Shown: positions 1 through 64,000 of the stretch, piece by piece
How the letters are laid out: each line of letters starts with the position of its first letter
Position numbering within the stretch: the stretch's first letter is position 1
NCBI GenBank assembly: GCA_963809665.1
Contig: CAWEKC010000005.1
Location: forward strand, 104,392-168,391
Direction of reading: 5' to 3'
Source: Candidatus Gottesmanbacteria bacterium
GTDB taxonomy: Bacteria; Patescibacteriota; Microgenomatia; UBA10105; UBA927
Length of the DNA: 64,000 bases
The notes under the pieces: generated by a model
The model's database searches: none
Told to the model about the DNA's origin: nothing
The model's input: only the letters and a program-made list of their open reading frames with translations
Translations under genes and position numbers: made by a program

Positions 1-1
1 T

Positions 2-184
2 TGGAAAAAAGTTCTTGTCGTCCACCCGGACTACCGCGATGCCTATATACAACTGGCGGCACTCTCCTATCAGGAGGGAAATCTCACCCAAACGTACACG
101 TATCTAACCCGGGCGCTGGATATTGATCCCAATAATACAAACCTCAATCGTCTGACTGAGTTTACTTCGAAGCTTTTGGAGTAG
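2..184 (+). CDS. 3' end of a gene entering the window; the last 60 codons look like a TPR/tetratricopeptide repeat
   Basis: Frame-2 translation ...HPDYRDAYIQLAALSYQEGNLTQTYTYLTRALDIDPNNTNLNRL...* gives a TPR-like A/Y/L spacing and ends TAG at 182-184; it converges on and slightly overlaps rplY. Confidence 0.35.
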   Translation, partial: WKKVLVVHPDYRDAYIQLAALSYQEGNLTQTYTYLTRALDIDPNNTNLNRLTEFTSKLLE

Positions 185-905
185 TCTCAACTGGTCCGCC
201 AGCTGGCGGAGGTTTTTCTGCGGCCGGTGCGCCCGCTTCCGGTGCGCCTGCCGGCGGTGCCCCTGCGGCCGGTGTGGCTGCAGCGGCGGCTTCTGCGGCG
301 GCTGCAGCGGCTGCGGCGGCTTCTGCGGCAGCTTCTGCTTCTGCTTCTTTACTTATCAGGGCCCCCACACGTACGACTGACTGATCTTTAGCGGTGAGCA
401 CGGTAACGCCTGCGGGAACTTTAAGATCCCCTACGTTGACTTCCTGATTCACTTCTGCCAATTTTGAAACATCAACATTCAGTTTTTCCGGCAAATCGGT
501 TGGTAATGCTTCTACCTCAACCTCATCAATAAGCGTCAAAAGCACGCCGACTTTCCCGACAACCGCCGGTGCATCACCGGTAAGAACCAGCGGTACTTTT
601 GTATGTACTTTTTCTTTCAAATTCACCTGATGAAATTCAACATGCAATACGTGGTTCGTAACGGGGTGCCGCTGAATCATGTGCACTAGTACCGGTCGTA
701 AATCCTTCCCTACCGCAAGCTCAACAAGTCCTGTCTCCCCTGCTTCTTTGTATATCTTATCGAATGCCGCTACCCCAACGGCAACCGAAACACTCTTGAC
801 GTTTTTGCCGTACACTGTTCCGGGAATCTGACCCTGCGCACGTAATTGTTTCACTTTACGTCCGACAACACTGCGCGGTTGGGCTGTTAAGGAATATTTT
901 TTCAT
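162..905 (-). CDS. rplY: 50S ribosomal protein L25 / general stress protein Ctc, with a long Ala/Glu/Pro-rich C-terminal tail
   Basis: N-terminus MKKYSLTAQPRSVVGRKVKQLRAQGQIPGTVYGK... is a canonical L25/Ctc fold; the C-terminal ~60 aa are poly-A/E/P, encoded by GC-rich gcggcggct repeats at 200-350. Confidence 0.88.
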   Translation of the reverse strand: MKKYSLTAQPRSVVGRKVKQLRAQGQIPGTVYGKNVKSVSVAVGVAAFDKIYKEAGETGLVELAVGKDLRPVLVHMIQRHPVTNHVLHVEFHQVNLKEKVHTKVPLVLTGDAPAVVGKVGVLLTLIDEVEVEALPTDLPEKLNVDVSKLAEVNQEVNVGDLKVPAGVTVLTAKDQSVVRVGALISKEAEAEAAAEAAAAAAAAAEAAAAATPAAGAPPAGAPEAGAPAAEKPPPAGGPVETTPKASK

Positions 906-907
906 TG

Positions 908-2776
908 TTATTTCGTAAACCGGATACGCGTAAGACGGTCTTCAGTAAGAACCGTATTGTACTCGAGTTGGCCTGTGTTTGCAATAAAGTCCTGGCCCGT
1001 GGTTCCGGATACCTGCTCCTCAAGGCCTGCGGTCCATTCAGGAGGATACCGCACAACCGTATGAACCGGCGTATCGCTCACGCCCGGCTGCTTCTGGACA
1101 AACAGGTCCAGAACAGCCCCCGACGGACCGAATGTGACGGCGTTTCCCCTCGTATACGTCACTTCTAACTGCTTTTCACTACCCGACGGAATATCTACGC
1201 CGATTCCCAGCACATACGAGGCACTGGTGAGATCCGTGCGTTCAAGATACGGCAAGGTCGGCGCTTTCGCCATGTCTTTCCTCGTCGTAACCTTCACCCC
1301 GTCAAGAGTGACTCCGGCAACCGACACATCCGCCGGCAATAGCAAGCGAAGATATGTGCGATAGGGTAAATTTTGATCCTGCGTGCTGTCATTCCTGATG
1401 ATCTCGCGTATTGTTTCGTTGATGATTCCATTGACGTCTATTGTTACCTGCCTGTCCACGATCCGTGATACAAAATAATTCGCTTTATTCACTCCCATAT
1501 TGGCTTCGACACTAATCAGCGGATCAAAACTGCAATTGACCTGCTCACTCCCCGTGCAACCGGTAGTGGACGGCACCCTGCCTGCCCAGCCGTAATGGTC
1601 GACGACCGATTCGAGCTCTTCACTCCCGAACATCATGAGAATATCATGCCCGGAAAGGGCTGAGGTCAAAGCGCGGAACAACGCGGGCATGTCGGTAGTT
1701 CTGCTGGTCGTAATTTTTGTGATAAGAGCGCGCGCCAGTGTTCCCAAAAAATCTTTTTTTTGGGTGGATCCCGGAAAAGAATCGTTTTGCGTATAGTAGA
1801 GAGATTTTCCGTAAAAATTATCCGCAGTGACACGGTCATTGTAGTCGGGTAGATCGATCGGTCCTGTGGCTTTTAGCACGCCGACGATCAGCGGTGTGTT
1901 GACGGCCAGTACCCCATCTACATTGGTCCCGCTTTCTTTCTGGAAAAACCATGCCGCTCTGGCGGCACTCACGGCAAAGTCAGGATCCCAGTTTGAATCA
2001 CGCAAATACCAGTGTTCCTGACCAAGCAACTCCCGCACGGGTACGGGAGGATCCACGTGTCCTTTCAACTGTCCGTCAAACGTATAGACGTCATGTATTT
2101 GCAGGTCAGTCATCCGTCCGTCAGCAAATGACGCAAGTGCAACGCTGCCGATAAATCCGCCGGTCGGCCGTAGTTCGGCGCTGTTTTGCAGTAAGATAAG
2201 ATACGTCCGGGGCTCTTTAAATCCTGCTAGTTGTAAAAATAAGGAAACGAGCTCATCCATATTTGATGCAAAATCCCTAAGTGTCGAAATCTGGGAAACA
2301 ATACGCGTTCCTTCCCGCGCGGCTACAGGAATACCAAACGGAAACGTCCGGTCTTTAAGAAGGAGTGTGAGTTCCGCCTGGGCAAGTCCCAACGTATTCT
2401 GAACCGAGTCTAATGACCTCCGGAGATTCGTTATGTCTGCCGCCGGCGTGGTCCCGCTCCCGGTAACATCCATCTGATTCAAAAATCCGGACGCGACTGA
2501 CTGACTCACGACCATCATGGATTGAACATCTTCCGCAGCCGCCTGTGCATCGGAAAAAAACGATATAAGTCGTTCCTGCCCCCGGATCGAATCCTGCATA
2601 CCGACCCACCGTAACGGGACTTCGGCGGCAGAAAGAACGATGCTCCCCTGTCCGATCCAGTACCCGGCAACCCGGGATTGCCAGCCTACCGCACCGACGT
2701 CTCCGGCGGCAATTGCACGTGCATTTGACGCCAGGGCGAGCACCGGCAATGGTAATACTGACGAGATACCAGACAA
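908..2776 (-). CDS. large extracytoplasmic hypothetical protein, possibly DUF4012-type; may be the C-terminal part of a frameshifted gene that continues upstream
   Basis: 622-aa ORF with no clear signal peptide at its annotated start, and motifs such as RDSNWDPDF; the upstream ORF in another frame supplies an N-terminal domain plus a TM helix. Confidence 0.45.
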   Translation of the reverse strand: MSGISSVLPLPVLALASNARAIAAGDVGAVGWQSRVAGYWIGQGSIVLSAAEVPLRWVGMQDSIRGQERLISFFSDAQAAAEDVQSMMVVSQSVASGFLNQMDVTGSGTTPAADITNLRRSLDSVQNTLGLAQAELTLLLKDRTFPFGIPVAAREGTRIVSQISTLRDFASNMDELVSLFLQLAGFKEPRTYLILLQNSAELRPTGGFIGSVALASFADGRMTDLQIHDVYTFDGQLKGHVDPPVPVRELLGQEHWYLRDSNWDPDFAVSAARAAWFFQKESGTNVDGVLAVNTPLIVGVLKATGPIDLPDYNDRVTADNFYGKSLYYTQNDSFPGSTQKKDFLGTLARALITKITTSRTTDMPALFRALTSALSGHDILMMFGSEELESVVDHYGWAGRVPSTTGCTGSEQVNCSFDPLISVEANMGVNKANYFVSRIVDRQVTIDVNGIINETIREIIRNDSTQDQNLPYRTYLRLLLPADVSVAGVTLDGVKVTTRKDMAKAPTLPYLERTDLTSASYVLGIGVDIPSGSEKQLEVTYTRGNAVTFGPSGAVLDLFVQKQPGVSDTPVHTVVRYPPEWTAGLEEQVSGTTGQDFIANTGQLEYNTVLTEDRLTRIRFTK

Positions 2777-3452
2777 CCGGAAGAATAATTATTCCTGCCC
2801 CTATCAGGATGCCGATTACCCACTGCCTTCGTTTTTTTCTCCGGCGGGGTGGCGGCTTCTCCTGTTCACCGAATACGTCTTTGATAATTTTCCCTATCCG
2901 TTCCTTATCGCCGGAGGTCAGCGGAGGGTCGGTGACGTGTGTTACGGCGGACGGGGTGTGAATAGGGGGCAGATTCTCATGTACAATTCGGGTTAGTCGG
3001 GGTTTTCGCAGATCCAGCACATTTTTTTCCGAGGTAAAAAAAAACTCGAATATATCGACTACCTGTACAGGGGAAATTTCCTTCGGGTCAACATAGATAA
3101 TTTTTTCATGATAGTCCGTCGGGACGGGACCGTTTTGCGTATTTCCCACAATAAGTGCGAGTCTTTTTTCTCCATGTCTTTTCGTACGGAAGAAAATATC
3201 TTTCACAAAATCGCCGTCGCCCATTGCGAGGTGATACATGGCGGTTTCCTCGGGAACTCTGTTGACAAACACAGCTACGCCGTGTGTCTCCAGGTATTCC
3301 CGAAGCGGTAATACTGATGGTTCATCCTGCGTGTCAATACGTGCTGCAGGTCGTATCGTTTGATCACCGGTTGAAATTGATGTTGCGGCAGAATGCATAA
3401 TTGGAAGCACGACAGGCGCTTGTATTATTACAAAAAAGACAACCGAAAACAA
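2355..3452 (-). CDS. N-terminal cytoplasmic domain plus a single TM helix (aa ~215-237), then an implausible Arg/Cys-rich read-through; probably the 5' part of the 908..2776 gene separated by a frameshift near 2780-2800
   Basis: A well-formed ~235-aa region ends in the TM helix WVIGILIGAGIIILPVVWYLVSI and then becomes low-complexity CRRRRRCGR... while overlapping the next ORF by ~420 nt in another frame. Confidence 0.35.
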   Translation of the reverse strand: MFSVVFFVIIQAPVVLPIMHSAATSISTGDQTIRPAARIDTQDEPSVLPLREYLETHGVAVFVNRVPEETAMYHLAMGDGDFVKDIFFRTKRHGEKRLALIVGNTQNGPVPTDYHEKIIYVDPKEISPVQVVDIFEFFFTSEKNVLDLRKPRLTRIVHENLPPIHTPSAVTHVTDPPLTSGDKERIGKIIKDVFGEQEKPPPRRRKKRRQWVIGILIGAGIIILPVVWYLVSITIAGARPGVKCTCNCRRRRRCGRLAIPGCRVLDRTGEHRSFCRRSPVTVGRYAGFDPGAGTTYIVFFRCTGGCGRCSIHDGRESVSRVRIFESDGCYRERDHAGGRHNESPEVIRLGSEYVGTCPGGTHTPS

Positions 3453-3502
3453 CGAATCAGAAGGGCTCCATCCACGTACAACAAGATCAAGCCGACATGA
3501 GG

Positions 3503-3916
3503 CTAAGAAAATTGGGAGTCAAGCGCCTGGTTGACCAGAAAATCCGCGCGCCGGTTCTGTTCGCGGGGTATAGTAGAATAATGAACCACTCCCCCGACCT
3601 CCTGTTCCAAAATCCGTATATTCGTCGCTAATTGCCGAAGGGTCGGATCTTTAATTTTAAATAATCCGTTGAGTTGGTTAACGACAAGCGTCGAGTCCAA
3701 AAAATATTCTATGTCCGGTGACTCCCCCGCCAGCGGCTTAAGGGCTTTCAAAGATTCGGCAACCGCAGTATATTCCGCAACATTATTCGTCGCCTTGCCG
3801 ATTCGTCTGCCGAATTTTTGAATTATTTTTCTCGTCCCGTCTTCGATAACCACCCCGATTGCCGCCGGACCCGGATTGCCCCTCGCTCCCCCATCGGTAT
3901 GCACAATAAATTTCAT
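3503..3916 (-). CDS. rnhA: ribonuclease HI
   Basis: MKFIVHTDGGARGNPGPAAIGVVIE...TNNVAEYTAV...REQNRRADFLVNQAL carries the RNase H catalytic signature. Confidence 0.85.
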   Translation of the reverse strand: MKFIVHTDGGARGNPGPAAIGVVIEDGTRKIIQKFGRRIGKATNNVAEYTAVAESLKALKPLAGESPDIEYFLDSTLVVNQLNGLFKIKDPTLRQLATNIRILEQEVGGVVHYSTIPREQNRRADFLVNQALDSQFS

Positions 3917-3920
3917 ATGC

Positions 3921-5162
3921 TTATTTTTTTGAAAGAGAAAATGATTGTACCAAAACGAGTCCGCTCAGTACCAGCACCAATCCTTCGCAGATACCGGTCA
4001 ACCACGCGGCTGCCATAAATCCGTAGATCGGAACAAATATACTGTTGCCGACAATGTTTAGTATCATCGACGCGCCGTAAATGACGGCGAGCGTTGTTGC
4101 TTTCTTTAACGCAATGAGTGCCCACATGGTTGCGCTCGTCACAAAGAAAAAGGGAAGACCCAACGATAACACGCGAAGGGCGCCGATGCTCGGAGCAAAA
4201 TCGCTTTTAACAAGCGTAAGAAGGGGAGCCGCAAACCAGACCACTGCTGCCGCCGTAACCGACATGCATAATAGAAATATAAATGACTGCGTAAATATTT
4301 TTGTCAGTCTCCCGTGACTTTTTCCGGCGGTCTGGGAAACCATGAAGGGATACACGGCGTTCATAAAAAATGTCGGAAACACCAATACCACTTCAAATAC
4401 TTTATACGCCAAGCCGTAGATGCCGACCTCTGCCGTGGGTCTCATAATCGTTATGATCACACTATCCGCGCGGAAATAGACAAGATTAAAAAGCAGGGTA
4501 ATCCCAAGCGGTATGGAAGGGAGAAACAGCCGCCTCAAATCTCCGCAGGAAATGGGGAGTATGGCAATCGGGTGTAAACGGAATGCAAAAAAGATTGTTG
4601 CTGCCGCGGTAACGACTGCGCCTGCAATCAGCGCAAGAATCGCCGCTGTCACTCCCGGCACCGTCCACACGAACAGAAGCGCCCATAACAATCCGACGGT
4701 TGCCACCGACCCGAAAAGAATTGCCCATGCAGAAAAATCATACCGGAGTTTTTTCTGGAATATCGCATTACCGGTCGTAATCCAGGCCTGGAATAATATG
4801 GTGGGGGAATAGAGTAATATTCCCAGCCTCACAAAAGACGTATACCCCGCGGTCCTCGTACCGGGCAGCAGCATGACAATTCCCAACGAGAGTGCTATGA
4901 GGATGAGCCCTCCCATGGTCCGAAGAAGAATAAGCGCCTGCCAACTTGTCTTGACGTCCGCCTGCTGCAGATAAATAGCATTGATCCCGAAATCCGCAAA
5001 CAAATAAAAGAATGCGATATACGTGGTTATTTTTACAAAATCTCCGTATCCTGATGCCCCCAGCTGCCGGGCAACCAAAAATGTGACGATAAACGTAACA
5101 ACAGCGCTCACCGCTCTCCCGATAAGCTGACTTGCCGTGTTGATTGCCACACTTTTCTTCAT
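3921..5162 (-). CDS. polysaccharide/oligosaccharide flippase of the MOP superfamily (Wzx/MurJ-like)
   Basis: 413-aa polytopic membrane protein with a Wzx-like N-terminus MKKSVAINTASQLIGRAVSAVVTFIVTFLVARQLGASGYGDF. Confidence 0.6.
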   Translation of the reverse strand: MKKSVAINTASQLIGRAVSAVVTFIVTFLVARQLGASGYGDFVKITTYIAFFYLFADFGINAIYLQQADVKTSWQALILLRTMGGLILIALSLGIVMLLPGTRTAGYTSFVRLGILLYSPTILFQAWITTGNAIFQKKLRYDFSAWAILFGSVATVGLLWALLFVWTVPGVTAAILALIAGAVVTAAATIFFAFRLHPIAILPISCGDLRRLFLPSIPLGITLLFNLVYFRADSVIITIMRPTAEVGIYGLAYKVFEVVLVFPTFFMNAVYPFMVSQTAGKSHGRLTKIFTQSFIFLLCMSVTAAAVVWFAAPLLTLVKSDFAPSIGALRVLSLGLPFFFVTSATMWALIALKKATTLAVIYGASMILNIVGNSIFVPIYGFMAAAWLTGICEGLVLVLSGLVLVQSFSLSKK

Positions 5163-5166
5163 ATCA

Positions 5167-6386
5167 TCATTGTATCAAAGACAGGGAAAGAAAAATGGTA
5201 AACAGCAATTGCCCCTGCTGGAGGGTGAGCGTGTAGTGATCGACAAGACCGAGAAGCAATAACATACAAAATGAAACATGAATAAAAGAAATAGTAGGCA
5301 CCATGGTCTTAACCGCTTTCCATACGATCCACAAAAAGATCGCAAATCCAATGATTCCGGTTTCCGACAGCAGTAATAAATAAATATTGTGGACAGGCTG
5401 TAAAAAATAAACAGTCCGTGAGACCAGATGGGTAGGGAGTTGCACGAGAAAATTTCCCAGTCCGTTGCCGATAACGGGGGACGTGCGGAACATAGAAATT
5501 GCAGACGCGTTTAATTGTTCGCGTACGACGACCGACTCGTCCTGAAACCCGAATGTGTTTCCGATATAAAAAATTATGAGAGCTGCAAATAATAAAACCG
5601 GAATAAATAATTTTTTCTTATTTTTAAATATCAGATATACACCACCCAATGCCGCGACAATCCATGCGCTTCTGCTGAATGTCAGTACTAATGCAATGAG
5701 TCCCAAAACAATGGTCGTTATATAAAAATATTTTTTTCCTGTCGCGTAATTGCGTAACTATAAGCGGCAGCGTTACCGCTAAAAATCCTCCAAATACATT
5801 CGGGTGGGGAAATGTTGCATAGCTGCGGAGTTTAAATAACGAAATATGAAAATTGAAAATTGAAACAGTATCATCGATCCGGGCAATACCCGGGGTAAAA
5901 GCTGAAAACGTCCGTTCTCCCAAAAACCAAAATATTCCTCCGATGGAATGCTGCAATAAAAATTGAATGATCGCGATACATGAAGAATAAAAAACACCTA
6001 TGGATAACGGGAAAATAATTTGCGGAAGTTTCGGTTTTGCATACATGATATATATTCCCAACGCCGCCAGTTCTAAAATTTTTATCCATGCAAAAAATGC
6101 GACCATCCTGTTAGCAGCAAATAATATATTCAGAAAAATAAAAAGAAAGAGACAAACGATTTTAATTCCGAGCTGAACGGCGAATTTTTTTGAAGTAAAA
6201 TATATTTATTTTTTTCTCAATACACCAACTGACAAGAAGTAAAACAATGAGGATGTCCGTGGCATAGAGAGTAGGGGAAATGTAATCAATCCGTCTTCCC
6301 AAAACCAGCGCCCAATCCGGCCAGACGTGGTACCCCAGTTGCGTCGGCAGGAAAACAAGAAGAAGGGAAAATAATAACATGTGCAT
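5167..6386 (-). pseudogene. O-antigen ligase (Wzy_C)-like membrane protein split across three reading frames (ORFs 6162..6386, 5624..6106 and 5167..5706)
   Basis: An N-terminal-like segment MHMLLFSLLLVFLPTQLGYHVWPDWALVLGRRIDYISPTLYATDILIVLL, a middle segment, and a C-terminal segment containing LTFSRSAWI (the O-antigen ligase SRSA motif) lie in three different frames on the same strand, with homopolymer runs nearby. Confidence 0.5.
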
Positions 6387-6401
6387 CCCATTAATAATAC
6401 G

Positions 6402-6857
6402 TTAAATCGTCTTTGGTTTCACCAGGAGCGTCCGGGCGGCGCCCTCGCCGACGGATTCCGTTTCCACCCGCTCGTCGCCGGCAAGTGTGAGGTGAATAAC
6501 ACGGCGTTCCGACGGTGAGAGGTGGGGGAGTTCTATCGGGCGGCCGGCGGCCAGTGCGCGCTCAGCGGCGTGCTGGGCCATAAGCATTAACGCCTCTTCG
6601 CGTTTTTCGCGGTAATCACCCACGTTGACGTAGACTTTTACCCACGCCTCCAATTCTTTGGAAACCAACAGTCCTAAAATAATCTGGAAACTCTCAAGTG
6701 TTTTCCCGTGGAAACCGATGAGCAATCCCGTCTCTTCCGTTTCGATGTGTACGCGGTACGCCCCGGTTTCATCGACATCAACCACGACCTGACCGGCAAC
6801 ATCGAGCCGCTTCAAAAAATCTTCCGTTATCTGTTTTACTTTTTCTATATGTTCCAT
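6402..6857 (-). CDS. jag: Jag/KhpB RNA-binding protein (KH + R3H domains)
   Basis: ...GYRVHIETEETGLLIGFHGKTLESFQIIL... forms the KH-like domain and the C-terminus ERRVIHLTLAGDERVETESVGEG is an R3H domain; it sits at the conserved position after yidC. Confidence 0.85.
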   Translation of the reverse strand: MEHIEKVKQITEDFLKRLDVAGQVVVDVDETGAYRVHIETEETGLLIGFHGKTLESFQIILGLLVSKELEAWVKVYVNVGDYREKREEALMLMAQHAAERALAAGRPIELPHLSPSERRVIHLTLAGDERVETESVGEGAARTLLVKPKTI

Positions 6858-6859
6858 GA

Positions 6860-7672
6860 TTATTTCTCTTTATTGATCGCGATCTGCTGCAGGATACCAA
6901 AAAGCCCGAAGATGTTCCAGTACAGTGCGAGCCCCAACGGGAACGTATAGGCGAAATATCCGAACATGATAGGGGTGATGATCGCCATTTGTTTTTGCAT
7001 ATCTGCCGCCATGTCCTGTTTAGGTTTTTCACCCTTGACCGCCAAAGCTTTAGCATCGGCGGTGAATTTGGTATCTGTGGGTGATATTGCGGGCATCATG
7101 AGTTTTGTCTGCCACCACTGGAGCGCGGCTGTAATCAAAGGAACCAGCAGAAGCAAATACCCGTATGTCTGAAACTGCGACGGCTTGAGCGCAAGGTTGA
7201 CGCCGAAAAAATTAAGATCCAAGTTGGTAATTTTAAATGCGGGCAGATACACGACCTGATTAATCTCACCCATTATTTTGGTTATGTTGCCGTTATTCAA
7301 CACCTGATAAAACACATTGTAAAGCGCAATGAGGACGGGCATTTGAATTAGGAGGGGAAGGCAGCCCGCGGCGGGATTTACCCCGTGTTCTTTATAGAGA
7401 GCCATCTGCGCGGCTTGGAGTGCTTTTTTATCATCTTTGTGTTTAATGGAAAGCGCGTCCATGTGGGGCTTGATCCGTGCCATTTTTTTGGCGCTCCGCA
7501 GTTGGGCCGCCATGAGAGGATAGAGTATAAGCCGGATAATGAGGGTAAGCCCGATGACGGCAAATCCCAAGGGGCCGGGAATGTGTAAATATTCAAAAAG
7601 TTTGTACAGGGCAATCAGGACGTTTAAAATCGGCCAGACGAGAATTTGGTTCCAGAGATTCGGATTTGTCAT
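6860..7672 (-). CDS. yidC: membrane protein insertase YidC (short form)
   Basis: LIIRLILYPLMAAQLRSAKKMARIKPHMDALSIKHKDDKKALQAAQMALYKEHGVNPAAGCLPLLIQMPVLIALY is the canonical YidC/Oxa1 core. Confidence 0.9.
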   Translation of the reverse strand: MTNPNLWNQILVWPILNVLIALYKLFEYLHIPGPLGFAVIGLTLIIRLILYPLMAAQLRSAKKMARIKPHMDALSIKHKDDKKALQAAQMALYKEHGVNPAAGCLPLLIQMPVLIALYNVFYQVLNNGNITKIMGEINQVVYLPAFKITNLDLNFFGVNLALKPSQFQTYGYLLLLVPLITAALQWWQTKLMMPAISPTDTKFTADAKALAVKGEKPKQDMAADMQKQMAIITPIMFGYFAYTFPLGLALYWNIFGLFGILQQIAINKEK

Positions 7673-7722
7673 AAATTAAATAATAAACAAATATTTTTTA
7701 TATTCTTTATTCACGTATCTTA

Positions 7723-7965
7723 TTATTTATTTGGTATTGGGTCGTACCCGCCGCGGCTGAATGGGTGGCAGCGGATAATGCGTTTAAACCCCAGCCACGA
7801 TCCGTATAGTATACCATAGCGCGAGATTGCGTCATAGGTATACTCGCTGCACGTGGGCCGGAAGCGGCATACGCTGTCCACAAGCCACAATGATTTTAAT
7901 ATACCTGTGTCAGGGGACAAATAGCGCTGGTAAAAGCGTATGGATTTTAAAATGAACCGTTTCAT
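7723..7965 (-). CDS. yidD: membrane protein insertion efficiency factor YidD
   Basis: [67 protein letters not shown]. Confidence 0.85.
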
Positions 7966-8279
7966 ATGGTAAGCAGCCTGCTGATAATTTTTTCTACTTC
8001 TGCTTGGGGTAATTCAGCAAAATTCTTTTTCGCGATAAGAATACCGTCAACCTGTCCGGTTTTGGGCAATAGAAGCCGCACCGATTCGCTCATGGTCCGC
8101 CGCATCCTGTTGCGGCTTGTCGCGCGTTTATCTATTTTTGTCGATACGATAAACGCAAAACGGGAGACATGAGTGGTTTTTTTATAAACAAGCTCAATAC
8201 TGTCGCTATGTACACGCATTCCGCGACGCAGAATCGCGGCGATCTCTTCTTTGGGAAGTCTATGATCAGGGGAAAGCAT
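7962..8279 (-). CDS. rnpA: RNase P protein component
   Basis: [27 protein letters not shown]...[22 protein letters not shown]; a 4-nt overlap with yidD. Confidence 0.85.
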
Positions 8280-8297
8280 ATGAAGTTGCCTGCCTTG

Positions 8298-8438
8298 TTA
8301 CACAACCGACACGCGGCGCCGTCCGACCAGTCTGCGGTGCTTCAAAACCTTGCGGCCGCCGATCGTACGCATCCGCTGCCGGAACCCGTGTTTCCGGATG
8401 TGTTTTTTCTTTTTCGGCTGATAAACGCGCTTCGGCAT
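8298..8438 (-). CDS. rpmH: 50S ribosomal protein L34, a 46-aa gene not in the supplied ORF track
   Basis: Hand translation of the minus strand gives [46 protein letters not shown], the canonical L34 sequence, at the expected position upstream of rnpA. Confidence 0.85.
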
Positions 8439-8471
8439 GAGGCAAGTATACCAAAATCATCGCTGTATTGT

Positions 8472-11400
8472 CTACGGGGCGACTTCCTGCCAACTCACAG
8501 ATAATTTCTTCATTGGCTCCGGCATGGTCATGAGTAGTTGCGGGTCATAGAGGAACAGCTCTGACGCTGTGGTGGTGTTGCCGGCGTCTCTCACGTTCCG
8601 CTGGAGCAGGAAGTTTCCTGCTATAAACGAACCCTGCCCGACAAACCGATCCGTAGCAGGTCCTGAACCGGTACCTGTAATGAAAGAATGTGACGGGTCC
8701 GTAATATATATTCCTTCAACTACCGGCACGCTGGATATATACGGCACGCCCACTGACGGATCAATGGTTATATTTCCATTAACAATGAATGCGACAAACC
8801 CGGTACCGGTAATATTAATCCTGCCTTCGATACTCAGGTTGCCGTCAACAATAAATATTACTTTTTGACCTGCTGTAACCACCCAGTCGCCTGATGTGCT
8901 CATATTTCCCTGCACATAATATGGGGTGGTTCTTGAAGCAGGTTTCGGAATGGGGGACGCGGGATCTGTCCAATCCGGGTTGTCAGGGAACCCGCCGAAC
9001 TGGCTCACCATCAGTTGGTAGTAGTCCGTGTCGGGCGCCGGCGCCGTGTCGTGTGCCAGCCATTTTTGACTTGACACCCAGTCCTGGCCGTTTGTTATGC
9101 CGCTCCAGTCAAAGTTGGCGCTGGTCCCGTACGTGGCGACGCCCGGATATCCGCCGGTTCCGTTCTTAATGAATACGTCATGTGGATTCGGCGGGATAGG
9201 AGGGGGTATGAGGGATTGCATCGCTAATGCCGCATACACGTCGCCGCCGCTGGCCTGGCTCCACGGAACGCCGTGCATGTAGCCGATGTCCCACGTAAGG
9301 GTATCGCCAGCGGGTAAATCCGCAGATTGGGTTTCACCGGTGGTTGGAGCCGTAGTCCGTTGCCAGCAATACCGTGCGGGCAGATATCCTGCCGGAATAG
9401 TAGGCTGGATCGTATATCCGTTCCCGGCTGTTGCCGGATCGTACACAATATACTGGCTGCCGACTTGGGACGGCGGGACTGGAGCGGGGTGGGAAGGGGA
9501 GGAGGGGGAGAATGTGAATGTTGAACCGGCGATGCCGCCCGTGCCGCCCGCGCGTATTGTGGCGCACGAGGTGTTCGTCGGGTTAACGGTCAGTGCTCTG
9601 GCCTGAATGGTGCCGGATGACAGGCAGTAAAATGGAAGGTTAGTAGATACACATGCAAATCCCTGCGGATTGCCGCCTATGGGCACAGCAAAGACACCGA
9701 TGTTGGAGGAATACTGTTTTATATCCGGAATAATACCGGGATATCTATGCGTACCTGAGAATGTGTTACCAAGGTTTAACGAGAGGTCGCCCTCTTCGTT
9801 CGGCCAATTGGGAAACGGTTCCGGATTTAACCGCCCCTGAATGGCATTGATGGGAAAGTTGCGTGATATAACATCCCAGTCTGTTTTTATAGTCATATCG
9901 TTCCCCACAAACTCGCAGGTATTCGTAGCGGAAACGTCACAGCGATACGGAACGTTTATGGTTGCGTCCCCTGCACCTGTTTCGTTCGATTCGTTTATAT
10001 GACACGTGGCGGTTACGGTGGTCGATCCGCCGTTGCCTCCGGTTACCTCTGTTTGGTATTGAAGAGTATCGTCACTGGCAGGGCTTACGGTAGCAATAGT
10101 GGTGTTATTTGAGACAAAAGTGACGCGGGCAATCGTGCTGTTTGTCGCCGTTACCGTTGCAAGAAGGGTTGCCTTGGCTCCGGTTTCGACCGTTACAGGA
10201 TTCGGGGTGAGGGTAACTGTGCAATCAGGCGTCGGAACCGTAATCGTTGACGTGCCTGTGCCCGTCTGTCCTCCGGGCATGTGGCACGTGGCGGTTAACG
10301 TAGATGACCCCGCAGTACCGCCTGTTGCAACGGTTTGGTAGGGGGAGCTGCTGTCGCTTGACGGGTTAATTGTAGCAACATTCGTATTGCCCGAGACAAA
10401 GGTGACATTGGATATAGTCCCGCCTTGTACGCTCGTATTGGCGGTGAGCGTTCCCGTTGACCCCGTATTTAGGGTCAGGGGGTTCGGAGATATGCTGTTT
10501 ACCTGGCATGCTACGCATACTTTCGTTCCGTCGCAGGTTCCGCCGCACCCATCTCCGCAGGTCGATCCAATGCAGGTGTCGGCTGCGCAACTGCAGTCAG
10601 GGGTCTTCGTTCCGTTACATGTTCCGCCGCAACCATCACCACACGTAGATCCTTGGCAGATATCGGCTGCGCAACTGCAGTCAGGAGAACAGGAGGGAAT
10701 CCATGTACAAAAATGTTCATTACTGGTATTGCAACTTATGTCACAACTCGCCACGGTATCTAGGTTAGTACACTGATTCTGAGTGCCCCATGCATTACAA
10801 TTCATTTGGTTTTCGCCTAAATCACACCATTCGTGGTAAACACACGATCCTCCACCGCCAAATTGGTGACAATAACCAATATTGTTAGGATCACACCATA
10901 TATGAGTGATGCTACACCAGTTGTCTCCAAGGGTCCCTCCACATAATATCGATCCCTGACATCCTGCCTCGACTTGTTCAAAAAGCCTCAGGCTTATCTT
11001 TTTTTTCGGCTTCACAAACCTACCCAAGTGAAAGCCGTTCGCCTTCTTTATAAAATCCTCTGCCTTTTGAGTACATACATCCCTTGCTGGTCTTCCGGGA
11101 TCAAAAATCATACACAAGTACGTATACATGTCCCTGCTCATCATATTTGGGTCTGTCTGCGTCTTGGCAAAAGCTTCGGGACTATATTGGACGGAGAGTG
11201 TTAACTGATCTCCTTGAGTTGTTGCTCCCAAGCTTGAAAACTCGATGTCATTTCCCGCGGTATCCTTTCCCGCAAGAAGCTGCACCGCGTGCTGAACTTC
11301 CGGGGTAAAAACTACCGTAACTTTGGTAATATTGCCTGTTATGCGTTTTGTCGAATATTTTTGCGAATACAGGAATACATTCCCGAGGATTTCCGAAACA

Positions 11401-11525
11401 CTGAAATTATACCCGGGGATTTGATTGACGGCGGTAAACTGAACGAGCTTTGTCTGAAGCAAAAGCCAGCCAACCAACCCCCACACAAGAACCACAATGA
11501 GTACCAGCCACTTGGCCCACTTCAT
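8472..11525 (-). CDS. large membrane-anchored surface protein with two tandem 28-aa Cys-rich repeats and two bacterial Ig-like (Big_2-like) domains
   Basis: N-terminal TM anchor MKWAKWLVLIVVLVWGLVGWLLL; the repeats CSCAADICQGSTCGDGCGGTCNGTKTPD / CSCAADTCIGSTCGDGCGGTCDGTK correspond to an 84-nt DNA tandem repeat at about 10580-10700; two ~90-aa repeats ...ARVTFVSNNTTIATVSP...TVTATC... are Big_2-like. Confidence 0.6.
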   Translation of the reverse strand: MKWAKWLVLIVVLVWGLVGWLLLQTKLVQFTAVNQIPGYNFSVSEILGNVFLYSQKYSTKRITGNITKVTVVFTPEVQHAVQLLAGKDTAGNDIEFSSLGATTQGDQLTLSVQYSPEAFAKTQTDPNMMSRDMYTYLCMIFDPGRPARDVCTQKAEDFIKKANGFHLGRFVKPKKKISLRLFEQVEAGCQGSILCGGTLGDNWCSITHIWCDPNNIGYCHQFGGGGSCVYHEWCDLGENQMNCNAWGTQNQCTNLDTVASCDISCNTSNEHFCTWIPSCSPDCSCAADICQGSTCGDGCGGTCNGTKTPDCSCAADTCIGSTCGDGCGGTCDGTKVCVACQVNSISPNPLTLNTGSTGTLTANTSVQGGTISNVTFVSGNTNVATINPSSDSSSPYQTVATGGTAGSSTLTATCHMPGGQTGTGTSTITVPTPDCTVTLTPNPVTVETGAKATLLATVTATNSTIARVTFVSNNTTIATVSPASDDTLQYQTEVTGGNGGSTTVTATCHINESNETGAGDATINVPYRCDVSATNTCEFVGNDMTIKTDWDVISRNFPINAIQGRLNPEPFPNWPNEEGDLSLNLGNTFSGTHRYPGIIPDIKQYSSNIGVFAVPIGGNPQGFACVSTNLPFYCLSSGTIQARALTVNPTNTSCATIRAGGTGGIAGSTFTFSPSSPSHPAPVPPSQVGSQYIVYDPATAGNGYTIQPTIPAGYLPARYCWQRTTAPTTGETQSADLPAGDTLTWDIGYMHGVPWSQASGGDVYAALAMQSLIPPPIPPNPHDVFIKNGTGGYPGVATYGTSANFDWSGITNGQDWVSSQKWLAHDTAPAPDTDYYQLMVSQFGGFPDNPDWTDPASPIPKPASRTTPYYVQGNMSTSGDWVVTAGQKVIFIVDGNLSIEGRINITGTGFVAFIVNGNITIDPSVGVPYISSVPVVEGIYITDPSHSFITGTGSGPATDRFVGQGSFIAGNFLLQRNVRDAGNTTTASELFLYDPQLLMTMPEPMKKLSVSWQEVAP

Positions 11526-11546
11526 GAATCCAGTATAACAAAGAGA

Positions 11547-13256
11547 TTATTTCAAAGTAAAGAGAGGGTCGTCGGATGTATAAGAATTAAAGGCTTGAAA
11601 ATCATCGGCTAGGTGTTGAGTACTATTTTCAATATCGCTAGCAAGCGGATCAGAAAGAGGATTCGGAATCCCGCATTCAGCCAGAACACCATGTGCCAAG
11701 CACGCGTCAGAATATATAGCCAAGTCCGAACTGGTAGTAAGCGCTCCGATTAAAAAAACCGTGTTAATATCCCGAAAATATGACGTGTCGCCCTGAAGAT
11801 TCAGGTGATAGATCCAAGCTTGATTCTCTGCCCGCATCAACCTTCCTGTTTCATCGGCCCCATAATAAAAACCGGAGGCGCTATTGTATTGATATTTAAG
11901 AGGCATCGTTCCCGGCCCATCCGCGGTGAGAACCAGAGAGAATCCCTGTCTCGGATCAATAAGGAATTCTTTTTTAGCCAGTATGTCATAGATTGCTATA
12001 TCACCTTTCCCTTGTTTTAACAAATCCAGATACTGATCATAGGTAACATCGGGGTGATTCATAACATACTTGTACCGCAACCAGCAGTCCTGAAGATATA
12101 CCTGGGCTATGTCATCAGCTCCCTTTTGGGTCATATGGACTTCCGTAAAATTAAAATCTTCCCCATCCTGGGCATTCTGGGATAAACCAATAGTCACGGG
12201 GATTTCAAAACCGTCTGTGTTTCCTATCTTTGTTTCATAATAGACGGCCGGATATGCCTCAGAATAATTTCGGGATTCCGGCAACCGCCAGACATCACCA
12301 TCTTTCACCAATAGGATATTATTGGCATTATCAACAAGCCGTGTGCCGTACTTATCCTCCATCAGATATCCCTCATATTGGTTGCCGTCTGTTGCTGTGA
12401 TTGTCTCCGGGTTTGATGTGTCAAAGGGCATTTCTATGCCTGCCGGAGTCGGGGCGACAGTTTCGATGGGGGTGATGGTGGCTGTTTCCGTGGGGGTCAC
12501 GGTGGGAGTTTCAGTTAGGGTAGGCTCAATGGTAACCGTTGAGGTGAGGGCTTGTGTTTCCGTCATAGCCGGAACAACATCCGTAGTTGTCGGTGCCGTC
12601 CCCTGGGTTGCAATGTCGGGAGTGACGAAATTAACCGTAACACCGTCGCATCCGGCAAGCGCCAGGACACCCAACATGGCTGCCTGGGCAACTTTCTGCG
12701 GATCTATGGTGCCCCGTGCCTTGGCAATGACATTCTTCAGTGTGAGTTTTCCCCAGTTGGGATTCCAGTCGCAGGCCAGCTTAGCAGCACGTTCCACAAA
12801 ATTCAGAGCCAGGCGGGCCTGAGTCTGGGCAGTCCCGTATGCCTCCGGTATCCCGCTTGAGGGGGTTAATAGTGCTTCCAGTCTGGCCGCCCGCTGTAGT
12901 AGGACAACCATCGTGAGGCTGCGGTCGGTTGCCATCTTGTTATCAGGGCTCATGCCAGCCAGTTGTTCCGCACTTGTCGTCACCCCGAACTTAGCCAGCT
13001 TCCGTGAGCCTACGATCTCTACGGCAATACCGGCTGCTTTATCAGCATCATACGTGGCGTGGTCCGAAAATTCCTTGGCGCTGTTGATGGAAATCCCTTT
13101 TTCAAACCGTTCCATGGAGGCTGGCTGTTCGTAAAACGAGTTGGGGACAATATAGGCGCGGGAAAGGCTTCGGGCAACATCCTTGAAGGCTTCGGCAAAA
13201 TTGATAAGCCGCGGGCTTTCTTTTGCGTACCGTATCTCTGCGCTCATATCAATCAT
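11547..13256 (-). CDS. hypothetical protein with a Thr/Pro-rich linker
   Basis: 569-aa ORF with a central low-complexity TETPTVTPTETATITPIETVAPTP linker; no recognised catalytic motif. Confidence 0.5.
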   Translation of the reverse strand: MIDMSAEIRYAKESPRLINFAEAFKDVARSLSRAYIVPNSFYEQPASMERFEKGISINSAKEFSDHATYDADKAAGIAVEIVGSRKLAKFGVTTSAEQLAGMSPDNKMATDRSLTMVVLLQRAARLEALLTPSSGIPEAYGTAQTQARLALNFVERAAKLACDWNPNWGKLTLKNVIAKARGTIDPQKVAQAAMLGVLALAGCDGVTVNFVTPDIATQGTAPTTTDVVPAMTETQALTSTVTIEPTLTETPTVTPTETATITPIETVAPTPAGIEMPFDTSNPETITATDGNQYEGYLMEDKYGTRLVDNANNILLVKDGDVWRLPESRNYSEAYPAVYYETKIGNTDGFEIPVTIGLSQNAQDGEDFNFTEVHMTQKGADDIAQVYLQDCWLRYKYVMNHPDVTYDQYLDLLKQGKGDIAIYDILAKKEFLIDPRQGFSLVLTADGPGTMPLKYQYNSASGFYYGADETGRLMRAENQAWIYHLNLQGDTSYFRDINTVFLIGALTTSSDLAIYSDACLAHGVLAECGIPNPLSDPLASDIENSTQHLADDFQAFNSYTSDDPLFTLK

Positions 13257-13320
13257 GAATTATAGGATTTAAAAATGAATAAAGCAAGTTCCCTCTCAGT
13301 CTATCACCAAAATGTCCCGC

Positions 13321-13367
13321 TTGACAATCGCCGGCAAGTTTCCTAGTATGTGGACAAGTTATCCACA
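13321..13367 (+). promoter_or_regulatory. dnaA promoter (TTGACA-N17-TAGTAT) followed directly by two DnaA boxes (TGTGGACAA inverted, TTATCCACA)
   Basis: ttgaca 13321-13326, 17-nt spacer, tagtat 13344-13349; DnaA boxes 13349-13357 and 13359-13367, consistent with autoregulation. Confidence 0.5.
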
Positions 13368-13388
13368 CGTTGCCCACGCGAGTATTAT

Positions 13389-14771
13389 ATGGATCTTATC
13401 AAACTCTGGAAGTCTGTGTTGTCGGAACTTGAGTTGTCGGTTTCAAAAGCCACGTTTCAAACGCATTTTGCCCATTCGACACTCGTCTCCTTTACCGACA
13501 ACGTGGCCACCATCGGATTTTCCAACCCCCTCATGCGTACGCTTGTTGAAACCCGCTATTACAGCCTTGTCAAAAGCGTCCTTGACCACCATGCAAAACA
13601 AAACACGAGCCTGATATTCGTGGTCGTTGCCAAAAAGGAAACGCTTGATCCCTCCAGCGCGGGACCGCTTTTCGCCCAGACGCTCGGCCGCGAGGAAATA
13701 AGCATTTCATCGGTTGCCCGCCGTCTTCATATCCGTCCCGACGCAACGTTTGAAAGTTTTGCCGTGTCAACCACCAACCAGATGGCGTATGCGGCAGCAA
13801 CCGCGGTTGCCAAACATCCCGGCACGTCATACAACCCTTTATTTTTTTACGGCGGCACAGGGGTGGGAAAGACCCACCTCATGCACGCCATTGCAAATCA
13901 ACTATTAGCTGCCCGTCCTGCGATGCGCATCGTCTATTGTATGGGAGAAGAATTTTTGAATGAAATTATTGAAGCTATCCAGACCAAGTCCGCGCGTCAG
14001 TTTAAACAGAAATACCGGAGTGCCCAACTTCTACTGGTTGATGATGTGCAATTTATTGCCGGCAAACAGACGGCGCAGGAGGAATTTTTCCATACATTCA
14101 ATACGGTCCACCGCGAGGGGGGACAGATCGTTCTCACGAGCGACCGCCCGCCGTCGGAGATTTCGCGGCTTGAGGACCGCCTCCGCAGCCGATTTGAGGG
14201 AGGGCTTACGGTTGATGTGGCTGCGCCGGATTTTGAGCTGCGGGTTGCTATTGCAAATATTAAAGCGGGGGCCATGGGGCTTGCTGTCCCGCCGGAAGCG
14301 GCACAGCTTATGGCGGCAAACATCACCGATACGCGCGCAATTGAGGGGTTTCTGCGGCGTCTTACGACCGAGGTGGCCACCCGCAAATCTGCTGTCACCG
14401 CGGAGATGGTCTCGTCGCTGTTAAACATTAAGAACCACGGAAACGGCGTCACCATCCCATCTAAGTCCGCAAAACGTGTGAGTCCGCAGGAAGTTTTAGA
14501 TTCCGTAGCGGCGTATTATGGTCTCAAAACCACGGCTCTCAAGGGTACCAAGCGCGACCGTCCCATTGCGCGCCCTCGGCAGGTTTTTATGTATTTGTGC
14601 CGCACGGAGCTCGGCCTCACCCACGAGGACATCGGCGGGTCCCTTGGAGGACGGGATCATACGACAATTATGCACGGGGTTGAGACGATAACGCGCGAAT
14701 TGTCCACAAACACGCGTCTCCGCGAAGCGGTGGAGGGGATAAAACAAAAATTATGGGCCCAATCAACATAA
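13389..14771 (+). CDS. dnaA: chromosomal replication initiator DnaA
   Basis: Walker A GGTGVGKTHLMHAIAN, sensor motifs and the C-terminal HTH (...KRDRPIARPRQVFMYLCRTELGLTHEDIGGSLGGRDHTTIMHG). The start is moved to ATG 13389 (MDLIKLW...) because the track's upstream start overlaps the promoter and DnaA boxes. Confidence 0.93.
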   Translation: MDLIKLWKSVLSELELSVSKATFQTHFAHSTLVSFTDNVATIGFSNPLMRTLVETRYYSLVKSVLDHHAKQNTSLIFVVVAKKETLDPSSAGPLFAQTLGREEISISSVARRLHIRPDATFESFAVSTTNQMAYAAATAVAKHPGTSYNPLFFYGGTGVGKTHLMHAIANQLLAARPAMRIVYCMGEEFLNEIIEAIQTKSARQFKQKYRSAQLLLVDDVQFIAGKQTAQEEFFHTFNTVHREGGQIVLTSDRPPSEISRLEDRLRSRFEGGLTVDVAAPDFELRVAIANIKAGAMGLAVPPEAAQLMAANITDTRAIEGFLRRLTTEVATRKSAVTAEMVSSLLNIKNHGNGVTIPSKSAKRVSPQEVLDSVAAYYGLKTTALKGTKRDRPIARPRQVFMYLCRTELGLTHEDIGGSLGGRDHTTIMHGVETITRELSTNTRLREAVEGIKQKLWAQST

Positions 14772-14773
14772 AG

Positions 14774-14894
14774 TTTTCCACTTATCCACTCCGCACGCGG
14801 AGTTATCCACATTGTTATCCACTCTCTTTCCACGATTTGAATAATTGTTTTGGGCCGTTGACACAATCAACTAAAAAGCATACACTTTTCCACA
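14774..14894 (+). promoter_or_regulatory. candidate oriC: a cluster of five DnaA boxes in the dnaA-dnaN intergenic region plus an AT-rich stretch
   Basis: TTTTCCACT 14774-82, TTATCCACT 14782-90, TTATCCACA 14803-11 (perfect consensus), TTATCCACT 14815-23 and TTTTCCACA 14886-94, followed by AT-rich tactattaatatgaacattgcaatactt. Confidence 0.6.
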
Positions 14895-14921
14895 CCGATT
14901 TCTATTACTGCTACTATTAAT

Positions 14922-16028
14922 ATGAACATTGCAATACTTCAGGAAAATCTTTTAAAAGCGCTCACAAGAACGGGGAGAATTGTCGCACAAAAGACCCAAT
15001 TACCCATCATGCAGAATGTGCTTCTTACCACAGATGACTCACGGCTCAGGATCGTTGCCACGAACATGGAGACCACGGAAGTTGTGTTGGCTGGGGCAAA
15101 AGTGGAGAAAGATGGGGGAATCTGCGTTTCTTCGCGTTTGTTGACCGACCTTGTTATGTCCCTTCCTCAGGATACGATTCACATGGTAGTCAAGGAAGGC
15201 TCTCTTCATATCCGGTGCAACGGCGTTAATGCAACCATCCCCGGTGTGGCGGCGTCTGAATTTCCCCCTGTCTCATCCCTGAAAAAGAAAACCGGAATGA
15301 AACTGGATAAAACGACGTTTCTAGACGCTCTCACGGGTGTTTTGTTTGCCGCGGCAACGGACGAGGGGAGGCCGCTTCTCACAGGCGTAAAGATTACCAC
15401 CCAGGAGGGGACAGCACTGTTTGCGGCAACGGACGGATACCGCCTGTCCATGAAAAAAATAACATCGGGGAAATTCGGTGACCTTAATTTCGTCATACCC
15501 GCACGCGCCCTTTCAGAGGTCGTGAAAGTGAGCCAGGAAGAAAAGGACGTGACGGCCGTAGAAATGATAGAGACGCAGGAAGGGCAGCTGGTGTTTAGCG
15601 TGGGGGATACGCAGGTTCATACCCGCCCGATTGCCGGTGAGTATCCCAATATCGAAAAAATCGTTCCCACGCGGCACAATACACGCGTGTTGGTTGATAA
15701 AACAAGCTTACTACGCGCGGTAAAGTCCGCGTCCATATTTGCCAGGGACAACGCGAACATTCTCCGTCTCCATATTGAAAACCAAAAAATGATCGTGTCT
15801 GCCAACACGCCGCAGGTTGGGGAAAACCACGTGGAGGTGGAAGCCAAGGTGGACGGCGACGGGGGAGACATTGCCTTTAACAGCAGGTTTCTGCTGGAGT
15901 TTCTCAACGGGTTTGCCGGTGAAGAGCTTTTATTTGAAATGACGGGATCTCTTAATTCAGGAGTGTTCCGGCCCGTGAAGGACGATTCCTATCTTCACAT
16001 CATCATGCCGGTGAGAGTTCAGAGTTGA
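14922..16028 (+). CDS. dnaN: DNA polymerase III beta sliding clamp
   Basis: MNIAILQENLLKALTRTGRIVAQKTQLPIMQNVLL... has three-domain clamp architecture and a length of 368 aa. Confidence 0.93.
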   Translation: MNIAILQENLLKALTRTGRIVAQKTQLPIMQNVLLTTDDSRLRIVATNMETTEVVLAGAKVEKDGGICVSSRLLTDLVMSLPQDTIHMVVKEGSLHIRCNGVNATIPGVAASEFPPVSSLKKKTGMKLDKTTFLDALTGVLFAAATDEGRPLLTGVKITTQEGTALFAATDGYRLSMKKITSGKFGDLNFVIPARALSEVVKVSQEEKDVTAVEMIETQEGQLVFSVGDTQVHTRPIAGEYPNIEKIVPTRHNTRVLVDKTSLLRAVKSASIFARDNANILRLHIENQKMIVSANTPQVGENHVEVEAKVDGDGGDIAFNSRFLLEFLNGFAGEELLFEMTGSLNSGVFRPVKDDSYLHIIMPVRVQS

Positions 16029-17014
16029 CCATTTCCTGCCGGTACCAGCCACAGAAACAGCGTTGCGTTTTGAACGGCGCCGGTCACTGTTTTTCCCGTA
16101 CCGGTCATATAGAGGGCGGGCAGTAATAGATTCTTCTGCGGCGCATACACGATCGCACTGTCTTCAATAACAAAGCTTGAAAAATCAGGGACCACTCCCT
16201 GTTCGGGCGTTTGAGGATTGTGTGTATCAAGAAGCGTGCCCCTCCCCGCAGTAAGGCTGCCAAGAACCTCGTCGCGTGTTAATAGCGGCGTTGCGGTTCC
16301 CGTCTGAAACGATGCGGGCGGCGGAATAATATTTGCGGAACGGATGATGCCTCCGCTGTCGGCGATGACGGAGACGGGAGAGATACTTAAGTCGGCAGTC
16401 AATAGCGGGTAAGAAGCCACAATATAGGAATAAAAATAATTCTTAAATGATGCCGGCGGGGGAGTATCTATAACAAGGAGCCCGTCAAACGGGCCGTTGG
16501 TAGTTCCCGCGGCTTTAATGCTGAGATTTTGCGTCGGAGGGATGACCGCTATCAAAAACTGTTGGACTGCGGCCTCCGGCGCGATCGGGCTCAGAGGCTT
16601 GGAACTTTTTACCTGGCGGAAGGTGATGGACATTGCGCCGTTTGTTTGTGTGACCGTAAGAGCTGCATCATTCGGCCGCGACCAGGTTTTGGTATACGAG
16701 CCTCCGCGGACAAGCGTGACGGGGGTTGGTTCCAGGCCAAGGGCGGGGGCGGCTTTTACCGCCGTTTGTTCAATTGACGAAAGACCTGGGGGCTGAAACG
16801 TATACGTTGGAAGCGATGTGGGGATTGAAGGCGGCATGGTAAACGAGAACGAAACCTTCGGCGGCTGGGGGAATATACCGGTCGGGCCCGGAGCGGCAAG
16901 TGTCGGAGACGGGGACGGGCCGGCAGGAGATGACGGTTGATGTACGGTCAAAACGATGGCCACTGCGACTACAACAATAAATATGGCCCCCACAATCAAC
17001 AATATTTTATTCAT
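16019..17014 (-). CDS. membrane-anchored Pro-rich hypothetical protein, last gene of the T4SS-like gene run
   Basis: TM anchor MNKILLIVGAIFIVVVAVAIVLTV followed by a Pro-rich extracellular region. Confidence 0.45.
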   Translation of the reverse strand: MNKILLIVGAIFIVVVAVAIVLTVHQPSSPAGPSPSPTLAAPGPTGIFPQPPKVSFSFTMPPSIPTSLPTYTFQPPGLSSIEQTAVKAAPALGLEPTPVTLVRGGSYTKTWSRPNDAALTVTQTNGAMSITFRQVKSSKPLSPIAPEAAVQQFLIAVIPPTQNLSIKAAGTTNGPFDGLLVIDTPPPASFKNYFYSYIVASYPLLTADLSISPVSVIADSGGIIRSANIIPPPASFQTGTATPLLTRDEVLGSLTAGRGTLLDTHNPQTPEQGVVPDFSSFVIEDSAIVYAPQKNLLLPALYMTGTGKTVTGAVQNATLFLWLVPAGNGQL

Positions 17015-17017
17015 ACG

Positions 17018-19246
17018 TTATGACCCCGCCTTAACAGGGGTTGACGGGCACGGCTTTGTACATCCCGCAGTTGTCACACATCCGCTAATCGCCTCCGGCG
17101 AAAGCGCGGAATCTCCCGTGGGCACGAAATCCAGAACATTGCCCCCCGACAGTACGCCAAAGTGCAGATGGGCACCACTGGAGTTGCCTGTCTGATCCAT
17201 CCACCCAAGCTGTGCGTTTGCGTTAACGTGTTGCCCCGCCTGAACACCCAGCGTGCTCTCCAGGTGCGCAAAAATGAGTGTATACCCATCGTCCGTTTTT
17301 AGAATAACATGATTGCCGTAGCCTGCATATGAGGGGCTTCCGCCGCACGTGTCTCCCAGGTGCCCGGAATTGGTTACGCAGCCGGCGTAAGCCTCAACAA
17401 CGGTTCCCGCCCTCGGCGTATAGACGGGGCCGCCGGAAAAACTGGCAATATCAATGCCGTTTGCCGCAGATCCCGACGAATGAGACGTGCTTACGGAACA
17501 AAATACTGCGGTATTAGGGCCTTGGGTTATATAGCCGCTGGTGGGCCAGCGGCAATCACCCGTACAGGCAATAAAACTACACAAGGGATCGTCAGGCGTC
17601 AGTTGGCAATTAACAGTCGGACCGCCCGTCATGCCGCCCCCCGCGTTGGTTGCAATAGACGTGTCAACCATGGATTGGTTGAACGAGGGCGTGTTTATCA
17701 AGGGAAACAGCGGGAGAAAAAAAACAGCTACAATTCCCACCATAGCAACAAGAATCAAATTGTCTTCAGGGTTTTTGCTGTTGCCCATGAACAGCAAGCT
17801 TTTGAGGATGGCGGCGCCCTTCCGGAGCAGCCCCTTGGCAAAATCCGATGCGATCATTGCAAGCGTGGCGATTCCACCCGTACTTGCTCCCGCCACAGCC
17901 TCAGCGCCCACCTTCATTGCTGTGCTGACAGCTGCTTTTGTCGCAGCCTCTTTAACACCCGCCTTAATCGCTTTCTTCATGACATAATTGGTGCCCATAC
18001 GGAGAAGCTGCTGGCCATAACCAAGCGCGATATTGCCGTAGTGGGAAACGCTGACCACCGTGTAACTCAATGGGGTGGTGATCCGGTAGGTTTCCATGTA
18101 TGTAATGACGTTTACGATCGGCGGTCCGCGGAAAACCGTTGTGGCGACATCGGATACAATTGCCGTAAATCTGGATGTAATTTTTAGTGCAGCACCCTGA
18201 TCACCCATCATGCGGTTTGCATCGGTCCTGAGCCTGGTAAACCACGCAGAGTTGACAAAATTTGTTCCCCACCTGTCCGTCATTGTCGCCAAAACATTCG
18301 GAGGGAGGGTTTCGGGATGATTGACGATAGTGTCCAGCGGTTTCAGCAGTATTTTATTAATGATGGTCCCTTTTTCTGCCGTCGGTACGACAGCGTCAAG
18401 TATTCCCGCGGCACCTTTTTGAAAATTATTTGTTGCAAGCGCGGAGAATGATGGCGCCCCCGGAAATGTGCCGATGGATGCGGAGAGAACCTTTGCGGCA
18501 TCCGTGACTTCGGCCGCGCGGGGCACAAACACTTTTACGTCACGGTCGGGTTGCTCAGAAGCAAACGACGTGAGCGCATGGAAAAAGAGCTCTTTTTCTT
18601 CCGGTGGTCCAGGGCGCTGGATCGCGGCGACGGCGATTTCCCTGATCCGTTCCGGCGTCACAGGTGTGCCCTGTGCCTCCTGCGCTTGCAAGGTCGACTT
18701 CTTACTACCAATAAAAATATCCAAGCTTTCAGCTTGATCCCCACTGTCCCACACATCACCCCAACCCGGTACCGACTCGAGGGGCGCGCCCTGAATTTCC
18801 TGCGGCGCTGGAGCTTGTGGAGAAGTTTGCTCAGGGTACGCACCAGAACCTCCCGCAATTGTTTCAGAAATAGTTACGTTTGATTTTTTTGCGTTTTCTA
18901 CTAACGCCCTGACGAATTTTTTTGACGCGGTAGCCGCATTGACACGCTGCGCTTTTGCGTCGGCAAATTCCCTATCAAACTCCTCAACCAGCTCATTCAA
19001 TTTTGCTTCTTCAATGTTGTTGGGAAGAAGTGCTGCCGCCTGAGCGCCCTGCTCACCCGCAGCCCCCGTTGTTTCAAAATAGCGTAAGAACGCCTCGGTT
19101 GGCCGTTTGGGAAACGGCCACGACGTGAACGGATTTGCCCCCGGGTATTTATTGAAAAACCCCTCGAGCGTTTCCGGATCTTCCTGGAGGTTTAGCAAAA
19201 TCCCGAGCGCCCTCTGTGTTTCCTGTGATGACGCAAATTCATCCAT
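17018..19246 (-). CDS. large protein with a C-terminal M23 (LytM-type) metallopeptidase domain and internal TM segments; putative cell-wall-remodelling component of a T4SS-like apparatus
   Basis: C-terminus ...GNHVILKTDDGYTLIFAHLESTLGVQAGQHVNANAQLGWMDQTGNSSGAHLHFGV carries the HxxxD / HxH M23 signature; it lies immediately downstream of virB4. Confidence 0.7.
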   Translation of the reverse strand: MDEFASSQETQRALGILLNLQEDPETLEGFFNKYPGANPFTSWPFPKRPTEAFLRYFETTGAAGEQGAQAAALLPNNIEEAKLNELVEEFDREFADAKAQRVNAATASKKFVRALVENAKKSNVTISETIAGGSGAYPEQTSPQAPAPQEIQGAPLESVPGWGDVWDSGDQAESLDIFIGSKKSTLQAQEAQGTPVTPERIREIAVAAIQRPGPPEEKELFFHALTSFASEQPDRDVKVFVPRAAEVTDAAKVLSASIGTFPGAPSFSALATNNFQKGAAGILDAVVPTAEKGTIINKILLKPLDTIVNHPETLPPNVLATMTDRWGTNFVNSAWFTRLRTDANRMMGDQGAALKITSRFTAIVSDVATTVFRGPPIVNVITYMETYRITTPLSYTVVSVSHYGNIALGYGQQLLRMGTNYVMKKAIKAGVKEAATKAAVSTAMKVGAEAVAGASTGGIATLAMIASDFAKGLLRKGAAILKSLLFMGNSKNPEDNLILVAMVGIVAVFFLPLFPLINTPSFNQSMVDTSIATNAGGGMTGGPTVNCQLTPDDPLCSFIACTGDCRWPTSGYITQGPNTAVFCSVSTSHSSGSAANGIDIASFSGGPVYTPRAGTVVEAYAGCVTNSGHLGDTCGGSPSYAGYGNHVILKTDDGYTLIFAHLESTLGVQAGQHVNANAQLGWMDQTGNSSGAHLHFGVLSGGNVLDFVPTGDSALSPEAISGCVTTAGCTKPCPSTPVKAGS

Positions 19247-19250
19247 AGCG

Positions 19251-21299
19251 TTACACCTTTTCTACGGTAAATGTCGGCCGGGCGCTCTTATCCTCTTCGG
19301 TTATCATCATTGCCTGCCCGCCATCGCTACGCTCCCCGGCCGCCTCGCCTGGTTTGGCTGGCGGGCTGGCAGGCGTTAGCGGGCGGGGTTTTTGTACGCT
19401 TGCTTTGTTCTCTGCCAATTCCTGCGGTTTGGTGGTGGCAAGCGCGTGCTCTTCGGGGCTTGATATGACGCGGATGGCCGCGTGAGCCGGACCGGCAAAA
19501 AACAAGCCCTCGCCGATGTCGGCAGAGAGAAGCAGGTGTTGTTCTCCCTCGGACAAATAAAACACCTGCGCCACCTTATCAATGGCGGCGGACGATTGTT
19601 TGAGAAGTATCTGGACACTGCTGTTCTGGATGATGGATTTGCCCAGGTCAACGGACAAAAAGTCCTCGACGTCCTGGGTAATGGTCGTGAGCCCCAGATA
19701 ATATTTACGCGCACGTTTGGCGATGGAATTCAAAAATTGCCCCGAGTCCGGATATTTCATCATATACCACGCCTCGTCAACGATAAGGATCCGGCGCTTA
19801 ATGTCCCTGCGGATTTTCGTCCAGATATAATCAAGGATGAGGTACATGGCGATAGGCCGCAGCTCGTCTTCCAGATCCCGTATCGAAAATACCGTCAGTT
19901 GGTTACGTATTTCTACGTTGGTCTGCCGGTCAAAGATGCCGACCAGACTTCCTTTAACAAATTTTTCTATACGGTCCGCAAGGCCCCGGGCCGCAGGATC
20001 TTCCATGCCGATAAGAGCTTTATATAAATCTTCCATAAGCGGCGGCTCTTTCGTTTGTGTGGCGGGGTCAGGGGTAATTCCTTTTTGTTTATAGGTAAGG
20101 ATGAGCGCGCGGTCCAGAATGGCGTCTTCCGTGGGGGTGAGTTTTCCCATAACCACGCGGAAAAACCCGTGCAGGGATAATATTTTCTGGTTCAGCTCGC
20201 TTTCTTCCTCTTCTCCCTTGGTTTGGGTGAAGAGCGAGAGGTCAAACGGGTTAATTTTTGTCGTTGATCCGAAATGAAACCGGATGTATTCGCCCCCGAG
20301 CGCGTGGGAGAGCGATTCATATTCGGATTCCGGATCTATGACAATCACTTCCGTGTCAAACATAAGGCTCCGCATGATTTCCAGTTTCACCATGTAGCTT
20401 TTCCCGCTCCCGGACTTCCCGAACACGACGGTATTGGCGTTTTCCATCGTAAACCGGTCAAAGATAACCAGGCTATCATTGTGTTCATTAATACCATAGA
20501 GAATTCCTTCGTTGGCGGTGAGCTCCGATGTGGTAAAGGGGAATGTGGTCGCGAGCGACGTGGTGTCCATATTGCGTGTGATAACGAGTTGGTCCCGCCC
20601 CATGGGAAGCGTGGCTTTAAACCCTTCTTCCATCTGCAGAATTGCGCGTTTGGTAATAATAAGAAGCGACGAAAGCGTTGCCTCCACCTGTTTTGTGGTC
20701 TTGTTGAGGTCTTCAAGATTTTTTGCGGGTATCGTGATATACAGGGCAAACTGGAAAAAGCGCTGGGCGCCCTTGGCCAGTTCCTGCTGGAGGGCAACCG
20801 CGTCCTCGAGGGCGACCTGGACCGAGGGCTCCACAACCCTCCCGCGCTTCATGTCTGACTGAATGGTTGCCTCCATTTCCCCGACCCTGCGCTTGAGGTT
20901 TTCCAGAACCTCCTCGCTTTTCGTAGGGTACACATACATGGCAATGTCCAGCGTGTGGTTGAACGATATAAGCGGCTCCAGCCAGTTTGCGGACACAAAC
21001 CGCGGGTACCCGGCGACAAACAGTGTACGGAAATACCTGTCGCCGATTTTTATCGTATCAAAATCCACTTCAATCGCCGGCGGGGCAATGAGATCTTTCA
21101 CGGTTAACGGCCCGCCTCGCGTCGACGGTGCGTCTTCGCGAGTCGAGGCGGGCACGGGATTGACGAATTTTTTGACTGCTGATTGAACGCTCGATACATC
21201 CATATGGTTACGTTCCCACCGCCTTCTCAATATTGGTGGGGTTGACAATCGGCGCGCCCTGGTTATAAATTTCATAGAACAGGCGCACAAGCTGCTCAT
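19251..21299 (-). CDS. virB4: VirB4/TrbE/CagE-family type IV secretion ATPase
   Basis: Walker A VVFGKSGSGKSYMV, DPESEY, Walker B RRILIVDEAWYMM and ARKYYLGLTTITQ; 682 aa with a Pro-rich C-terminal tail. Confidence 0.85.
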   Translation of the reverse strand: MSSLCACSMKFITRARRLSTPPILRRRWERNHMDVSSVQSAVKKFVNPVPASTREDAPSTRGGPLTVKDLIAPPAIEVDFDTIKIGDRYFRTLFVAGYPRFVSANWLEPLISFNHTLDIAMYVYPTKSEEVLENLKRRVGEMEATIQSDMKRGRVVEPSVQVALEDAVALQQELAKGAQRFFQFALYITIPAKNLEDLNKTTKQVEATLSSLLIITKRAILQMEEGFKATLPMGRDQLVITRNMDTTSLATTFPFTTSELTANEGILYGINEHNDSLVIFDRFTMENANTVVFGKSGSGKSYMVKLEIMRSLMFDTEVIVIDPESEYESLSHALGGEYIRFHFGSTTKINPFDLSLFTQTKGEEEESELNQKILSLHGFFRVVMGKLTPTEDAILDRALILTYKQKGITPDPATQTKEPPLMEDLYKALIGMEDPAARGLADRIEKFVKGSLVGIFDRQTNVEIRNQLTVFSIRDLEDELRPIAMYLILDYIWTKIRRDIKRRILIVDEAWYMMKYPDSGQFLNSIAKRARKYYLGLTTITQDVEDFLSVDLGKSIIQNSSVQILLKQSSAAIDKVAQVFYLSEGEQHLLLSADIGEGLFFAGPAHAAIRVISSPEEHALATTKPQELAENKASVQKPRPLTPASPPAKPGEAAGERSDGGQAMMITEEDKSARPTFTVEKV

Positions 21300-21906
21300 T
21301 GGTTAATTGTTTCGCCGCCAGGCCGATGCGGTTCAGAAGCCGGATGATCTGATCTCCTTTCGGCGCCAGGACGATAAGCGCCCGTTCAAAAATATAGGGT
21401 CTCGGGTACGGGAGGCCCCGTTTTTTTGACCCGCCCAAAAGTACGTTAGCGCTCACGCCCAGCTCCAGATATGAGAAGGGTACGACGATGTAAAATTTCT
21501 TATCCAGAACATCTTTTTCCTTAACGGTTGCTGCGACAAACAGGCGGTATCCGTGCATCGCTGCGGCAAGCTTCGGATTTTTCTGTATTTTTTCGCGGTC
21601 TTCCAGCGTCTGCAGATATGCCGTCACGTCTTTGTGTTGGGTGCGGATAAGAATTTCAATCGGAAACGACAGGGAGTTGAGGAGCCCCGCATACGCATAA
21701 ATAATGGCATCCTGTTCTTTTTCGGACAACAATCCGAAATTGACGGCGGTCGCCGATACGACCATGGAACACGAGCCGTCTGTATACATAACAATCCCGT
21801 GGTCGATAGTTTCTATTTCTGTGAATAGTTGTGTGGATGAGCGGATGGGCACGATTGAATCCGGCATACGATTACTGTGTTGTTGTCCCGAACAATTCTT
21901 TCTCAA
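21208..21906 (-). CDS. hypothetical protein in the T4SS-like cluster; its 5' end overlaps virB4 by ~90 nt
   Basis: 232-aa ORF with no recognised motif; the true start may be an internal Met. Confidence 0.4.
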   Translation of the reverse strand: MRKNCSGQQHSNRMPDSIVPIRSSTQLFTEIETIDHGIVMYTDGSCSMVVSATAVNFGLLSEKEQDAIIYAYAGLLNSLSFPIEILIRTQHKDVTAYLQTLEDREKIQKNPKLAAAMHGYRLFVAATVKEKDVLDKKFYIVVPFSYLELGVSANVLLGGSKKRGLPYPRPYIFERALIVLAPKGDQIIRLLNRIGLAAKQLTNEQLVRLFYEIYNQGAPIVNPTNIEKAVGT

Positions 21907-23122
21907 GTTTTGCTCGTGTTATTTCTTTTTCTGTTTTTGCAAAAATTTCAAGCGCGGGTACGATCGATCCGTTGAGCGTGATTTGCGCCCGATCAAAGGT
22001 AAAGCGCAGGCGCGGATCCTCTACTTCTACAAAATACGTGCCATTGGGAAGCTGGGTGGATGCCGCAAATTGCCCGAGACGGTTTGTTTTGAGGGCCCGC
22101 AGCGGCATACCCTCTTTGTCTTTCACCGTCACGAGGACACCGGGTAATAAATTTTTATCTTTATCCTTGACGATCCCCGTGACGATATTGGGGAACGTGG
22201 TAAGCCGCGGAAGACCCACTTTTGCCGCCCGTCCGGGACCAATGACTTGGATGGTGGGCATAGCGGGTGTGGAAGGCGTTTGCGTCGTAGTCGTCGTTGT
22301 GGGCTCAATTTTCGGGGCGCTGCTTTGCGCTCGCAGATGTGCCATTTCCGTCATCATTTTTTCCTGTTCGGCCAAGAGTTCGGTCAATTGCGTCTGCAGT
22401 TCCGCTACACGAGATTCCGCAGCGTTTTTACTTTCCAACTCCGCCGTGAGCTTTTTAAGTTTTTCTTCAAGGACCGATTCTTTGAGCTGGGTATCCGCAA
22501 GCTCCCGTGCGACGCTTGGGGCGGGTCTCACAATCGGGGGAGGCGAAAAATCCATCTGACGCGCCCGTATAGCCGCCTGCATGGCAACAGGAGGTGCCTT
22601 TTTGGGTTTGGGCGTCCAAAAGTCGGAAAGAATGTCAAACAGGCTTCGCTTGGGGGCAGCAACCGTAATGACCTCCTGGGACGTGGGAGGCGGTACGCTG
22701 AAGGAGGGAGCAGGAATAAAAATATTTTGCAGAATATCTCCGCGGCGCGTCTGGGGCTCGGCAGCCCGCGGCGGGACAACCACCGCCCTACCGGCCGGCA
22801 GGTTTGATTGAGGTTGTGGTTGAGCCGGAGGTGAAACCTGTTTTTTCCATACATACTGCGTCGGGTTATAAATACTCCTGATAAACGAAAGAACCCACAC
22901 GTCCATAGGACGCTCTTCAACCGGTACAAATGCCAGCCCGAATCCCAGAATCGCAGAAAATACTGCCAGCGGCACGGTAAAAATAAATGGCAGCGGTAGT
23001 TTGTATATGATGTAGGCGACGACTGCCCCGCCCACAAGATACCCGAATTGTTTCAAAGTCATATCGCCGATCAGGCGGAATTGAAACGTGGTGACATTTT
23101 GCGGTATCGGATGCTGTTCCAT
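21872..23122 (-). CDS. membrane protein with a VirB3/PrgI-like N-terminal TM hairpin, a central coiled coil, a Thr-rich linker and a C-terminal carboxypeptidase-regulatory-like beta-sandwich domain
   Basis: MTLKQFGYLVGGAVVAYIIYKLPLPFIFTVPLAVFSAILGFGLAFVPVEERPMDVWVLSFIRSIY forms the TM hairpin; coiled coil LKESVLEEKLKKLTAELESKNAAESRVAELQTQL; C-terminus GVLVTVKDKEGMPL...GQFAAS...NGTYFVEV. Confidence 0.45.
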   Translation of the reverse strand: MEQHPIPQNVTTFQFRLIGDMTLKQFGYLVGGAVVAYIIYKLPLPFIFTVPLAVFSAILGFGLAFVPVEERPMDVWVLSFIRSIYNPTQYVWKKQVSPPAQPQPQSNLPAGRAVVVPPRAAEPQTRRGDILQNIFIPAPSFSVPPPTSQEVITVAAPKRSLFDILSDFWTPKPKKAPPVAMQAAIRARQMDFSPPPIVRPAPSVARELADTQLKESVLEEKLKKLTAELESKNAAESRVAELQTQLTELLAEQEKMMTEMAHLRAQSSAPKIEPTTTTTTQTPSTPAMPTIQVIGPGRAAKVGLPRLTTFPNIVTGIVKDKDKNLLPGVLVTVKDKEGMPLRALKTNRLGQFAASTQLPNGTYFVEVEDPRLRFTFDRAQITLNGSIVPALEIFAKTEKEITRAKLEKELFGTTTQ

Positions 23123-23227
23123 AGATTGAATGCAAACATTCCCCGATTGACGTCGAGGGGATCATTTTTATTTTACGGGTGTTTTTTTTACTGCGCAATA
23201 GCACAAAGCGCATCAGGACCGTGAAAA

Positions 23228-23256
23228 CTTAAAAATTTTCCGTGAAAATTTTTAAG
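23228..23256. promoter_or_regulatory. perfect 13-bp inverted repeat in the divergent intergenic region between the T4SS-like cluster and nadD
   Basis: cttaaaaattttc-cgt-gaaaatttttaag; the motif CGTGAAAA occurs twice. Confidence 0.4.
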
Positions 23257-23300
23257 CCCGAGCTTGCCGAGGGATCTACCACCTATGGTACAATTGTCTC

Positions 23301-23870
23301 ATGAAAATCGGAATTCTCGGTGGCTCATTTGACCCTCCGCATTTCGGACACCTCTTGTTGGCCCGCCAGACGAGGGAAATTATGGGACTCGACGAAATCT
23401 GGCTTATGCCGTATTTTGCCCACAGCTGGGACCCGACCTTATCGCCGGCGGAAGAACGATTAGCCATGGCCCGGCTCATTGAAGAGCCGGGAATCGTCGT
23501 GTCGGAGGAAGAGACGAGTCAGAAAGCGACAAACTATACGATCGACACTATCCGCAGGTTGAAAACCAAGCACACACATGAATTTTTTTGGATTGTCGGC
23601 AGCGATATATTAGGAGAGTTTCCGCGGTGGAGGGACCACGAAGCGCTTTCCAAGGAAATACCGTTCTTTGTGTTTCCAAGGAACGGGTATCCCACGTCCA
23701 CGGCTCTCCCGCCCGGATTCCAGCTTATCGATTCTCCGGACATTATTACGTCAAATATTTCTTCCACTGTGGTGCGAAAGCGCCTGCAACAGTCACATTC
23801 GGTCGTCGGGCTCATTCCTGCCGATGTGCTTGCCTACATCCATGAGCACAAATTATATGACATCCGTTGA
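23301..23870 (+). CDS. nadD: nicotinate-nucleotide adenylyltransferase
   Basis: MKIGILGGSFDPPHFGHLLLA (the (H/T)xGH motif) and ISSTVVRKRL. Confidence 0.9.
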   Translation: MKIGILGGSFDPPHFGHLLLARQTREIMGLDEIWLMPYFAHSWDPTLSPAEERLAMARLIEEPGIVVSEEETSQKATNYTIDTIRRLKTKHTHEFFWIVGSDILGEFPRWRDHEALSKEIPFFVFPRNGYPTSTALPPGFQLIDSPDIITSNISSTVVRKRLQQSHSVVGLIPADVLAYIHEHKLYDIR

Positions 23871-24624
23871 TCCGAAAACGGTTTCAGGGCGCCTCTCCGA
23901 TTTTTTACATCACTCTTTTGCCGCGGCCGGTTTTTCCGATGCGGTCATCGGGCTGTCCGGAGGGGTGGATTCGGCCGTCAGTTGTATATTAGCCGTGCGT
24001 GCGATCGGGGTTGATCATGTGTACCCGGTCTTACTTCCGTACGGATCTTTAAGCACGCAATCAACACTCGACGCGATGAGTATCATTGAAATGGTAAAAA
24101 TATCCCCGTCTCATGTTGTACGGATTGATATACAGCCGGTTCTTAATTCTATTACTGCAAAAGAGTTCGGCATGGACAATATCCGGAAGGGAAATCTTAT
24201 GGCACGCGCACGTATGATGGTTCTGTATGATCATGCAAAAAAACGCCGTGCGCTGGTCGTGGGTACGGAGAATAAGAGTGAGTACCTATTAGGCTACTTT
24301 ACCCGCTTCGGGGACGAGGCAAGCGATATCGAACCCCTGCGCGGTCTGTATAAAACGCAGGTCTATGATCTTGCAAAATACTTGGGAGTGCCGGATACAA
24401 TTCTTGCCAAAAAACCCACAGCAGGTCTCTGGGAGGGGCAGACGGACGAGGGAGAATTCGGGTTTACCTACAAGGATGCGGACGAGATTTTATCGCTCTC
24501 ATTTGACGGAAAAAAATCAACCGAAGAGATTGTTGCCGCAGGATTTTCCAAGGAAATCGTTGATAAAGTTCTTGCGCATGTGCGCGCCAACGACTTCAAA
24601 CACCATTTGCCGATAGTACCCTAA
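23857..24624 (+). CDS. nadE: NH3-dependent NAD+ synthetase
   Basis: PP-loop VIGLSGGVDSAVS and ...LVVGTENKSEYLLGYFTRFGD; the start is set at MTSVDP (23857), 14 nt inside the nadD 3' end. Confidence 0.85.
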   Translation: MTSVDPKTVSGRLSDFLHHSFAAAGFSDAVIGLSGGVDSAVSCILAVRAIGVDHVYPVLLPYGSLSTQSTLDAMSIIEMVKISPSHVVRIDIQPVLNSITAKEFGMDNIRKGNLMARARMMVLYDHAKKRRALVVGTENKSEYLLGYFTRFGDEASDIEPLRGLYKTQVYDLAKYLGVPDTILAKKPTAGLWEGQTDEGEFGFTYKDADEILSLSFDGKKSTEEIVAAGFSKEIVDKVLAHVRANDFKHHLPIVP

Positions 24625-24668
24625 TCCAACCTCTTGCTTGCGTGACACCTCCGTGACGCGATACAATC

Positions 24669-27600
24669 GTGGTATCTATGGCAGAAGCGGAAACAAAATC
24701 CGAAACGAATGTCAGCAAAGTCATCGCAAATATTTTAAAGGCGGCGCGCGAACAGTCGAAACAGCCGAAACCGGAAGAGGTTGCCAAGATTGTACACCGT
24801 ATATATCCGGAAAAAAAAGCGGCTCCCGACGCGAAACAAGCCCGCACCGACCGCATTATTGAAAATGCCAAACATGTGGTCGTTGAAGCAAAAATCCAAG
24901 GTGTACATGTATCCACGGGGTTACACGAGTGGGTTGGCCGAAACAAGCTTCCCATATTAGACAAAGACCCCTCACAAGCGTTCAGAATTGCCAAAGCGGA
25001 TCTTTCTGTTGCCATAAAAGCGTCCGATTTAGCTGAAGACCACTGGGTTGTACGTGCAGCATCCCGGGTAAAAAACGCAGAATCAGCAGAAGCGCTTGCA
25101 ATTATCGCGCTTGCCCCCGAAGACGTGCGAGAGAATCCCAATTTTATGTTCCAGACTGCGGCGCAACTTGCGGGCTCTAATCTTGATCCCGAAACCCAGG
25201 TAACAACCAAAGCGTTTGTTGCGGAACTGAAAACCCTGCGGGGGGTTGACGGATTTGAGATGAGCGACCGCCAGTTGTCACAGGCACTGACGGAGCAGGG
25301 GCTAGGGGCGATGCCCGCGCCATCACCGGATTTTGACCCCGCACTATTTTCAACTTTACCCAATGAGGCACAGGATGTATTCCGCGCGCTTAATTCACAG
25401 TTATCAGGTGCAGCAACAGAAGTGGAAAAATTTGAAATTCTTGATTCTTTTTCTGACCAAATCCACGCAATTGATACCAAAGGGTTTAATCAATCTCAAC
25501 GTGAGGTTTTGTCTCGGTTGCTAGTTATAAAAAATAGTATAGAAAGAGATTTAAAGTTTAAAATTTCTCCCCGTATATCCGTGGATAAAGATTGGTTTAG
25601 GGATAATGACCTGCCCATTCCGAAGTCAAAGAATTTTACGTTTGAAACACGCCTGAGTAAAGAGGAAATTAAAGCCATGTGTGCCAAGGCGGACGAAGAT
25701 GGCTTTGATGGTTTTGACAGGGCATACGAACTTTTATCAGACCGCATTTTTACCAGTGGAAGCGAGGCACATCAACCGGATATTACGGACTCCTATGAAT
25801 ATAAGGAGATAGAAAATCTTCTCCGGTATGTGCACGGGGAAGAGAGTGCTATTGTGAATGCAACCAGGGAACGATGGGAAAACGATTACAGGAGAAACGT
25901 TGTCGCAACCCGTACTATTACTGGGGGTGCAAATGAAAAAGAACTCGTGGAAAGTTTACCAAGCGCCATCGCCTCGAACACCCTTAATTATGAGGCAAGC
26001 ATTAAATTTGCTCCCGAGGCCGTTGCCGCGGAAGAGCAGACGATCAGAGAACTAGCAGCAGAGCAGGCATTTAAATGTGAGAAAGACACGCGATATCTTA
26101 AGGAACTTATTCCCGATCCCGATCCGCATCATATAGGAGAACATATAAGTCGGGAAGAAGCGTGGCGCCGCAATCCAGCAGATTTTCATGGGAATGAGTA
26201 TATTCGGACAGAAGATGCAATGCGTGCAGCACGCGGGAGCATTGTTCATGACGAATGGTTTGTTCCGAACTCGCCGAAATTCGCCAGACTAATTGCCGTA
26301 ACTAAAGCCATGACGGATGAAATTGAGGATCCCGTCAATCCGATAACTGAAGCAGCTGCTCTAGTAAAATATAATGATAATGCAAACCACGAGTTGGAAA
26401 ACCTCTGGAAACTGGTGACCCTGGAAAAACATCCACCCCCAGGCGGGTTGTACAACCCCAAATACCTTAACGCAATCAAGGGATTTTCTCCGCTTGAGAT
26501 TCGTACACATAAACAACTCGAATCGTTTGTAAAGCTGAAATTTCTTCAGCAGGGGAGAACGTGGAATGAAGAGGTAGACAATATTAAGTTACGGCGTGCA
26601 ATGTTTTCCGCCCGGCGCTATATGGTGGGCAGCAAACGGCTGTTTTCTCTGGTTGGGCATCTTTCCAACATGCCGGGGCTCGAAATAGAGGCGGGAGCTG
26701 CAGACGTGATGCCCGAGACCCTCGAATACGTCATGCGGACCGAAGTACCCGAGCGCTTCGTGTTTGCGCGCTTTGGTATAGGAAAGGAAGTTGGCATCCG
26801 GATCATGTCTGTAGAACAGGAAGAGTTGTGTGCATTGCGGGGTGTGACGCTAGATAAAAACGAAAGACTTGTACCGATATTAAATAATAGTAAGAGTGCA
26901 AAGGAAGAATCAATTCCGAAGCGGCGGTACAGGACAGTACTCCAAAAAGCGAAAGAGAAATTCGGACTCAGATATACAACGCTAGCCACAGGAACACTGT
27001 TGGAATCAACGAGCCCGTTTGACTACAGTACGTGGAGGGCGGAAGAGGGAATCTGGCGGGTGCTGCAGGAAAAATTTGGGGAAAACGCACGACATATGGC
27101 ATATGGCACCCAGTTGAAGCTGCTCGGAACATATGAAGGTAGAATTCCAGAAACTCGAAAAGAAGTCGAAGCAATAAAAAATTATTTTGAGAGAAGAAGG
27201 GTATTAACCGAAATGACCCACAGAACGCCATCGTTTATTTTTCAGCTTATCGGTAAAGATCTGGATACGAGTTTAGAGAATCTGCGTACGACGGGCGCGG
27301 TACACATCGATGTTTCACCAGGAAGCACAGAAGGAAAGAAATTTTTCTCAATTTTAGGTTTGGCAGAGCGCAGGGTAACTACAGAGCGAAGCGCACCTCC
27401 GGGCCATAACTTTTTTGAGCGTGGGATATTTAACTTGGGTACCCCCACCGATTTTAATGAGGTATTTGATGATACGCTTTTTCATGCAGTCGGTATTACG
27501 GCTCGCGAACAAATAGACGCGCTTAAAGTTGATTATCTTAAAATCATCCAGACAGCGCAGCATGTCTTTAATCCGCGACCGGAAGAGGGGTATCTGGAGC

Positions 27601-28403
27601 AGTTTGCTCAGCGCGGCATGCCTATCACGCTCACCATGTCCGACTTCGACCTTGCGGATGCGGACTTTCAACGCATAGGCGCGTCGGGCCAACGGCGGAC
27701 CGACCAAGGCGACGCCATGTCAAGACTTGAGGCACGGAGCGCTCTGATGACCATACTAAACGACCCTGATGTTTCCCTTCCGGATAACCCAGAGAAGACA
27801 TTTATTCCCGTACTTAAGAAGCTTATGGGAGATATAAACAGTTATAAAGATGGATATTTTGCAGAAAAGCGATCTGCCATCATGCTAGATGCGGTATTAA
27901 GCCAGAATGTTGCAAAGGATTTTTACCGGGGCATAATTCAAGCAGTTCCGTTCTTGCCGGGGTTAATTCGCAATATTGTTGCACAGGACGCGCGGAAGCC
28001 GTTGGTCCGGGCGTTATTATGGCCCGCAAAGCAATTAGCCATGGGGTATGCAGACCTGAGCGGGCAATCCGAGTTACGTGAATTATTACAGTCGAATCCG
28101 GAAGAGTGGCCAAAAATATTCGGTCAGGAATTCATTTCGGAAGCTGCAGCGGTAAAGGGATTTCACGGTAATGCGCTTAAGGCGCTGGGGACAGAAAGAT
28201 TTATCCAGCAAATAGAGAAGTCGGGATTATTCACCCATCATGAGTTTCTTCACAATCTGAAGGATAAATATAAAACAAGGTTTCAGTTCAAGTTTGCCGA
28301 ATTCGGTATGCGGTATTGGTGGGTACCCTGGGCCGCAGCCCTCGCCGTGGGAATAATGATTGCGATGAAAGAGCAGGGGCTAGATTCGGACGGGCATAAA
28401 TAA
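24669..28403 (+). CDS. giant 1244-aa hypothetical protein with one predicted C-terminal TM helix (tail-anchored) and no recognisable catalytic motifs
   Basis: An uninterrupted ORF with balanced composition; the C-terminus RYWWVPWAAALAVGIMIAMKEQ is hydrophobic; it is convergent with the VirB6-like gene. Confidence 0.55.
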   Translation: MVSMAEAETKSETNVSKVIANILKAAREQSKQPKPEEVAKIVHRIYPEKKAAPDAKQARTDRIIENAKHVVVEAKIQGVHVSTGLHEWVGRNKLPILDKDPSQAFRIAKADLSVAIKASDLAEDHWVVRAASRVKNAESAEALAIIALAPEDVRENPNFMFQTAAQLAGSNLDPETQVTTKAFVAELKTLRGVDGFEMSDRQLSQALTEQGLGAMPAPSPDFDPALFSTLPNEAQDVFRALNSQLSGAATEVEKFEILDSFSDQIHAIDTKGFNQSQREVLSRLLVIKNSIERDLKFKISPRISVDKDWFRDNDLPIPKSKNFTFETRLSKEEIKAMCAKADEDGFDGFDRAYELLSDRIFTSGSEAHQPDITDSYEYKEIENLLRYVHGEESAIVNATRERWENDYRRNVVATRTITGGANEKELVESLPSAIASNTLNYEASIKFAPEAVAAEEQTIRELAAEQAFKCEKDTRYLKELIPDPDPHHIGEHISREEAWRRNPADFHGNEYIRTEDAMRAARGSIVHDEWFVPNSPKFARLIAVTKAMTDEIEDPVNPITEAAALVKYNDNANHELENLWKLVTLEKHPPPGGLYNPKYLNAIKGFSPLEIRTHKQLESFVKLKFLQQGRTWNEEVDNIKLRRAMFSARRYMVGSKRLFSLVGHLSNMPGLEIEAGAADVMPETLEYVMRTEVPERFVFARFGIGKEVGIRIMSVEQEELCALRGVTLDKNERLVPILNNSKSAKEESIPKRRYRTVLQKAKEKFGLRYTTLATGTLLESTSPFDYSTWRAEEGIWRVLQEKFGENARHMAYGTQLKLLGTYEGRIPETRKEVEAIKNYFERRRVLTEMTHRTPSFIFQLIGKDLDTSLENLRTTGAVHIDVSPGSTEGKKFFSILGLAERRVTTERSAPPGHNFFERGIFNLGTPTDFNEVFDDTLFHAVGITAREQIDALKVDYLKIIQTAQHVFNPRPEEGYLEQFAQRGMPITLTMSDFDLADADFQRIGASGQRRTDQGDAMSRLEARSALMTILNDPDVSLPDNPEKTFIPVLKKLMGDINSYKDGYFAEKRSAIMLDAVLSQNVAKDFYRGIIQAVPFLPGLIRNIVAQDARKPLVRALLWPAKQLAMGYADLSGQSELRELLQSNPEEWPKIFGQEFISEAAAVKGFHGNALKALGTERFIQQIEKSGLFTHHEFLHNLKDKYKTRFQFKFAEFGMRYWWVPWAAALAVGIMIAMKEQGLDSDGHK

Positions 28404-28407
28404 TAGT

Positions 28408-29820
28408 CTATCCTTCTTCTGCGGGAGGCGGTGGGGGATTGCCTTTGCCAGCCTCAATAGCATTATGAAGATCTCTATTACTTTGTAGTGTTTGTTTTTG
28501 AATTTTGTGGCTGGATATCATGCTTCCGATTTGAACTGCCTGCATGGCAATACCGCTTGCAGCACCCAGTCCTCCGCCCGTTCCGCCAAGAAGCGATTTA
28601 GTTTTAAGTGCCTGCTTGATGGAATTGGCCATACCCGGAATAGTGAGAAGTATTCCCAGACCGATAACTCCGATCCACCCCGAAGATCCTCCATTAGCGA
28701 GGAGCGGCGGGGTCCAGAGTTTGGTTGCACCCTGATCAAAATTGGCTAATATTGTCCCGACCATAAGCATCGCAGCGGTAACGGGGAATACGGCAATATT
28801 GGAAATTAAATTTTTGAACCACGACGAGAAGCCCGTACCGCCGGGGAATGCCTCGGTGAGAATTTGCAGCGGACCGATGAGCACGCTGATAAGAATTTGT
28901 ATATACGCGCCTACTAGCATAAATAATATACGAATCCACGCAATGACTAGTACAAGCGATACGATAATTGAAATGAGTGCACCGATGACCGGGGCGAGCG
29001 CACCCTCCGCGGCACCGGTAGCGCCTGCAGTAATGCCGCCGGTGAGAAGATCTGTAATGTTATTGACAGCAGCAAATCCCCCCCCGAACACCGCACTAAA
29101 GAGATTCCAGAATCCTCCGTTCACGTATGTTGATCCCGTTGTTGGCGCTAGTGCGCCGTTACTGACGGGAATCAACAGTGATGCGATGAGCGCGATCATC
29201 AAATACATGAGGTCAATCATAAATCCGACAATCGCATAAGAAAACGTAATCAGAAGAAGGGTAACGACGATTTTCGGTAGCGCATTCTGGACCGTCACAA
29301 CGGTCTTCGGATCGATTTTCTTCCGGAACATAACCATAAAACCAATAACAACCATCACGACCGCAAGCAGGGCATAGGCAATATTACGGAATCCCTTCCA
29401 GAGAGGAAGAAGAACGGAGAGACCGCTGAACCCGATTCCCTGCGCATTCACCTGACGCGGCATGAATCCGAGCGTTTGTCCGGTATCCCGTATCCACAGA
29501 GCCAGATCCGCAGGGGGATTGTTATACATGGCTACTGCCACGTTTTGCATTGAAGCAATTGCGCTCTTACCGTAATAGAATGCGCTTGCAGGGTTTGAGC
29601 TGCAGCCTGTAGCCATGCACGAGAATGTGTTCATGTAGAGCACCTGGGTATTTACGGTATACACTTCTTTGCTCATTTGTCCATTTTGAGATTTTTGGTC
29701 TACAACCGCGCCGAATTCTTCTGCGCTGGGCGCCGGATTAATCGCTTGTGCGTGGGCTGCCGGCACAAAAATCCAGCCAGTGAGAATGAGAACGAGGAAT
29801 ACGAGCAGCGTACGCTTCAT
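28408..29820 (-). CDS. VirB6/TrbL-like polytopic membrane protein with a signal peptide and a Pro-rich C-terminus
   Basis: Signal peptide MKRTLLVFLVLILTGWIFVPAAHAQA, a ~130-aa periplasmic segment, then at least six TM helices; it sits immediately upstream of the pilin array. Confidence 0.5.
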   Translation of the reverse strand: MKRTLLVFLVLILTGWIFVPAAHAQAINPAPSAEEFGAVVDQKSQNGQMSKEVYTVNTQVLYMNTFSCMATGCSSNPASAFYYGKSAIASMQNVAVAMYNNPPADLALWIRDTGQTLGFMPRQVNAQGIGFSGLSVLLPLWKGFRNIAYALLAVVMVVIGFMVMFRKKIDPKTVVTVQNALPKIVVTLLLITFSYAIVGFMIDLMYLMIALIASLLIPVSNGALAPTTGSTYVNGGFWNLFSAVFGGGFAAVNNITDLLTGGITAGATGAAEGALAPVIGALISIIVSLVLVIAWIRILFMLVGAYIQILISVLIGPLQILTEAFPGGTGFSSWFKNLISNIAVFPVTAAMLMVGTILANFDQGATKLWTPPLLANGGSSGWIGVIGLGILLTIPGMANSIKQALKTKSLLGGTGGGLGAASGIAMQAVQIGSMISSHKIQKQTLQSNRDLHNAIEAGKGNPPPPPAEEG

Positions 29821-29859
29821 AGATCTATTATGCTAACTATGTTGGTATGAGTCAATGTG

Positions 29860-30180
29860 TTAATAGCTGGGGATGGTAAATTGTGTGACATCTACGCCGG
29901 TAAATAAAGAAATCGTTTTCAGTATCAGGTAGGCAACAACGATAATAACGACGCCGGTGATAGCCGCCGTCAGCGTACCGCGCGCTTTCTCAAGTTTTTT
30001 CTGGTCTCCGCCGGATAACAGGAATCCGTAGCCCCCGACGATGAGCATCACAAATAAAGCAACGCCCACAAGCGCGGTGAGCGCCTGAACAACGCTGATA
30101 AATATCGGCTCAAAACATTTGAATGTTGCCACGTCCTGTGCATTTGGAAGTGTTGAGAAGCATCCTGACCAATCAGCCAT
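29860..30180 (-). CDS. TrbC/VirB2-like pilin family protein, copy 1 of a six-gene tandem array
   Basis: ~100 aa with two hydrophobic helices flanking the conserved motif LLSGGDQKKLEKARGTLTAAITGVVIIVVA. Confidence 0.55.
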   Translation of the reverse strand: MADWSGCFSTLPNAQDVATFKCFEPIFISVVQALTALVGVALFVMLIVGGYGFLLSGGDQKKLEKARGTLTAAITGVVIIVVAYLILKTISLFTGVDVTQFTIPSY

Positions 30181-30231
30181 GCAAACATTATCACGCAGAT
30201 TACGTTAGTAGGCAAGAGACAAGAGAGCGGT

Positions 30232-30561
30232 TTAGAACGGTGACGGTATTGAGATTGATCCGCCGATGATCTGTATGCCCAGGAAGTTCTGGACCAGAAT
30301 CATGACAGCCCATGCGGCGCCGACGATTATAAGTCCGACAATCGCGTGGGTAATTTTATTGCGGGCTGCTTCCATACCGGCTTTGTCGCCGCCGGACGTG
30401 ATCCACTGAATACCGCCCAGGATCAGGAAGAAGAACGCCATGAGTGCCGCAAGGATAAGGAGGAGACCGACGAGCGCACTGATGAGTTTCCCGATATCGC
30501 CGATTTTTACGTTCGTGGGTTGCGGGATAGTAATTTCTGCCTGTGCAAATACCTTTTCCAT
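30232..30561 (-). CDS. TrbC/VirB2-like pilin family protein, array copy 2
   Basis: ...ITSGGDKAGMEAARNKITHAIVGLIIVGAA. Confidence 0.55.
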   Translation of the reverse strand: MEKVFAQAEITIPQPTNVKIGDIGKLISALVGLLLILAALMAFFFLILGGIQWITSGGDKAGMEAARNKITHAIVGLIIVGAAWAVMILVQNFLGIQIIGGSISIPSPF

Positions 30562-30635
30562 AATTCCTCCTTATAACGATCGGTTTCTATTATATCCTTG
30601 CTCTCATTGTTGCGCAACCGTCTTCGGTTTGTCAA

Positions 30636-30992
30636 CTATTGATTAATGCCCGGAATGGTGAGGTGCGTGAGTTCAATACCGAAAAATCGTCCGACCAGCG
30701 TCATGATGGCGAACGCCGCCGCCACAATCACCAGCCCCATGATGGCGTTGGTGATACCATTCCGTGCCTTTTCAAGTGCCTGTTTATCTCCGCCCGCGGT
30801 AATCCATTGAAGGCCGCTGGTAATAAGAGTCATGAACGCGAGTAAGAACGCCGCGATAAACAGCGCACCGATCAGATTGCTGATAAGCAGTCCCAGCGCG
30901 TTGCCGCCCTGGCTTACATCAGGGTGTGAACCGCCCCCTAAAGCGGGAGGCAGGATGGGATTCCGGATTTGCGCAAGAAAATTTATTCTCAT
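30636..30992 (-). CDS. TrbC/VirB2-like pilin family protein, array copy 3
   Basis: ...ITAGGDKQALEKARNGITNAIMGLVIVAAA. Confidence 0.55.
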   Translation of the reverse strand: MRINFLAQIRNPILPPALGGGSHPDVSQGGNALGLLISNLIGALFIAAFLLAFMTLITSGLQWITAGGDKQALEKARNGITNAIMGLVIVAAAFAIMTLVGRFFGIELTHLTIPGINQ

Positions 30993-30995
30993 ACC

Positions 30996-31379
30996 TTATT
31001 TAATTTGTAATTGTTCTATGATTTTTGCGGGATCGCCGACAAGAATGTCATAGCCCAGGAACTGACCGACCGTCGCAATGATGATCCATGCGGCAACGAC
31101 GATAATGAGTCCGAAAAACCCGTTCATGATCCGCTGCCTGGCAGTTGTGAGCTTTTTTACGTCGCCCGCGCTGGAGATCCACTCATATCCGCCGAAGAGG
31201 AGCTGGAATAAAAACCAGATGCTGCCGGCGATCGTCATAAACCCGACGATTGCCGAAATAGCGTTGGTTACCTGGATAAGCGCTCCTGTGCCCGTTGTGG
31301 CGGGGTTTTTGCCGAATGGCCCCAATCCTTCACCCCCGATAGGGCCGAGCGGAACCTGTGTTTGTGCAAGAAGTGTCAT
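30996..31379 (-). CDS. TrbC/VirB2-like pilin family protein, array copy 4
   Basis: ...ISSAGDVKKLTTARQRIMNGFFGLIIVVAA. Confidence 0.5.
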   Translation of the reverse strand: MTLLAQTQVPLGPIGGEGLGPFGKNPATTGTGALIQVTNAISAIVGFMTIAGSIWFLFQLLFGGYEWISSAGDVKKLTTARQRIMNGFFGLIIVVAAWIIIATVGQFLGYDILVGDPAKIIEQLQIK

Positions 31380-31744
31380 GGGTTGGGTGCGTAAATCTTG
31401 GGATTTAAAATAAATCCTGCATCGCCGAATAATAAATATCCGAAGAGAGCGGCAAGAGCAAACGATCCGACGACAAGGATAAGTCCTATCAGCGACTGCC
31501 AGATTTTACTCATGGCTTTTTCAATCGCTTTGGAATCTCCGCCGGCACTCATAAATTGGAATCCCGCTAGGATAAGGTTAAAAAAGGCGAATAATCCCGC
31601 TACTACAAATACAAGCCGGAGAATATTAGTCAAAAACACTGTAAGACCACCGATGCCCCGATATGCTGGAGCAATCTGGTCGTTTGTGACCTTCCCGACA
31701 ATACTGGTTGCGTCCTGTGCGAATATTTTTTCTATACCGATCAT
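31376..31744 (-). CDS. TrbC/VirB2-like pilin family protein, array copy 5
   Basis: ...MSAGGDSKAIEKAMSKIWQSLIGLILVVGS. Confidence 0.5.
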   Translation of the reverse strand: MIGIEKIFAQDATSIVGKVTNDQIAPAYRGIGGLTVFLTNILRLVFVVAGLFAFFNLILAGFQFMSAGGDSKAIEKAMSKIWQSLIGLILVVGSFALAALFGYLLFGDAGFILNPKIYAPNP

Positions 31745-31749
31745 AATTA

Positions 31750-32133
31750 TTACAGTCCGACTATCTGCTTTAACATGGGCGAGCCCGTTATGGTGGCGAT
31801 CACCTGTACGATAAGTACAGACAGTACGACAATAAGAAGTCCTATGACCGCGCCGGTTATCGCATTTTTTCCCTGATTGGTTTGTTTTGCATCACCGCTC
31901 CCTGTTCCCATAATAACGCCGAATCCGCCTATAATCAATAAAACAAAGCTGATAATGCCGGCAAACACGACGGCATTTTTGACGATAAGGGTTACAATTT
32001 GACCAAAATCTGTAAATGTAGCCGCCGGAGCGAAAACGTTAGGGTCACCAATATTTACAGCCATGCATTTAGTGTACGGGAGTGTGATTCCACTGTCAAT
32101 TTGTGCTATAGTTATAGCCTGTGGACGACGCAA
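31750..32133 (-). CDS. TrbC/VirB2-like pilin family protein, array copy 6; probably starts at the internal Met (MAVNIGD, ~32064) rather than overlapping the sigma-factor start
   Basis: ...IMGTGSGDAKQTNQGKNAITGAVIGLLIVVLS. Confidence 0.5.
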   Translation of the reverse strand: MRRPQAITIAQIDSGITLPYTKCMAVNIGDPNVFAPAATFTDFGQIVTLIVKNAVVFAGIISFVLLIIGGFGVIMGTGSGDAKQTNQGKNAITGAVIGLLIVVLSVLIVQVIATITGSPMLKQIVGL

Positions 32134-32660
32134 ACATCATCCCTAAGATTCTTGCGCGCGACCGGCAGGCACTGCTGATATTTTACCGCAGGTATGCCCC
32201 GAAGCTCTCGCGTTTTATTGCCGGAAAGATCGCAAATCCGGCAGACGCGGAAGAGGTTTTGCAGGATACGCTCTACGCATTTCTGGAGGCTATCCGCGAT
32301 TTTCAGGGAAAGAGTAACATCCAGACCTTCTTATTTTCCATTTGCCAGCACAAAGTTATCGATTATTACCGGAGAAAGAAGCTGAAACACGCAGTCTTTT
32401 CCCAGATGCCGCAGCTTGAGGCGATTATTTCGCCGCTCGTAAGTCCCGAAGAACAGCTGGACGCCGTCCTGGTGCGTGAGAAAATCCATGCGGTATTGGG
32501 TAGGCTCTTGCCGCGCCACCGCCAGATACTGATGCTTAAATATCTGGACGGATTGTCCGTTGAGGAAATTGCAAAACGCCTGGCCATGACATTTAAGAGT
32601 GTCGAGTCCCAGCTTTTCCGGGCGCGCAAAGCCTTTGTTGAATATTTTATATCCATATGA
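32121..32660 (+). CDS. ECF-type RNA polymerase sigma factor (sigma-70 regions 2 and 4)
   Basis: Region 2 LQDTLYAFLEAIRDFQGKSNIQTFLFSICQHKVIDYYRRK; region 4 LSVEEIAKRLAMTFKSVESQLFRARKAFVEY. Confidence 0.8.
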   Translation: MDDANIIPKILARDRQALLIFYRRYAPKLSRFIAGKIANPADAEEVLQDTLYAFLEAIRDFQGKSNIQTFLFSICQHKVIDYYRRKKLKHAVFSQMPQLEAIISPLVSPEEQLDAVLVREKIHAVLGRLLPRHRQILMLKYLDGLSVEEIAKRLAMTFKSVESQLFRARKAFVEYFISI

Positions 32661-32887
32661 CCAATACCACATATCAGAAGTTTGTAAAGCGGTGGGAAGA
32701 GGTGACGGATCTGCCGCCGCAGACGGTGGGGCCGTTCACACCTCTCTATAAAGCAATTGCCCGGCGGCTTAAGGTTATGCCATGGCCGGTACTGGTGTTT
32801 TCAGCTGTCATTGTGGTTATCGGATTGTATTTACTTATCGGCTCTGCTATTACGCTCCTTGTCTCCATCCTCCAGCGAGGGTTTTAA
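32657..32887 (+). CDS. small single-pass membrane protein translationally coupled to the ECF sigma factor; candidate anti-sigma factor
   Basis: ATGA overlap with the sigma-factor stop; 76 aa with a short cytoplasmic N-terminus and then one TM helix. Confidence 0.35.
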   Translation: MTNTTYQKFVKRWEEVTDLPPQTVGPFTPLYKAIARRLKVMPWPVLVFSAVIVVIGLYLLIGSAITLLVSILQRGF

Positions 32888-32914
32888 CTCACACGTTACG
32901 ACTAATACGTATAC

Positions 32915-33532
32915 ATGGAAACATCGCTTATTGTCGCGCTCGTTGAATTCAGCAGGAATATTATAGGACTTGTTACCCGTCCATATGAGACTTGCCGCAG
33001 GATTGCGGATCGCGGTGGATTTGGAGAACTTGTATATGTAGCGGTACTTCTTTCCGTATATTTCGCTTTTGCGTCACTCGTAAAAGTTGCTTCATTCCGG
33101 CCGTTTTTACTTTCCCGCCAGTTTATCGTTCTTTGTGCTGCGACGGGGGGAACATATCTTTTTGCCGTTGCGCTTTTTTGGACGGCGGGAAAGTTGGTTG
33201 GGGCCCACGGACGGTTGAAGGGCCTTGCCGTCCTGTGGGGATATTCGCTTCTGCCTACGCTTCTTTGGTTTTTCACTACGTCTCTCCTATATCTTCTGTT
33301 GCCTCCGCCACGCACAACAAGCGTCCAGGGCATTCTTTTCAGTGTGTTATTCCTCGTGTTTTCCACCACGTTGTTATTATGGAAAATGACGATTGCGTAT
33401 TTATCACTCCGGTTCGGGCTCAGGCTGGGTTTAGGAAAAATTCTGGTTATATTGGTGGTCTCACTCCCGATTCTGGGACTGTATAGCTATTGGCTGTATC
33501 ATTTAGGGATATTCAGAATTCCATTTTTATGA
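32915..33532 (+). CDS. polytopic membrane protein, possibly Yip1-family-like
   Basis: 205 aa with ~5 TM helices; an ATGA overlap with the next gene. Confidence 0.4.
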   Translation: METSLIVALVEFSRNIIGLVTRPYETCRRIADRGGFGELVYVAVLLSVYFAFASLVKVASFRPFLLSRQFIVLCAATGGTYLFAVALFWTAGKLVGAHGRLKGLAVLWGYSLLPTLLWFFTTSLLYLLLPPPRTTSVQGILFSVLFLVFSTTLLLWKMTIAYLSLRFGLRLGLGKILVILVVSLPILGLYSYWLYHLGIFRIPFL

Positions 33533-34650
33533 ATATGAGGGATTACAAAACCGTTTCGGAAAGACGCAAGGCTTTTGAGAAAAAGCTTACCATAGATTTG
33601 AAACATATAGGCGCCTTTACGCTGGATGAATCGGCTGCTTCGACACGGAATTGCGAAAACATGATCGGCGCGGCACAGATACCCATAGGTGTTGCCGGCC
33701 CGCTTCGTATTACACATAAGGATTATTACGTACCGCTTGCAACGACCGAGGGGGCGCTTGTGGCATCCGTCAACCGCGGATGCAAGGCTATTACAGCATC
33801 AGGAGGTGCAATGGTTGACAGCTACAGGGTGGGTGCTACCCGCGGACCGGTATTTAAAGTAAAAAATCTCAAAGAAAGTGGTGAACTGAATGCTTTTTTG
33901 GTGAAAAATTTTGCGGAGTTTCAGAAGATTGCCGCTCAAACGTCACATCATCTCACATTGAAAAAATATATGGATCGCGGGGTAGGGCGATATCGCTATG
34001 TGCGTTTTGTTTTTGACACCCAGGATGCCATGGGCATGAACATGGTGACCATTGCGACGCAAAAACTTGTTAAGTTCATTGAAACACAAACGACAGCGCG
34101 CTGTATTTCTTTAGCAGGTAATTATGATGTGGACAAAAAGCCCTCGTGGCTCAACGTTATTGAAGGGCGTGGTGTCAAGGCGTGGGCAGAGGTCACAATT
34201 CCGGAGAGAATTCTACGGGGCGTATTAAAAGCCACCGCACAGAAAATGTATGACGTGTGGCTTGCCAAATGCATGATAGGATCGGCGATGTCCGGCTCGA
34301 TGGCGTTTAATGCGCACTATGCAAACATTGTTGCAGCGCTGTTTTTAGCAACAGGCCAGGATATTGCACATGTTGTGGAAGGAAGTTTAGGGATAACAAC
34401 AGCGGAGGTTATACAAAAAGATCTGTATGTAAGTGTGTATCTGCCGGATCTCATGGTCGGCACCGTCGGCGGAGGAACAGGGCTGGCGACCCAGCGTGAA
34501 GCATTGAAACTTTTTGGCGCGCAGGATAGCAGAAATTTTGCTGAAGTTATAGCGGGCACGGTTTTGGCAGGAGAAGTATCACTGTTGGCATCATTGTCCG
34601 AAGGGACACTGGCAAAAGCGCACAAAACGTTAGCAAGGGGAGGGAACTAA
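33529..34650 (+). CDS. hmgA: 3-hydroxy-3-methylglutaryl-CoA reductase (short archaeal/bacterial class I type)
   Basis: ENMIGAAQIPIGVAGPLRI...TTEGALVASVNRGCKAI...DAMGMNMV...GTVGGGT; the start is set at the ATGA junction MNMRDYK. Confidence 0.85.
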   Translation: MNMRDYKTVSERRKAFEKKLTIDLKHIGAFTLDESAASTRNCENMIGAAQIPIGVAGPLRITHKDYYVPLATTEGALVASVNRGCKAITASGGAMVDSYRVGATRGPVFKVKNLKESGELNAFLVKNFAEFQKIAAQTSHHLTLKKYMDRGVGRYRYVRFVFDTQDAMGMNMVTIATQKLVKFIETQTTARCISLAGNYDVDKKPSWLNVIEGRGVKAWAEVTIPERILRGVLKATAQKMYDVWLAKCMIGSAMSGSMAFNAHYANIVAALFLATGQDIAHVVEGSLGITTAEVIQKDLYVSVYLPDLMVGTVGGGTGLATQREALKLFGAQDSRNFAEVIAGTVLAGEVSLLASLSEGTLAKAHKTLARGGN

Positions 34651-35726
34651 TGGTCGGGATCGTTTCATACGGTACATATATTCCGGAGTATCGGATTAAA
34701 CTTGCCGATATTGCCTCGGCGTGGAAAAAGGACCCCCGGGAAGTGGTGGGATCATTAGGGGTCGAAGAAAAATCAGTGCCTGGCACGGATGAAGATGCGG
34801 TTACTATCGCGCTACAAGCCGCATTCAATAGTCTGGCGGCGTTTCGGGGAAAGCCTGCGGACATAGAAGCATTGTTCGTAGGTTCGGAAAGTCATCCGTA
34901 TGCCGTGAACCCCACTTCAACAATTGTCGGAGAACTATTGGGAGTCGGACACAATTATTTGGCAGCGGATCTGGAATTTGCCTGTAAGGCGGCAACTGCC
35001 GGTATACAGGCGGTTGCGGGACTTATTGAGTCCGGACAGACGGGCTTTGGTTTGGTCATCGGGGCGGACACTGCCCAAAGCAAGCCGCATGACGCGCTGG
35101 AGTATACCTCGGCGGCAGCGGGAGCCGCGTATCTTATGTCTGGCGAAGCTAGATCTCGCTCCGCGAGATCCGAGAAACAACAGCTCATTGCCAAGCTTCT
35201 CGCATACACGTCCTATTCCTCGGATACACCTGACTTCTGGAGGCGTGACGGTATCCGGTATCCCTCCCACGCCGGTCGGTTTACCGGTGAACCGGCATAT
35301 TTTGCGCACGTTATAGGGGCGGCAACCCGATTACTTACCAAGACTCATACGAAACCGGAGGATTTTGATTATTGTGTATTCCATATGCCTAACGGTAAGT
35401 TTCCGCGTGATGTTGCCCGCAGGCTGGGTTTTAGTAAAGAACAATTGTCTGCGTCCCTGACGGTGGATCACATCGGCAATCCGTACGCCGCGTCTGCCAT
35501 GCTGGGGCTTGCCGCAGTACTGGACAGAGCAAAACCGGGAGAGAAGATATTCATGACGTCGTATGGGTCTGGTGCCGGTGCGGACGCTTTTGTCTGGGAA
35601 ACGACCCCGCTATTGTCGCGGGTGCAAAGGATCCGCGGCAAGCGGGGTGATTTAGTCACCCAACAGATAGTGAAAAAAAATTACATCAATTATGTTGAGT
35701 ATTTGAAGCAGACACACAAAATATGA
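34650..35726 (+). CDS. HMG-CoA synthase, archaeal type
   Basis: MVGIVSYGTYIPEYRIKLADIASAWKKDP...GSESHPYAVNPTSTIV...FACKAATAG is characteristic of archaeal HMGCS. Confidence 0.85.
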   Translation: MVGIVSYGTYIPEYRIKLADIASAWKKDPREVVGSLGVEEKSVPGTDEDAVTIALQAAFNSLAAFRGKPADIEALFVGSESHPYAVNPTSTIVGELLGVGHNYLAADLEFACKAATAGIQAVAGLIESGQTGFGLVIGADTAQSKPHDALEYTSAAAGAAYLMSGEARSRSARSEKQQLIAKLLAYTSYSSDTPDFWRRDGIRYPSHAGRFTGEPAYFAHVIGAATRLLTKTHTKPEDFDYCVFHMPNGKFPRDVARRLGFSKEQLSASLTVDHIGNPYAASAMLGLAAVLDRAKPGEKIFMTSYGSGAGADAFVWETTPLLSRVQRIRGKRGDLVTQQIVKKNYINYVEYLKQTHKI

Positions 35727-36863
35727 ACGTATTTATAACCGGGGCAGCAACAACAAAATTCGGGGAGTTGTGGGCAACGTCACCCCGCCGGCTGGCGGGT
35801 GAGGCTGTCGGCAACGCACTGAAAGATGCCGGCATTGGTATCCGGCGGGTTCATGCACTATTCGTCGGAAACATGTTATCCGGTATTCTTGCCGGACAGG
35901 AGCATTTAGGTGCGTTTTTCGCCGAAGAATTAGGCCTTACCGTTCCCGCTTTTAAAGTAGAAGGCGCATGTGCATCCGGAGGCCTTGCGCTACATAACGC
36001 GGTAAACAGCGTCCTGTCAGGCCAATATGATACCGTGGTTGTTCTTGGGGTGGAGAAAATGACGGACCATAAACCGGAAGATGTCGCCACAGCCCTCATG
36101 GGTGCGGGATCGGAAGAAGAACGGGTGGCAGGTGCAACCTTCCCGGGTTTATATGCAATTCTCGCACGTGCGCACATGATGGAATACGGGACGACCCGGG
36201 AGCAGCTTGCCGCGGTTGCCGTCAAAAATCATTATCATGCATCCTTAAACCCAAACGCGCAATTTCACACAACCATTACCATTGAACAGGTTGCACAGAA
36301 GCCCACGTATTGCCGACCCTTTACGGCTTCTGGATTGTTCGCCCATTTCAGACGGCGCATCAGCAGTTGTGGTAAGTAATAAGAAATCGTCACACGGTAT
36401 TACTATTGCAGCAAGCACTGTCGCGACGGATTCATTGGGACTTGCGAAGCGAGCATCTTTAACACAACTTGCTGCAACCAAGGAATCAGGAAAACGCGCA
36501 TACACTAAGGCTGCCATTTCACCTGAGGATGTTGATGTTGCGGAGGTCCATGATTGTTTTACGATTGCCGAAATACTTGCGATGGAAGATTTGGGTTTCT
36601 ATGCAAAAGGAAAAGCCACCGCCGCGATTATGGCCGGCGAAACGCAGTTGGGGAAATCCCACCATTTGGTTGTTAATCCATCCGGTGGGCTTAAAGGATG
36701 CGGGCATCCGGTAGGAGCCACAGGGATTAAACAAGTGGTGGAACTAGTGGAGCAGTTGCGGGGGAGGGCCGGAGTACGTCAAGTAAAACAAGCGAAGATT
36801 GGTTTAGCACATAATGTGGGAGGTTCAGGAGCAACCGCCGTTGTGCATATTTTAAAAAAATGA
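35723..36863 (+). pseudogene. acetoacetyl-CoA thiolase (archaeal-type thiolase partner of HMGCS) interrupted by a single-nucleotide frameshift near 36298-36300
   Basis: ORF 35723..36379 (..KVEGACASGGLALHNA..) and ORF 36282..36863 (..IADPLRLLDCSPISDGASAVVV..) are in frames +2 and +0; deleting one a from cagaagccc restores the contiguous thiolase sequence EQVAQSPRIADPLRLLDCSP. Confidence 0.7.
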
Positions 36864-37165
36864 ATACGCAGAGTCCGGTAAAAATTTGGAGAAACCAGAA
36901 ATATATCGCGGGCATGCTCGGGCGTGAGGGCACTATTGTTTCCTGGACGGTCGTCCGCGTGCCGCCCGGCGGGTTTTCGAGCCTTGCCCCGTATCCGGTT
37001 GTTGTTGTTGACATAGGAGGAGACGGAAGAATTATCGCTCAACTGGTTGACTGGACTGAAAATGATTTAGCTGCCGGGCGAAAAGTCCGGGTTGTGGTAC
37101 GGCGCATATCCGAGCCCACAACCGAGGGTGTTATCCCGTACGGGATTAAAGTGAAACCCGTTTAA
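36860..37165 (+). CDS. DUF35 OB-fold protein, the scaffold subunit of the archaeal thiolase/HMGCS complex
   Basis: 101-aa ORF with an ATGA overlap with the thiolase stop; ...EGTIVSWTVVRVPPGGF...PYPVVVVDIGGDGRIIAQLVD is a DUF35-type OB fold. Confidence 0.65.
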   Translation: MNTQSPVKIWRNQKYIAGMLGREGTIVSWTVVRVPPGGFSSLAPYPVVVVDIGGDGRIIAQLVDWTENDLAAGRKVRVVVRRISEPTTEGVIPYGIKVKPV

Positions 37166-37175
37166 TGGTTTATAT

Positions 37176-38087
37176 ATGAAAATTACAGTATCGGTTCCCG
37201 GAAAAATATATTTGATGGGCGAGCATGCGGTGGTGTACGGAAGACCGGCTCTGCTTTCTGCAATAAACCTCCGTTTATCCGTTTCCGTTGAGCCGGCAAA
37301 ATCTCTGAAAATTATCTCAACGGAGTCTTCCGATTATGTACGCCATGCCGCGGAGTTTGTATCGAAAGAATACGACCTGCAGAAACCGCTAAACGTCAAA
37401 ATTACCGTCACATCGGATATTCCTGCGGGGTATCATCTGGGCTCATCAGCCGCGGTAGCGGTCGCGGTGGTCGGCGCACTGACGTATTATCTGAAAAAAG
37501 TCTGGAATCCGCAGATCGCGAATCAATTAGCCTATGAAATCGAGAAAAAACAACACGGAAATCCGTCGGGCGCTGATAACACGATGGTCACCTCGGGAGG
37601 GTTTTTGTGGTATAGAAAAGAGCTTGAGTTTTTACGGAGTTTTTGGCAGTTACCCTTCAAAATGCCCTCCACGTTACACCATTTTTTTCTCATTGATACG
37701 GGACGGCCGAAAGAAAATACGGGGAAGATGGTTGCGCTGGTCCGTGCGGAATATCAAAAGCACGTATCGCGCTACAAAAAATTATTTGATAAAAATGAAG
37801 ATCAGACAAAACGGATTGCCGTTGCGTTAAAAGAAGGGGATGAAAAAGCATTGATTTCGTCCATGAGGTATGGACAGAGGACACTTGAAGAAATGGGAGT
37901 TGTGAGTAAAAAAATTACTCCCCTCATCAGAAAGATAGAACGGGCAGGAGGAGCGGCAAAAATTCTAGGTGGAGGAGGACGGACCGCGGGAGTAGGTTAT
38001 CTATTATGCTATTCCCACCCGCGGCCGGGCGGCGGCATACCGATTACGTTGGGAGAAGAAGGGATACGGTTGGAAAAAAATATATGA
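37176..38087 (+). CDS. mvk: mevalonate kinase (GHMP kinase family)
   Basis: VSVPGKIYLMGEHAVVYGRPAL and the GHMP motif PAGYHLGSSAAVAVAVVGAL. Confidence 0.7.
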   Translation: MKITVSVPGKIYLMGEHAVVYGRPALLSAINLRLSVSVEPAKSLKIISTESSDYVRHAAEFVSKEYDLQKPLNVKITVTSDIPAGYHLGSSAAVAVAVVGALTYYLKKVWNPQIANQLAYEIEKKQHGNPSGADNTMVTSGGFLWYRKELEFLRSFWQLPFKMPSTLHHFFLIDTGRPKENTGKMVALVRAEYQKHVSRYKKLFDKNEDQTKRIAVALKEGDEKALISSMRYGQRTLEEMGVVSKKITPLIRKIERAGGAAKILGGGGRTAGVGYLLCYSHPRPGGGIPITLGEEGIRLEKNI

Positions 38088-38995
38088 CAATCAGCGCACC
38101 CGGAAAACTCATGCTGTTTGGAGAACACGCCGTCGTGTACGGTCATCCGTGTATTACGACCGCAGTGGACATCCGGCTATCAGTTTCCATTGAGTCTACC
38201 GGTGACGGAAAAATCACGATCAATGCGCCGGAGGTGAAAGACACGCGTTTTGTCGATGCGGCGATTACACTTGCGACTAACGAGTGGCATATTCGGCACA
38301 ACGGATTCCGCCTTTCGACCAAAAGTCCGTTTTCCGGATGCTACGGATTTGGTTCATCTTCAGCCGTGACGGTAGCCACGCTGAAAGCTCTGGCCGGCCT
38401 GGGTAATACAGATATTGATGAGCGGAAACTATTTGATGCTGCCTACAATATAGTCCTGTCCATACAGGGTACCGGGTCGGGATTTGACGTGGCATCAGCG
38501 GTATACGGCGGGACGTTATATTTTTTAAAAGGCGGCAAGGTCATTGATCCGCTTGCGGTGGATGATATGCCGCTGGTTATCGGGTATACCAAAGTAAAAA
38601 GCAATACGGTGGATGTTGTCAAAATGGTGGCAGGTAAACAGGAAAAGTATCCGGAAAAAGTGAACAGGATCTTCTTAGGGATTGCCGAACTCGTGGATCA
38701 GGCGAAGGCAGAGATCCTTGCAGGAGACTGGGAGCGCGTCGGCAGGCTCATGGATTTTGACCAGGAGTATCTGCGCGATCTCGGGGTAAGTTCGGAAAAA
38801 TTAGAGGCACTGATTACCGCAGCCAAAAGCGCGGGGGCATGGGGAGCAAAGCTATCAGGTGCAGGGTGCGGGGACTGTATGATTGCCCTTGCCTCACCGG
38901 ATACGCGGGTAGCGGTAGAAGAGGCCATAACCGGCGCCGGCGGAGAGGTAGTGCGGGTTTCCCCGAATGCAGAAGGGGTAAGGATAGATCCATGA
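38084..38995 (+). CDS. second GHMP-family kinase, probably phosphomevalonate kinase
   Basis: ISAPGKLMLFGEHAVVYGHPCITTAV and GFGSSSAVTVATLKALAGL; ATGA-coupled on both sides. Confidence 0.55.
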   Translation: MTISAPGKLMLFGEHAVVYGHPCITTAVDIRLSVSIESTGDGKITINAPEVKDTRFVDAAITLATNEWHIRHNGFRLSTKSPFSGCYGFGSSSAVTVATLKALAGLGNTDIDERKLFDAAYNIVLSIQGTGSGFDVASAVYGGTLYFLKGGKVIDPLAVDDMPLVIGYTKVKSNTVDVVKMVAGKQEKYPEKVNRIFLGIAELVDQAKAEILAGDWERVGRLMDFDQEYLRDLGVSSEKLEALITAAKSAGAWGAKLSGAGCGDCMIALASPDTRVAVEEAITGAGGEVVRVSPNAEGVRIDP

Positions 38996-39912
38996 AAGCG
39001 ACGGCGAAAGCGCCCGCAAACATCGCATTCATTAAATATTGGGGCAAGAAAAATGCCCGGTTACACCTGCCGTACAATGCCTCCATTTCGATGAACTTAA
39101 GCAAATGTACGACAACAACAACCGTAGAGTTTTCAGAGGATTTCGGAGAAGATGTAGTTTCTACGGGTTTCAATAAGAAAAGAATCATTGCGCATATTGA
39201 CCGGTTGCGGACATTAGCAGGCAACCGGCAAAAAGTACGTGTAACGACAAAAAATTCCTTCCCGACATCTGCCGGTATTGCGTCATCTGCGTCCGGATTT
39301 GCAGCGCTAACGATGGCAGCGGCCTCGGCGTTAGGATTAAAACTTTCCGAAAAGGAATTAACTGGTCTTGCGCGCCTCGGGTCCGGGTCCGCCTGCAGGA
39401 GTATTCCTGACGGATTTGTGAAGTGGGAGGACTCTTTTGCGTATTCGTTATACCCGCCGGAGTATTGGGACATACGGGATATTCTTCTCATTGTCGACAA
39501 GTCACAAAAACACGTGGCTTCTGCCTTGGGGCACGAGGGCGCAACTACAAGCCCGTATTTCGGCATGAGACTGGAGAGGCTGCTCGGTAGGATTGCGCGC
39601 ATAGAAGAAGCATTACGGAGGAAAAATTTTCAGGTATTCGGTGAGGTAACCGAGGAGGATTGCTTAGATATGCACCATGTCATGCAGACGCAGCAACCTC
39701 CGCTTATGTATTGGAATGATGCGACGAGGAAGATTATGAGTGATGTTATTGCCTGGAGAAAACAAGGAATATCCGCATACTTTACGATCGACGCCGGACC
39801 GAATGTACACCTGATTTGTGAAGGAAAAGACGAGAAACGTATTACGGATAAAATTGGAACTACATATCAAATTATTGTAAATAAGCCGGCACGGGGAGCG
39901 CACATTATATGA
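38992..39912 (+). CDS. mvaD: diphosphomevalonate decarboxylase
   Basis: APANIAFIKYWGKKN, NSFPTSAGIASSASGFAALTMAAA and GSGSACRSI. Confidence 0.8.
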   Translation: MKATAKAPANIAFIKYWGKKNARLHLPYNASISMNLSKCTTTTTVEFSEDFGEDVVSTGFNKKRIIAHIDRLRTLAGNRQKVRVTTKNSFPTSAGIASSASGFAALTMAAASALGLKLSEKELTGLARLGSGSACRSIPDGFVKWEDSFAYSLYPPEYWDIRDILLIVDKSQKHVASALGHEGATTSPYFGMRLERLLGRIARIEEALRRKNFQVFGEVTEEDCLDMHHVMQTQQPPLMYWNDATRKIMSDVIAWRKQGISAYFTIDAGPNVHLICEGKDEKRITDKIGTTYQIIVNKPARGAHII

Positions 39913-40580
39913 TTCCAAAACATATTGCCATAATTATGGACGGAAACCGACGGTGGGCCCGGGTGCACAATCTGCCGGTCCTTGAGGGGCACCGGCGCGT
40001 TGCCAATGAGGTGCTGGAAAAATTAGTGGAACACGCAGCGGCGCGCGGCGTGAAGTATCTGACATTTTGGGCGTTTTCCACGGAAAATTGGCATCGTGCA
40101 CCGGACGAGGTGAAAGGAATTATAACGATACTAAAGCAAAGTATCGGATATTTCGGCAAGCGGATGCATAAGAAAGGAGTGCGGTTATTGGCTATCGGAG
40201 ATCTTTCAGGGTTTGACAGCCAATTGCAGCGTTCTATTACGTCCGTAGTAGCGTTAACCCAACACAACAAGAAAATTACCGTCATCATCGCATTGAATTA
40301 CGGCGGAAGGGATGAAATTATCCGTGCGGTTAAGAAAATTACACGCCCTGATATGGTTACGGAAGAGGAAGTCTCGCACCTATTGGACACCCGCGGTATA
40401 CCTGATCCGGAATTACTCATACGGACCGGCGGCGAACAGCGCCTGAGCGGTTTTTTACCGTGGCAGAGTGTGTACAGTGAGCTCTATTTTCCAGCGTGGT
40501 ATATGCCTGATTTTACACCTCTACGATTAGACGAGGCGATTGAAGAGTATGCGCACCGGCATCGAAGATTTGGGAAATAA
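39909..40580 (+). CDS. uppS: undecaprenyl-diphosphate synthase (cis-prenyltransferase)
   Basis: HIAIIMDGNRRWA...LTFWAFSTENWHR...RTGGEQRLSGFLPWQSVYSELYF. Confidence 0.9.
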   Translation: MIPKHIAIIMDGNRRWARVHNLPVLEGHRRVANEVLEKLVEHAAARGVKYLTFWAFSTENWHRAPDEVKGIITILKQSIGYFGKRMHKKGVRLLAIGDLSGFDSQLQRSITSVVALTQHNKKITVIIALNYGGRDEIIRAVKKITRPDMVTEEEVSHLLDTRGIPDPELLIRTGGEQRLSGFLPWQSVYSELYFPAWYMPDFTPLRLDEAIEEYAHRHRRFGK

Positions 40581-40583
40581 TTA

Positions 40584-40934
40584 CTAAGGGACTCTGGGAA
40601 AGACACTGTTTATGGATTCAAGCCCGAAGATGGTGCCGACAAGCTGGACAATCCAGTATGCGGCAAACACGATGAAAAACCCCACGATTGCATTTGTGAG
40701 CTGCTGTTTTCCCTGTTGCATTTTTTTTGCATCACCCGCGCTGGTTAAAAACGTATAGCCGGCGGAAATCAGCATGAGGAGTAATCCCAGTCCTGCAAAC
40801 GCCATTACTAAAGGAACTGCAGTAGAGAGAATGGCGCCGATGGTCGGGTTGGGTCCAGCTCCAGGAATATTGAGTGGGCCTTTTAGAGTGTTGCCGCCCG
40901 GCAGAGTTAAATTTTGTGCCAATAGGTTGTGCAT
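40584..40934 (-). CDS. TrbC/VirB2-like pilin family protein (seventh paralog, outside the main array)
   Basis: ...LTSAGDAKKMQQGKQQLTNAIVGFFIVFAA has the same motif as the six-gene array. Confidence 0.5.
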   Translation of the reverse strand: MHNLLAQNLTLPGGNTLKGPLNIPGAGPNPTIGAILSTAVPLVMAFAGLGLLLMLISAGYTFLTSAGDAKKMQQGKQQLTNAIVGFFIVFAAYWIVQLVGTIFGLESINSVFPRVP

Positions 40935-40938
40935 ACTA

Positions 40939-42120
40939 TTATAAAAACCCAGGAATACCGAGGATAGTTACCCCGATAAGCCGCAATATAAATATTGAAA
41001 AGATTATAATGAGCAATCCCGTGATGGCGCTGGTGACCAGTTCTTTTCCGGCATTGAGTCTTTCCGGGTTTCCGCCGCTCATGAGTATCTGGAACCCACC
41101 GAAGAGAATGAGGAGAAACGCAATCCCGCCGCCGATACCCACCCCGATCCCGATAACTTGCCCAATGAAGGTGGCCGGATCAGTCGGGATGCATCCAAAA
41201 GCTGTCCACGCATGTAGCCCATCGGCCATGCACGCGTGACACGTATCAACGTTGGTTCCGGCAAATTCACAGACTTTGGTTGCTTGGTCAGAACTCGATT
41301 TTTTTACACAGCACCCGCTCGCCAGACATAGACCGATATCCCAGGCTTCATCCGGCAGTTTCTGATTGCAGTCTTGATTAGTCGTACAGACTCCTCTTCG
41401 ACCGTCACTTGTTTTGCAGGTTTGACCGAGGGTTGGCCTCTTTGTTTCCGGTGATCCAGGTCTGGCTGCGCAGCAGCCGGGTATTGCTGTAAGTTTATAC
41501 ACATCCATACATTGGTCAGGATCTGGATTAAAATTAATATTTGAATTATCTTTATTACACTCGGTAAAGAGTGAACATAACCCCGGCCAGCTTTCCGTCT
41601 TACTTATTATGAGCGTGCAGGTTTTTTGTCCTGTTGTGACGGGTTTTGTTGCGCAGCAGCCGCCTGCCTTACATGTTTTCCTGTCCCACACCCCATTATC
41701 CTGAAAGTCAATAACTAAGCAGTTAAACGTGTCTGTACAGATACCCGGCCATGTGTTTCCGGCGGTACATTTCTCACCAATGCCAGGCAACGCAGCATCG
41801 GGTGTTCCCGGTTTGATTCCGCAACAGCCGACGGGGTATCCCTTATCCGGATTCTCATCAGGCATGCATGTTGTGACTGCCGAATCCCATTTTCTATTGC
41901 CGCTTGATACGATACAATCCTGTTTTATTACACACTGTCCTGACCAGGCAGGGTCGTTGATGGTGGTACAAGGATCCCCAACGTGTTCATATTTTTGACC
42001 TGGTCCATACGGATCGGCTGCATGTGCTTTTGTCGCGAGCATTCCAAAAATTCCGGTGGCTAAAATGAAGAATAAGGAGGTCAGAATAACCTTTTTAAGC
42101 ATACGATATAAGTGTATCAA
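40939..42120 (-). CDS. secreted Cys-rich protein (~33 Cys) with a C-terminal TrbC/VirB2-like pilin domain; putative pilus-associated adhesin or minor pilin
   Basis: Signal peptide MIHLYRMLKKVILTSLFFILATGIFGMLATKAHA; recurring motifs such as GCCxxKP/GCCA; C-terminus GGFQILMSGGNPERLNAGKELVTSAITGLLIIIFS matches the pilin motif. Confidence 0.5.
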   Translation of the reverse strand: MIHLYRMLKKVILTSLFFILATGIFGMLATKAHAADPYGPGQKYEHVGDPCTTINDPAWSGQCVIKQDCIVSSGNRKWDSAVTTCMPDENPDKGYPVGCCGIKPGTPDAALPGIGEKCTAGNTWPGICTDTFNCLVIDFQDNGVWDRKTCKAGGCCATKPVTTGQKTCTLIISKTESWPGLCSLFTECNKDNSNINFNPDPDQCMDVYKLTAIPGCCAARPGSPETKRPTLGQTCKTSDGRRGVCTTNQDCNQKLPDEAWDIGLCLASGCCVKKSSSDQATKVCEFAGTNVDTCHACMADGLHAWTAFGCIPTDPATFIGQVIGIGVGIGGGIAFLLILFGGFQILMSGGNPERLNAGKELVTSAITGLLIIIFSIFILRLIGVTILGIPGFL

Positions 42121-43863
42121 ACATTTTTGTTAAACGCACGTGGTAAAATAGGAAGAATGAGAAAAATACTCCTCATATGCATGCTTCTTGCCGTATATTT
42201 TTTAACAGCCCCCCTGGTGTTTGCGCAGGAGTGTGATGCATCCAATATTTCTTCGATGAACTTGTCGGCACTTTCGGATATGGGCAACAAATGTCAGGAA
42301 GCGCTCAACAATCTTCAGAATGCGCTCAAGCCTAATGTTGACCAGCTCAACAAGATGAACGCAGCGATTGCCGCATTTGAGGCGCGCATCAAAACCATCG
42401 AAGCAGACGTGGCAGTAAAAACGCAGGAGATTGCCGTCGGCGAGCAGGAACTGGAGGCATCATTGACGCTGGCCAGTGAACGGATACGGCAGTTTTACAT
42501 GCGCAGTTATTCACTCAACCCTATGTATTTACTGCTTTCTTCCACAAATATCGGTTCGGTACTGCGGACGCTCGGGTATCAGCAGGCGGCAGTCAATGAG
42601 GATAAGAAAATCATTACCCAGACCGCCCTCACGGTGAAGGATCTCGAGGATAAAAAAAAGGCGCTGGAGGATGAGAAAACCACACTCGCCGCACTGAAAG
42701 CAGATACGGACAAAAGAGCAGAATCCGTCCGTAAACTTGTTGCAGAAGCGACCGCATACGAGAATAAATTACAGGGTGTTATATCTGCCGTGACGGCCGC
42801 CCAGCAGGCAATTCTGAATGCCCGCGGCGGCACGTTTACCACCAGTCTCGGTGACGTTCCTCTTGCGGATGATCCCAATGCGGCACCGAATTACAATCCG
42901 GGATTTTCCCCCGCGTTCGCCGGTTTTTCTTTCGGTGCGTATACGCACAAGAAAGGAATGAGCCAGTACGGCGCTAAAGGCAGGGCCCAACAGGGACAAA
43001 ACGCCAACCAGATTTTGCAGGCGTATTACGGGAAAACCCCCGTCAATAAGGATACCGGGGGAGACATCAGTGTTTCGGGGTTCGGTAACATGAATTTTGA
43101 GGACAGATATCTTATGGGTATTGCAGAAATGCCGTCAAGTTTTCCGAAAGAAGCGCTCAGGGCACAAGCTGTTGCGGCCAGAACATATGCATATCGTTAT
43201 AAAACACAGGGACAAACAATTTGTACGACACAAGCATGTCAGGTATTTTCCAGCTCAAAAGCGGATAATCCTCCGGGTGAGTGGAAAGATGCGGTTCAGA
43301 GTACGCGGGGACAGGTGATTGAGGATGTTGTGACGTATTATTCTTCAACAACAGGCGGGTATTTACTTACAATGGGATGGGATACAACGTGCGGCGGACA
43401 GGGGTGCTGGACCAGCGGCGCGTATGAAAGCATTGCCGGTTCCCCCTGGTTTTATAAAGGATGGTATACGTCGGATTACTACAACGATTCCGCCAAGTGC
43501 GGAAAAAGCAGCCCGTGGCTGACCCAGGAAGAATTCGCGGATATTTTGAACGCATGGCGTGTACTCAATAGCGGCGGCGATGCATCGCGCGTGTTGCCCA
43601 TAACATTGAATAGTTGCTCGATTTCCGGAGCTACCGGAAATCCATTTTCTATGGCAGAGATGCGCGCTGAAGCCGACGGGCACGGAGGTGCGTTCACAAG
43701 CGTTTCTTCTGTATCGGTCACCTATAGTACGGAGGGATATACCAATGCGGTTATAGTGAACGGCCAATCGATTCCGGGGGATCAATTTAAACAGGCATTT
43801 AATTTACGTGCCCCCGGCTATATTTCAATCAGGAGTTCTCTTTATAATATCGAGAAAAAATAG
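42112..43863 (+). CDS. secreted coiled-coil protein with a C-terminal SpoIID/LytB-like domain
   Basis: Signal peptide, ~230 aa of heptad coiled coil, then ...SQYGAKGRA...ALRAQAVAARTYAYRYK, a SpoIID-like motif. Confidence 0.5.
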   Translation: MYQTFLLNARGKIGRMRKILLICMLLAVYFLTAPLVFAQECDASNISSMNLSALSDMGNKCQEALNNLQNALKPNVDQLNKMNAAIAAFEARIKTIEADVAVKTQEIAVGEQELEASLTLASERIRQFYMRSYSLNPMYLLLSSTNIGSVLRTLGYQQAAVNEDKKIITQTALTVKDLEDKKKALEDEKTTLAALKADTDKRAESVRKLVAEATAYENKLQGVISAVTAAQQAILNARGGTFTTSLGDVPLADDPNAAPNYNPGFSPAFAGFSFGAYTHKKGMSQYGAKGRAQQGQNANQILQAYYGKTPVNKDTGGDISVSGFGNMNFEDRYLMGIAEMPSSFPKEALRAQAVAARTYAYRYKTQGQTICTTQACQVFSSSKADNPPGEWKDAVQSTRGQVIEDVVTYYSSTTGGYLLTMGWDTTCGGQGCWTSGAYESIAGSPWFYKGWYTSDYYNDSAKCGKSSPWLTQEEFADILNAWRVLNSGGDASRVLPITLNSCSISGATGNPFSMAEMRAEADGHGGAFTSVSSVSVTYSTEGYTNAVIVNGQSIPGDQFKQAFNLRAPGYISIRSSLYNIEKK

Positions 43864-43875
43864 TACACTAGTGCT

Positions 43876-44514
43876 GTGCCGACTATATTTGCATCACCGG
43901 ATAAAAGCGCTCCAAAAGACAGATACTTCTCCCCATCGAAGCTACCGTCCACCGTGATGAATCCACTGACTGCTTTTGCCGTTAACCCCGCGCATCTGCG
44001 GTTTGAAACCCAGGAAGATACGGAAAAAGTCATCCTTTTTTTACGGCAGCATTTCATCGTCAACGTGCCGTGGATTGTATTAACCGTACTTCTTTTGATT
44101 TCACCAACCGTTATTTTCCCCATATTATTCCGCGCATTGAGCCTGAATATGTCACTACCCGCCTCCTATTATGTCGTTGGCGCCATGTTTTGGTACCTCG
44201 CGACATTCGGGTTTGCTCTTTCCAGTTTCATCGGGTGGTTTTTTAACATATACATCGTGACGAATGAACGGATCATTGATATCGATTTTTTTTATTTATT
44301 GTATAAAAAGTTTTCGCAGGCGGAATTGATAAAAATTCAGGATATTAATTACACCAGTGGCGGAATTTTGGCAGCGATGCTTAATTTCGGGAATGTCGTT
44401 GTTGAGACCGCGGGAGAAGCTCCCAATATTGACTTTGAACTTATCCCGTTCCCTGAAAAAGTCGTGGAAACCATCCGCGGGCTTACAGATAAAGAGACTG
44501 GAGGATCCGTATGA
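43876..44514 (+). CDS. membrane protein with a bacterial PH (bPH_2/YdbS-like) domain
   Basis: Two TM helices followed by ...VTNERIIDIDFFYL...FGNVVVETAG. Confidence 0.4.
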   Translation: MPTIFASPDKSAPKDRYFSPSKLPSTVMNPLTAFAVNPAHLRFETQEDTEKVILFLRQHFIVNVPWIVLTVLLLISPTVIFPILFRALSLNMSLPASYYVVGAMFWYLATFGFALSSFIGWFFNIYIVTNERIIDIDFFYLLYKKFSQAELIKIQDINYTSGGILAAMLNFGNVVVETAGEAPNIDFELIPFPEKVVETIRGLTDKETGGSV

Positions 44515-44732
44515 CGCCGCTTGCAGTTCCGTCGTACGTTCTCATGACCCTGAAGATTTTCAGTATAGTAGGGCTTCTTCTCTATGCAGTTTTTGCCGGC
44601 GTACTTGTGCGCCAGGAACAGCTGATGGCGCATGTCCTGGAAGAACAGTTTCAACCGATCATCCGCGCGCTGGTGGTCGTTCACCTCGGGGCAACTCTCA
44701 TCGTTCTTCTGATGGCAATTATTGTTTTGTAA
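44511..44732 (+). CDS. small two-TM membrane protein, ATGA-coupled to the upstream gene
   Basis: 73-aa hydrophobic ORF. Confidence 0.4.
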   Translation: MTPLAVPSYVLMTLKIFSIVGLLLYAVFAGVLVRQEQLMAHVLEEQFQPIIRALVVVHLGATLIVLLMAIIVL

Positions 44733-44770
44733 TAATTCTCCCTTCCGCCCCGTCGTGCTAAGATAAAGAT

Positions 44771-46570
44771 ATGCATGTAAAACCCGTGGTGGGATCCGTC
44801 GTGGGACCGACGAGCGTTACCCATTGGGCACAGATACTTCAGCTGCCAAACGCTTATGGCGTCGTCGAGGTTGCTTTCGCCGACGGTGCCGCACGGGCTG
44901 CAGGAATTCACATTTTAAGCAGCTTAAGTCAACAATTAACGGATAGTCCCGTCAGTCTCAAAGCACTTTCCCGGGTTGTAGGGGATGCGATGGGTGACGG
45001 GGTGCGCACGATTGTCGTGGCGGTCCCGGTTGGTAACATTCTGTATATCGCCCTTCGTGGCGAAGGACACGTGTATCTGAGGCGCGGACAGGAATTTGCC
45101 GTACTTCTGTCTGGATCCGGGGAGATTTCGGGTGAGGTGAAAACCGGTGACACACTGTTGTTGACTTCCGCGGAATTTTCAAAAACGCTGCATCAGGAGG
45201 AACTCACAGGAGTGTTTGATCATTTGCCTCCCTCCGACGTAGCCGAACGCCTGACGCTACTTTTACATGAAAAAGAGTATGGAGAAGGGAGCGCGGCGTT
45301 GATTTTGCAGATAAATGATCTTGATGAAACAGAGATACCGGATACGAAAGTTCAGGGGGCACCGGTACCCAACGTTAAAAAAACCCTACAAACGCTTACG
45401 CACCTGCGGCGGTATGTGTCCCCGATGTACATAAAATCTGCCGTACGCCGCGCCAGGGCTCACCCCAAAAAAGCAACTGCGGTATTGACAATCGCTCTTC
45501 TGGCGGTATTCGGTATCAGCGTTCTGCTGGGGGTCGCCAAACAGTCAACGCGGATAAAAAATCAGTCAGTCATAAATACGTTAAACGATGCGCAACACGC
45601 ATTGGATGAAGGAGCGGCGCTCGCGTCGCTCAATCCGGTGAAGGGCCGTGAGCGTTTGGTTACTGCCAAGCAATTATTAGAGCCTCTGCGTACGTCTATT
45701 CCAGCCCGAAGTGCTGAGGGGGTGCAGGTGGCCTTACTCTACCGCCAGGTGACGGACAATCTGACTCAGTCCATGCAGATATATTCTGTGAAGCCGGAAC
45801 TGTTTTTCGATGCGGGACTCGTGAAGAAAGACGGAAAAGTATCCGCAATCGGTTTTGAAGTGAGTGAGATGGGAATTGTGGACAAGGCCACCAACACCGT
45901 CTATGCGCTTGATGTGACCAGTAAAAACGCTCAGGTTCTCGGCGGAGGCACCAACTACGCAGGACTTTCGTATGTGGCGATTCACGGGACTGACGTGTAT
46001 GTATTGACGGATTCCGGCGTACATATGGTCGGGTTAACGGATAAACAAACGACGGTAAATGTTGTGAAAAAAGATCCGCAGTGGGGAACTATCGGCGCTC
46101 TTGTTTCATTCGGGGGCAATCTGTATTTACTCGATACGCAAAAAAGTCGTATCTGGAAATATGTGGCAACCGAAACCGGATTTTCCGATATCCGCGAATA
46201 CCTCAATCCCGATACGTTTCCTGATTTGGGGACAGCCACGAGCTTATCCATTGACGGATCGGTTTGGATCGGGACTGCAGGCGGAAAAATTATGAAATTC
46301 ACCCAGGGGAGACCGGACACGTTTACTCCACAGGGCGTCGATCCTGCTTTCGGGGAAAATCTGAATGTCTACACCAGCGACACAACGACAAACCTGTATG
46401 TTCTGGACGGGCAAAACAAACGCGTTGTGGTCCTTGATAAAGACGGGACGTATCTTGCCCAATACGCGTGGCAGGAAAATATTATCCCCACCCAGATCGC
46501 AGTCTCCGAGGAACAGAAGAAAATATACCTTTTGGCAGCAGGCCAACTCTTCGCTATTCCCTTAAAATGA
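44771..46570 (+). CDS. hypothetical bitopic protein: N-terminal cytoplasmic domain, one TM helix, C-terminal extracytoplasmic domain
   Basis: 599-aa ORF; TM helix AVLTIALLAVFGISVLLGVA at about aa 236-256. Confidence 0.5.
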   Translation: MHVKPVVGSVVGPTSVTHWAQILQLPNAYGVVEVAFADGAARAAGIHILSSLSQQLTDSPVSLKALSRVVGDAMGDGVRTIVVAVPVGNILYIALRGEGHVYLRRGQEFAVLLSGSGEISGEVKTGDTLLLTSAEFSKTLHQEELTGVFDHLPPSDVAERLTLLLHEKEYGEGSAALILQINDLDETEIPDTKVQGAPVPNVKKTLQTLTHLRRYVSPMYIKSAVRRARAHPKKATAVLTIALLAVFGISVLLGVAKQSTRIKNQSVINTLNDAQHALDEGAALASLNPVKGRERLVTAKQLLEPLRTSIPARSAEGVQVALLYRQVTDNLTQSMQIYSVKPELFFDAGLVKKDGKVSAIGFEVSEMGIVDKATNTVYALDVTSKNAQVLGGGTNYAGLSYVAIHGTDVYVLTDSGVHMVGLTDKQTTVNVVKKDPQWGTIGALVSFGGNLYLLDTQKSRIWKYVATETGFSDIREYLNPDTFPDLGTATSLSIDGSVWIGTAGGKIMKFTQGRPDTFTPQGVDPAFGENLNVYTSDTTTNLYVLDGQNKRVVVLDKDGTYLAQYAWQENIIPTQIAVSEEQKKIYLLAAGQLFAIPLK

Positions 46571-46585
46571 CGTAAAATAGGGCCA

Positions 46586-47029
46586 ATGAAGATTTTCAAT
46601 AAGAAAGCCACGTTTGAATACGAGATCCTGGAACGATTTGAGGCCGGGGTTAATCTGACGGGTGCTGAGGTGAAATCCATAAAAGGGGGCCACGCACAGC
46701 TGACCGGCGCGTTTGTGCGGATTATCGGAAGTGAGGCGTACCTCGTCAACGCCCAGATTTTCCCCTATATTTATGCCCGTCCTGAAGGGTATGAGTCCAA
46801 ACGGACTCGCAAACTCCTGCTTCACAAATCCGAACTCATCAGGCTCAAAAGCAAGCTGGACGGCGCTAATTTGACCCTGATACCCCTCTCTTGGTATACT
46901 AAAGGCCCCCTAGTGAAGCTCGAAGTTGGCCTTGCGCGCGGTAAAAAAGAGTATGAGAAACGCGAGGCTAAGCGCAGGGAAGATCTGAAAATAGAACTAG
47001 AGCGGGATTATAGGGGGAAAGTAAAATAA
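46586..47029 (+). CDS. smpB: SsrA-binding protein
   Basis: ...NLTGAEVKSIKGGHAQLTGAFVRI...KRTRKLLLHKSELIRLKSKL. Confidence 0.9.
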   Translation: MKIFNKKATFEYEILERFEAGVNLTGAEVKSIKGGHAQLTGAFVRIIGSEAYLVNAQIFPYIYARPEGYESKRTRKLLLHKSELIRLKSKLDGANLTLIPLSWYTKGPLVKLEVGLARGKKEYEKREAKRREDLKIELERDYRGKVK

Positions 47030-47032
47030 TGG

Positions 47033-47416
47033 GGACGTACAAGATTCGACAGTCCGAAGTTCTTTAACATTGCAGGCCGACTTTGACTTTAGAGTCGTTA
47101 AACACAGAGTCAAAAACTAAATGCTGAAGCTGAACAAGCAGAAGCTGCCTTCTACGCACGAAATTTTGCATTCGCAAGATTGAACGCGTAACGGCCATCT
47201 CTCGAATGTTTCTTCAGTGACGTTCCTGAGGTGTAAACAAAGCTGAGGTGCAGCTATACGGGTTCGACGTTCCTGTATAGTGAAGTCAATACGTCTTAAT
47301 CCCGCCATTCACTTGTCAATCAGCGAGGGCGGGATGACAATTAAAGATTGACTACGCCTGTAGATATGTTTCGGGACATCGCTCTGGACGAGAGCTCACT
47401 ACTCTCCGTCTCCACC
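47033..47416 (+). ncRNA. ssrA: tmRNA (SsrA), standard one-piece form
   Basis: The 5' end GGGGACG..GATTCGACAG; the 3' end GGAC-GAGAG-CTCACTA-CTCTC-CGTCTCC-A-CC closes a 7-bp acceptor stem with the 5' end; an internal ORF ...GCT GAA GCT GAA CAA GCA GAA GCT GCC TTC TAC GCA CGA AAT TTT GCA TTC GCA AGA TTG AAC GCG TAA is a candidate tag; it lies directly downstream of smpB. Confidence 0.7.
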
Positions 47417-47438
47417 CTTCGCTCCTCCTGTATGATAG

Positions 47439-48107
47439 ATGCAGGAGGAGATTTTTGTGGCAATTTTAGATTTTATTTTCCCCAAACGGTGCGTCGGTTG
47501 CGGGAGGATCGGAAAATATTTTTGTACGACGTGCCGGCATTCAATCCGGATTATCCAACCCAACGAACGGACATGCCCAATGTGTGGCAGATTGGCGTTT
47601 GAGGGCATTACCCATCCGTATTGTCGAACACGATATTCAATTGACGGACTTACTAGTTTTTTCCATTACGACGGGCCGGTGCGGAGTGCAATAAAAGCGA
47701 TTAAATACCGTTTAGTTTCGGATCTTGCGGAGGAATTTATCAGTCTTATTCCACGAACCGATTTTAAAAACCATATAGTGGTACCAATACCCTTACATCC
47801 GAACCGTTTCCGTGATCGCGGATTTAATCAGGCGGAAGTTTTGGGAACTATCCTTGCAAAATGGTTGAACTTAACCCTGCGAACTGATATTCTTCGGCGG
47901 GTTAAGGAAACAGCGCCGCAGGCTTTTATCAAGAAACGGGCCAACCGGCTTGAAAACATGAAAAATATTTTTAACTGTAAAAAATTATCCGGTAATATCC
48001 TTCTCTTCGATGACGTATTTACGACAGGTGCGACCAGGAGGAGTGCGGCAGCTGTGGTAAAGCGGTCTGGAGCCCGGTGCGTTTGGGCTGTTTTTATGGC
48101 CAGATAA
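47439..48107 (+). CDS. comF: ComF/GntX-family phosphoribosyltransferase-domain protein (competence protein ComFC-like)
   Basis: N-terminal zinc-finger-like CVGCGR...CTTCRH...CPMCGR and a C-terminal PRTase motif NILLFDDVFTTGAT. Confidence 0.75.
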   Translation: MQEEIFVAILDFIFPKRCVGCGRIGKYFCTTCRHSIRIIQPNERTCPMCGRLAFEGITHPYCRTRYSIDGLTSFFHYDGPVRSAIKAIKYRLVSDLAEEFISLIPRTDFKNHIVVPIPLHPNRFRDRGFNQAEVLGTILAKWLNLTLRTDILRRVKETAPQAFIKKRANRLENMKNIFNCKKLSGNILLFDDVFTTGATRRSAAAVVKRSGARCVWAVFMAR

Positions 48108-48108
48108 T

Positions 48109-48747
48109 ATGAATAAGATAGTTGTTATTGTAGGAGGCGGAACGTTTTCAAAAAAATATCTGGGGATGATGAGGCCTCAGGATTATGTCATCGGGGTTGA
48201 CCGGGCGGCCTATTGGCTTATCCGGCAGGGGCGAAGACCCGATATCGCCATCGGTGATTTTGATTCCGTAACAGAAGAAGAGTTCTCGTTTATCAAAAAA
48301 TCCGTTCCGGTTATGAAGCAATTTCCGAAAAATAAGGACCAGACGGATATGGAACTTGCCGTATTGCACGCGATTGAAAAGAGGGCAACGGATGTGCTGA
48401 TATACGGCGGGACGGGGAGCAGGCTGGATCATACGTTTGTCACGTGGCAGTTGCTGGAATTGTTATTAACCGCCCGAATACAGCATCAATTGGTTAATGA
48501 AACCAACCGCGTCCGGATGGTGGATAAAGGTCGCACAATATTGGTTTCCGGGGGAGAGTACAAATATGTATCGGTTATTCCCTATACGGCAACAATTTCA
48601 CTCACTTTATCCGGATTTATATATAATTTACCTAAAACAACACTTCTACGCGGCACCACACGCGGCATCAGCAATGAGATCGCCGGCAGGCAGGCCCGGA
48701 TTACTATTTATTCAGGGAAAGCGTGGGTCGTGGAGAGTAACGACTGA
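48109..48747 (+). CDS. thiamine pyrophosphokinase
   Basis: IAIGDFDSV, KDQTDMELAV and YGGTGSRLDH. Confidence 0.7.
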   Translation: MNKIVVIVGGGTFSKKYLGMMRPQDYVIGVDRAAYWLIRQGRRPDIAIGDFDSVTEEEFSFIKKSVPVMKQFPKNKDQTDMELAVLHAIEKRATDVLIYGGTGSRLDHTFVTWQLLELLLTARIQHQLVNETNRVRMVDKGRTILVSGGEYKYVSVIPYTATISLTLSGFIYNLPKTTLLRGTTRGISNEIAGRQARITIYSGKAWVVESND

Positions 48748-48769
48748 TTTGGGGTATAATACGCACCAC

Positions 48770-48858
48770 GGAGGGTTGGCTGAGTGGTCCAAAGCGAAGG
48801 TTCGCTAAACCTTTGAGCCGTAAGGCTCGCACAGGTTCGAATCCTGTACCCTCCGCCA
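48770..48858 (+). tRNA. tRNA-Ser (anticodon GCT)
   Basis: Acceptor GGAGGGT/ACCCTCC, anticodon loop TCGCTAA, long variable arm, T-loop GGTTCGAATCC, CCA encoded. Confidence 0.85.
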
Positions 48859-48859
48859 G

Positions 48860-48946
48860 GGAGAGGTCGCATAGTGGTTTAGTGCGTTAGTCTTGAAAAC
48901 TAATGTCGGCGCAAGCTGACCGTGGGTTCGAATCCCACCCTCTCCG
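48860..48946 (+). tRNA. tRNA-Ser (anticodon TGA)
   Basis: Acceptor GGAGAGG/CCTCTCC, anticodon loop CTTGAAA, long variable arm, T-loop GGTTCGAATCC. Confidence 0.85.
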
Positions 48947-49005
48947 CACACGAATTTATCTTCATTCAACCACCAGGGAAGCTTAATAATTGATATAATG
49001 AGATC

Positions 49006-50082
49006 GTGGCCGAACTAATTGATAATCCCAACAGCGCAGGAACAAGTAATCAGCCTGTTGCTGATGTACCGGTTTCAAATCCGGATATTGTGCCGCCGTT
49101 TTATCAAATTCCTAAAAGAAAAATTTCTCCACTTCTATTACTTGTCGGTATTCTTATCGTGGTTGGTGTAGTAATAGGTGCCTCTGTGCAGATATATTAT
49201 AAAAATGCGTATAAAACAATTGTTAACCCATATGATAGTACAAAACTGACAAATACGAATCCAACTGTTGGTATGGGGTCTTTATCAACCATACAGATCA
49301 GCTCTACACCGATGACAATAATCAGTCCGACGAGCACACCGAAAATCTATCCTACAAATACACCAACGAATACGCCCACCCGCACTCCGACACCCACCCC
49401 AAAGCCCACACCGACACCCACAAGAACACCACGCCCGCCGATTATAAATATTTCTTTTCCCTCAGAGATGCAGGTAATCAATATGACGGGAAATCAGCAA
49501 CTCTGTATAGTAGATACTCCGAGCGGCGGTGATACGTCGGGAGTAATGAGACGTCATAATATTAACGACGGAGGATGGAGCGGGTACACCCAGGTGTTTA
49601 CTCTTTGTTTGACGCCGAATGAGGGTACGAACCGGATTCAACTCCAATATAAAAATTCATACGGAGATGAATCGGTTCAGTATACGAGGCAGTTTGTATT
49701 TCACCGGATATCTCCGATGACTATTACGTACAGCGGGCAGCTGTTTTTGGATGCAAACTGTAACGGAAGTTTTGACAGCGGTTCAGAACATTATCTAAGT
49801 TTGTCAACACCAATTACCATTATGCAACTTCCAGGAGCCCAAATACTTGCTACACCGACAACAAGTTCGACCGGAAACTGGAGTTATTCCAAGGAGATCA
49901 TGGATAATGAATCCATCACTCTTCAGGCTACCGTAAATACCTCCATACCGGTGCCGTATGTGTTGCATCCAGATTCCGATAAAAGAATATTCAATCGGAC
50001 GTTCGATCCAAATAACAGGAACTTTTCCATTCTGCAGCCGATTGTCACTACGACAATATTTACAACCGTTTGTCCCCACTAA
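49006..50082 (+). CDS. membrane-anchored surface protein with a Thr/Pro-rich PTNTPT repeat region
   Basis: TM anchor LLLLVGILIVVGVVIGASV; ...PTNTPTNTPTRTPTPTPKPTPTPTRTPRPP. Confidence 0.5.
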   Translation: MAELIDNPNSAGTSNQPVADVPVSNPDIVPPFYQIPKRKISPLLLLVGILIVVGVVIGASVQIYYKNAYKTIVNPYDSTKLTNTNPTVGMGSLSTIQISSTPMTIISPTSTPKIYPTNTPTNTPTRTPTPTPKPTPTPTRTPRPPIINISFPSEMQVINMTGNQQLCIVDTPSGGDTSGVMRRHNINDGGWSGYTQVFTLCLTPNEGTNRIQLQYKNSYGDESVQYTRQFVFHRISPMTITYSGQLFLDANCNGSFDSGSEHYLSLSTPITIMQLPGAQILATPTTSSTGNWSYSKEIMDNESITLQATVNTSIPVPYVLHPDSDKRIFNRTFDPNNRNFSILQPIVTTTIFTTVCPH

Positions 50083-50654
50083 CTGATCTGCGTCTTTCTA
50101 CTCTTTGGATTCCCTCGTTTTTGATATATACTGAATTCATGGCTGACACTGCCGATACACAGGAAGAAGTTAAACAGGAAGTGTTCCTGGCCTGGGTTTC
50201 CCCGTCACGGCTTTTTAAACGCCGAGATAAAGAATATTTTACCAACATTGGGGCAATCGTCTTTCTCCTTATTATCATTTTGGTTTTTGCCAGGGAGTTT
50301 TTACTCATTGCAGCGGTCGTCTCCATTGTATTTCTTGTCTATGTACTTTCTACGGTACCTCCCGAGGAGGTATCTCACAGAATAACGAACCTCGGCATTG
50401 AAAGCGCCGGGCATTATTACCGGTGGGAAGAACTCTCGGAGTTCTGGTTTGAAGAACAGTGGGGTCAGGGCACCCTGGTTTTGCAGCCGGCGCTGGGGAC
50501 GCGCATTATTATTCTTTTAGGTGCCCAGGATAAGACCCTTGTCCGTAAACTTATTGCCCAGTATATCCCGTTCCGGGAAAATCCTGAGAAAAGCTGGGTA
50601 GATAATGCCTCGTCGTGGTTATCAAAGAAAATTCCCCTGGATAAGCCTTCATAG
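50070..50654 (+). CDS. hypothetical membrane protein
   Basis: 194-aa ORF with two TM helices in its centre. Confidence 0.45.
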   Translation: MSPLTDLRLSTLWIPSFLIYTEFMADTADTQEEVKQEVFLAWVSPSRLFKRRDKEYFTNIGAIVFLLIIILVFAREFLLIAAVVSIVFLVYVLSTVPPEEVSHRITNLGIESAGHYYRWEELSEFWFEEQWGQGTLVLQPALGTRIIILLGAQDKTLVRKLIAQYIPFRENPEKSWVDNASSWLSKKIPLDKPS

Positions 50655-50682
50655 CCGTTTTGCGGTATAATAAAGCCCACTG

Positions 50683-50754
50683 GCTCCTGTAGTTTAACGG
50701 ATAGAATAGGGGTTTGCGGAACCTCTGATCGCAGTTCGATTCTGCGCGGGAGCG
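50683..50754 (+). tRNA. tRNA-Arg-like with an unusual anticodon GCG (loop TTGCGGA)
   Basis: Acceptor GCTCCTG/CGGGAGC (one U-G pair), D-arm with GG, anticodon stem GGGGT/ACCTC, T-arm CGCAG-TTCGATT-CTGCG, discriminator G; overall similar to the tRNA-Arg(CCG) at 53398. Confidence 0.5.
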
Positions 50755-50760
50755 CTAGCT

Positions 50761-50846
50761 GGAGGATTAGCCAAGTGGTTTACGGCGACGGTCTCGAAAA
50801 CCGTTCTCCCGCAAGGGAGGCACAGGTTCGAATCCTGTATCCTCCG
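50761..50846 (+). tRNA. tRNA-Ser (anticodon CGA)
   Basis: Acceptor GGAGGAT/ATCCTCC, anticodon arm ACGGT-CTCGAAA-ACCGT, long variable arm, T-arm ACAGG-TTCGAAT-CCTGT. Confidence 0.85.
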
Positions 50847-50849
50847 CTT

Positions 50850-51263
50850 ATGATTATTACCATCTGCGGAAGCATGCAGTTTCACCGGGAAATGACTCAG
50901 ACACAGCTTCTCTTGGAGGATCAGGGGCATACAGTGCTGGTGCCCAAAGATCTGACTGTTCTTGAGCGGAATGAGTCATATATGGAAACGGATGTCGAGC
51001 GCATTACTTCCAAAATTGAACACGATTTTATCCGTGAGCATTTTAAAAAGATTGAGAAATCCGACGCGGTAGTAATTCTCAATTACGAAAAAAAGAATAC
51101 TGCCGGGTATGTCGGCGGAAATACGTTTTTGGAGATGGGGTACGCATTCGGACTCGGGAAGAAAATATATCTTTTATATCCGGTGCCGGAGATGGATTAC
51201 AGCGTTGAAATGCATGCTATGAAACCAATAGTTCTTCACGGCGATCTCTCTGCACTACAGTAA
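50850..51263 (+). CDS. small cytoplasmic protein, possibly nucleoside 2-deoxyribosyltransferase-like
   Basis: MIITICGSMQF...SDAVVILNY...GGNTFLEMGYAFGLGKKIYLL; the start is set at the internal Met because the track's upstream start overlaps tRNA-Ser(CGA). Confidence 0.45.
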   Translation: MIITICGSMQFHREMTQTQLLLEDQGHTVLVPKDLTVLERNESYMETDVERITSKIEHDFIREHFKKIEKSDAVVILNYEKKNTAGYVGGNTFLEMGYAFGLGKKIYLLYPVPEMDYSVEMHAMKPIVLHGDLSALQ

Positions 51264-51575
51264 CACGTCTTCCCCGTTTCTCTTCTTTGAATCAATTAGC
51301 GACCGGATAATTTTACCCGTTTTGTCCATAATAACCAGCGACCCGCCGTTTTGACCTTTCAGCTTGGCATTAAACAATTGTTCAGGTCCGGAAATGCCGT
51401 CATATGCCGTTGTCGTATAGAGGTACGAACAGCATTCCCGGTACAGCGTATTGCCCACCATGCCGCTTTCCGGTGTTTCTAATCTTCCTATTGCCGGAGT
51501 GAGGGAAATACCAGAGTATGTTTTCAGGGTGTTGAGTATTGTTACGCCGGGATCTGCAACAACGCCTACCGGCAC
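51255..51575 (-). pseudogene. fragment of a class B penicillin-binding protein (end of the dimerisation domain into the start of the transpeptidase domain), truncated by a stop
   Basis: GISGPEQLFNAKLKGQNGGSLVIMDKTGKII matches the PBP G.sG.E..y...L.G..G ... vvmDp.tG.ILA block; the SxxK/SxN/KTG transpeptidase motifs are missing and the next gene follows immediately. Confidence 0.45.
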
Positions 51576-51627
51576 GGCCCGGTCCGGCTGGCTGTTGACC
51601 GCATAGCGGTGATAAAAGCCTACAGCG

Positions 51628-52935
51628 CTAAATCTCGGAAGCCCGTCCGAATATCATTTCCAAATATTTCAGCATCGATGTTTCTTTTGTCGTATCCACG
51701 TCTTTGGGAGTAATCCATATCATGTTTCCGGGGACATCTTCGGCAAGAATACGGCCGTTGCGGTCTCTGATCGTTCCCCGCCTGGCAATGATTACGGTTG
51801 TTTTGAGTGAGTCAGTCCGGCTAAATTCAGGGATAAAATACTTGCTGAGCCACGGGATATGCCACTGGCCGTCTTCATTGATAACCGGCAGGCGGATTGT
51901 TTCGGAAAACGCTCCAAGAGACCTTGTGCTGTATGTTACGTCCAGCCAAACGTATTGCGGACTGGTAAATTGTTGCCATACGGTCGGTCTTGCGGTAATG
52001 CTGATGGATTCAATTTCCCCGTCCCGCATAACCTGCTGCATACTTTTGTGAAAAACATACCTGTTTTCTTCGCCTTTTGCATTCATTGTAAAGCGTTCAT
52101 ACATATCCTGGAAAAAACCGTTTTTCCAGTCATACACGAATTGTTGTACATCCGCCTCCGGTGTTGGGAATATACTATGCCAACTCGCATAGCTATTTAA
52201 AAGTACAATCCCCAGGATAGAGACGATGACAAGCGTTTTATTTTTCAATAGACGCAGGACACCCGCGGCTCCCAGGTATAAAAACGGCATGATGATGAGA
52301 AGATACCGCGTCCAGAAAGAAATGAATGTATACGAGAATGCAATTGCGAGTATGGAAGCACCCATGATACATTCCCATGATAATTTTTTGTATTGTTTCA
52401 GTCTGATAAACCTAAAGACCATATATCCGCAGAGGATGGTGATGACTGGCCAGGTGATACTCCATTCCGGAACGGATTCCCAGAGTTTTGTGAAGAGATT
52501 CTGGTACCGGTTAACAAGCAGTGTCGTCCACACGCTTCCGATATTGGCTTCAAGCCGCCCGTTATACCAGAACGCGAACATCCATTTCTGGACCCCGATC
52601 CAATCAACAAACGTATGGCCCAAAAGGAAATATTTAGTATACGACGCGATATACGTCAACAGTGTTGCAAGAAAAAACGCAGCAGCATTGCGGATTGAAC
52701 GGGTTTTTTGCCAGATATACCATTGGGCAGCGGCAAACAGAACAACGGCGAAAATAGGATATTTAATGGAAGAGAAGATCCCCAGTGCGATTCCGCTTGT
52801 AACTACGAAGAACGGGATATGTTTTCCCCGGACGGACCGGTCAAGCAGGAGAAAAAACAGCAGGAGTGACACCGAGCTGCAGAGAATCGAGCATCGTTGC
52901 CGTCCATTGGGAGGTAAGGAGCGGATCAAGCGCAA
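51628..52935 (-). pseudogene. composite ORF: GT-C (ArnT/PMT_2-like) glycosyltransferase membrane domain continuing into a PBP N-terminal TM plus dimerisation-domain segment (RRGTIRDRNGRILAED); out of frame with the fragments on both sides
   Basis: The polytopic N-terminal ~250 aa continue the upstream 52841..53335 fragment; from about aa 260, TLVIVSILGIVLL...RRGTIRDRNGRILAEDVPGNMIWITP is a canonical PBP2/FtsI N-terminus; the frame breaks again before 51575. Confidence 0.45.
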
Positions 52936-53335
52936 GCCACGTGGTGGCGGCCACGGCGAGCGTAGTATGTTTCAGAACGGTACGTGCCAAAAGAAAAAAG
53001 AGTATCCAGACGAGCAGTGATGTAACGACTCCATACCAGGAACCATTATTGAAGAGTACGACTGCCGCTCCGATTGCGTACTTACCCAGCGGCGGGATCT
53101 CCGCATTATATTTCGTCGGATCGGTGCCGTGCATGAGTTGGTAGCCTTCTAGCGCGTACAACCCGTTGTCGCCGATGATACGCGGGGAAAGCGGGAGCTG
53201 CCATTGGGAATGTTCAAACCGGTCTTTCCAATATACGGCATCGTATGCTGAGGTAAGAATAGCCCGATTGGCGTAATAAAGTATCCCGGCAAGAATCACA
53301 AGAAGCAGAATCAGTACTGTCTGCAGTTTCTTCAT
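52841..53335 (-). pseudogene. N-terminal fragment of a GT-C glycosyltransferase (ArnT/PMT_2 family) separated from its continuation by a frameshift in the 52841-52935 overlap
   Basis: MKKLQTVLILLLVILAGILYYANRAILTSAYDAVYWKDRFE...EIPPLGKYAIGAAVVLF carries the PPLGKY signature of dolichyl/undecaprenyl-phosphate glycosyltransferases. Confidence 0.5.
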
Positions 53336-53397
53336 ACCCGCGCCATTGTATCAAAGTTTCATTTTTAGTGGGGAAACGGCTATAATTGCCGGGGTTA

Positions 53398-53469
53398 GCT
53401 CTCGTAGTTCAATGGATAGAATACGCCCCTCCGAAGGGTGTGATTGCAGTTCGACTCTGCACGAGAGCG
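53398..53469 (+). tRNA. tRNA-Arg (anticodon CCG)
   Basis: Acceptor GCTCTCG/CGAGAGC, anticodon arm CGCCC-CTCCGAA-GGGTG, T-arm TGCAG-TTCGACT-CTGCA, discriminator G. Confidence 0.8.
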
Positions 53470-53490
53470 CACGCTATAATCATATATATT

Positions 53491-53577
53491 GGAGAGGTCG
53501 CATAGTGGTCTAGTGCGCGCGCTTGGAGAGCGCGTATCGCCGCAAGGTGATCGCGGGTTCAAATCCCGCCCTCTCCG
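53491..53577 (+). tRNA. tRNA-Ser (anticodon GGA)
   Basis: Acceptor GGAGAGG/CCTCTCC, anticodon arm CGCGC-TTGGAGA-GCGCG, long variable arm, T-arm GCGGG-TTCAAAT-CCCGC. Confidence 0.85.
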
Positions 53578-53584
53578 CCCGAAT

Positions 53585-53863
53585 ATGGATGTTCACGATT
53601 TAACGGAAAAAATTGAAAAGATATCAGAGAATTACTCGAAAAAATATCAATTCGAGAGGGATTCTGACTGGTTCGTGCTCAAACTTCAGGAAGAAGTCGG
53701 GGAACTTATTCAGGCGTACCTGATGGTACAAAGGAAAGCCCGGCAAAAAGGAAAAAGCAAAGAACAAATCCGGGATGATTTCGAAAACGAGGTAGCGGAC
53801 GTATTGGCGCACACACTGTTTTTCGCTAAGCATTTTCACGTTGATCTGGACCGCGTTTTCTGA
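53585..53863 (+). CDS. MazG-like nucleotide pyrophosphohydrolase domain protein
   Basis: LQEEVGELIQA...ENEVADVL is an EExxE-type MazG motif; the start is set at the internal Met after the tRNA. Confidence 0.5.
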   Translation: MDVHDLTEKIEKISENYSKKYQFERDSDWFVLKLQEEVGELIQAYLMVQRKARQKGKSKEQIRDDFENEVADVLAHTLFFAKHFHVDLDRVF

Positions 53864-53899
53864 GGGGAAATGGGTGAAGTGGGCTCAAAAGGAAGATGC

Positions 53900-54391
53900 A
53901 TGATTACCTGCACGTTTGAAAAGTCCATGCCTGCCGGCAGGCAGGGAAATACGGCGAGCCTGCGGCATGTTGTCGTTCATGCCATTATTGAAATGGACGG
54001 GAAGCTGCTTCTTGAGAAACGCACCGGTGACCTTTTGGAAAGCGGCAAGTGGAGCTTACCCTCGGGATTTCTTGACCGCGATGAGACGGCAGCCGAAGGT
54101 GTTGTACGGGAGGTGAAAGAAGAAACAGGATGGGACACTGAGATCATTTCTCTTTTCCGTATTAATACGAAGCCCGACCGCCCGCATGAGGACCGTCAGA
54201 ATGTGGCGATTGAATTTTTAGTGAAACCGATAAAGAAAACCGGCGTACCGGACGCCGAGTCATCCAAAGTTGAATGGATTCCGATTGATAAACTTATCCC
54301 GTTATCAGAATTTGCGTTTGATCATGGCGAAAGTATAGCCTTGTACCTGAAATTCCGAAGGACTCCGTTTCCACTCCCCATTATGGTATAG
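53900..54391 (+). CDS. NUDIX hydrolase
   Basis: Nudix box GKWSLPSGFLDRDETAAEGVVREVKEETGW. Confidence 0.75.
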   Translation: MITCTFEKSMPAGRQGNTASLRHVVVHAIIEMDGKLLLEKRTGDLLESGKWSLPSGFLDRDETAAEGVVREVKEETGWDTEIISLFRINTKPDRPHEDRQNVAIEFLVKPIKKTGVPDAESSKVEWIPIDKLIPLSEFAFDHGESIALYLKFRRTPFPLPIMV

Positions 54392-54402
54392 TCGAGGTAC
54401 AT

Positions 54403-56166
54403 ATGAGCGATACAGACGAAATCAAATCCCGCATCAATATCGTTGATTTTATCGGGAAGCGCGTGACGCTGAAAAAAACAGGCAGAAATTATAAGGGTTT
54501 GTGCCCGTTCCACAACGAGAAGACGCCGTCATTTATCGTGTCACCGGAGCGCCAGACGTTTCACTGTTTCGGCTGCAGCAGGGGCGGGGACATATTCGCG
54601 TTTGTCATGGAATATGAACACGTGGATTTTGTCGAAGCGCTGGAGGAGCTGGCGGAGATTACCGGGGTAAAGCTCACCCGCAGGATGGGGGAAACACCGG
54701 AAGCTAAACTGAAGCAAAAAATCTTTGAGGTCAACCATCTTGCCAGCGAATACTACCAGTATATATTGACCAAACATAAACTCGGCGAAAAGGCTCGTGA
54801 GTATCTTAAACACCGCGGCATTACTGATAAATCCATCAAAACGTTCGGGTTGGGGTACAGCCCGAACAGCTGGGAGACAATGTCTTCCTATTTAAGGAAA
54901 AAAGGATACGATGCGGGACTATTGGCGGCTGCCGGGCTTACGATTTCCCGCGCCGGTTCCGGCGGCTACTACGACCGGTTCCGCGGCAGGGTGATGTTTA
55001 CTCTCCGGGATCACAGAGGAAATGTTGTGGGTTTTTCCGGACGGGTTCTGGATCCCACAGCAAAGGAAGCCAAATATATCAATACCTCCGAAACACCGGT
55101 GTATATAAAAGGGAATGTGTTGTACGGACTGGATGTGACGAAAGGAGCCATTCAAAAAGCAAATGAGGCGATCGTGATGGAGGGGGAATTGGACTTAATC
55201 TCTTCATTTCAGGCAGGGATCAGTAACGTCGTGGCAATCAAAGGATCGGCACTAACAGAAGGGCACGTTAACCTCATCCGCCGGTATACCGAGCGCCTTG
55301 CATTTGCACTGGATAGCGATATGGCCGGAGATGCCGCGTCACGGCGGGGGATTGAGATCGCGGACCGCGCGGGACTGGATATGCGCGTTGTTGTCCTTCC
55401 GTCCGGTAAAGATCCGGACGAGGCGGTGCGTGAAGACGCGGTTGCCGTCAAAAAGGCCATTAAAAACGCAATTCCCATTTACGATTATTTCATTTCATCC
55501 GCAGTCAAACGGTTTGATGCGGCCAGCGCATTCGGCAAGAAAAAAGTAAGCGAAGAACTCCTGCCGATATTAGCGAAAATAGAAAACCCGATCGTCCAGG
55601 GGCATTACATAAAGAAGTTAGCCGGTACGTTGGATACATCCGAAGAAACGATTGTGGAAAGCATGCACCGTCTTACTAAAGGCGGGGGATTTGGCGGCGT
55701 GAAGGCGGAAAAACCAGAGGAAACGACCCGTTCGCAGAAACTGGAGACATATATACTCGCACTCGTTCTTCAGGGGAAAACAGCGGAGTTGTTTGAGGAA
55801 TTATCCGACCGGATTGCAATAGCCGATATCGCTAATCCGGCCGTGCAAAAAATTTTAGAGCATTTGAAATCGTTTTTAGCCGCCAACAACGTATTTCTTA
55901 TCAAGGATTTCGCCGATTCACTGCCAATTGAGCTGATTCCCACTCTGGACGAGGCGTTTTTGTGGGATATCGGAGACCAGCTGACTGATGAAGAGCTTTT
56001 TGCCCGTGAATGGAACGCGACTCTCCGCGAGGTAGAGCGGGCTGTGGTGAAGCGGAAAATTCAGGAGATCACCGGCCTCATGCACCACGCGGACTCGACA
56101 AAAAAGGAAGATGATGAACTCCGGGGGCTTACAGACCGCCTAAAAGCACTGGAAAAAGAAGGATAA
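54403..56166 (+). CDS. dnaG: DNA primase
   Basis: Zinc ribbon [37 protein letters not shown] and [14 protein letters not shown]...DSDMAGD. Confidence 0.9.
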
Positions 56167-56233
56167 TTCTGGTATACTACGACTAATTAAGCGTCACCAT
56201 TTGTTCTCTGCAGGACAAAGGTGCACGGAATAT

Positions 56234-57325
56234 ATGGCTACCAAACCGAAAACCCTCGCTACTGTTGCCGATCTCATCAAAGAAGGAAAAAATAACGGAT
56301 TTGTCACGCAGGATGACATCCTTTTTCTCTATCCCAAGCCGGAAGACCACATTCCGGAGCTTGACGAACTGTACGGCAAACTCATCCGCGCCGGTATCGA
56401 TGTGTTTGAAACGACCTCGCTGGATATCGAAAAAGAGGCAAGTAAATCCATTCAGGACCTGGAAAAAGAAATAGAAGCCCTCGTTCGTGCGTCGGCCGAA
56501 GGCGTTTCTGATCCTGTCCGCATGTATCTGAAGGAAATCGGCAGGATCCCGCTTCTGACATTCGCCGATGAAATCTCGCTTGCCAAACGCTATGAAAAAG
56601 GAGACCGGAAAGCCAAGAAAAAACTCATCGAGTCAAACCTCCGTCTGGTTGTTTCCATTGCAAAAAAATACATCGGACGGGGCATGAGTCTTTTGGACCT
56701 TATTCAGGAAGGAAATCAGGGACTTATACGGGCTGTCGAGAAGTATGACTGGCGGAAAGGCTATAAATTCAGCACATACGCCACCTGGTGGATCAGACAA
56801 GCCATTACCCGTGCGATTGCAGATCAGGCACGCACCATCCGGATCCCGGTTCACATGGTGGAAACCATCAACCGGTTTGTCAGAGCATCCCGCCGTCTCA
56901 TGCAGGACCTGGGCCGCGAGCCTACACCGGAAGAAATTGCCAAAGTTATGGATGTGGATGTCACCAAAGTCCGTGAAATCATGAAAGTATCACAGGAACC
57001 GACGTCCCTTGAAACGCCGGTGGGTGATGAGGAAGACTCGCACCTCGGCGATTTTATTTCCGATCCGGGCCCGACACCGTATGAGCAGACCAGCCGGCAG
57101 CTTCTCAAAGAACATATGGAAGAGGTTCTCACGACGCTTTCCGACCGTGAAAAGAAAGTGCTTATCCTGCGGTTCGGACTTGAAGACGGGCGCCCCAGGA
57201 CACTTGAGGAAGTCGGCGCGCAGTTCGGCGTCACCCGCGAACGCATCCGTCAGATAGAAGCAAAGGCCCTGCGGAAACTCCGCCACCCCTCCCGCAGTAA
57301 AAAATTAAAAGATTATCTTGAATAA
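56234..57325 (+). CDS. rpoD: RNA polymerase primary sigma factor
   Basis: Region 2.4 [27 protein letters not shown] and region 4 [29 protein letters not shown]. Confidence 0.9.
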
Positions 57326-58478
57326 GATTTTTCTTTTTATCCTGTTTCTTGTAGCCGGCGCCCTCAGTGCGTTCGGTCTCATCTATATGCTGGGGACGGC
57401 ACCGGTGCGGTTTGATAATCCCATACTCACGACGTTCGATGTAAAAAAGCCGGAAATCGTAGGATTTTTGCCGTATTGGCTCATCGGTAAAGCGGACAAG
57501 GATTATTCAAAATACATTACAACGCTCACGTACTTCGGACTAACAGTACAGAGTGATGGTACGATACAAAAACTCAATAACCCCCAGGAAGAAGAACCGG
57601 GTTGGACCGCACTTAAGGCAAATGCATACCAAAAATATAATGCAAAACAGTCACTGCTCGTTGTCAGCGGGGATGACGGCGCCATCGGCGATATGATTGC
57701 GAGTCCGGTTGCCAGCGCGAATAACTTAATAGCGGATGTTGCCCCGATAATGAAAGATAAAGGATTTACCGATTTAAACCTCGACATCGAAAGCTTCATG
57801 GATGCATCGGAAAGCGCCAGGGTGAACTTTACATTGTTTGTGCGGACGGTGACAGAGCAGATAAAAGATCAGAAACTGGGAACGGTTACGCTTGATTTGA
57901 TTCCGATTTCGCTTGTCAAAAGCAAACTATATGACGCGAAAGCGCTCTCGTCGATTGTCGACCGGATAGTCCTGATGACCTACGACTATCATTACACGGG
58001 ATCGTTTACCGCCGGCGCAGTCGCCCCGCTTGGCGGGGCGGGAACTACAATCGAATATGATGTGGAGACGGCAGTAAAAGAGGCACTTAAAGCAATACCC
58101 GCAGGCAAAATACTTTTAGGGATTCCGCTCTACGGGTATGAATGGGAAACCATTGGTTCGGCCCCCGAATCGGCAACCATCCCCGGCGGATCATCGATTG
58201 CCAGCAGCAGCAGAGTCGAGGATTTTCTGAATACCTGCGCTACGTGTTCGGCGCAGTTCGATGCCGTTGCCCGCGAGCCATATGTCATTTATCCGGAAAA
58301 CGGATATTTCAACCAGATATATTTCGAAAATGAAGCGTCGGTGAAAGAAAAAATTGCGCTGGCCCAACAATATCATCTCGGCGGTGTTGCCCTGTGGGCG
58401 TTGGGGTATGAGGACGGTACAATGCTTGAGCCCTTATCAGCGTACAAAAATACGCTTGATTTATCTGGGCTTTATTAA
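57318..58478 (+). CDS. membrane-anchored glycoside hydrolase family 18 (chitinase-like/YaaH-like) domain protein
   Basis: [12 protein letters not shown] (a DxxDxDxE-type GH18 motif) and MTYDYHY. Confidence 0.6.
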
Positions 58479-59108
58479 TGTTACTTCGCGGGCTGCGTCA
58501 TCTATATTTGCCCGCTCACCGGCTTGTACGTCCCAGACATTCGTATTGTTGTCATTGTCTACGAGCGCAAATTTCACCGATCCGGTTTTGACCGTAATGG
58601 ACATATCCGTATCAATAATATTAATTGTCATATCTCCGGAATTTATAGTTACCAGCGTATGAAGCGCGCGTACGGAGATTGGCTGGGTGACAAGATATTC
58701 TATTTTTCCCGATTTTTGCTGAAGAACGAAATCAGCCGGGAACATATTGGCAAACACAAGTTCGCTCGTCGGCCCCATATTGATATTGGCTATACCTTGT
58801 ACCACGGCAGTGGCTGTAGAATTTTCCTTCGTTGCTACCGCTTCGCCAAGTAATATCTGTGCTCCCGTTGAAGCCTCTTTGTATTCCGTATCTTCCCGGG
58901 AGAATTTTTGGGCATGGCCGCTGGTGACGGTGAGCGTTCCCGATACCGCCTGGGTCGGGGGAACAAGTGCAAAAGTAGGTTCCGGCGTCGGTTGGACAGC
59001 GGGTGTAATCACCACGGGCAGTTCCTGTTTAGTTTTGAAATATTGGTAGCCTACGACACCGCCAAAACCAAGAACAAACGCGAGAAGCAAAAGTATAACG
59101 GTTTTCAC
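58461..59108 (-). CDS. hypothetical secreted/membrane-anchored protein; probably starts at GTG 59108 (VKTVILLLLAFVLGFGG)
   Basis: The ORF extends upstream to 59324, but that extension overlaps a better small membrane ORF in another frame and reads as low-quality sequence. Confidence 0.4.
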   Translation of the reverse strand: MKTVILLLLAFVLGFGGVVGYQYFKTKQELPVVITPAVQPTPEPTFALVPPTQAVSGTLTVTSGHAQKFSREDTEYKEASTGAQILLGEAVATKENSTATAVVQGIANINMGPTSELVFANMFPADFVLQQKSGKIEYLVTQPISVRALHTLVTINSGDMTINIIDTDMSITVKTGSVKFALVDNDNNTNVWDVQAGERANIDDAAREVTLIKPR

Positions 59109-59187
59109 CGGAGCACTCCGGAGAACAGCAACGCAAGCGAAATGACGGTCAGACACCCAAAAGCAAGGACCGTTTGCAGGAAAAGAT

Positions 59188-59409
59188 TTACCCCCTCTTT
59201 TTCTTCCCGCTAAAGTAAAGTTGGGCCGGTTCGTAACAGAAAATATATCCCATGACTGCAGCAGAAAGGGTGAAGAGCGAAATGACAGCGATCGGCGCCA
59301 AGAATGTTGGTCCCTTTGGTGCATACTTTGTGCCCCAATTCATCACAAGGCTAATGATACTTATGTACACGCCGGCAGCGATGGCATTGAGAATAGGATT
59401 TTTAGTCAT
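59188..59409 (-). CDS. small two-TM membrane protein
   Basis: MTKNPILNAIAAGVYISIISLVMNW...IAVISLFTLSAAVMGYIF. Confidence 0.4.
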   Translation of the reverse strand: MTKNPILNAIAAGVYISIISLVMNWGTKYAPKGPTFLAPIAVISLFTLSAAVMGYIFCYEPAQLYFSGKKKRG

Positions 59410-59510
59410 AGGAACTTTAGTATATTCCTTTAGAAAACATGGTCAAGTTCGTACAAGCGATTAAATTTTACTCAATTGATAATACTTAGTACATCAATTA
59501 TGATGAATAT

Positions 59511-60197
59511 ATGGGATATTATGGTCGATTGGAATTAAAATTAAAGGCGAGAAAGATGCGTAGCGATGGTAAATCGTATATAGATATTATGCGTACGTTA
59601 CGCATACCGAAGTCCACAGTTTCTGATTGGTGTCACGATGTACAGCTTACCAAGAGCCAATTACAGAAGCTTTACAAAAGTAAAATTGCAGGAGCATTAA
59701 AAGGAAGTATTATTGCTGCCAAAAATAAACAAAATCGGCGCATTGAGGAAACTAAAAAACTATTTGCTTTAGGTATGAAAGAGGTTGGTATTTTATCTAA
59801 AAGAGATAGATTATTAGCCGGAATCGCATTTTACGCATCTGAAGGAACTAAAAGTGATAAGGGTTGTAGTTTTGCCAATTCCGACCCAACTATTATTAAG
59901 TTTATGGTCGATTGGTTCCGCGAGTTCGGTCATGTACCTCAAAAGAAATTTTACGGAGCGATTTGGCTTCACGAGGGTTTAAATGAAGATAAAGCCAAGA
60001 GATTTTGGTCCAAGTTGACACGGATTCCTGTAGCCCATTTTTATAAAACATATATTGCGTTAAACAAAAAGGATAGTAAAAAAATCAGAAAAATTATTCA
60101 TCAAAACGGCGTTTTCTCCTTTTATGTGAGTGACGTTGTACTGTACCGTAAAATTCGAGGCTGGATTGGTGGCGTTCTGGCGGTGTCAATGGTATAA
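59511..60197 (+). CDS. putative LAGLIDADG-type homing endonuclease with an N-terminal HTH-like extension
   Basis: A single LAGLIDADG-like motif LLAGIAFYASEGTKSDKG at aa ~110, flanked by basic K/R-rich segments; N-terminal HTH-like IDIMRTLRIPKSTVSDWCH; lower GC than the flanking core genome; immediately upstream of the intron-containing tRNA. Confidence 0.4.
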   Translation: MGYYGRLELKLKARKMRSDGKSYIDIMRTLRIPKSTVSDWCHDVQLTKSQLQKLYKSKIAGALKGSIIAAKNKQNRRIEETKKLFALGMKEVGILSKRDRLLAGIAFYASEGTKSDKGCSFANSDPTIIKFMVDWFREFGHVPQKKFYGAIWLHEGLNEDKAKRFWSKLTRIPVAHFYKTYIALNKKDSKKIRKIIHQNGVFSFYVSDVVLYRKIRGWIGGVLAVSMV

Positions 60198-60216
60198 TGT
60201 TTAGGTTCCTTAATAT

Positions 60217-60479
60217 TCCCCTGTAGCTCAACGGTAGAGCGGCTTCCTGTCAATTAGGCAGCGCCCAGATGTAAATCTGGATGGAAAACTAGGCTAATTC
60301 GGGGGACTCCCGCCAGAGGCGGGATAATCCCGAGCTAACCCCGACATAGAGTCGGGAAAATGTGTAGAGACTATATACCTAGCTCCCGATTATTTGGGAT
60401 GATGAGATAGTCCAAGCCTTTTGGTAACAGAAGGGTTCTTGTAAGAAGAAGGTTGCAGGTTCGAATCCTGCCGGGGGAG
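60217..60479 (+). tRNA. tRNA-Asn (anticodon GTT) interrupted by a ~191-nt group I intron in the anticodon loop (exons 60217..60250 and 60442..60479)
   Basis: Spliced: TCCCCTG-TA-GCTC-AACGGTA-GAGC-G-GCTTC-CTGT/TAA-GAAGA-AGGTT-GCAGG-TTCGAAT-CCTGC-CGGGGGA-G gives a 72-nt cloverleaf with U1:A72, as in bacterial tRNA-Asn; the 5' exon ends in U and pairs with an IGS GCAG; the intron ends in G. Confidence 0.65.
60251..60441 (+). mobile_element. group I self-splicing intron (compact IC3-like) inserted after anticodon position 35
   Basis: P7-region sequence AATGTGTAGAGACTATATACC closely resembles the Azoarcus tRNA-Ile intron GGTGTAGAGACTAGACGG; an upstream CTAATTCGGGGGAC resembles CAAATTCGGCGAAAC; the P1 helix is ctgt/gcag with a terminal U.G pair and a 3'-terminal omega-G. 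Confidence 0.6.
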
Positions 60480-60514
60480 CTTAGACTTATGGTTGTGGAA
60501 ATCTTGTTATACGA

Positions 60515-61252
60515 TTGCTGCCAATGTTTCTGTTGTTTGTTTCACTTAAATTCTTAATAAATCACAATAATATGAGGAAATATAAACAAAGAACTAAGAG
60601 AGTAACTTTTTACGTTTTATTAATTTTTGTGATAGTTATTATTGTCTTATTCTTTTTAACCTTACAGATGTTCTCCTCAAAACCGATCCAAGTGTCACAA
60701 TTGTCACCAAATACTCCAACAATTTCATTCAAAACTAACAGCGATCCTAGAATTATCAAAGAGGGCAATAAGATTTCCTTTTATGATTCGGTTAATAATT
60801 ATTATTTAGACCTTTCTAGTTTACCTGATGTCAGTCTTACCGATCGCGACACAGATGATATTTACGAATTCGAAATGTATGCATCAAATGCCCATTCAGA
60901 TAAAGGAAGCATTGCCCGGTTTGGTCTATCCCAACCACTTCTAAATCCTCAGGGTTTGAACTTACCTGACTTTGCTAGTAAACAATATAACTACAAGATA
61001 GGAACTGATAACAGTACAGGATGGGGCCCTTTAACAACATCCGCATTGAAAGAAGTGGTAGTGGGAAATAATTATCCTGCAATCACATGGACTTCAGAGA
61101 GTCCGGGTAATGGCTCATATTTTTTTAATTACTATCTTATTCAAATTAAAGATAGAATTGTCTTTGCTAAACTAGTAGCATGGAATAAGAAAATTTTTGA
61201 TTCTAATATTACTGTTTTCAGAAATATATTAAATTCATTCCGTGCTGATTAA
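60515..61252 (+). CDS. hypothetical secreted protein encoded in the low-GC island
   Basis: AT-rich 245-aa ORF with an N-terminal TM/signal anchor LLIFVIVIIVLFFL. Confidence 0.45.
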   Translation: MLPMFLLFVSLKFLINHNNMRKYKQRTKRVTFYVLLIFVIVIIVLFFLTLQMFSSKPIQVSQLSPNTPTISFKTNSDPRIIKEGNKISFYDSVNNYYLDLSSLPDVSLTDRDTDDIYEFEMYASNAHSDKGSIARFGLSQPLLNPQGLNLPDFASKQYNYKIGTDNSTGWGPLTTSALKEVVVGNNYPAITWTSESPGNGSYFFNYYLIQIKDRIVFAKLVAWNKKIFDSNITVFRNILNSFRAD

Positions 61253-61387
61253 TCTAACCAAAGGCCGGTTTTTGTACAACAGATAAACAAAGAGTTCGAG
61301 TAAGGTCAGGCACAGGGAGCCAATTAGTTTAGCCTCAGTTTTTAAATACCTTCAGTTGAATATTCAAACTCATGCTATGATCATCTT

Positions 61388-61762
61388 ATGAGTGAATTAC
61401 CCCCACCTATTGATAGTCGAAATATATATATGCGAGAGATTGAGGAAAAAGGTTTAAATAACTTTTATTCAGATATGGTTGGAGGCTATAGAAGAGTTGG
61501 ATGTAAAAATATACCTGGAATGCTTACGAAAAAAGATTCAGGCAGTAGGATGGGGAAAAGTATGGAGGAGTATTGGAAAGATATAGACGAGGCGTTTATA
61601 CAAATGGATATTGACAAGAATAAGGTTAGTGGCTTACAGGAACAAATGAGAAACGGAAAAGGGAGGAGAGAAGATTTGCTCAGGGAATTAAATGCATTAC
61701 TAGTGCCGGTATATGTCCGATTAAGAGAGCAGGGTTATTCGCAAATAGATCTTTGGTCATAA
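61388..61762 (+). CDS. hypothetical cytoplasmic protein (low-GC island)
   Basis: 124-aa charged ORF. Confidence 0.4.
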   Translation: MSELPPPIDSRNIYMREIEEKGLNNFYSDMVGGYRRVGCKNIPGMLTKKDSGSRMGKSMEEYWKDIDEAFIQMDIDKNKVSGLQEQMRNGKGRREDLLRELNALLVPVYVRLREQGYSQIDLWS

Positions 61763-61928
61763 TATCTTTTTCGTAAATTTGTCTTCCAGAAAATTAGTAA
61801 TACCCGGTGAAATATCTGTTATTACCGATGATATGTAAATGGGAAGGCTTAGCCTCGAGCAGTTAAAAGAGCAGGAATAGGTTAGAAATTGATTAATCGT
61901 CGAAAATCACCGGTTTTGGGTATAAAGC

Positions 61929-61957
61929 AGGTTCGAACATCGTATACCGCTCGGAGC
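61929..61957 (+). repeat. degenerate copy of the tRNA-Asn 3' end (AGGTTCGAAC...GGAGC), first copy; candidate att-like scar
   Basis: GCAGGTTCGAAcatcgtataccgctcGGAGC compared with the tRNA 3' end GCAGGTTCGAAtcctgccgggGGAGC. Confidence 0.5.
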
Positions 61958-62020
61958 CAGTTGGCACTTAATATACTAAATTATTTTTACTATTCTTAGT
62001 TATTGGAATATAGTTAAGTT

Positions 62021-62263
62021 ATGAGATTTGCAAAAAGATTCTTTTTATTCCTACTTCTTGCTTTTGTTATTTATGCCCTTTTTTCATTAAAAGCTTACTT
62101 TGGATATAGAAGTGGCTATCGAGATTGCGATACAGTTAGGGGAACATCAGAATTGATCTCTCCTGATCCAAAAGCGTCTTGTAGATGGAATAACTCTTAT
62201 TTATTCTGGAAAGTATTATTTCCTTTTGGATGGCCAGTCTATCCGCATAGGGCACCTATATAA
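62021..62263 (+). CDS. small secreted/membrane protein (low-GC island)
   Basis: Signal-like N-terminus MRFAKRFFLFLLLAFVIYALFSL. Confidence 0.35.
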   Translation: MRFAKRFFLFLLLAFVIYALFSLKAYFGYRSGYRDCDTVRGTSELISPDPKASCRWNNSYLFWKVLFPFGWPVYPHRAPI

Positions 62264-62378
62264 TAGTTCTGACCTTTTCTACCTCTTTTTTTATTTGAAC
62301 TACTAACCTGAAATCTTCGAATGTCTTAATAATACTTGCTAATCGAGTGGTTATATTAGTGTTACGATTCTCGAGCAA

Positions 62379-62588
62379 TTATTTATCATTATGTTCTACT
62401 TTTAGAATAAGATTTGGCTTAATCCCTGACAACGCAGGCAACAAATGATTTAATACTTGCTCAGGTGTCATCCGAAATTTATTTCCCCGAGCTGAAATTT
62501 TGACCCATCCATCTTTATCTTTATAATATTTCTCAGTATAATTCTTAGTTCCAATACTAATCACATAGTTTTCATTCTTGAGATTCAT
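62379..62588 (-). CDS. small hypothetical protein (low-GC island)
   Basis: 69-aa ORF. Confidence 0.3.
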   Translation of the reverse strand: MNLKNENYVISIGTKNYTEKYYKDKDGWVKISARGNKFRMTPEQVLNHLLPALSGIKPNLILKVEHNDK

Positions 62589-62607
62589 TGATTAATTTTA
62601 GCATAAT

Positions 62608-62636
62608 AGGTTCGAACATCCTCTACCGCTCGGAGC
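62608..62636 (+). repeat. second degenerate copy of the tRNA-Asn 3' end
   Basis: AGGTTCGAACATCctctaccgctcGGAGC; 26 of 29 identical to copy 1. Confidence 0.5.
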
Positions 62637-62652
62637 ATAGTATAATAAACAT

Positions 62653-63027
62653 ATGGAAATTTCAGTTTATCTTGCAAGGTTTTGGGGAAGTTTGTTTATA
62701 ATCCTCGGTTTGGGCGCCATGGGAGTCAAATTATTAGGCAGGATTATACAATATACCGAAGATAAGACTATTACAGTTTCCACCGGATATATTACGTTTC
62801 TTTTAGGATTAATCACGGTAACACTGCACAATGTTTGGGTTGCCGATTGGAGAGTGGCTATTACCATTTTAGGTTGGACAACTTTATTAAAAGGAATTGA
62901 AAAAATTGCATTTCCGAACCGGGTCAATAAAATAGCAGTGAAGTTTAAAGGCGGACAAACACTTTGGGGATTTGTTATCTTTCTAATCGGAGTATTTTAC
63001 TTTTGGATAAGTTTAACCCTTCGGTAA
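62653..63027 (+). CDS. four-TM membrane protein of unknown function
   Basis: 124-aa hydrophobic ORF. Confidence 0.45.
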   Translation: MEISVYLARFWGSLFIILGLGAMGVKLLGRIIQYTEDKTITVSTGYITFLLGLITVTLHNVWVADWRVAITILGWTTLLKGIEKIAFPNRVNKIAVKFKGGQTLWGFVIFLIGVFYFWISLTLR

Positions 63028-63030
63028 GAT

Positions 63031-63297
63031 ATGTCATATTTATCCATATTGGCGACAATTGTTGGGATTGTGATGGCTTTGGCTGGAGTTCCACAGGCGA
63101 TTAAAATATTTAGGAGAAAAAGCGTGGAAGATATATCTCCAATAACTTATTTCATTATTAGTATTGGTGGTATTGTTTGGGTGTTCTATGGATTTGAGAT
63201 TCATAGTATTGCTGTGATAATTTCCAATGCTTTGGTTATGTTAACCTCAATCTTCGTGATTATAGAGTATTATCTATTTAGAAAATCTACCACGTAG
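63031..63297 (+). CDS. SemiSWEET / PQ-loop sugar transporter (three-TM unit)
   Basis: 88 aa with three TM helices and the PQ motif LAGVPQAIKIFRRKSVEDIS. Confidence 0.7.
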   Translation: MSYLSILATIVGIVMALAGVPQAIKIFRRKSVEDISPITYFIISIGGIVWVFYGFEIHSIAVIISNALVMLTSIFVIIEYYLFRKSTT

Positions 63298-63350
63298 GAA
63301 TTTGCGGTGGAATTGGATTTTGAAAAATCTGAGCAAGGTGTTTGCTGTAT

Positions 63351-64000
63351 TTACCTCGTCGGCAACGTAAAAGTAAAGGTAGAGCCCTTGCCGGGTTCGC
63401 TTGATTCCAGGACAACATCCCCATGCATGAGTTGGGCAAACTTTCTTGATATATAAAGTCCTAACCCGATGCTTTTTGCCGAAGACTGCAAACGGGCGCT
63501 GTCAATCTGCATAAACCGCTTAAAAAGCATCCGTTGATAGTCCTGCGGGATACCCCTGCCGGTATCTGTAATTTTTGTCGCTATCGCGGTGGGGCTCTCC
63601 TGATGCGTGATCGTGAGTCCTCCCTGCAGCGTGTACTTGATGCCGTTGCTCATCAGGTTTGTCAACACTTCTTTTGATTTCGTTTGGTCTGCGACAACCA
63701 TCCTGTGTTCAACGGAGAAAGGCTCGTGATTGATATAGAGTTTCCGGCTTTTAGCTAGGTCTGAAAGTTCCCGGATGACTTCATCGGTGAGCGCGACAAT
63801 ATCAAAAGGTTTTGTTTCCACCTGCAGTCTGCCCTGTTCAATCCGTGATATGTTCAGGTAATCATTAACGAGAACTACTAATTGTTCGGATGTTTTGTCA
63901 ATTTGCGTCAGGTGCTCAACTATTTTTTCGCGGCCCATTGTATCCATCTTTGTCAACAGTAAGGATGTTGCGAGGCGTATAACGGTTAGCGGCGTGCGAA
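63351..64000 (-). CDS. sensor histidine kinase (DHp + HATPase_c), N-terminus beyond the window edge
   Basis: N box LTNLMSNGIKYT, G1 box DTGRGIP, G2 box GLGLYISRKFAQLMHG; the ORF stays open to position 64000. Confidence 0.75.
   Translation of the reverse strand, partial: RTPLTVIRLATSLLLTKMDTMGREKIVEHLTQIDKTSEQLVVLVNDYLNISRIEQGRLQVETKPFDIVALTDEVIRELSDLAKSRKLYINHEPFSVEHRMVVADQTKSKEVLTNLMSNGIKYTLQGGLTITHQESPTAIATKITDTGRGIPQDYQRMLFKRFMQIDSARLQSSAKSIGLGLYISRKFAQLMHGDVVLESSEPGKGSTFTFTLPTR

Follow-up and report, generated by a model that had tools for sequence, protein, structure and literature searches.

A probable lineage-typical mevalonate operon with archaeal-type upper steps in a Gottesmanbacteria relative

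Described counterparts and gene content of the cluster

Mevalonate gene clusters that mix archaeal and bacterial features and are linked to a cis-prenyltransferase have already been described in CPR bacteria, and their presence in the CPR ancestor has been inferred (Hoshino & Gaucher 2018, Mol Biol Evol 35:2185; PMC6107057). The cluster of that study, which occurs in Microgenomates and whose CPR sequences form a clade of their own, holds archaeal AACT and HMGS, HMGR-I, three GHMP enzymes, a cis-IPPS and IDI-I. In Methanothermococcus thermolithotrophicus, three adjacent genes encode the thiolase, HMG-CoA synthase (HMGCS) and DUF35 protein of a structurally solved complex (6ESQ, 6ET9; Vögeli et al. 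2018); complexes of this type are defined also by a CoA-binding site common to the enzymes, through which acetoacetyl-CoA is channelled. Repurposed bacterial complexes of this kind, the Friedel-Crafts acyltransferases PhlABC and MucABC, have lost the HMGCS E-C-H-N tetrad and the thiolase HDxF motif (PMC12960953). For the lower pathway, the described systems are the Firmicutes mvaK1-mvaD-mvaK2 genes, which encode three GHMP-superfamily enzymes together and accompany an upper pathway of the mvaS/thiolase II type, and the MVK-PMD-IPK route of Chloroflexi and haloarchaea, in which PMD is phosphomevalonate decarboxylase.

We analyzed a 64-kb stretch of DNA (the window) whose source organism is, judged from its sequence, a relative of Candidatus Gottesmanbacteria (Microgenomates, CPR/Patescibacteria); HMGCS relatives at 69–89% identity carry the names Gottesmanbacteria or Patescibacteria. 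The window cluster (Table 1) has the enzymes listed by Hoshino and Gaucher and the same placement in a CPR clade of Microgenomates, but it has no IDI-I and its thiolase gene is frameshifted. The DUF35 protein, the Yip1 and ECF sigma factor neighbours and the PMD-like character of the decarboxylase are not mentioned in that study.

An initial annotation had described eight co-directional genes running from HMG-CoA reductase (HMGR) to UppS with at least five overlapping junctions. All eight products were found on the plus strand in the order claimed, and profile matches support a mevalonate-pathway operon with UppS as its last gene in a CPR bacterium. The HMGR score on TIGR00533 (411 bits) was slightly below the cut-off of 441.8. 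ATGA overlaps occur at the HMGCS/thiolase, thiolase/DUF35, K1/K2, K2/decarboxylase and decarboxylase/UppS junctions, and the HMGR/HMGCS junction is a 1-nt overlap (TAATG); with five of one kind and one of the other, the count of at least five is therefore correct. Only DUF35 and K1 are separated, by a 10-nt gap. The GC content of the operon (0.49–0.52) is like that of its surroundings. The operon had been taken to begin at HMGR, but the coupling reaches further upstream, the Yip1 gene overlapping the HMGR start by another ATGA.

Table 1 Features of the mevalonate cluster and its upstream neighbours in the window.
Feature	Position	Strand	Evidence
ECF-type sigma factor	32121..32660	+	Pfam Sigma70_r2, r4_2, ECF
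76-aa protein, one C-terminal membrane helix	32657..32887	+	ORF, no Pfam match
Yip1-domain membrane protein	32915..33532	+	Pfam Yip1, 37.8 bits
Class I (NADPH-type) HMG-CoA reductase, soluble, 373 aa	33529..34650	+	PF00368, 399 bits
Archaeal-type HMGCS, 358 aa	34650..35726	+	NF003274, 465 bits (cut-off 244); TIGR00748, 415 bits (cut-off 353)
Archaeal-type acetoacetyl-CoA thiolase, 1-nt insertion	35723..36863	+	two ORFs on NF004720
DUF35/OB-fold protein	36860..37165	+	PF01796, 54.7 bits
GHMP kinase K1, MVK family	37176..38087	+	TIGR00549, 177.5 bits (cut-off 163)
GHMP kinase K2, MVK family	38084..38995	+	TIGR00549, 193.8 bits (cut-off 163)
MDD-family ATP-dependent decarboxylase	38992..39912	+	TIGR01240, 255.6 bits (cut-off 171)
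UppS, undecaprenyl-diphosphate synthase (cis-prenyltransferase)	39909..40580	+	PF01255, 234 bits; TIGR00055 (equivalog), 225.9 bits (cut-off 109.6)

The reading that we favour, and hold to be quite probable, is a lineage-typical Gottesmanbacteria mevalonate operon with archaeal-type upper steps, two MVK-family kinases, an MDD-family decarboxylase and UppS, in which the thiolase indel is an artefact. Apart from this one-base frameshift, the window copy is ordinary. An archaeal-type thiolase and HMGCS held by a small DUF35 scaffold would convert three acetyl-CoA to HMG-CoA, the class I reductase would yield mevalonate, and the two kinases and the decarboxylase would lead from mevalonate to IPP, which UppS would use to make undecaprenyl, the lipid carrier on which cell-envelope synthesis depends. 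It is homology to 6ESQ/6ET9 that suggests complex formation and channelling by the trio. The genes would be translated as one coupled unit through the ATGA overlaps, a unit that probably takes in the upstream Yip1 protein.

The archaeal-type upper pathway and the split thiolase gene

The trio had been assigned to the archaeal kind, and this was borne out: among solved structures, the three proteins match the M. thermolithotrophicus complex best, at its chains I, A and E. HMGCS passed both archaeal equivalog models and failed the bacterial HMGCS and FabH models, so the FabH-like grouping that had been named as grounds for rejecting the assignment was not found. Its best match among solved structures is 6ESQ chain I (350 bits); it shares about 50% identity with proteins from Archaeoglobus, Micrarchaeota and Methanosarcinales, carries a 9-residue insertion relative to its homologues, and has a tetrad (E80, C112, H245, N277) that is invariant in 28 CPR sequences. 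For the thiolase, the intact orthologue of locus L003 gave 318 bits to 6ESQ chain A, its best structural match, and scored 467 bits on NF004720 (cut-off 420) and 444 bits on the M. thermolithotrophicus equivalog (cut-off 600). The DUF35 protein consists of an N-terminal helix and an OB fold, matched only PF01796 and aligned with 6ESQ chain E over residues 48–128 only (42 bits).

The catalytic motifs of the M. thermolithotrophicus complex are retained in the window trio. Unlike the archaeal genes, the trio has HMGR directly upstream and the kinases downstream. A further difference concerns DUF35, which in the archaeal complex has an N-terminal, rubredoxin-like Cys4 zinc ribbon of about 30 residues ahead of its OB fold. 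The window protein has no cysteine and no zinc ribbon; CxxC is absent from all CPR copies examined, whereas all archaeal copies have two. No description of this loss in CPR was found in the searchable literature.

The adjacency of HMGCS, thiolase and DUF35 is kept in more than 50 CPR loci and also in archaeal loci, and the order HMGR-HMGCS-THL-DUF35-K1-K2-(IDI)-decarboxylase-UppS recurs in about 50 Microgenomates species. Phylogenies had been proposed as a check; in neighbour-joining trees, CPR HMGCS and thiolase each grouped in a single clade separate from the sampled archaea, with the window sequences nested among Gottesmanbacteria loci. The mix of archaeal and bacterial components that had been noted as a chimeric layout is indeed present, but it is the normal Microgenomates state and not an oddity, because about 50 species share the order and it was described in 2018 (Hoshino & Gaucher 2018).

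The thiolase had been read as one gene, and its split by a 1-nt insertion had been missed. It lies in two ORFs, 35723–36379 (218 aa) and 36282–36863 (193 aa, +1 frame), which cover positions 3–203 and 193–386 of NF004720. The split is due to a single extra base near 36296, with frame A at 35723–36295 and frame B at 36297–36863, and all thiolase motifs are kept, CxS (CAS) in frame A and HDxF (HDCF) and GHP in frame B. As sequenced, the gene cannot yield a full-length enzyme. The extra base is absent from seven close relatives, including the L001 and L003 alignments, and the thiolase is in a single frame in every other CPR locus with a full thiolase match. Reads or same-species contigs covering the extra base were sought, and none were found.

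Other interrupted genes were observed as well. The O-antigen ligase gene at 5170–6390 is spread over three frames by two frameshifts (intact homologues have about 400 aa), two more genes in the window appear split, and in the relative L001, on a 995-kb ENA contig, K1 is similarly broken.

Several readings of the trio and of the split gene were weighed against the favoured one. The HMGCS, about half identical to archaeal proteins and passing archaeal equivalogs, could point to a recent, one-off transfer of the trio from an archaeon into this bacterium. We regard this as very improbable, given that the trio and the same neighbours occur in about 50 Microgenomates species, that the sequences fall in one CPR clade with the window inside Gottesmanbacteria, that zinc-ribbon loss is a derived trait common to CPR DUF35 proteins, that the GC content follows the surroundings, and that the literature places the cluster in the CPR ancestor. 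That the trio has been repurposed as a PhlABC/MucABC-like Friedel-Crafts acyltransferase and does not form HMG-CoA is still harder to credit: PhlA ranks second among the structural relatives of HMGCS (182 bits) and PhlC is listed among the thiolase matches, but the tetrad and HDxF lost in repurposed complexes are both kept, and the genes are flanked by those for HMG-CoA reductase and for the mevalonate kinases. As to the frameshift, it could be real and the thiolase a recent pseudogene, with the cell drawing on acetoacetyl-CoA made by another thiolase or on host-derived precursors, or the operon decaying. In its favour, loss of pathways is frequent among CPR bacteria, which are reduced symbionts, the sequence has an insertion that no relative shares, it lies outside any homopolymer run, and no gene other than the thiolase is split in the 21-kb stretch that is syntenic with relatives. 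Against this, every one of the unit's ten other genes is intact and tightly coupled, the 193 downstream thiolase codons carry no further lesion, neither stop nor indel, and are 79–82% identical to orthologues, like the neighbouring genes, and multiple frameshifts in other window genes fit an indel-prone assembly. We consider gene decay unlikely on balance. Programmed +1 ribosomal frameshifting would agree with the halves lying in frames 0 and +1 and sharing an overlap window; with neither a stop nor a rare codon at the shift site (GCA CAG AAG), a zero-frame stop 27 codons past it and the arrangement found in no relative, we give it next to no credence. The one-base insertion is probably an assembly or sequencing indel and not biology, because another gene of the window carries two frameshifts. 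Such frameshifts are a sign of indel errors in the assembly, and gene-loss calls made from it therefore need care.

Kinases, decarboxylase and the route to IPP

Both kinases passed the mevalonate kinase model TIGR00549, and MVK structures were the best matches for both. The AF2 model of K1 (pLDDT 91) matched MVKs best, at TM 0.83, and K2 was closest to archaeal MVKs, scoring 156 bits against the MVK of M. mazei (6MDE). Models for phosphomevalonate kinase (PMK) were all below cut-off: the kinases scored 61 and 77 bits on the Gram-positive model TIGR01220 (cut-off 166) and 36 and 72 bits on NF040957 (cut-off 500), and on TIGR01219 K1 reached 19 bits (cut-off 377) and K2 had no match. S. pneumoniae PMK gave just 41–58 bits against the kinase profiles. 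K1 is probably mevalonate kinase. The suggestion that the second GHMP kinase is likely a PMK is kept in the sense that K2 is presumed to be one; the assignment is by elimination alone, because neither kinase passes a PMK cut-off and both are MVK-like. No description of both CPR kinases as MVK-family members was found in the searchable literature.

The decarboxylase passed the equivalog model for diphosphomevalonate decarboxylase (DMD) and scored 155 bits on the PMD model NF040704 (cut-off 475). Its best PDB match is nevertheless Anaerolinea thermophila PMD (6N0X; 248 bits, versus about 175 for DMDs), to which it is 46% identical versus 37–38% to Firmicutes DMDs; all 45 CPR homologues examined are nearer the characterised PMD than Firmicutes DMDs. 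The motifs read YWGK, GSGSACRS, ASALGH and DAGPN. Of the two positions engineered in 6N0Z, one is His in both this and the Anaerolinea enzyme (DMDs and 6N0Z have Met), and both enzymes lack the DMD Ser-Arg pair, which reads Ser-Ala in the window; the window enzyme differs in having Lys, not Asn, in YWGx and a DMD-like Ser-Gly-Ser. The five comparable phosphate sites (Dellas et al. 2013) read Tyr, Lys, Ser, Ser, Ser, which is DMD-like. The searchable literature yielded no account of a PMD-like CPR decarboxylase with mixed specificity residues. The predicted substrate is probably diphosphomevalonate.

The lower pathway had been called eukaryote/Gram-positive type. The likely chemistry of two phosphorylations followed by ATP-dependent decarboxylation is common to Firmicutes and the window, as is the joint encoding of three GHMP-superfamily enzymes, but the window lacks a PMK of the Gram-positive family, both of its kinases are MVK-family, the nearest characterised relative of its decarboxylase is a PMD, and its upper pathway is archaeal-type. 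The Gram-positive part of the label is not demonstrable for these enzymes.

An alternative route would have the decarboxylase act on mevalonate 5-phosphate, as a PMD-like or dual enzyme, with an IPK encoded elsewhere completing IPP and one MVK paralogue redundant or serving another substrate. The kinship of all 45 CPR copies with the Anaerolinea PMD, the PMD-type His and the Ser-Ala replacement speak for it. So does locus L051, where a K1-type kinase is the sole GHMP kinase, K2 being absent, and stands beside an IPK (192 bits on NF040647, cut-off 120) and a decarboxylase with the same Lys and His signature; Hoshino and Gaucher likewise recorded unexplained IPK homologues in Microgenomates (PMC6107057). 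On the other side stand the passing TIGR01240 score and a PMD score far under cut-off, the DMD-like phosphate sites, and the translational coupling of two kinases to the decarboxylase. Where the Chloroflexi/haloarchaeal route has IPK, the window has a second kinase: Pfam and NCBIfam scans detected no AA-kinase/IPK in the window, and tblastn with an approximate M. jannaschii IPK query found one among related loci only in L051, K2 and IPK seeming to be alternatives across loci. Weighing both sides, we judge this route improbable. We favour K1 as mevalonate kinase, K2 as phosphomevalonate kinase and the decarboxylase as diphosphomevalonate decarboxylase, assignments that remain predictions.

A more speculative reading, which we put forward only tentatively, is that the CPR lower pathway is a surviving intermediate between the haloarchaeal/Chloroflexi MVK-PMD-IPK route and the eukaryote-type MVK-PMK-DMD route. 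The CPR "PMK" would then be merely a second mevalonate-kinase paralogue and the decarboxylase a PMD-clade enzyme that gained the DMD Lys and kept the PMD His, while sister lineages such as that of L051 would still run K1, decarboxylase and IPK. This would match a scenario proposed on biochemical grounds, in which PMD evolved into DMD and PMK arose by duplication of MVK (PMC9254496). On a second, lesser point in the same speculative vein, the thiolase/HMGCS scaffold would not need a DUF35 zinc ribbon.

The cluster itself adds little, being one more example of the mixed archaeal/bacterial cluster published in 2018, and the CPR mevalonate cluster already features in the debate over whether LUCA had the mevalonate pathway. 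Targets for enzymology in the CPR pathway are the ribbonless minimal DUF35, the two MVK-family kinases and the decarboxylase grouped with Chloroflexi PMDs. No biochemical work on CPR mevalonate enzymes turned up in the searchable literature; such enzymology could test a sequence of steps proposed for how the eukaryote-type pathway evolved.

IPP isomerase and upstream neighbours

Pfam and NCBIfam scans of about 60 ORFs detected no IPP isomerase in the window, in agreement with the initial annotation; the only NUDIX protein (53870–54391) is MutT-like and not IDI-like. In related loci, an IDI adjoins or is fused with K2 (L001, L004, L006, L008, L009, L013, L020, L040, L044, L049, L050 and L065), the first seven of these having K2 fused to an IDI-like NUDIX domain. 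An IPP isomerase and a trans-prenyltransferase would be required and would have to be encoded outside the window.

Three extra coupled or adjacent genes lie 5' of HMGR, encoding the ECF sigma factor, a small membrane protein and the Yip1 protein. In most CPR loci an ECF sigma gene lies upstream of HMGR, pointing either the same way or divergently, and the factor may regulate the adjacent mevalonate cluster. Its stop overlaps the start of the 76-aa protein by ATGA; L001 and L003 have small ORFs of 76–81 aa at the corresponding place, and the 76-aa membrane protein is a possible anti-sigma partner. The Yip1 protein is kept in Gottesmanbacteria-like loci.

Composition and conservation of the mevalonate cluster

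All eight products that the initial annotation had assigned to the mevalonate cluster (33529-40580) were found by profile matches on the forward strand. From HMG-CoA reductase (HMGR) to UppS, the seven junctions were, in order, TAATG, ATGA, ATGA, a 10-nt gap, ATGA, ATGA and ATGA, and on this basis the claimed tight coupling of the genes holds. The coupled unit reaches further upstream than first described, through the ATGA overlap of a Yip1-domain gene with the HMGR start. The cluster is real and was rightly recognised, and it is typical of its lineage and of a kind already published; the points needing correction are the thiolase, where the operon begins and ends, and how confidently the lower-pathway enzymes were assigned.

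Genes of the mevalonate cluster and its surroundings, in window coordinates
Feature	Position	Strand	Evidence or remark
dnaA-dnaN	13350-16028		marker of the replication-origin region
ECF sigma factor	32121-32660	+	ATGA overlap with 76-aa single-helix protein
Yip1-domain membrane protein	32915-33532	+	ATGA overlap with HMGR start
Class-I HMG-CoA reductase	33529-34650	+	PF00368, 399 bits
HMG-CoA synthase (HMGCS)	34650-35726	+	archaeal equivalog models
Thiolase, split in two frames	35723-36863	+	NF004720
DUF35/OB-fold protein, 101 aa	36860-37165	+	PF01796
GHMP kinase K1	37176-38087	+	mevalonate kinase equivalog, above cut-off
GHMP kinase K2	38084-38995	+	mevalonate kinase equivalog, above cut-off
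MDD-family decarboxylase	38992-39912	+	TIGR01240, 256 bits (cut-off 171)
UppS	39909-40580	+	TIGR00055, 226 bits (cut-off 110)
tmRNA gene	47031-47417		adjoined by smpB (region 46586-53580)
Group I intron core, complete	60236-60434	+	Rfam RF00028, 65 bits

Over 120 database clusters share 69-89% identity with the window HMGCS, the named ones being Candidatus Gottesmanbacteria or Patescibacteria. Of the 80 loci found in a survey limited to one genome per species, about 50 came from Gottesman-, Levy-, Roizman-, Davies- and Dojkabacteria, and their common order was HMGR-HMGCS-thiolase-DUF35-K1-K2-(IPP isomerase, IDI)-decarboxylase, with UppS and an ECF sigma factor also alongside in most. Archaeal loci (Archaeoglobus, Micrarchaeota, Methanosarcinales), at about 50% identity, kept only HMGCS, thiolase and DUF35 together. 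In neighbour-joining trees, HMGCS and thiolase from CPR each formed one clade separate from the archaeal sample, with the window among the Gottesmanbacteria loci, and a recent transfer of the trio from archaea was rejected on these grounds. The chimeric layout noted initially had already been published by Hoshino & Gaucher (2018, PMC6107057), according to whom a cis-IPPS gene is typically clustered with CPR mevalonate genes. A 2024 analysis revisits their data and points to a recent placement of CPR as the sister group of Chloroflexota.

Several loci deviated in content or label. A full GcpE/IspG (PF04551, 331 bits), an enzyme of the MEP pathway, lies inside the mevalonate cluster of a Roizmanbacteria locus (L049:12112-13167). 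Genes for SAM-methyltransferases (L017, L028, L032, L036) or HAD-hydrolases (L036, L075) were seen between the kinases and the decarboxylase. L015 is titled 'Methanoperedens' yet has a CPR-type cluster and a zinc-less DUF35, L077 is titled 'Saccharimonadales' yet has an archaeal-type DUF35, and many TPA records of 'uncultured Gammaproteobacteria' are obvious CPR loci by gene content; mis-binning or default labels are the likely origin of these conflicts.

An ECF sigma gene directly 5' of the cluster was a feature of most Microgenomates loci (window 32121-33532; L001-L075). Gottesman- and Roizmanbacteria have it in the direction of the cluster and Levybacteria in divergent orientation; in Gottesmanbacteria a Yip1 protein and a small membrane protein go with it. 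This sigma factor may regulate carrier-lipid supply under envelope stress. Promoter and terminator scans of 31.7-41.2 kb gave sites no commoner than in shuffled sequence.

The archaeal-type trio and its split thiolase

The trio of HMGCS, thiolase and DUF35 was archaeal-type, as initially proposed. HMGCS scored over both archaeal equivalog models (465 vs 244 and 415 vs 353 bits) and fell below the bacterial HMGCS model (117 vs a cut-off of 360) and the FabH models; against bacterial mvaS-type synthases it reached 64-70 bits and against FabH about 50 bits. Among solved structures, HMGCS, the thiolase (as its intact orthologue) and DUF35 all matched one entry best, the Methanothermococcus thermolithotrophicus thiolase/HMGCS/DUF35 complex (6ESQ/6ET9), with 350, 318 and 42 bits to its chains I, A and E, respectively. 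HMGCS retains its E-C-H-N tetrad, and the thiolase its CxS, HDxF and GHx motifs. The repurposed Phl/Muc complexes have lost such catalytic motifs (PMC12960953), and an acyltransferase role of that type was rejected because they are intact here. One defining feature of the archaeal trio, the zinc-ribbon CxxC, is lacking here. Archaeal DUF35 proteins have 122-145 aa and two CxxC motifs in all cases; no CxxC occurs in the window protein or in any CPR copy (nearly always 98-106 aa), and the N-terminal 'WR' helix attaches straight to the OB fold. No mention of DUF35 in CPR was found in the searchable literature. The window HMGCS also carries a 9-residue Arg/Ser-rich insertion, EARSRSARS (residues ~164-172, window 35130-35160), which is missing from relatives of 347-349 aa and from archaeal HMGCS.

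The thiolase, initially taken as a single gene, consists of two ORFs in different frames. Frame A (35723-36379) matched model positions 3-203 of NF004720, and the +1 frame (36282-36863) matched positions 193-386. Alignment with two close relatives placed one surplus base, GTT GCA [C] AGA AGC, at ~36296. Judging from the motifs, either fragment alone could not be active, since CxS, with the acyl-enzyme cysteine, lies in the first and HDxF and GHx in the second. In all other fetched CPR loci with a full-length match, the thiolase is in a single frame. Two scans of metagenomes for the site, with and without the extra base, returned no match, and neither reads nor contig sequence from the same species turned up. 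Programmed frameshifting was rejected, as none of its features were seen at the shift site.

We consider an assembly indel the probable cause. A real frameshift, which would make the gene a very recent pseudogene, is rather unlikely: the 193 codons 3' of the indel contain no second lesion and are as conserved as the neighbouring genes, other genes of the window are also split between frames, and K1 is shattered in a similar way in the related locus L001, from a 995-kb ENA contig. Among the split genes, the O-antigen ligase (Wzy_C) gene at 5170-6390 (-) occupies three reading frames (6347-6171, 6220-5726 and 5736-5170), and its spliced query was 100% covered by intact Gottesmanbacteria homologues of ~400 aa; two frameshifts within 1.2 kb point to assembly indel errors. 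Further frameshifts are probable at ~2740-2776 (-) and ~52841-52935 (-), where two other genes look split. At the former, a DUF4012 protein has its N-terminal membrane helix in ORF 2355-3452 and then runs on in the reading frame used by ORF 908-2776. At the latter, one large membrane protein, its C-terminus PBP-like, is divided over ORFs 52841-53335 and 51628-52935, terminating where its PBP dimerisation domain begins.

Kinases, decarboxylase and missing steps

Both the initial annotation and the gene annotation make the lower pathway look more settled than it is. K1, which also occurs at 100% identity on a 191,671-bp NCBI/ENA contig, and K2 both fell below every phosphomevalonate kinase (PMK) cut-off. 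Profiles of 33 K1 and 31 K2 orthologues had mevalonate kinase (MVK) structures at the top for both, with 113-120 bits against Listeria PMK and 41-58 bits against S. pneumoniae PMK. The AF2 model of K1 (pLDDT 91) superposed best on MVKs in Foldseek (TM 0.83), and K2 was closer to archaeal MVKs than K1. As to which kinase is the PMK, these profile searches and the K1 model do not discriminate, both kinases being MVK-like. A Daviesbacteria-like locus (L051:8369-11120) lacks K2 and has a K1-type protein as its sole GHMP kinase; next in order come the decarboxylase and a true isopentenyl phosphate kinase (IPK; NF040647, 192 bits vs a cut-off of 120). By gene content, L051 appears to be a Chloroflexi/haloarchaeal-type route within CPR, and its gene set argues that K1 would be the MVK and that K2 and IPK would be alternatives. 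The initial proposal of the second kinase as PMK agrees with this reading of L051, but K2 is an MVK-family protein under the PMK cut-offs. The MVK-like scores and the L051 pattern point in different directions, and the kinase assignment is a tentative one.

Seven species (L001, L004, L006, L008, L009, L013, L020) have a fusion of K2 with an IDI-like NUDIX domain, in proteins of 448-495 aa (L001:13440-14786, NF002995 89 bits; L004:13340-14779). In L040, L044, L049, L050 and L065 the position between K2 and the decarboxylase is taken by an IDI gene, unfused in the loci checked (L040, L044, L049, L065); the window and ~10 other loci have no IDI at this position.

The closest characterised relative of the decarboxylase was the Anaerolinea thermophila phosphomevalonate decarboxylase (PMD) 6N0X (248 bits, 46% identity), compared with ~175 bits and 37-38% identity for diphosphomevalonate decarboxylases (DMDs) of Firmicutes, and all 45 CPR copies examined were likewise closer to 6N0X. 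The variant 6N0Z differs from 6N0X by two changes, Asn to Lys in YWGx and His to Met, and from these differences and one sentence of PMC9254496 we infer it to be the specificity-switched mutant described there. At these positions the window protein has Lys, as in DMDs, and His, as in PMDs. It has Ser-Ala vs the Ser-Arg of DMDs, is DMD-like in the residue table of Dellas et al. 2013 (Tyr, Lys, Ser, Ser, Ser), and keeps the catalytic Asp of DAGPN. The enzyme may be a PMD or have dual specificity; DMD activity seems somewhat the better prediction, as the second kinase is coupled to the decarboxylase and no IPK is nearby. In ~28 of the 45 CPR decarboxylases (L020-L050 and others, from Levy-, Roizman- and Daviesbacteria), NTGQD or NTGQN replaces DAGPN of the catalytic loop, an Asp to Asn change at the catalytic aspartate. 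The case for biochemical follow-up is modest and comprises the DUF35 without zinc ribbon, the two MVK paralogues, a decarboxylase of the PMD clade, and the way in which K2 and IPK complement each other.

The 64-kb window yielded no gene for an IPP isomerase, an IPK, a trans-prenyltransferase or the MEP pathway, in line with the initial statement on IPP isomerase; a NUDIX protein at 53870-54391 was rejected for this role as MutT-like. UppS requires IPP as well as an allylic primer, so the IPP isomerase and trans-prenyltransferase must be encoded elsewhere in the genome.

Other features of the window

CPR-type type IV secretion genes flank the mevalonate operon on both sides (19251-32133 and 40584-42120) and include a TraG/VirB4-like ATPase, PrgI and at least eight T4SS-pilin paralogues. 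The window also contains yidC, and the smpB/tmRNA pair is followed by a cluster of six tRNAs, for Ser (four) and Arg (two) only. No host rRNA, tRNA or protein gene was recognisable for the group I intron; the ORF just 5' of it (59511-60197) gave weak HTH matches and no family match. GC content falls to 37-38% across 60-64 kb.

Follow-up and report, generated by a model that had tools for sequence, protein, structure and literature searches.

A one-base frameshift in the acetoacetyl-CoA thiolase gene of a Candidatus Gottesmanbacteria mevalonate operon, probably a technical insertion in the deposited contig

The window, by which we mean the whole stretch of DNA that was analysed (64 kb), has its best protein matches in Candidatus Gottesmanbacteria, within the Microgenomates of the candidate phyla radiation (CPR). 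On its plus strand, an operon block at 32915-40580 carries the genes of a mevalonate pathway, among them a thiolase gene that is broken by one extra base. The features of the block are as follows.

32915-33532, plus strand: Yip1-domain membrane protein, first gene of the conserved block, syntenic in four related loci (L001, L002, L004, L086)
33529-34650, plus strand: HMG-CoA reductase (HMGR), intact, 373 aa (PF00368, 2.5e-119)
34650-35726, plus strand: HMG-CoA synthase (HMGS) of the archaeal/CPR type, intact, 358 aa
35723-36292, plus strand: residues 1-190 of the thiolase (N-terminal part, original frame), including the catalytic Cys83 of ACASG (Thiolase_N, 8.8e-29)
36293-36300, plus strand: stretch holding the one extra base (GCACAGAA), best placed at 36294-36296 from a six-sequence alignment and an invariant Ser
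36296-36379, plus strand: out-of-frame tail of the first ORF (QKPTYCRPFTASGLFAHFRRRISSCGK, then stop), without thiolase homology
36300-36863, plus strand: C-terminal part of the thiolase in the +1 frame, residues 193-379, with DCSPISDG, HDCF, GHPVGATG and NVGGSG (Thiolase_C_1, 6.1e-44)
36860-37165, plus strand: DUF35/OB-fold protein, intact, third member of the thiolase/HMGS/DUF35 set (PF01796)
37176-38087, plus strand: GHMP kinase in the mevalonate kinase position, intact, 303 aa
38084-38995, plus strand: second GHMP kinase, in the phosphomevalonate kinase position, intact
38992-39912, plus strand: diphosphomevalonate-decarboxylase-like protein, intact
39909-40580, plus strand: cis-prenyltransferase of the undecaprenyl-diphosphate-synthase type, intact (PF01255, 2e-69)

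Most junctions in the block are 4-nt ATGA overlaps. The thiolase ATG overlaps the HMGS stop in this way, and the thiolase stop, which lies in the C-terminal frame, overlaps the DUF35 start, so that the C-terminal thiolase frame is the one coupled to DUF35. The HMGR and HMGS genes overlap by 1 nt, and an 11-nt gap separates the DUF35 gene from the first kinase. All seven pathway genes flanking the thiolase are intact; together with the 1- and 4-nt start/stop overlaps, this bears out the description of the operon as otherwise intact and tightly coupled in the first-pass annotation, made from the letters of the DNA. Synteny of the operon is conserved in eight related loci (L001-L008). A mevalonate cluster with an archaeal-type acetoacetyl-CoA thiolase (AACT) has already been described for Microgenomates/CPR (Hoshino and Gaucher, 2018; PMC6107057). 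It has the same components as the block described here, namely AACT, HMGS, a class-I-like HMGR, GHMP kinases, a decarboxylase and an adjoining cis-prenyltransferase, and the sole difference is the frameshift in the window copy.

The surroundings of the operon hold several other recognizable genes. A tandem array of six small paralogous genes, whose counterparts in related loci are annotated as T4SS pilin, occupies 29860-32133 on the minus strand, and two pilin-like genes follow the operon on the same strand (40584-42120, with 40939-42120 matching T4SS_pilin). L001, L002 and L086 have the pilin array in the same place beside the mevalonate operon. A TraG/VirB4-like ATPase, a PrgI-domain protein and an M23 peptidase are encoded at 19251-23122, minus strand. 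The neighbourhood of the replication origin (6402-16028) contains a jag/khpB-like gene, yidC, dnaA (13350-14771) and dnaN (14922-16028). At 47031-47417 and 48770-53580, the window also carries a tmRNA gene and six tRNA genes, which mark its source as a bacterium; the tRNA genes form three pairs that are specific for Ser (four anticodons) and Arg (two) only. A class-II tRNA gene at 60217-60480 (plus strand) has its anticodon loop interrupted by a group I intron with its core at 60236-60434 (RF00028, 65 bits). ARAGORN in intron mode calls this tRNA Asp(gtc). The rules for splice sites, by which a U precedes the 5' splice site and the intron ends in G, would instead give a CU-UAA-CA loop like that of a tRNA-Leu(UAA). 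The ORF upstream of it (59511-60197, 228 aa) has no Pfam match.

The split of the thiolase gene is evident from translation. Frame A, 35723-36379, encodes 218 aa and ends in ...TITIEQVAQKPTYCRPFTASGLFAHFRRRISSCGK*, and the +1 frame reads ...RSPRIADPLRLLDCSPISDGASAVVV... as far as the stop at 36863. In Pfam, the first ORF matches Thiolase_N and the second Thiolase_C_1; translation and domain halves thus agree with the first-pass annotation, which had taken the two ORFs in adjacent frames for one gene with a one-base frameshift. Indeed, (36282-35723) mod 3 = 1, which leaves one surplus base in the gene. In place of a single uninterrupted thiolase ORF, the deposited sequence has a 218-aa piece and a piece of 164 or 193 aa. 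The N-terminal part is 86-89% identical to its orthologues, whereas the out-of-frame tail of 27 residues has no thiolase homology, P0243 matching the repaired protein over residues 1-200 only, and the coding score stops 22 codons ahead of the stop of the first ORF. Deletion of one base within 36293-36300 yields a protein of 379 aa, the modal length of the family, whichever base is taken out. The catalytic motifs of the repaired protein are C83 in ACASG (82-86), HDCF (276-279) and GHPVGATG (327-334).

None of the relatives shares the split. The best 120 homologues are all continuous proteins of 365-419 aa, exactly 379 aa in 59 cases, and the repaired thiolase is up to 90% identical to Gottesmanbacteria proteins at 100% coverage. 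One continuous thiolase gene is likewise present in the syntenic loci L001-L005 and in Gottesmanbacteria/Patescibacteria representatives (L006-L008). A split at the same site was found in 0/120 homologues and in none of the loci fetched. Orthologous loci had been proposed as a check in the first-pass annotation, with split orthologues named as the result that would speak for a two-subunit enzyme; the thiolase is unsplit in every one fetched. Against the archaeal acetoacetyl-CoA thiolase of Methanothermococcus thermolithotrophicus (6ESQ/6ET9), residues 3-378 of the repaired protein align with residues 4-389 (E = 2.6e-93), end to end and uninterrupted across the break, and the two share the ACASG Cys, HDxF and GH motifs. 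HDxF has been named an ACAT motif (PMC12960953). The location of the window gene between the HMGS and DUF35 genes corresponds to the composition of the archaeal thiolase/HMG-CoA synthase/DUF35 complex, described for M. thermolithotrophicus by Voegeli et al. (2018, PNAS), according to the part of PMC12960953 that cites that work. The window thiolase differs from the 6ESQ/6ET9 enzyme in that it is bacterial (CPR) and, in the deposit, broken by one extra base. With both domains, similarity over its full length, the motifs and the HMGS and DUF35 neighbours, all as found in AACTs of the archaeal/CPR type, the gene is predicted to encode the usual acetoacetyl-CoA thiolase of archaeal type, a single chain, that belongs to the mevalonate operon of Microgenomates.

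The position of the extra base can be narrowed to a few nucleotides. The deposited letters of the region, inside 36285-36310 and with the extra base, are GCACAGAAGC. Around the break, the window reads GTT GCA CAG AAG CCC ACG T ATT where the orthologues read GTT GTC AGR AGY TCN CGG ATT. AGC at 36300-36302 encodes a Ser that is invariant (120/120 homologues), and the extra base must therefore lie somewhere within 36293-36300. A blastn alignment with L001 covers 1147 bp of the thiolase gene with exactly one gap, so the split is not a chance pattern, and a DNA alignment with five orthologous loci puts a lone one-base gap at 36295, GCAC against GT-C. The column preceding the invariant Ser is K/R in 111/120 homologues and Q in 2/120. 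On these alignments the most parsimonious repair would be EQVARSPRIADPL, with the base removed from GCAC. The first-pass annotation had instead removed one A from CAGAAG, at about 36297-36300. That repair is also possible, giving EQVAQSPRIADPL, and it was right in that a contiguous 379-aa protein results; a placement at about 36294-36296, in GCAC, fits better. The accompanying suggestion of an indel in a short A run is less well supported, since the gap at GCAC and the prevalence of K/R in the preceding column do not clearly place the site in such a run, and two A's hardly amount to one.

Apart from the break, the thiolase gene shows no decay. No further stop or indel was found in the repaired thiolase. 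Conservation reaches 95% or more in 208 columns, and it differs at 2 of these, once in either half, where intact homologues average 0.85 and 0.9; it also keeps 94 of the 95 conserved C-terminal columns. Downstream of the break, dN/dS is 0.08-0.105, as compared with 0.076-0.09 for pairs of orthologues. By these measures the repaired thiolase appears to be free of decay, with neither the further lesions nor the relaxed constraint of a decaying pseudogene, although, with dS at about 1, a very recent break would give the same result as one that is not real.

The thiolase is not alone in being broken. We count six frame breaks in the 64-kb window, in four genes, and each is a +1 shift caused by one extra base. 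Five of them lie outside the thiolase in three conserved genes, four being confirmed by homology and one resting on coding potential alone:

5167-6386, minus strand: O-antigen-ligase-like (Wzy_C) gene in three ORFs with two +1 shifts; homologues are 400-440 aa
51255-53335, minus strand: GT39/MecA_N/PBP_dimer gene in three ORFs with two +1 shifts, at about 52867-52873 and 51642-51648
908-3452, minus strand: DUF4012 membrane protein with a probable sixth +1 shift at about 2745-2790, from coding potential only

In the Wzy_C gene, one shift lies within 6165-6205 (candidate A7 run 6185-6191) and the other in the T5 run 5724-5728, to which the closest homologue, reading KKIFYITT, pins the break. The fused product has 405 aa, and homologues align with residues 1-403 in one stretch. 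For the GT39/MecA_N/PBP_dimer gene, homologues of about 690 aa match the fused product at 100% coverage, tblastn divides the match into three HSPs, each free of gaps and in a frame of its own, and only in the fused product is the whole PBP_dimer profile (3-178) matched. This protein is unusual in having a PBP dimerisation domain without a transpeptidase, an arrangement that is conserved in Gottesmanbacteria and Patescibacteria. A truncated PBP pseudogene was considered and rejected, as the architecture of about 690 aa without a transpeptidase domain is the norm among relatives. In the DUF4012 gene, the coding signal changes frame just past the transmembrane helix, and the upstream frame is open for 129 codons with a negative score.

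A scan of ORF tails and heads across the window, blind to direction, returned no -1 candidate; it was more useful than a codon-score scan of ORF pairs, in which frameshifts could not be told from ordinary overlaps between neighbouring genes. Were +1 and -1 shifts equally likely, six breaks would share one direction with a chance of about 0.03, and under uniform placement six breaks would fall in just four genes with P of about 0.04. Three of these four are envelope genes. No stops, larger indels or deletions were found in any of the four broken genes, and the housekeeping genes dnaA, dnaN, yidC, dnaG, rpoD and L25 are intact, as are several ORFs of 600-1244 aa. Runs of at least 6 nt occur 84 times in intact genes, and the breaks are not concentrated in long homopolymers, so any error mode here would not be the classic homopolymer one. 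Nor did the six break sites show a shared motif: an A before C is possible at several, without significance, and one site is a plain T-run.

The same split is present in the public deposit, since one NCBI/ENA contig of 191,671 bp has gene calls for exactly the 218-aa fragment and for a C-terminal one of 164 aa (from a GTG at 36369). A second assembly of the species was not found, the nearest DNA being about 80% identical. Two metagenome DNA scans, one with a pattern spanning the site in either length and one with a species-specific 29-mer 80 nt downstream, were negative, and a short-query protein search across the break gave nothing above 84% identity except the fragment itself. The nearest species representatives among the matches listed are 71-76% identical. 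Of the window proteins looked up by exact match, Yip1 alone has a second contig on record, a 1.8-kb Logan contig from ERR12037368 with an identical gene. On other long contigs, thiolase fragments do occur, and they break at different residues. In L087 (positions 1-8489 of the 996-kb ENA contig ERZ1286166 contig_442), the block of sigma factor, Yip1 and mevalonate genes contains about ten frameshifts in both directions. L087 is evidently an error-rich long-read assembly of a related genome, and its users should be cautious; its operon, shredded by frameshifts, shows that this class of artefact exists for the clade. As in the window, the breaks in contig_442 are single-base ones in otherwise conserved genes, several per locus, at positions that are not shared between assemblies. 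The density in the window is much lower (about six per 64 kb), and the window has insertions only whereas contig_442 has shifts in both directions.

How, then, did the extra base arise? The first-pass annotation had left open whether it is a sequencing indel or a genuine inactivating mutation, and with orthologues unsplit and the operon intact and coupled, both of these readings survive. We favour an erroneous insertion, made in consensus calling or assembly, in the 191.7-kb contig that was deposited, with a probability of roughly 60%. Several isolated single-base breaks lie in conserved genes of the same contig, as expected of indel error. As the thiolase break is one of six +1 insertions in 64 kb, an assembly error is the most likely cause; the balance is tilted to this side by the five +1 breaks in three genes besides the thiolase. 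The unsplit orthologues, the lack of a second lesion, the intact and coupled pathway genes and the artefacts in other contigs of the clade speak for it as well. Under this explanation, the living cell would make an intact 379-aa thiolase, which with the adjacent HMG-CoA synthase and DUF35 protein would feed the intact downstream pathway. Three observations pull the other way. The breaks are clustered in four genes, three of them envelope genes, a pattern that would also fit real pseudogenes; they are not concentrated in long homopolymers; and the comparator L087 has breaks running both ways where the window has only +1, which counts against a technical error.

The main competitor, which we consider possible but rather unlikely, is a genuine and very recent one-base insertion, either fixed or dominant in the population or a minority allele. 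It would truncate the thiolase after residue 191 or so and inactivate the first step of the mevalonate pathway, and the cell would then need another thiolase or precursors derived from a host. The presence of the split in the public deposit is compatible with it, as is the lack of a tie to long homopolymers, and the other broken genes of the window, with two hits each in two envelope genes, look as if dead genes were accumulating lesions. Moreover, the literature describes CPR bacteria as reduced episymbionts that commonly lose genes. A real insertion is harder to reconcile with the lack of decay downstream of the break, with seven partner genes that are all intact and translationally coupled, and with four broken genes that contain no stops, larger indels or deletions; loss of the thiolase is also seen in none of the best 120 homologues or the fetched loci. 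Among real indels in bacteria, deletions predominate, as Mira, Ochman and Moran in 2001 and Kuo and Ochman in 2009 reportedly described, whereas all six breaks are insertions.

Recoding is far less probable than either. A programmed or tolerated +1 ribosomal frameshift would restore the full-length thiolase, and the shared +1 direction of all six breaks is what brings it to mind. In E. coli, ribosomal protein L9 restrains forward slippage. L9 is missing from the Microgenomates (PMC7304191), which lends this idea some further appeal. The site is absent from every orthologue, however, and other assemblies are broken at different residues. The codons GCA CAG AAG allow no re-pairing, there is no in-frame stop or slippery codon before the invariant Ser, and the six sites have no common motif. 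The sole slippery candidate, CCC_A at 36302-36305, comes only after the Ser codon and was rejected, as a slip there would put Lys on the invariant Ser, a residue seen in 0/120 homologues. Programmed frameshifting of the prfB type has the same +1 direction, but the window site is unconserved and lacks an in-frame stop or a hungry codon next to a P-site codon able to re-pair, and only a 3-nt AGG lies upstream of it. Still more remote is the extended version in which none of the six +1 breaks is an artefact and full-length protein is made from these genes all the same, the L9-less lineage tolerating insertions through elevated +1 slippage; if that were true, frameshifts by insertion, and not by deletion, would persist in conserved genes. 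Lastly, a thiolase that functions as two polypeptides, an N half and a C half, could be argued from the position of the break near mid-protein (about residue 191 of 379) and from the GTG at 36369, 8 nt ahead of the first-ORF stop, but it is effectively refuted by the comparison, as no orthologue is split, the first piece bears a 27-aa nonsense tail, a piece starting from GTG 36369 would miss the invariant RIADPLRLLDCSPISDG segment, and no start with a ribosome-binding site lies ahead of that segment. Unsplit orthologues and a break site that is not conserved thus rule out a two-subunit thiolase as well as a programmed frameshift.

Taken at face value, the deposit makes it seem that a Gottesmanbacteria genome no longer has the enzyme for the first step of the one isoprenoid pathway visible in it. 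Metabolic reconstructions made from the deposit would score the mevalonate pathway as incomplete. The main value of the finding is one of caution about data quality, with about one insertion that breaks a frame in every 10 kb of the contig. The thiolase is not singled out by its break, which is probably not biological. Should the frameshift be real after all, it would be an ordinary, very recent pseudogene of modest interest for the host dependence of CPR bacteria. Under either reading the finding is an ordinary one. On the evidence, the thiolase gene belongs to the mevalonate operon already known from CPR bacteria, as one of its normal genes.

Follow-up and report, generated by a model that had tools for sequence, protein, structure and literature searches.

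Does the low-GC block near the right-hand end of this stretch represent a decayed island left by integrations at a tRNA-Asn gene, as the original prediction proposed, and what are the two short repeats that partition it? Throughout the window, i.e., the 64,000-nt stretch of Candidatus Gottesmanbacteria DNA analysed here, composition was non-uniform under windowed GC, and the predicted sharp drop was readily recovered: positions 59410-63340 have 35.8% GC, compared with 49.4% +/- 2.1% in same-size windows across 1-59409 (minimum 44.2%). The portion 3' of tRNA-Asn (60481-63340) is lower still relative to those windows, at 34.4%, and GC3 is 0.23-0.34 in island genes versus 0.45-0.57 in flanking core genes. 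The segment 60541-60600 is indeed AT-rich, at a measured 21.7% GC rather than the ~25% assigned to it, and GC recovers as predicted at the histidine kinase gene (63351). However, the block does not start at the tRNA: the gene lies at 60217-60480, ~800 nt within the block, and together with its intron has 51% GC. The block is composed of two layers, a conserved tRNA module and, after it, small genes in a shuffled array. The initial idea is partly supported, right in kind and wrong in detail, with an intron and a conserved upstream gene overlooked. The first layer contains the following features.

59511..60197, + strand: gene for a basic 228-aa protein; HTH at the N-terminus, then a long linker helix, and a single LAGLIDADG-fold domain at the C-terminus
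60190..60198, + strand: extended -10-like box TGGTATAAT, overlapping the stop codon of the 228-aa ORF; putative tRNA promoter, read from sequence
60217..60250, + strand: tRNA-Asn(GUU) exon 1, ending at U35
60251..60441, + strand: group I intron of 191 nt at anticodon-loop position 35/36
60442..60480, + strand: tRNA-Asn exon 2, with T-arm GCAGGTTCGAATCCTGC and 3' end CGGGGGAGC

On the unspliced sequence, ARAGORN made no tRNA-Asn call at 60217-60480 because the gene is split by the group I intron, which matches Rfam RF00028 over the full model (1-253) with 65 bits (gathering threshold 50; E 2.7e-15). The joined exons fold into a canonical cloverleaf, called as tRNA-Asn(gtt) by the same program. 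In P1 of the intron, CUGUC pairs with GGCAG, which places a U.G wobble at the 5' splice site; U is the last base of the 5' exon and G the last base of the intron. Group I introns at position 35/36 of Patescibacteria tRNA-Asn(GUU) have been described, and in-vitro self-splicing was demonstrated for relatives' introns of the same type and site (Nakagawa et al., mSystems 2026, PMC13011429). The window intron itself shows no difference from these; they share host phylum, tRNA, site (U35|U36), detection by RF00028, failed or incorrect ARAGORN calls, a length of ~190-260 nt and the lack of an intron-internal homing endonuclease gene. By this likeness, the intron would remove itself and the ligated exons would yield a normal tRNA-Asn. 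Transcription is probably driven by the TGnTATAAT box over the ORF stop, as judged from the motif; an equivalent of TGGTATAAT occurs at the same place in related loci L001, L004, L006, L008, L010 and L042.

The ORF at 59511-60197, previously counted as island content, proved to be a conserved protein gene and not cargo. It is located directly 5' of tRNA-Asn in nine of nine related contexts (the window, L001, L004, L006, L008, L010, L041, L042 and L043), and its divergence tracks that of rpoD. The LAGLIDADG-fold domain carries the motif LLAGIAFYASEGT, and a Pfam search gave no LAGLIDADG match for the protein. WhiA-type domesticated LAGLIDADG proteins have two degenerate domains and a C-terminal HTH, whereas this protein has a single domain and an N-terminal HTH. 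Free-standing homing endonuclease genes beside intron-bearing targets are known from T4-like phages and cyanophages, where the arrangement is termed collaborative homing. In contrast to such a system, an ORF of the 228-aa type coexists with an intron-less tRNA-Asn in L043, and conserved position and rpoD-like divergence distinguish the gene from a freely homing one. The gene most likely encodes a DNA-binding protein of the homing-endonuclease type that is free-standing, resident and possibly domesticated, and any activity of which is putative. Nakagawa et al. (PMC13011429) took the absence of intron-encoded homing endonuclease genes to indicate limited mobility; unlike that picture, a LAGLIDADG-fold gene is present here ~20 nt from the tRNA, and their paper mentions neither a conserved gene directly upstream nor a variable array downstream. 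The first layer (59511-60480) is a module conserved among Microgenomates and Saccharimonadia-type Patescibacteria, in which the HTH and single-LAGLIDADG gene is followed within ~20 nt by tRNA-Asn(GUU); in most members, a self-splicing group I intron interrupts this tRNA at 35/36. As the ORF occurs with an intron-less tRNA in L043 and arrays occur without such an ORF in L044 and L046, the two layers are not mechanistically coupled.

Homology with relatives ends exactly at the last tRNA base, 60480. Beyond it lie the features of the second layer and its right flank.

60572..61252, + strand: 226-aa protein, or 245 aa if translation starts at the upstream TTG (60515); a single hydrophobic segment near the N-terminus; no known family; GC3 0.28
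61388..61762, + strand: 124-aa soluble protein; no known family; GC3 0.33
61929..61957, + strand: E1, 29-nt element AGGTTCGAACATCGTATACCGCTCGGAGC; profile E-value 6.6e-6
62021..62263, + strand: 80-aa protein with an N-terminal hydrophobic segment; GC3 0.23
62379..62588, - strand: 69-aa soluble protein, also found in both L044 and L046 within the tRNA-Asn array
62608..62636, + strand: E2, 29-nt element AGGTTCGAACATCCTCTACCGCTCGGAGC, in the family consensus form
62641..62646, + strand: TATAAT box, separated by 6 nt from the ATG of the 62653 gene; putative near-leaderless promoter, from its sequence and spacing
62653..63027, + strand: multi-pass membrane protein of 124 aa; very high conservation; recurs in arrays; no Pfam family
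63031..63297, + strand: SemiSWEET transporter of 88 aa (PF03083, 5.1e-14; PF04193, 7.8e-12; NF037968)
63351..64000, - strand: histidine kinase gene, right flank, running off the window end; GC 47%, GC3 0.54

Genes 3' of tRNA-Asn differ in every relative compared, and the fetched loci have no common DNA downstream of the tRNA. In L004, a large serine recombinase abuts tRNA-Asn. These observations support the 3' flank of tRNA-Asn as a variable insertion region in this clade. The predictions of a SemiSWEET transporter and of a missing integrase both held, with no recombinase domain in any island ORF; that of small secreted or membrane proteins applies to three further products with hydrophobic segments and fails for two soluble ones. 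No homologs of the 226-aa protein were found in any fetched locus. Homologs of the 69-aa gene in L044 and L046 have 73-75% identity and are always antisense to the tRNA, and an E-like unit abuts the start of this gene in the window and L046. The membrane protein encoded at 62653 has 736 homologs in >120 clusters at 77-91% identity, which contradicts the description of the cargo as a decayed remnant. Its gene is always on the + strand, at +2.2 kb from tRNA-Asn in the window, +2.9 kb in L046 and +4.4 kb in L044, and its homologs retain the TATAAT-to-ATG layout; several modules have a TATAAT-like box 6-8 nt before the ATG. In the arrays of L044 and L046, headed by tRNA-Asn, the 69-aa and 62653 genes are swapped in order with orientation kept, and L008 and L044 have three genes in common in different order. 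The second layer (60481-63340) is this genome's version of a flexible gene array of the clade that begins at the tRNA-Asn 3' end, its units being small, mostly single-gene modules from a clade-wide low-GC pool; their order varies between genomes, and their orientation relative to the tRNA is fixed.

E1 and E2 were correctly placed by the original prediction and are identical at 27 of 29 positions, with no further copy at <=3 mismatches in the 64 kb (0 expected in shuffles). The family has the form AGGTTCGAAC-N14-GGAGC, with 13 strong copies across eight contigs and divergent copies in L006, L025, L041, L044 and L046. Its 24-nt core is near-identical in the eight contigs, which belong to different organisms of 32-49% GC, and lies beside unrelated genes. 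In the loci with a known tRNA position (window, L006, L041, L044, L046), all copies are on the tRNA strand and downstream of tRNA-Asn, and the remaining 60 kb of the window contain none, although these position statistics are not independent because several loci were found via a gene with E upstream. L011, an 8-kb contig without tRNA-Asn, has two copies near tRNA-Arg(CCG) in opposite orientation. The element is located at module junctions, typically at the 5' module edge and often 2-30 nt after the preceding stop codon; the homology block of L006 and L025 begins ~10-20 nt ahead of one E unit and stops within the following one. A unit orthologous to E2 precedes the 62653 homolog in L044 (6951) and L046 (6937), so that an E-like unit is kept 5' of this gene in three genomes despite different upstream neighbours.

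Whether E derives from the tRNA-Asn 3' end is central to its interpretation. The best-conserved positions, 1-10 and 25-29, are exactly those matching the T-arm and 3' terminus. The proposed 11-nt match GCAGGTTCGAA holds for E1; E2 shares 9 nt, AGGTTCGAA. Plain local alignment of the tRNA end with E, however, does not score above randomly chosen window positions, and E read as its reverse complement looks like a tRNA D-arm (CGGTAGAG), which means that there is more than one route to short tRNA-like matches. In every copy, AGGTTCGAA and GGAGC are separated by N15, compared with N10 in the tRNA. This constant +5 nt spacing and the near-identical core across genera indicate a maintained family and not decayed scars, since independent decay cannot be the source of the same 24-nt core in different organisms. 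The literal model, in which the island is the decayed remnant of successive integrase-mediated tRNA-Asn insertions and E1 and E2 are degenerate, functionless former 3' ends, is improbable. It fits location, strand and order, as a displaced 3' end should precede the formerly first module, as well as the inheritance of E together with its downstream gene, the recombinase abutting the tRNA in L004, and an array spacer in L044 that matches the 3' end of the tRNA-Asn there at 13 of 14 positions (~0.005 expected). The 24-nt core, however, is absent from the tRNA and almost identical in the 13 copies. Moreover, the window contains no true tRNA 3'-end duplicate (>=14 nt, <=1 mismatch) downstream of the gene, and some E copies make up the left half of a hairpin of 80-90 nt whose terminal stem co-varies, a feature unexpected for a displaced tRNA end.

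These hairpins raise the question of whether E is instead a small mobile or RNA-level repeat, such as a hairpin of the MITE or REP type or a signal that stabilises or processes mRNA 3' ends, which accumulates in permissive intergenic DNA and resembles the tRNA by coincidence. Full-length copies are imperfect hairpins of -23 to -27 kcal/mol with compensatory terminal-stem changes (GTCCGAAC/GTTCGGAC, GTTCGAAC/GTTCGAAC, GGTTCGA/TCGGACC), the L006 left arm has drifted to match the right arm, and both the proximity of many copies to a stop codon and the insignificance of the tRNA alignment on its own agree with this view. We nevertheless regard it as improbable: no target-site duplications are visible, the 64 kb contain just two copies, both solo left arms without a partner, conservation is far stronger in the left arm than in the right, Rfam gave no hit with an E-value up to 1, a terminator-type U-tract is lacking, and this reading does not account for the bias in strand and position toward tRNA-Asn arrays. 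A cis-regulatory role, as an operator or upstream promoter element bound by a clade-specific protein to control accessory genes, is somewhat easier to entertain but still doubtful. The module-edge position would then merely reflect that E belongs to each gene's promoter region, consistent with its always being co-stranded with a downstream gene, with its location just 5' of an ATG-proximal TATAAT in E2, L025/L006, L020b and L044 (6951 and 8111), with a 24-27-nt core resembling a protein-binding site, and with the conserved unit 5' of the 62653 gene. E lies anywhere from 5 to ~180 nt ahead of the start codon, however, unlike a fixed operator, L037 copies have no nearby following gene, a consensus promoter scan was not above shuffles, and neither the restriction to the tRNA-Asn side nor the tRNA-end likeness is explained.

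The best overall explanation, to which we assign a probability of about 0.5, is a two-layer module and flexible array with E as att-type junction sites; the likeliest role of E is to mark a junction, or to serve as an att-type site, at which modules insert. A site-specific recombinase supplied in trans would recognise E and the similar T-arm and 3' terminus of tRNA-Asn, and modules could thereby be inserted, excised and reshuffled at this locus. The partial copy of the tRNA-Asn 3' end in L044 counts in favour of this reading as well. No recombinase was found in the window island or next to E copies on short contigs, and E has no symmetric arms as typical of tyrosine-recombinase core sites. Some junctions in L044 and L046 have no E-like unit, and in the window, the tRNA and the first two genes are not separated by one, nor are the 62653 gene and SemiSWEET.

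The locus resembles tRNA-anchored islands with tandem accretion in its adjacency to the tRNA 3' end, deviant composition, content varying between relatives, a recombinase at the same site in L004, and partitioning by tRNA-3'-end-like repeats. In contrast to such islands, the window has no integrase, its repeats are a conserved, cross-genus 29-nt family with fixed extra spacing and not tRNA-end copies, the units between them are single genes of 0.6-1.6 kb and not whole islands, and the same genes recur, reordered, in arrays of other genomes. Integron cassette arrays and CALINs (attC clusters without integrase) are similar in their runs of small, mostly co-oriented, functionally unrelated genes with shuffled order and kept orientation, no nearby integrase, and short junction elements, some of them imperfect hairpins with conserved termini. 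Unlike in integrons, a search for IntI found none, E departs from the attC R-box consensus (R''/R', RYYYAAC/GTTRRRY), elements are missing at some array junctions, and the anchor is a tRNA gene and not attI. E also travels with the downstream gene and not the upstream one, and the TATAAT-like box near the ATG of several modules suggests that these have their own promoter.

The low-GC block of the window has two layers: an open reading frame (ORF) paired with a split tRNA-Asn and, behind the tRNA, an array of small genes that ends just before a histidine kinase gene.

59511-60197 (+), HTH-LAGLIDADG gene (the ORF), 228 aa
60217-60250 (+), tRNA-Asn exon 1
60251-60441 (+), group I intron, 191 nt
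60442-60480 (+), tRNA-Asn exon 2
60481-63340, array
61929-61957 (+), 29-nt element E1
62379-62588 (-), 69-aa gene
62608-62636 (+), 29-nt element E2
62653-63027 (+), 124-aa membrane gene
63031-63297 (+), SemiSWEET gene
from 63351, histidine kinase gene

ARAGORN reported six tRNAs in the window, Asn not among them, and the gene came to light through a complete group I intron match in Rfam at 60236-60434 (RF00028, 65 bits vs. a gathering score of 50, model positions 1-253 of 253, E = 2.7e-15), which was recovered again in a scan of the whole window. Once the exons are joined, ARAGORN calls a canonical tRNA-Asn(gtt) whose acceptor stem has 7 bp and whose arms are normal. The intron interrupts the anticodon loop between U35 and U36; the 5' exon ends in U35, which forms the U35.G wobble of P1 (CUGU|C / GGCAG), and the intron itself ends in ...CTTG, i.e., with a terminal G. 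Covariance model, splice-site features, and exon ligation product agree on a group I intron. The window intron matches exactly a class that Nakagawa et al. 2026 (PMC13011429) described from Patescibacteria, in which tRNA-Asn is interrupted at 35/36 by group I introns overlooked by standard tools, and is thus of an already known type. That paper demonstrated in-vitro self-splicing for related introns and placed 25 of the 28 introns at 35/36 in structural subgroup IA. Since standard callers miss the tRNA-Asn, annotation pipelines will call it absent and mislabel the locus. A full-length tmRNA at 47031-47417 (+) (Rfam 122.8 bits) is also absent from the ARAGORN output; its homolog in the related contig L010 lies after smpB.

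The original prediction let the island begin at tRNA-Asn near position 59410, but the low-GC block starts about 800 nt before the tRNA, which, together with its intron, has a GC content of 51%. The predicted drop in GC is borne out by the array, with 34.4% at 60481-63340 vs. 49.4 +/- 2.1% in same-size windows of the other 59 kb (minimum 44.2%), and the AT-rich stretch at 60541-60600, put at about 25% GC, measures 21.7%. GC3 ranges from 0.23 to 0.34 in six island genes and from 0.45 to 0.57 in dnaG, rpoD, GH18, the 287-aa gene, the 73-aa gene, and the histidine kinase gene; by this contrast in GC and GC3 the block has the deviant base composition of a tRNA-anchored island. The SemiSWEET transporter was correctly predicted, and three further island ORFs encode hydrophobic segments. 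Consistent with the proposed lack of an integrase, none of the seven island ORFs carries a recombinase domain (Pfam/NCBIfam). A scan of the island for sigma-70 promoters and terminators gave no signal above shuffled sequences.

The 228-aa protein encoded upstream of the tRNA (59511-60197) is strongly basic (46 K+R vs. 19 D+E). Sequence searches of Pfam, NCBIfam, and PDB yielded weak HTH matches and no further assignment: neither a LAGLIDADG family (Pfam and NCBIfam, E up to 0.1) nor a PDB sequence was matched. The protein has the alpha-beta-beta-alpha-beta-beta-alpha fold of LAGLIDADG proteins, and its motif helix, LLAGIAFYASEGT, closes with a conserved acidic position (111; E or D in 21 of 21 sequences) and an invariant G112 after it. 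Residue 111 may be the metal ligand. There are 238 homologs, the named ones all from Patescibacteria; viral contigs searched for the family gave no match.

A homolog of the ORF stands directly 5' of tRNA-Asn in nine distinct contexts, i.e., in the window and in L001, L004, L006, L008, L010, L041 (Saccharimonadales, 54% ORF identity), L042 (51%), and L043 (55%). A TGnTATAAT-like box spans the ORF stop codon in most of them, and the tRNA-Asn contains an intron in all except L043 (8/9). In L006, about 73 additional nucleotides (8705-8777) separate this promoter box from the tRNA 5' end, an insert that appears to open with a TTCCCC duplicate. The ORF sits exactly between rpoD and the tRNA in L001, L010, L042, and L043, and ORF and rpoD diverge in step (98% <-> 82-90%, 88-94% <-> 64-66%, 54-62% <-> 48-56%), which identifies the ORF as a long-term resident. 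Its GC3 is 0.33-0.36 vs. 0.50-0.58 for rpoD of the same hosts, and its composition seems never to have adapted to the host. The ORF and its homologs in L001, L004, L006, L008, and L010 have 37-39% GC in genomes of 42-47% GC. Free mobility of the ORF is argued against by its conserved position and by divergence that tracks rpoD, whereas gain and loss are compatible with the unadapted GC3 and with the absence of the gene from two other tRNA-Asn loci, L044 and L046. We take the product to be a DNA-binding protein of the homing-endonuclease type, free-standing and possibly domesticated. The intron-less tRNA-Asn beside the ORF in L043 speaks against an enzyme obliged to cut intron-less tRNA-Asn. 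The gene upstream of tRNA-Asn goes unmentioned in PMC13011429. In L044, an unannotated 218-aa gene at 1802-2458 (+) occupies the position of the ORF, directly 5' of tRNA-Asn on the same strand; residues 96-111 of its product, RAGLIFGISLLAIEDA, align to the query motif RDRLLAGIAFYASEGT without significance (hhalign probability 0.8%). Both this gene and a 277-aa upstream gene in L046 were rejected as remote members of the ORF family, the similarities not being significant.

Downstream, sequence conservation among relatives reaches up to the last base of the tRNA, 60480, and there it ends. Comparison of the locus in related genomes confirmed a variable 3' flank, with other genes behind tRNA-Asn in every relative, so that the array abuts a tRNA 3' end and varies among relatives as expected of a tRNA-anchored island. 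The island proteins have no homologs in the first ten loci compared, whereas the upstream GH18 and 287-aa genes do. L004 carries at the equivalent site a large serine recombinase on the opposite strand (PF00239, PF07508, PF13408), followed by small ORFs and a type I restriction-modification system; L008 has DUF1801 proteins, RNHCP, and a TrwB/DUF87 ATPase, and L006 an NYN protein, a hydrolase, and others. The recombinase ORF of L004, 8838-10463 (-), reaches about 130 nt into the tRNA-Asn (end 8971), over parts of exon 2 and intron; the attachment region may thus encode the recombinase C-terminus, unless the gene call is too long. An unannotated stretch of L006 3' of the tRNA (9200-9480) translates to a GIY-YIG-like motif, ...FLYIGYSEDLKKRIASHN..., and is possibly a nuclease remnant.

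The 124-aa membrane protein links the window to other arrays. Its 736 homologs include more than 120 clusters at 77-91% identity, and L044 (a 1.08-Mb contig) and L046 were both reached through its gene. The protein is a multi-pass one outside any Pfam family, its homologs (P0121-P0240) span Gottesmanbacteria, Shapirobacteria, and other Microgenomates, and its conservation exceeds that of the neighbouring core-linked ORF; the gene has a GC3 of 0.34-0.36 in all three genomes examined. No match to it was found in viral contigs. In L044 and L046, the tRNA-Asn has no intron and is followed by a long series of small genes, functionally unrelated and almost all co-oriented (21 of the 22 genes downstream of tRNA-Asn in L044 lie on the tRNA strand). 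The 124-aa gene lies 2.2 kb downstream of tRNA-Asn in the window, 4.4 kb in L044, and 2.9 kb in L046; the 69-aa gene, antisense in each, lies at 1.9, 6.7, and 0.9 kb, respectively, and the order of the pair is therefore swapped in L044. Three genes are common to L008 and L044 in different order, and a TPR gene to L008 and L046. Shared genes thus vary in rank and keep their orientation, and in this respect the tRNA-Asn arrays resemble cassette arrays, with order shuffled and orientation preserved.

The two 29-nt elements predicted within the array exist, are identical at 27 of 29 positions, and form the longest direct repeat in the region; further copies with up to 3 mismatches are absent from the window (shuffle expectation 0). 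Their proposed match to the tRNA end did not emerge from direct alignment: local scores to exon 2 are 22 (E1) and 19 (E2), the same as at random places in the window and far below the score of 48 between E1 and E2. The view that E, as we call the family of such elements, has no link to the tRNA was dropped after family-wide data. In an exact-pattern scan of species genomes L011 was the sole match, with two copies 652 nt apart that flank an unrelated gene. This contig (CAYSOR010000043.1), labelled 'uncultured Gammaproteobacteria', contains the tRNA array of the window (Ser-gct, Ser-tga, Arg-gcg, Ser-cga, Arg-ccg) and genes 67-71% identical to those at 48.7-53.5 kb of the window, and is probably a mis-binned Patescibacteria contig. 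The same scan of viral contigs returned no E. A pattern scan of metagenome contigs found E in six contigs of low GC, often as two or three copies on the same strand of a contig, with unrelated accessory genes on either side; 21 of 29 metagenome matches were discarded as irrelevant actinobacterial carboxyltransferase coding sequence. The string behind such matches in high-GC loci of the L012-L040 range, TGAACATCCT[C/G]TACCGCTCGGAGC, is a conserved coding segment (…NILYRSEL…) of many high-GC soil contigs, judging by its translation apparently of an actinobacterial acyl-CoA carboxyltransferase, and is a false-match trap in searches with the E core. A profile that included divergent copies located E-like 29-mers in four further loci.

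E-like 29-mers behind tRNA-Asn (start positions)
L006: 10747 (profile); 11610 (weaker, earlier E-core profile only)
L041: 6175 (profile)
L044: 5672, 6951, 8111 (profile)
L046: 4632, 6937 (profile); 5277 (pattern scan only)

All of these lie on the tRNA strand and downstream of tRNA-Asn, and the other 60 kb of the window contain no profile match. In the de-weighted divergent set, conservation is highest at positions 1-10 (AGGTTCGAAC) and 25-29 (GGAGC), which correspond to the tRNA T-arm and 3' terminus, respectively, while the middle varies; in the window the resemblance to the tRNA end amounts to 9-11 + 5 nt. In each of the three genomes the 124-aa gene has an E-like unit in front of it despite differing upstream neighbours, indicating that E goes with the downstream module. 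A hydrolase module common to L006 and L025 shows homology from just before one E unit to inside the next.

We consider it roughly 40-50% probable that E is a maintained att-type junction site, used together with the tRNA-Asn 3' region by a recombinase. Such an enzyme would act in trans on both sites, and single-gene modules would accumulate and be reshuffled behind the tRNA. Against this stand the lack of a recombinase in the window island and array junctions without an E unit, and the E-bearing loci sampled are not independent of one another. The original interpretation of E1 and E2 as att scars holds in so far as the tRNA 3' flank is variable and the repeats resemble the tRNA end; as literal decayed scars of the tRNA-Asn 3' end they are contradicted by derived features common to the whole family, namely a spacing that is always N15 vs. 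N10 in the tRNA and a 24-nt core near-identical in 8 contigs of 32-49% GC. A true tRNA-end duplicate is also absent downstream in the window (14-nt match, at most 1 mismatch), the distal boundary at 63298-63350 contains no tRNA-end repeat, and no duplicate was found in the 7.7 kb searched of the recombinase-bearing L004. A model of a displaced 3' end would gain from a natural tRNA with TTCGAACATCCTCTACCGCTCGGAGC in its 3' half. The reverse complement of E contains CGGTAGAG and TTCGAAC, but its identity as a reverse-strand tRNA fragment was rejected for want of a cloverleaf and of a tRNA model match; Rfam at E up to 1 gave no match at E1 or E2 in a search of 58.5-64 kb.

E could instead be an operator or promoter element, as TATAAT boxes often follow it, although its distance to the start codon is variable. 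In three copies, E makes up the left arm of a hairpin of 80-90 nt with a co-varying terminal stem, and such stems would suit a MITE- or REP-like element or an RNA-level hairpin; against this stand the solo arms, the positional bias of E, and a search around the hairpin copies that revealed no target-site duplications.

A tRNA-anchored genomic island has an integrase or recombinase beside the tRNA, lacking in the window and present in its relative L004, and a distal direct repeat of the tRNA 3' end, lacking in the window and represented in an L044 spacer by a partial copy, CCTACTCGCGGAGC, that matches the tRNA-Asn end of that contig at 13 of 14 positions (about 0.005 expected by chance). With integron cassettes the arrays share co-oriented single genes whose order varies between genomes. 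Unlike in an integron, no IntI with attI was found: the window island lacks a tyrosine recombinase, and the precomputed Pfam annotations of L044 and L046 list none. Sites of the attC type are imperfect palindromes that lie 3' of each cassette ORF and have RYYYAAC ... GTTRRRY ends. Some E copies do form imperfect hairpins, but these end in GTYCGAAC/GTTCGRAC; E1 and E2 are solo arms, and it is the downstream gene with which E is inherited. Membership of E among integron R-boxes was rejected, as the fit needs a 1-nt insertion.

More speculatively, tRNA-Asn might serve in many Patescibacteria as an integron-like 'gene shelf' with single-gene modules, a trans-acting recombinase, and a 29-nt site, an extension we regard as unlikely. 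The recombinase would recognise AGGTTCGAAC-N14-GGAGC, a mimic of the tRNA T-arm and 3' terminus, and would insert modules at the tRNA-Asn 3' end and reshuffle them there, drawing on a low-GC pool common to the clade. A part might also fall to the HTH-LAGLIDADG protein, whose gene in many lineages flanks the tRNA on its opposite side, e.g., by cutting or binding near-palindromic T-arm DNA.

While a tRNA-anchored island is a known kind of idea, the constant pairing of an HTH-LAGLIDADG-fold gene with tRNA-Asn, the clade-wide shuffled array anchored there, and a conserved 29-nt junction element resembling the tRNA end appear to be new; in a literature search of limited coverage, no integron-like or tRNA-anchored array was on record for Patescibacteria. 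How these bacteria with tiny genomes gain and exchange accessory genes is little known, and an array that is anchored at a tRNA, shared among genomes, and marked by a conserved junction element would provide a concrete, testable exchange route and a handle on the recombinase; a true cassette-exchange system, which we regard as unlikely, would be considerably more interesting. According to PMC13011429, tRNA introns of Patescibacteria lack homing endonucleases and hence move little, a view due for re-examination if a LAGLIDADG-type gene regularly lies about 20 nt 5' of the intron-bearing tRNA-Asn.

A second low-GC patch (500-nt windows below 40% GC) occurs in the window at 5167-6386 (-), beside a 413-aa flippase-like gene. 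Its three membrane-protein ORFs (179, 160, and 74 aa) overlap or adjoin one another, differ in frame, and look like one polytopic gene split by frameshifts, possibly of O-antigen-ligase-like type.
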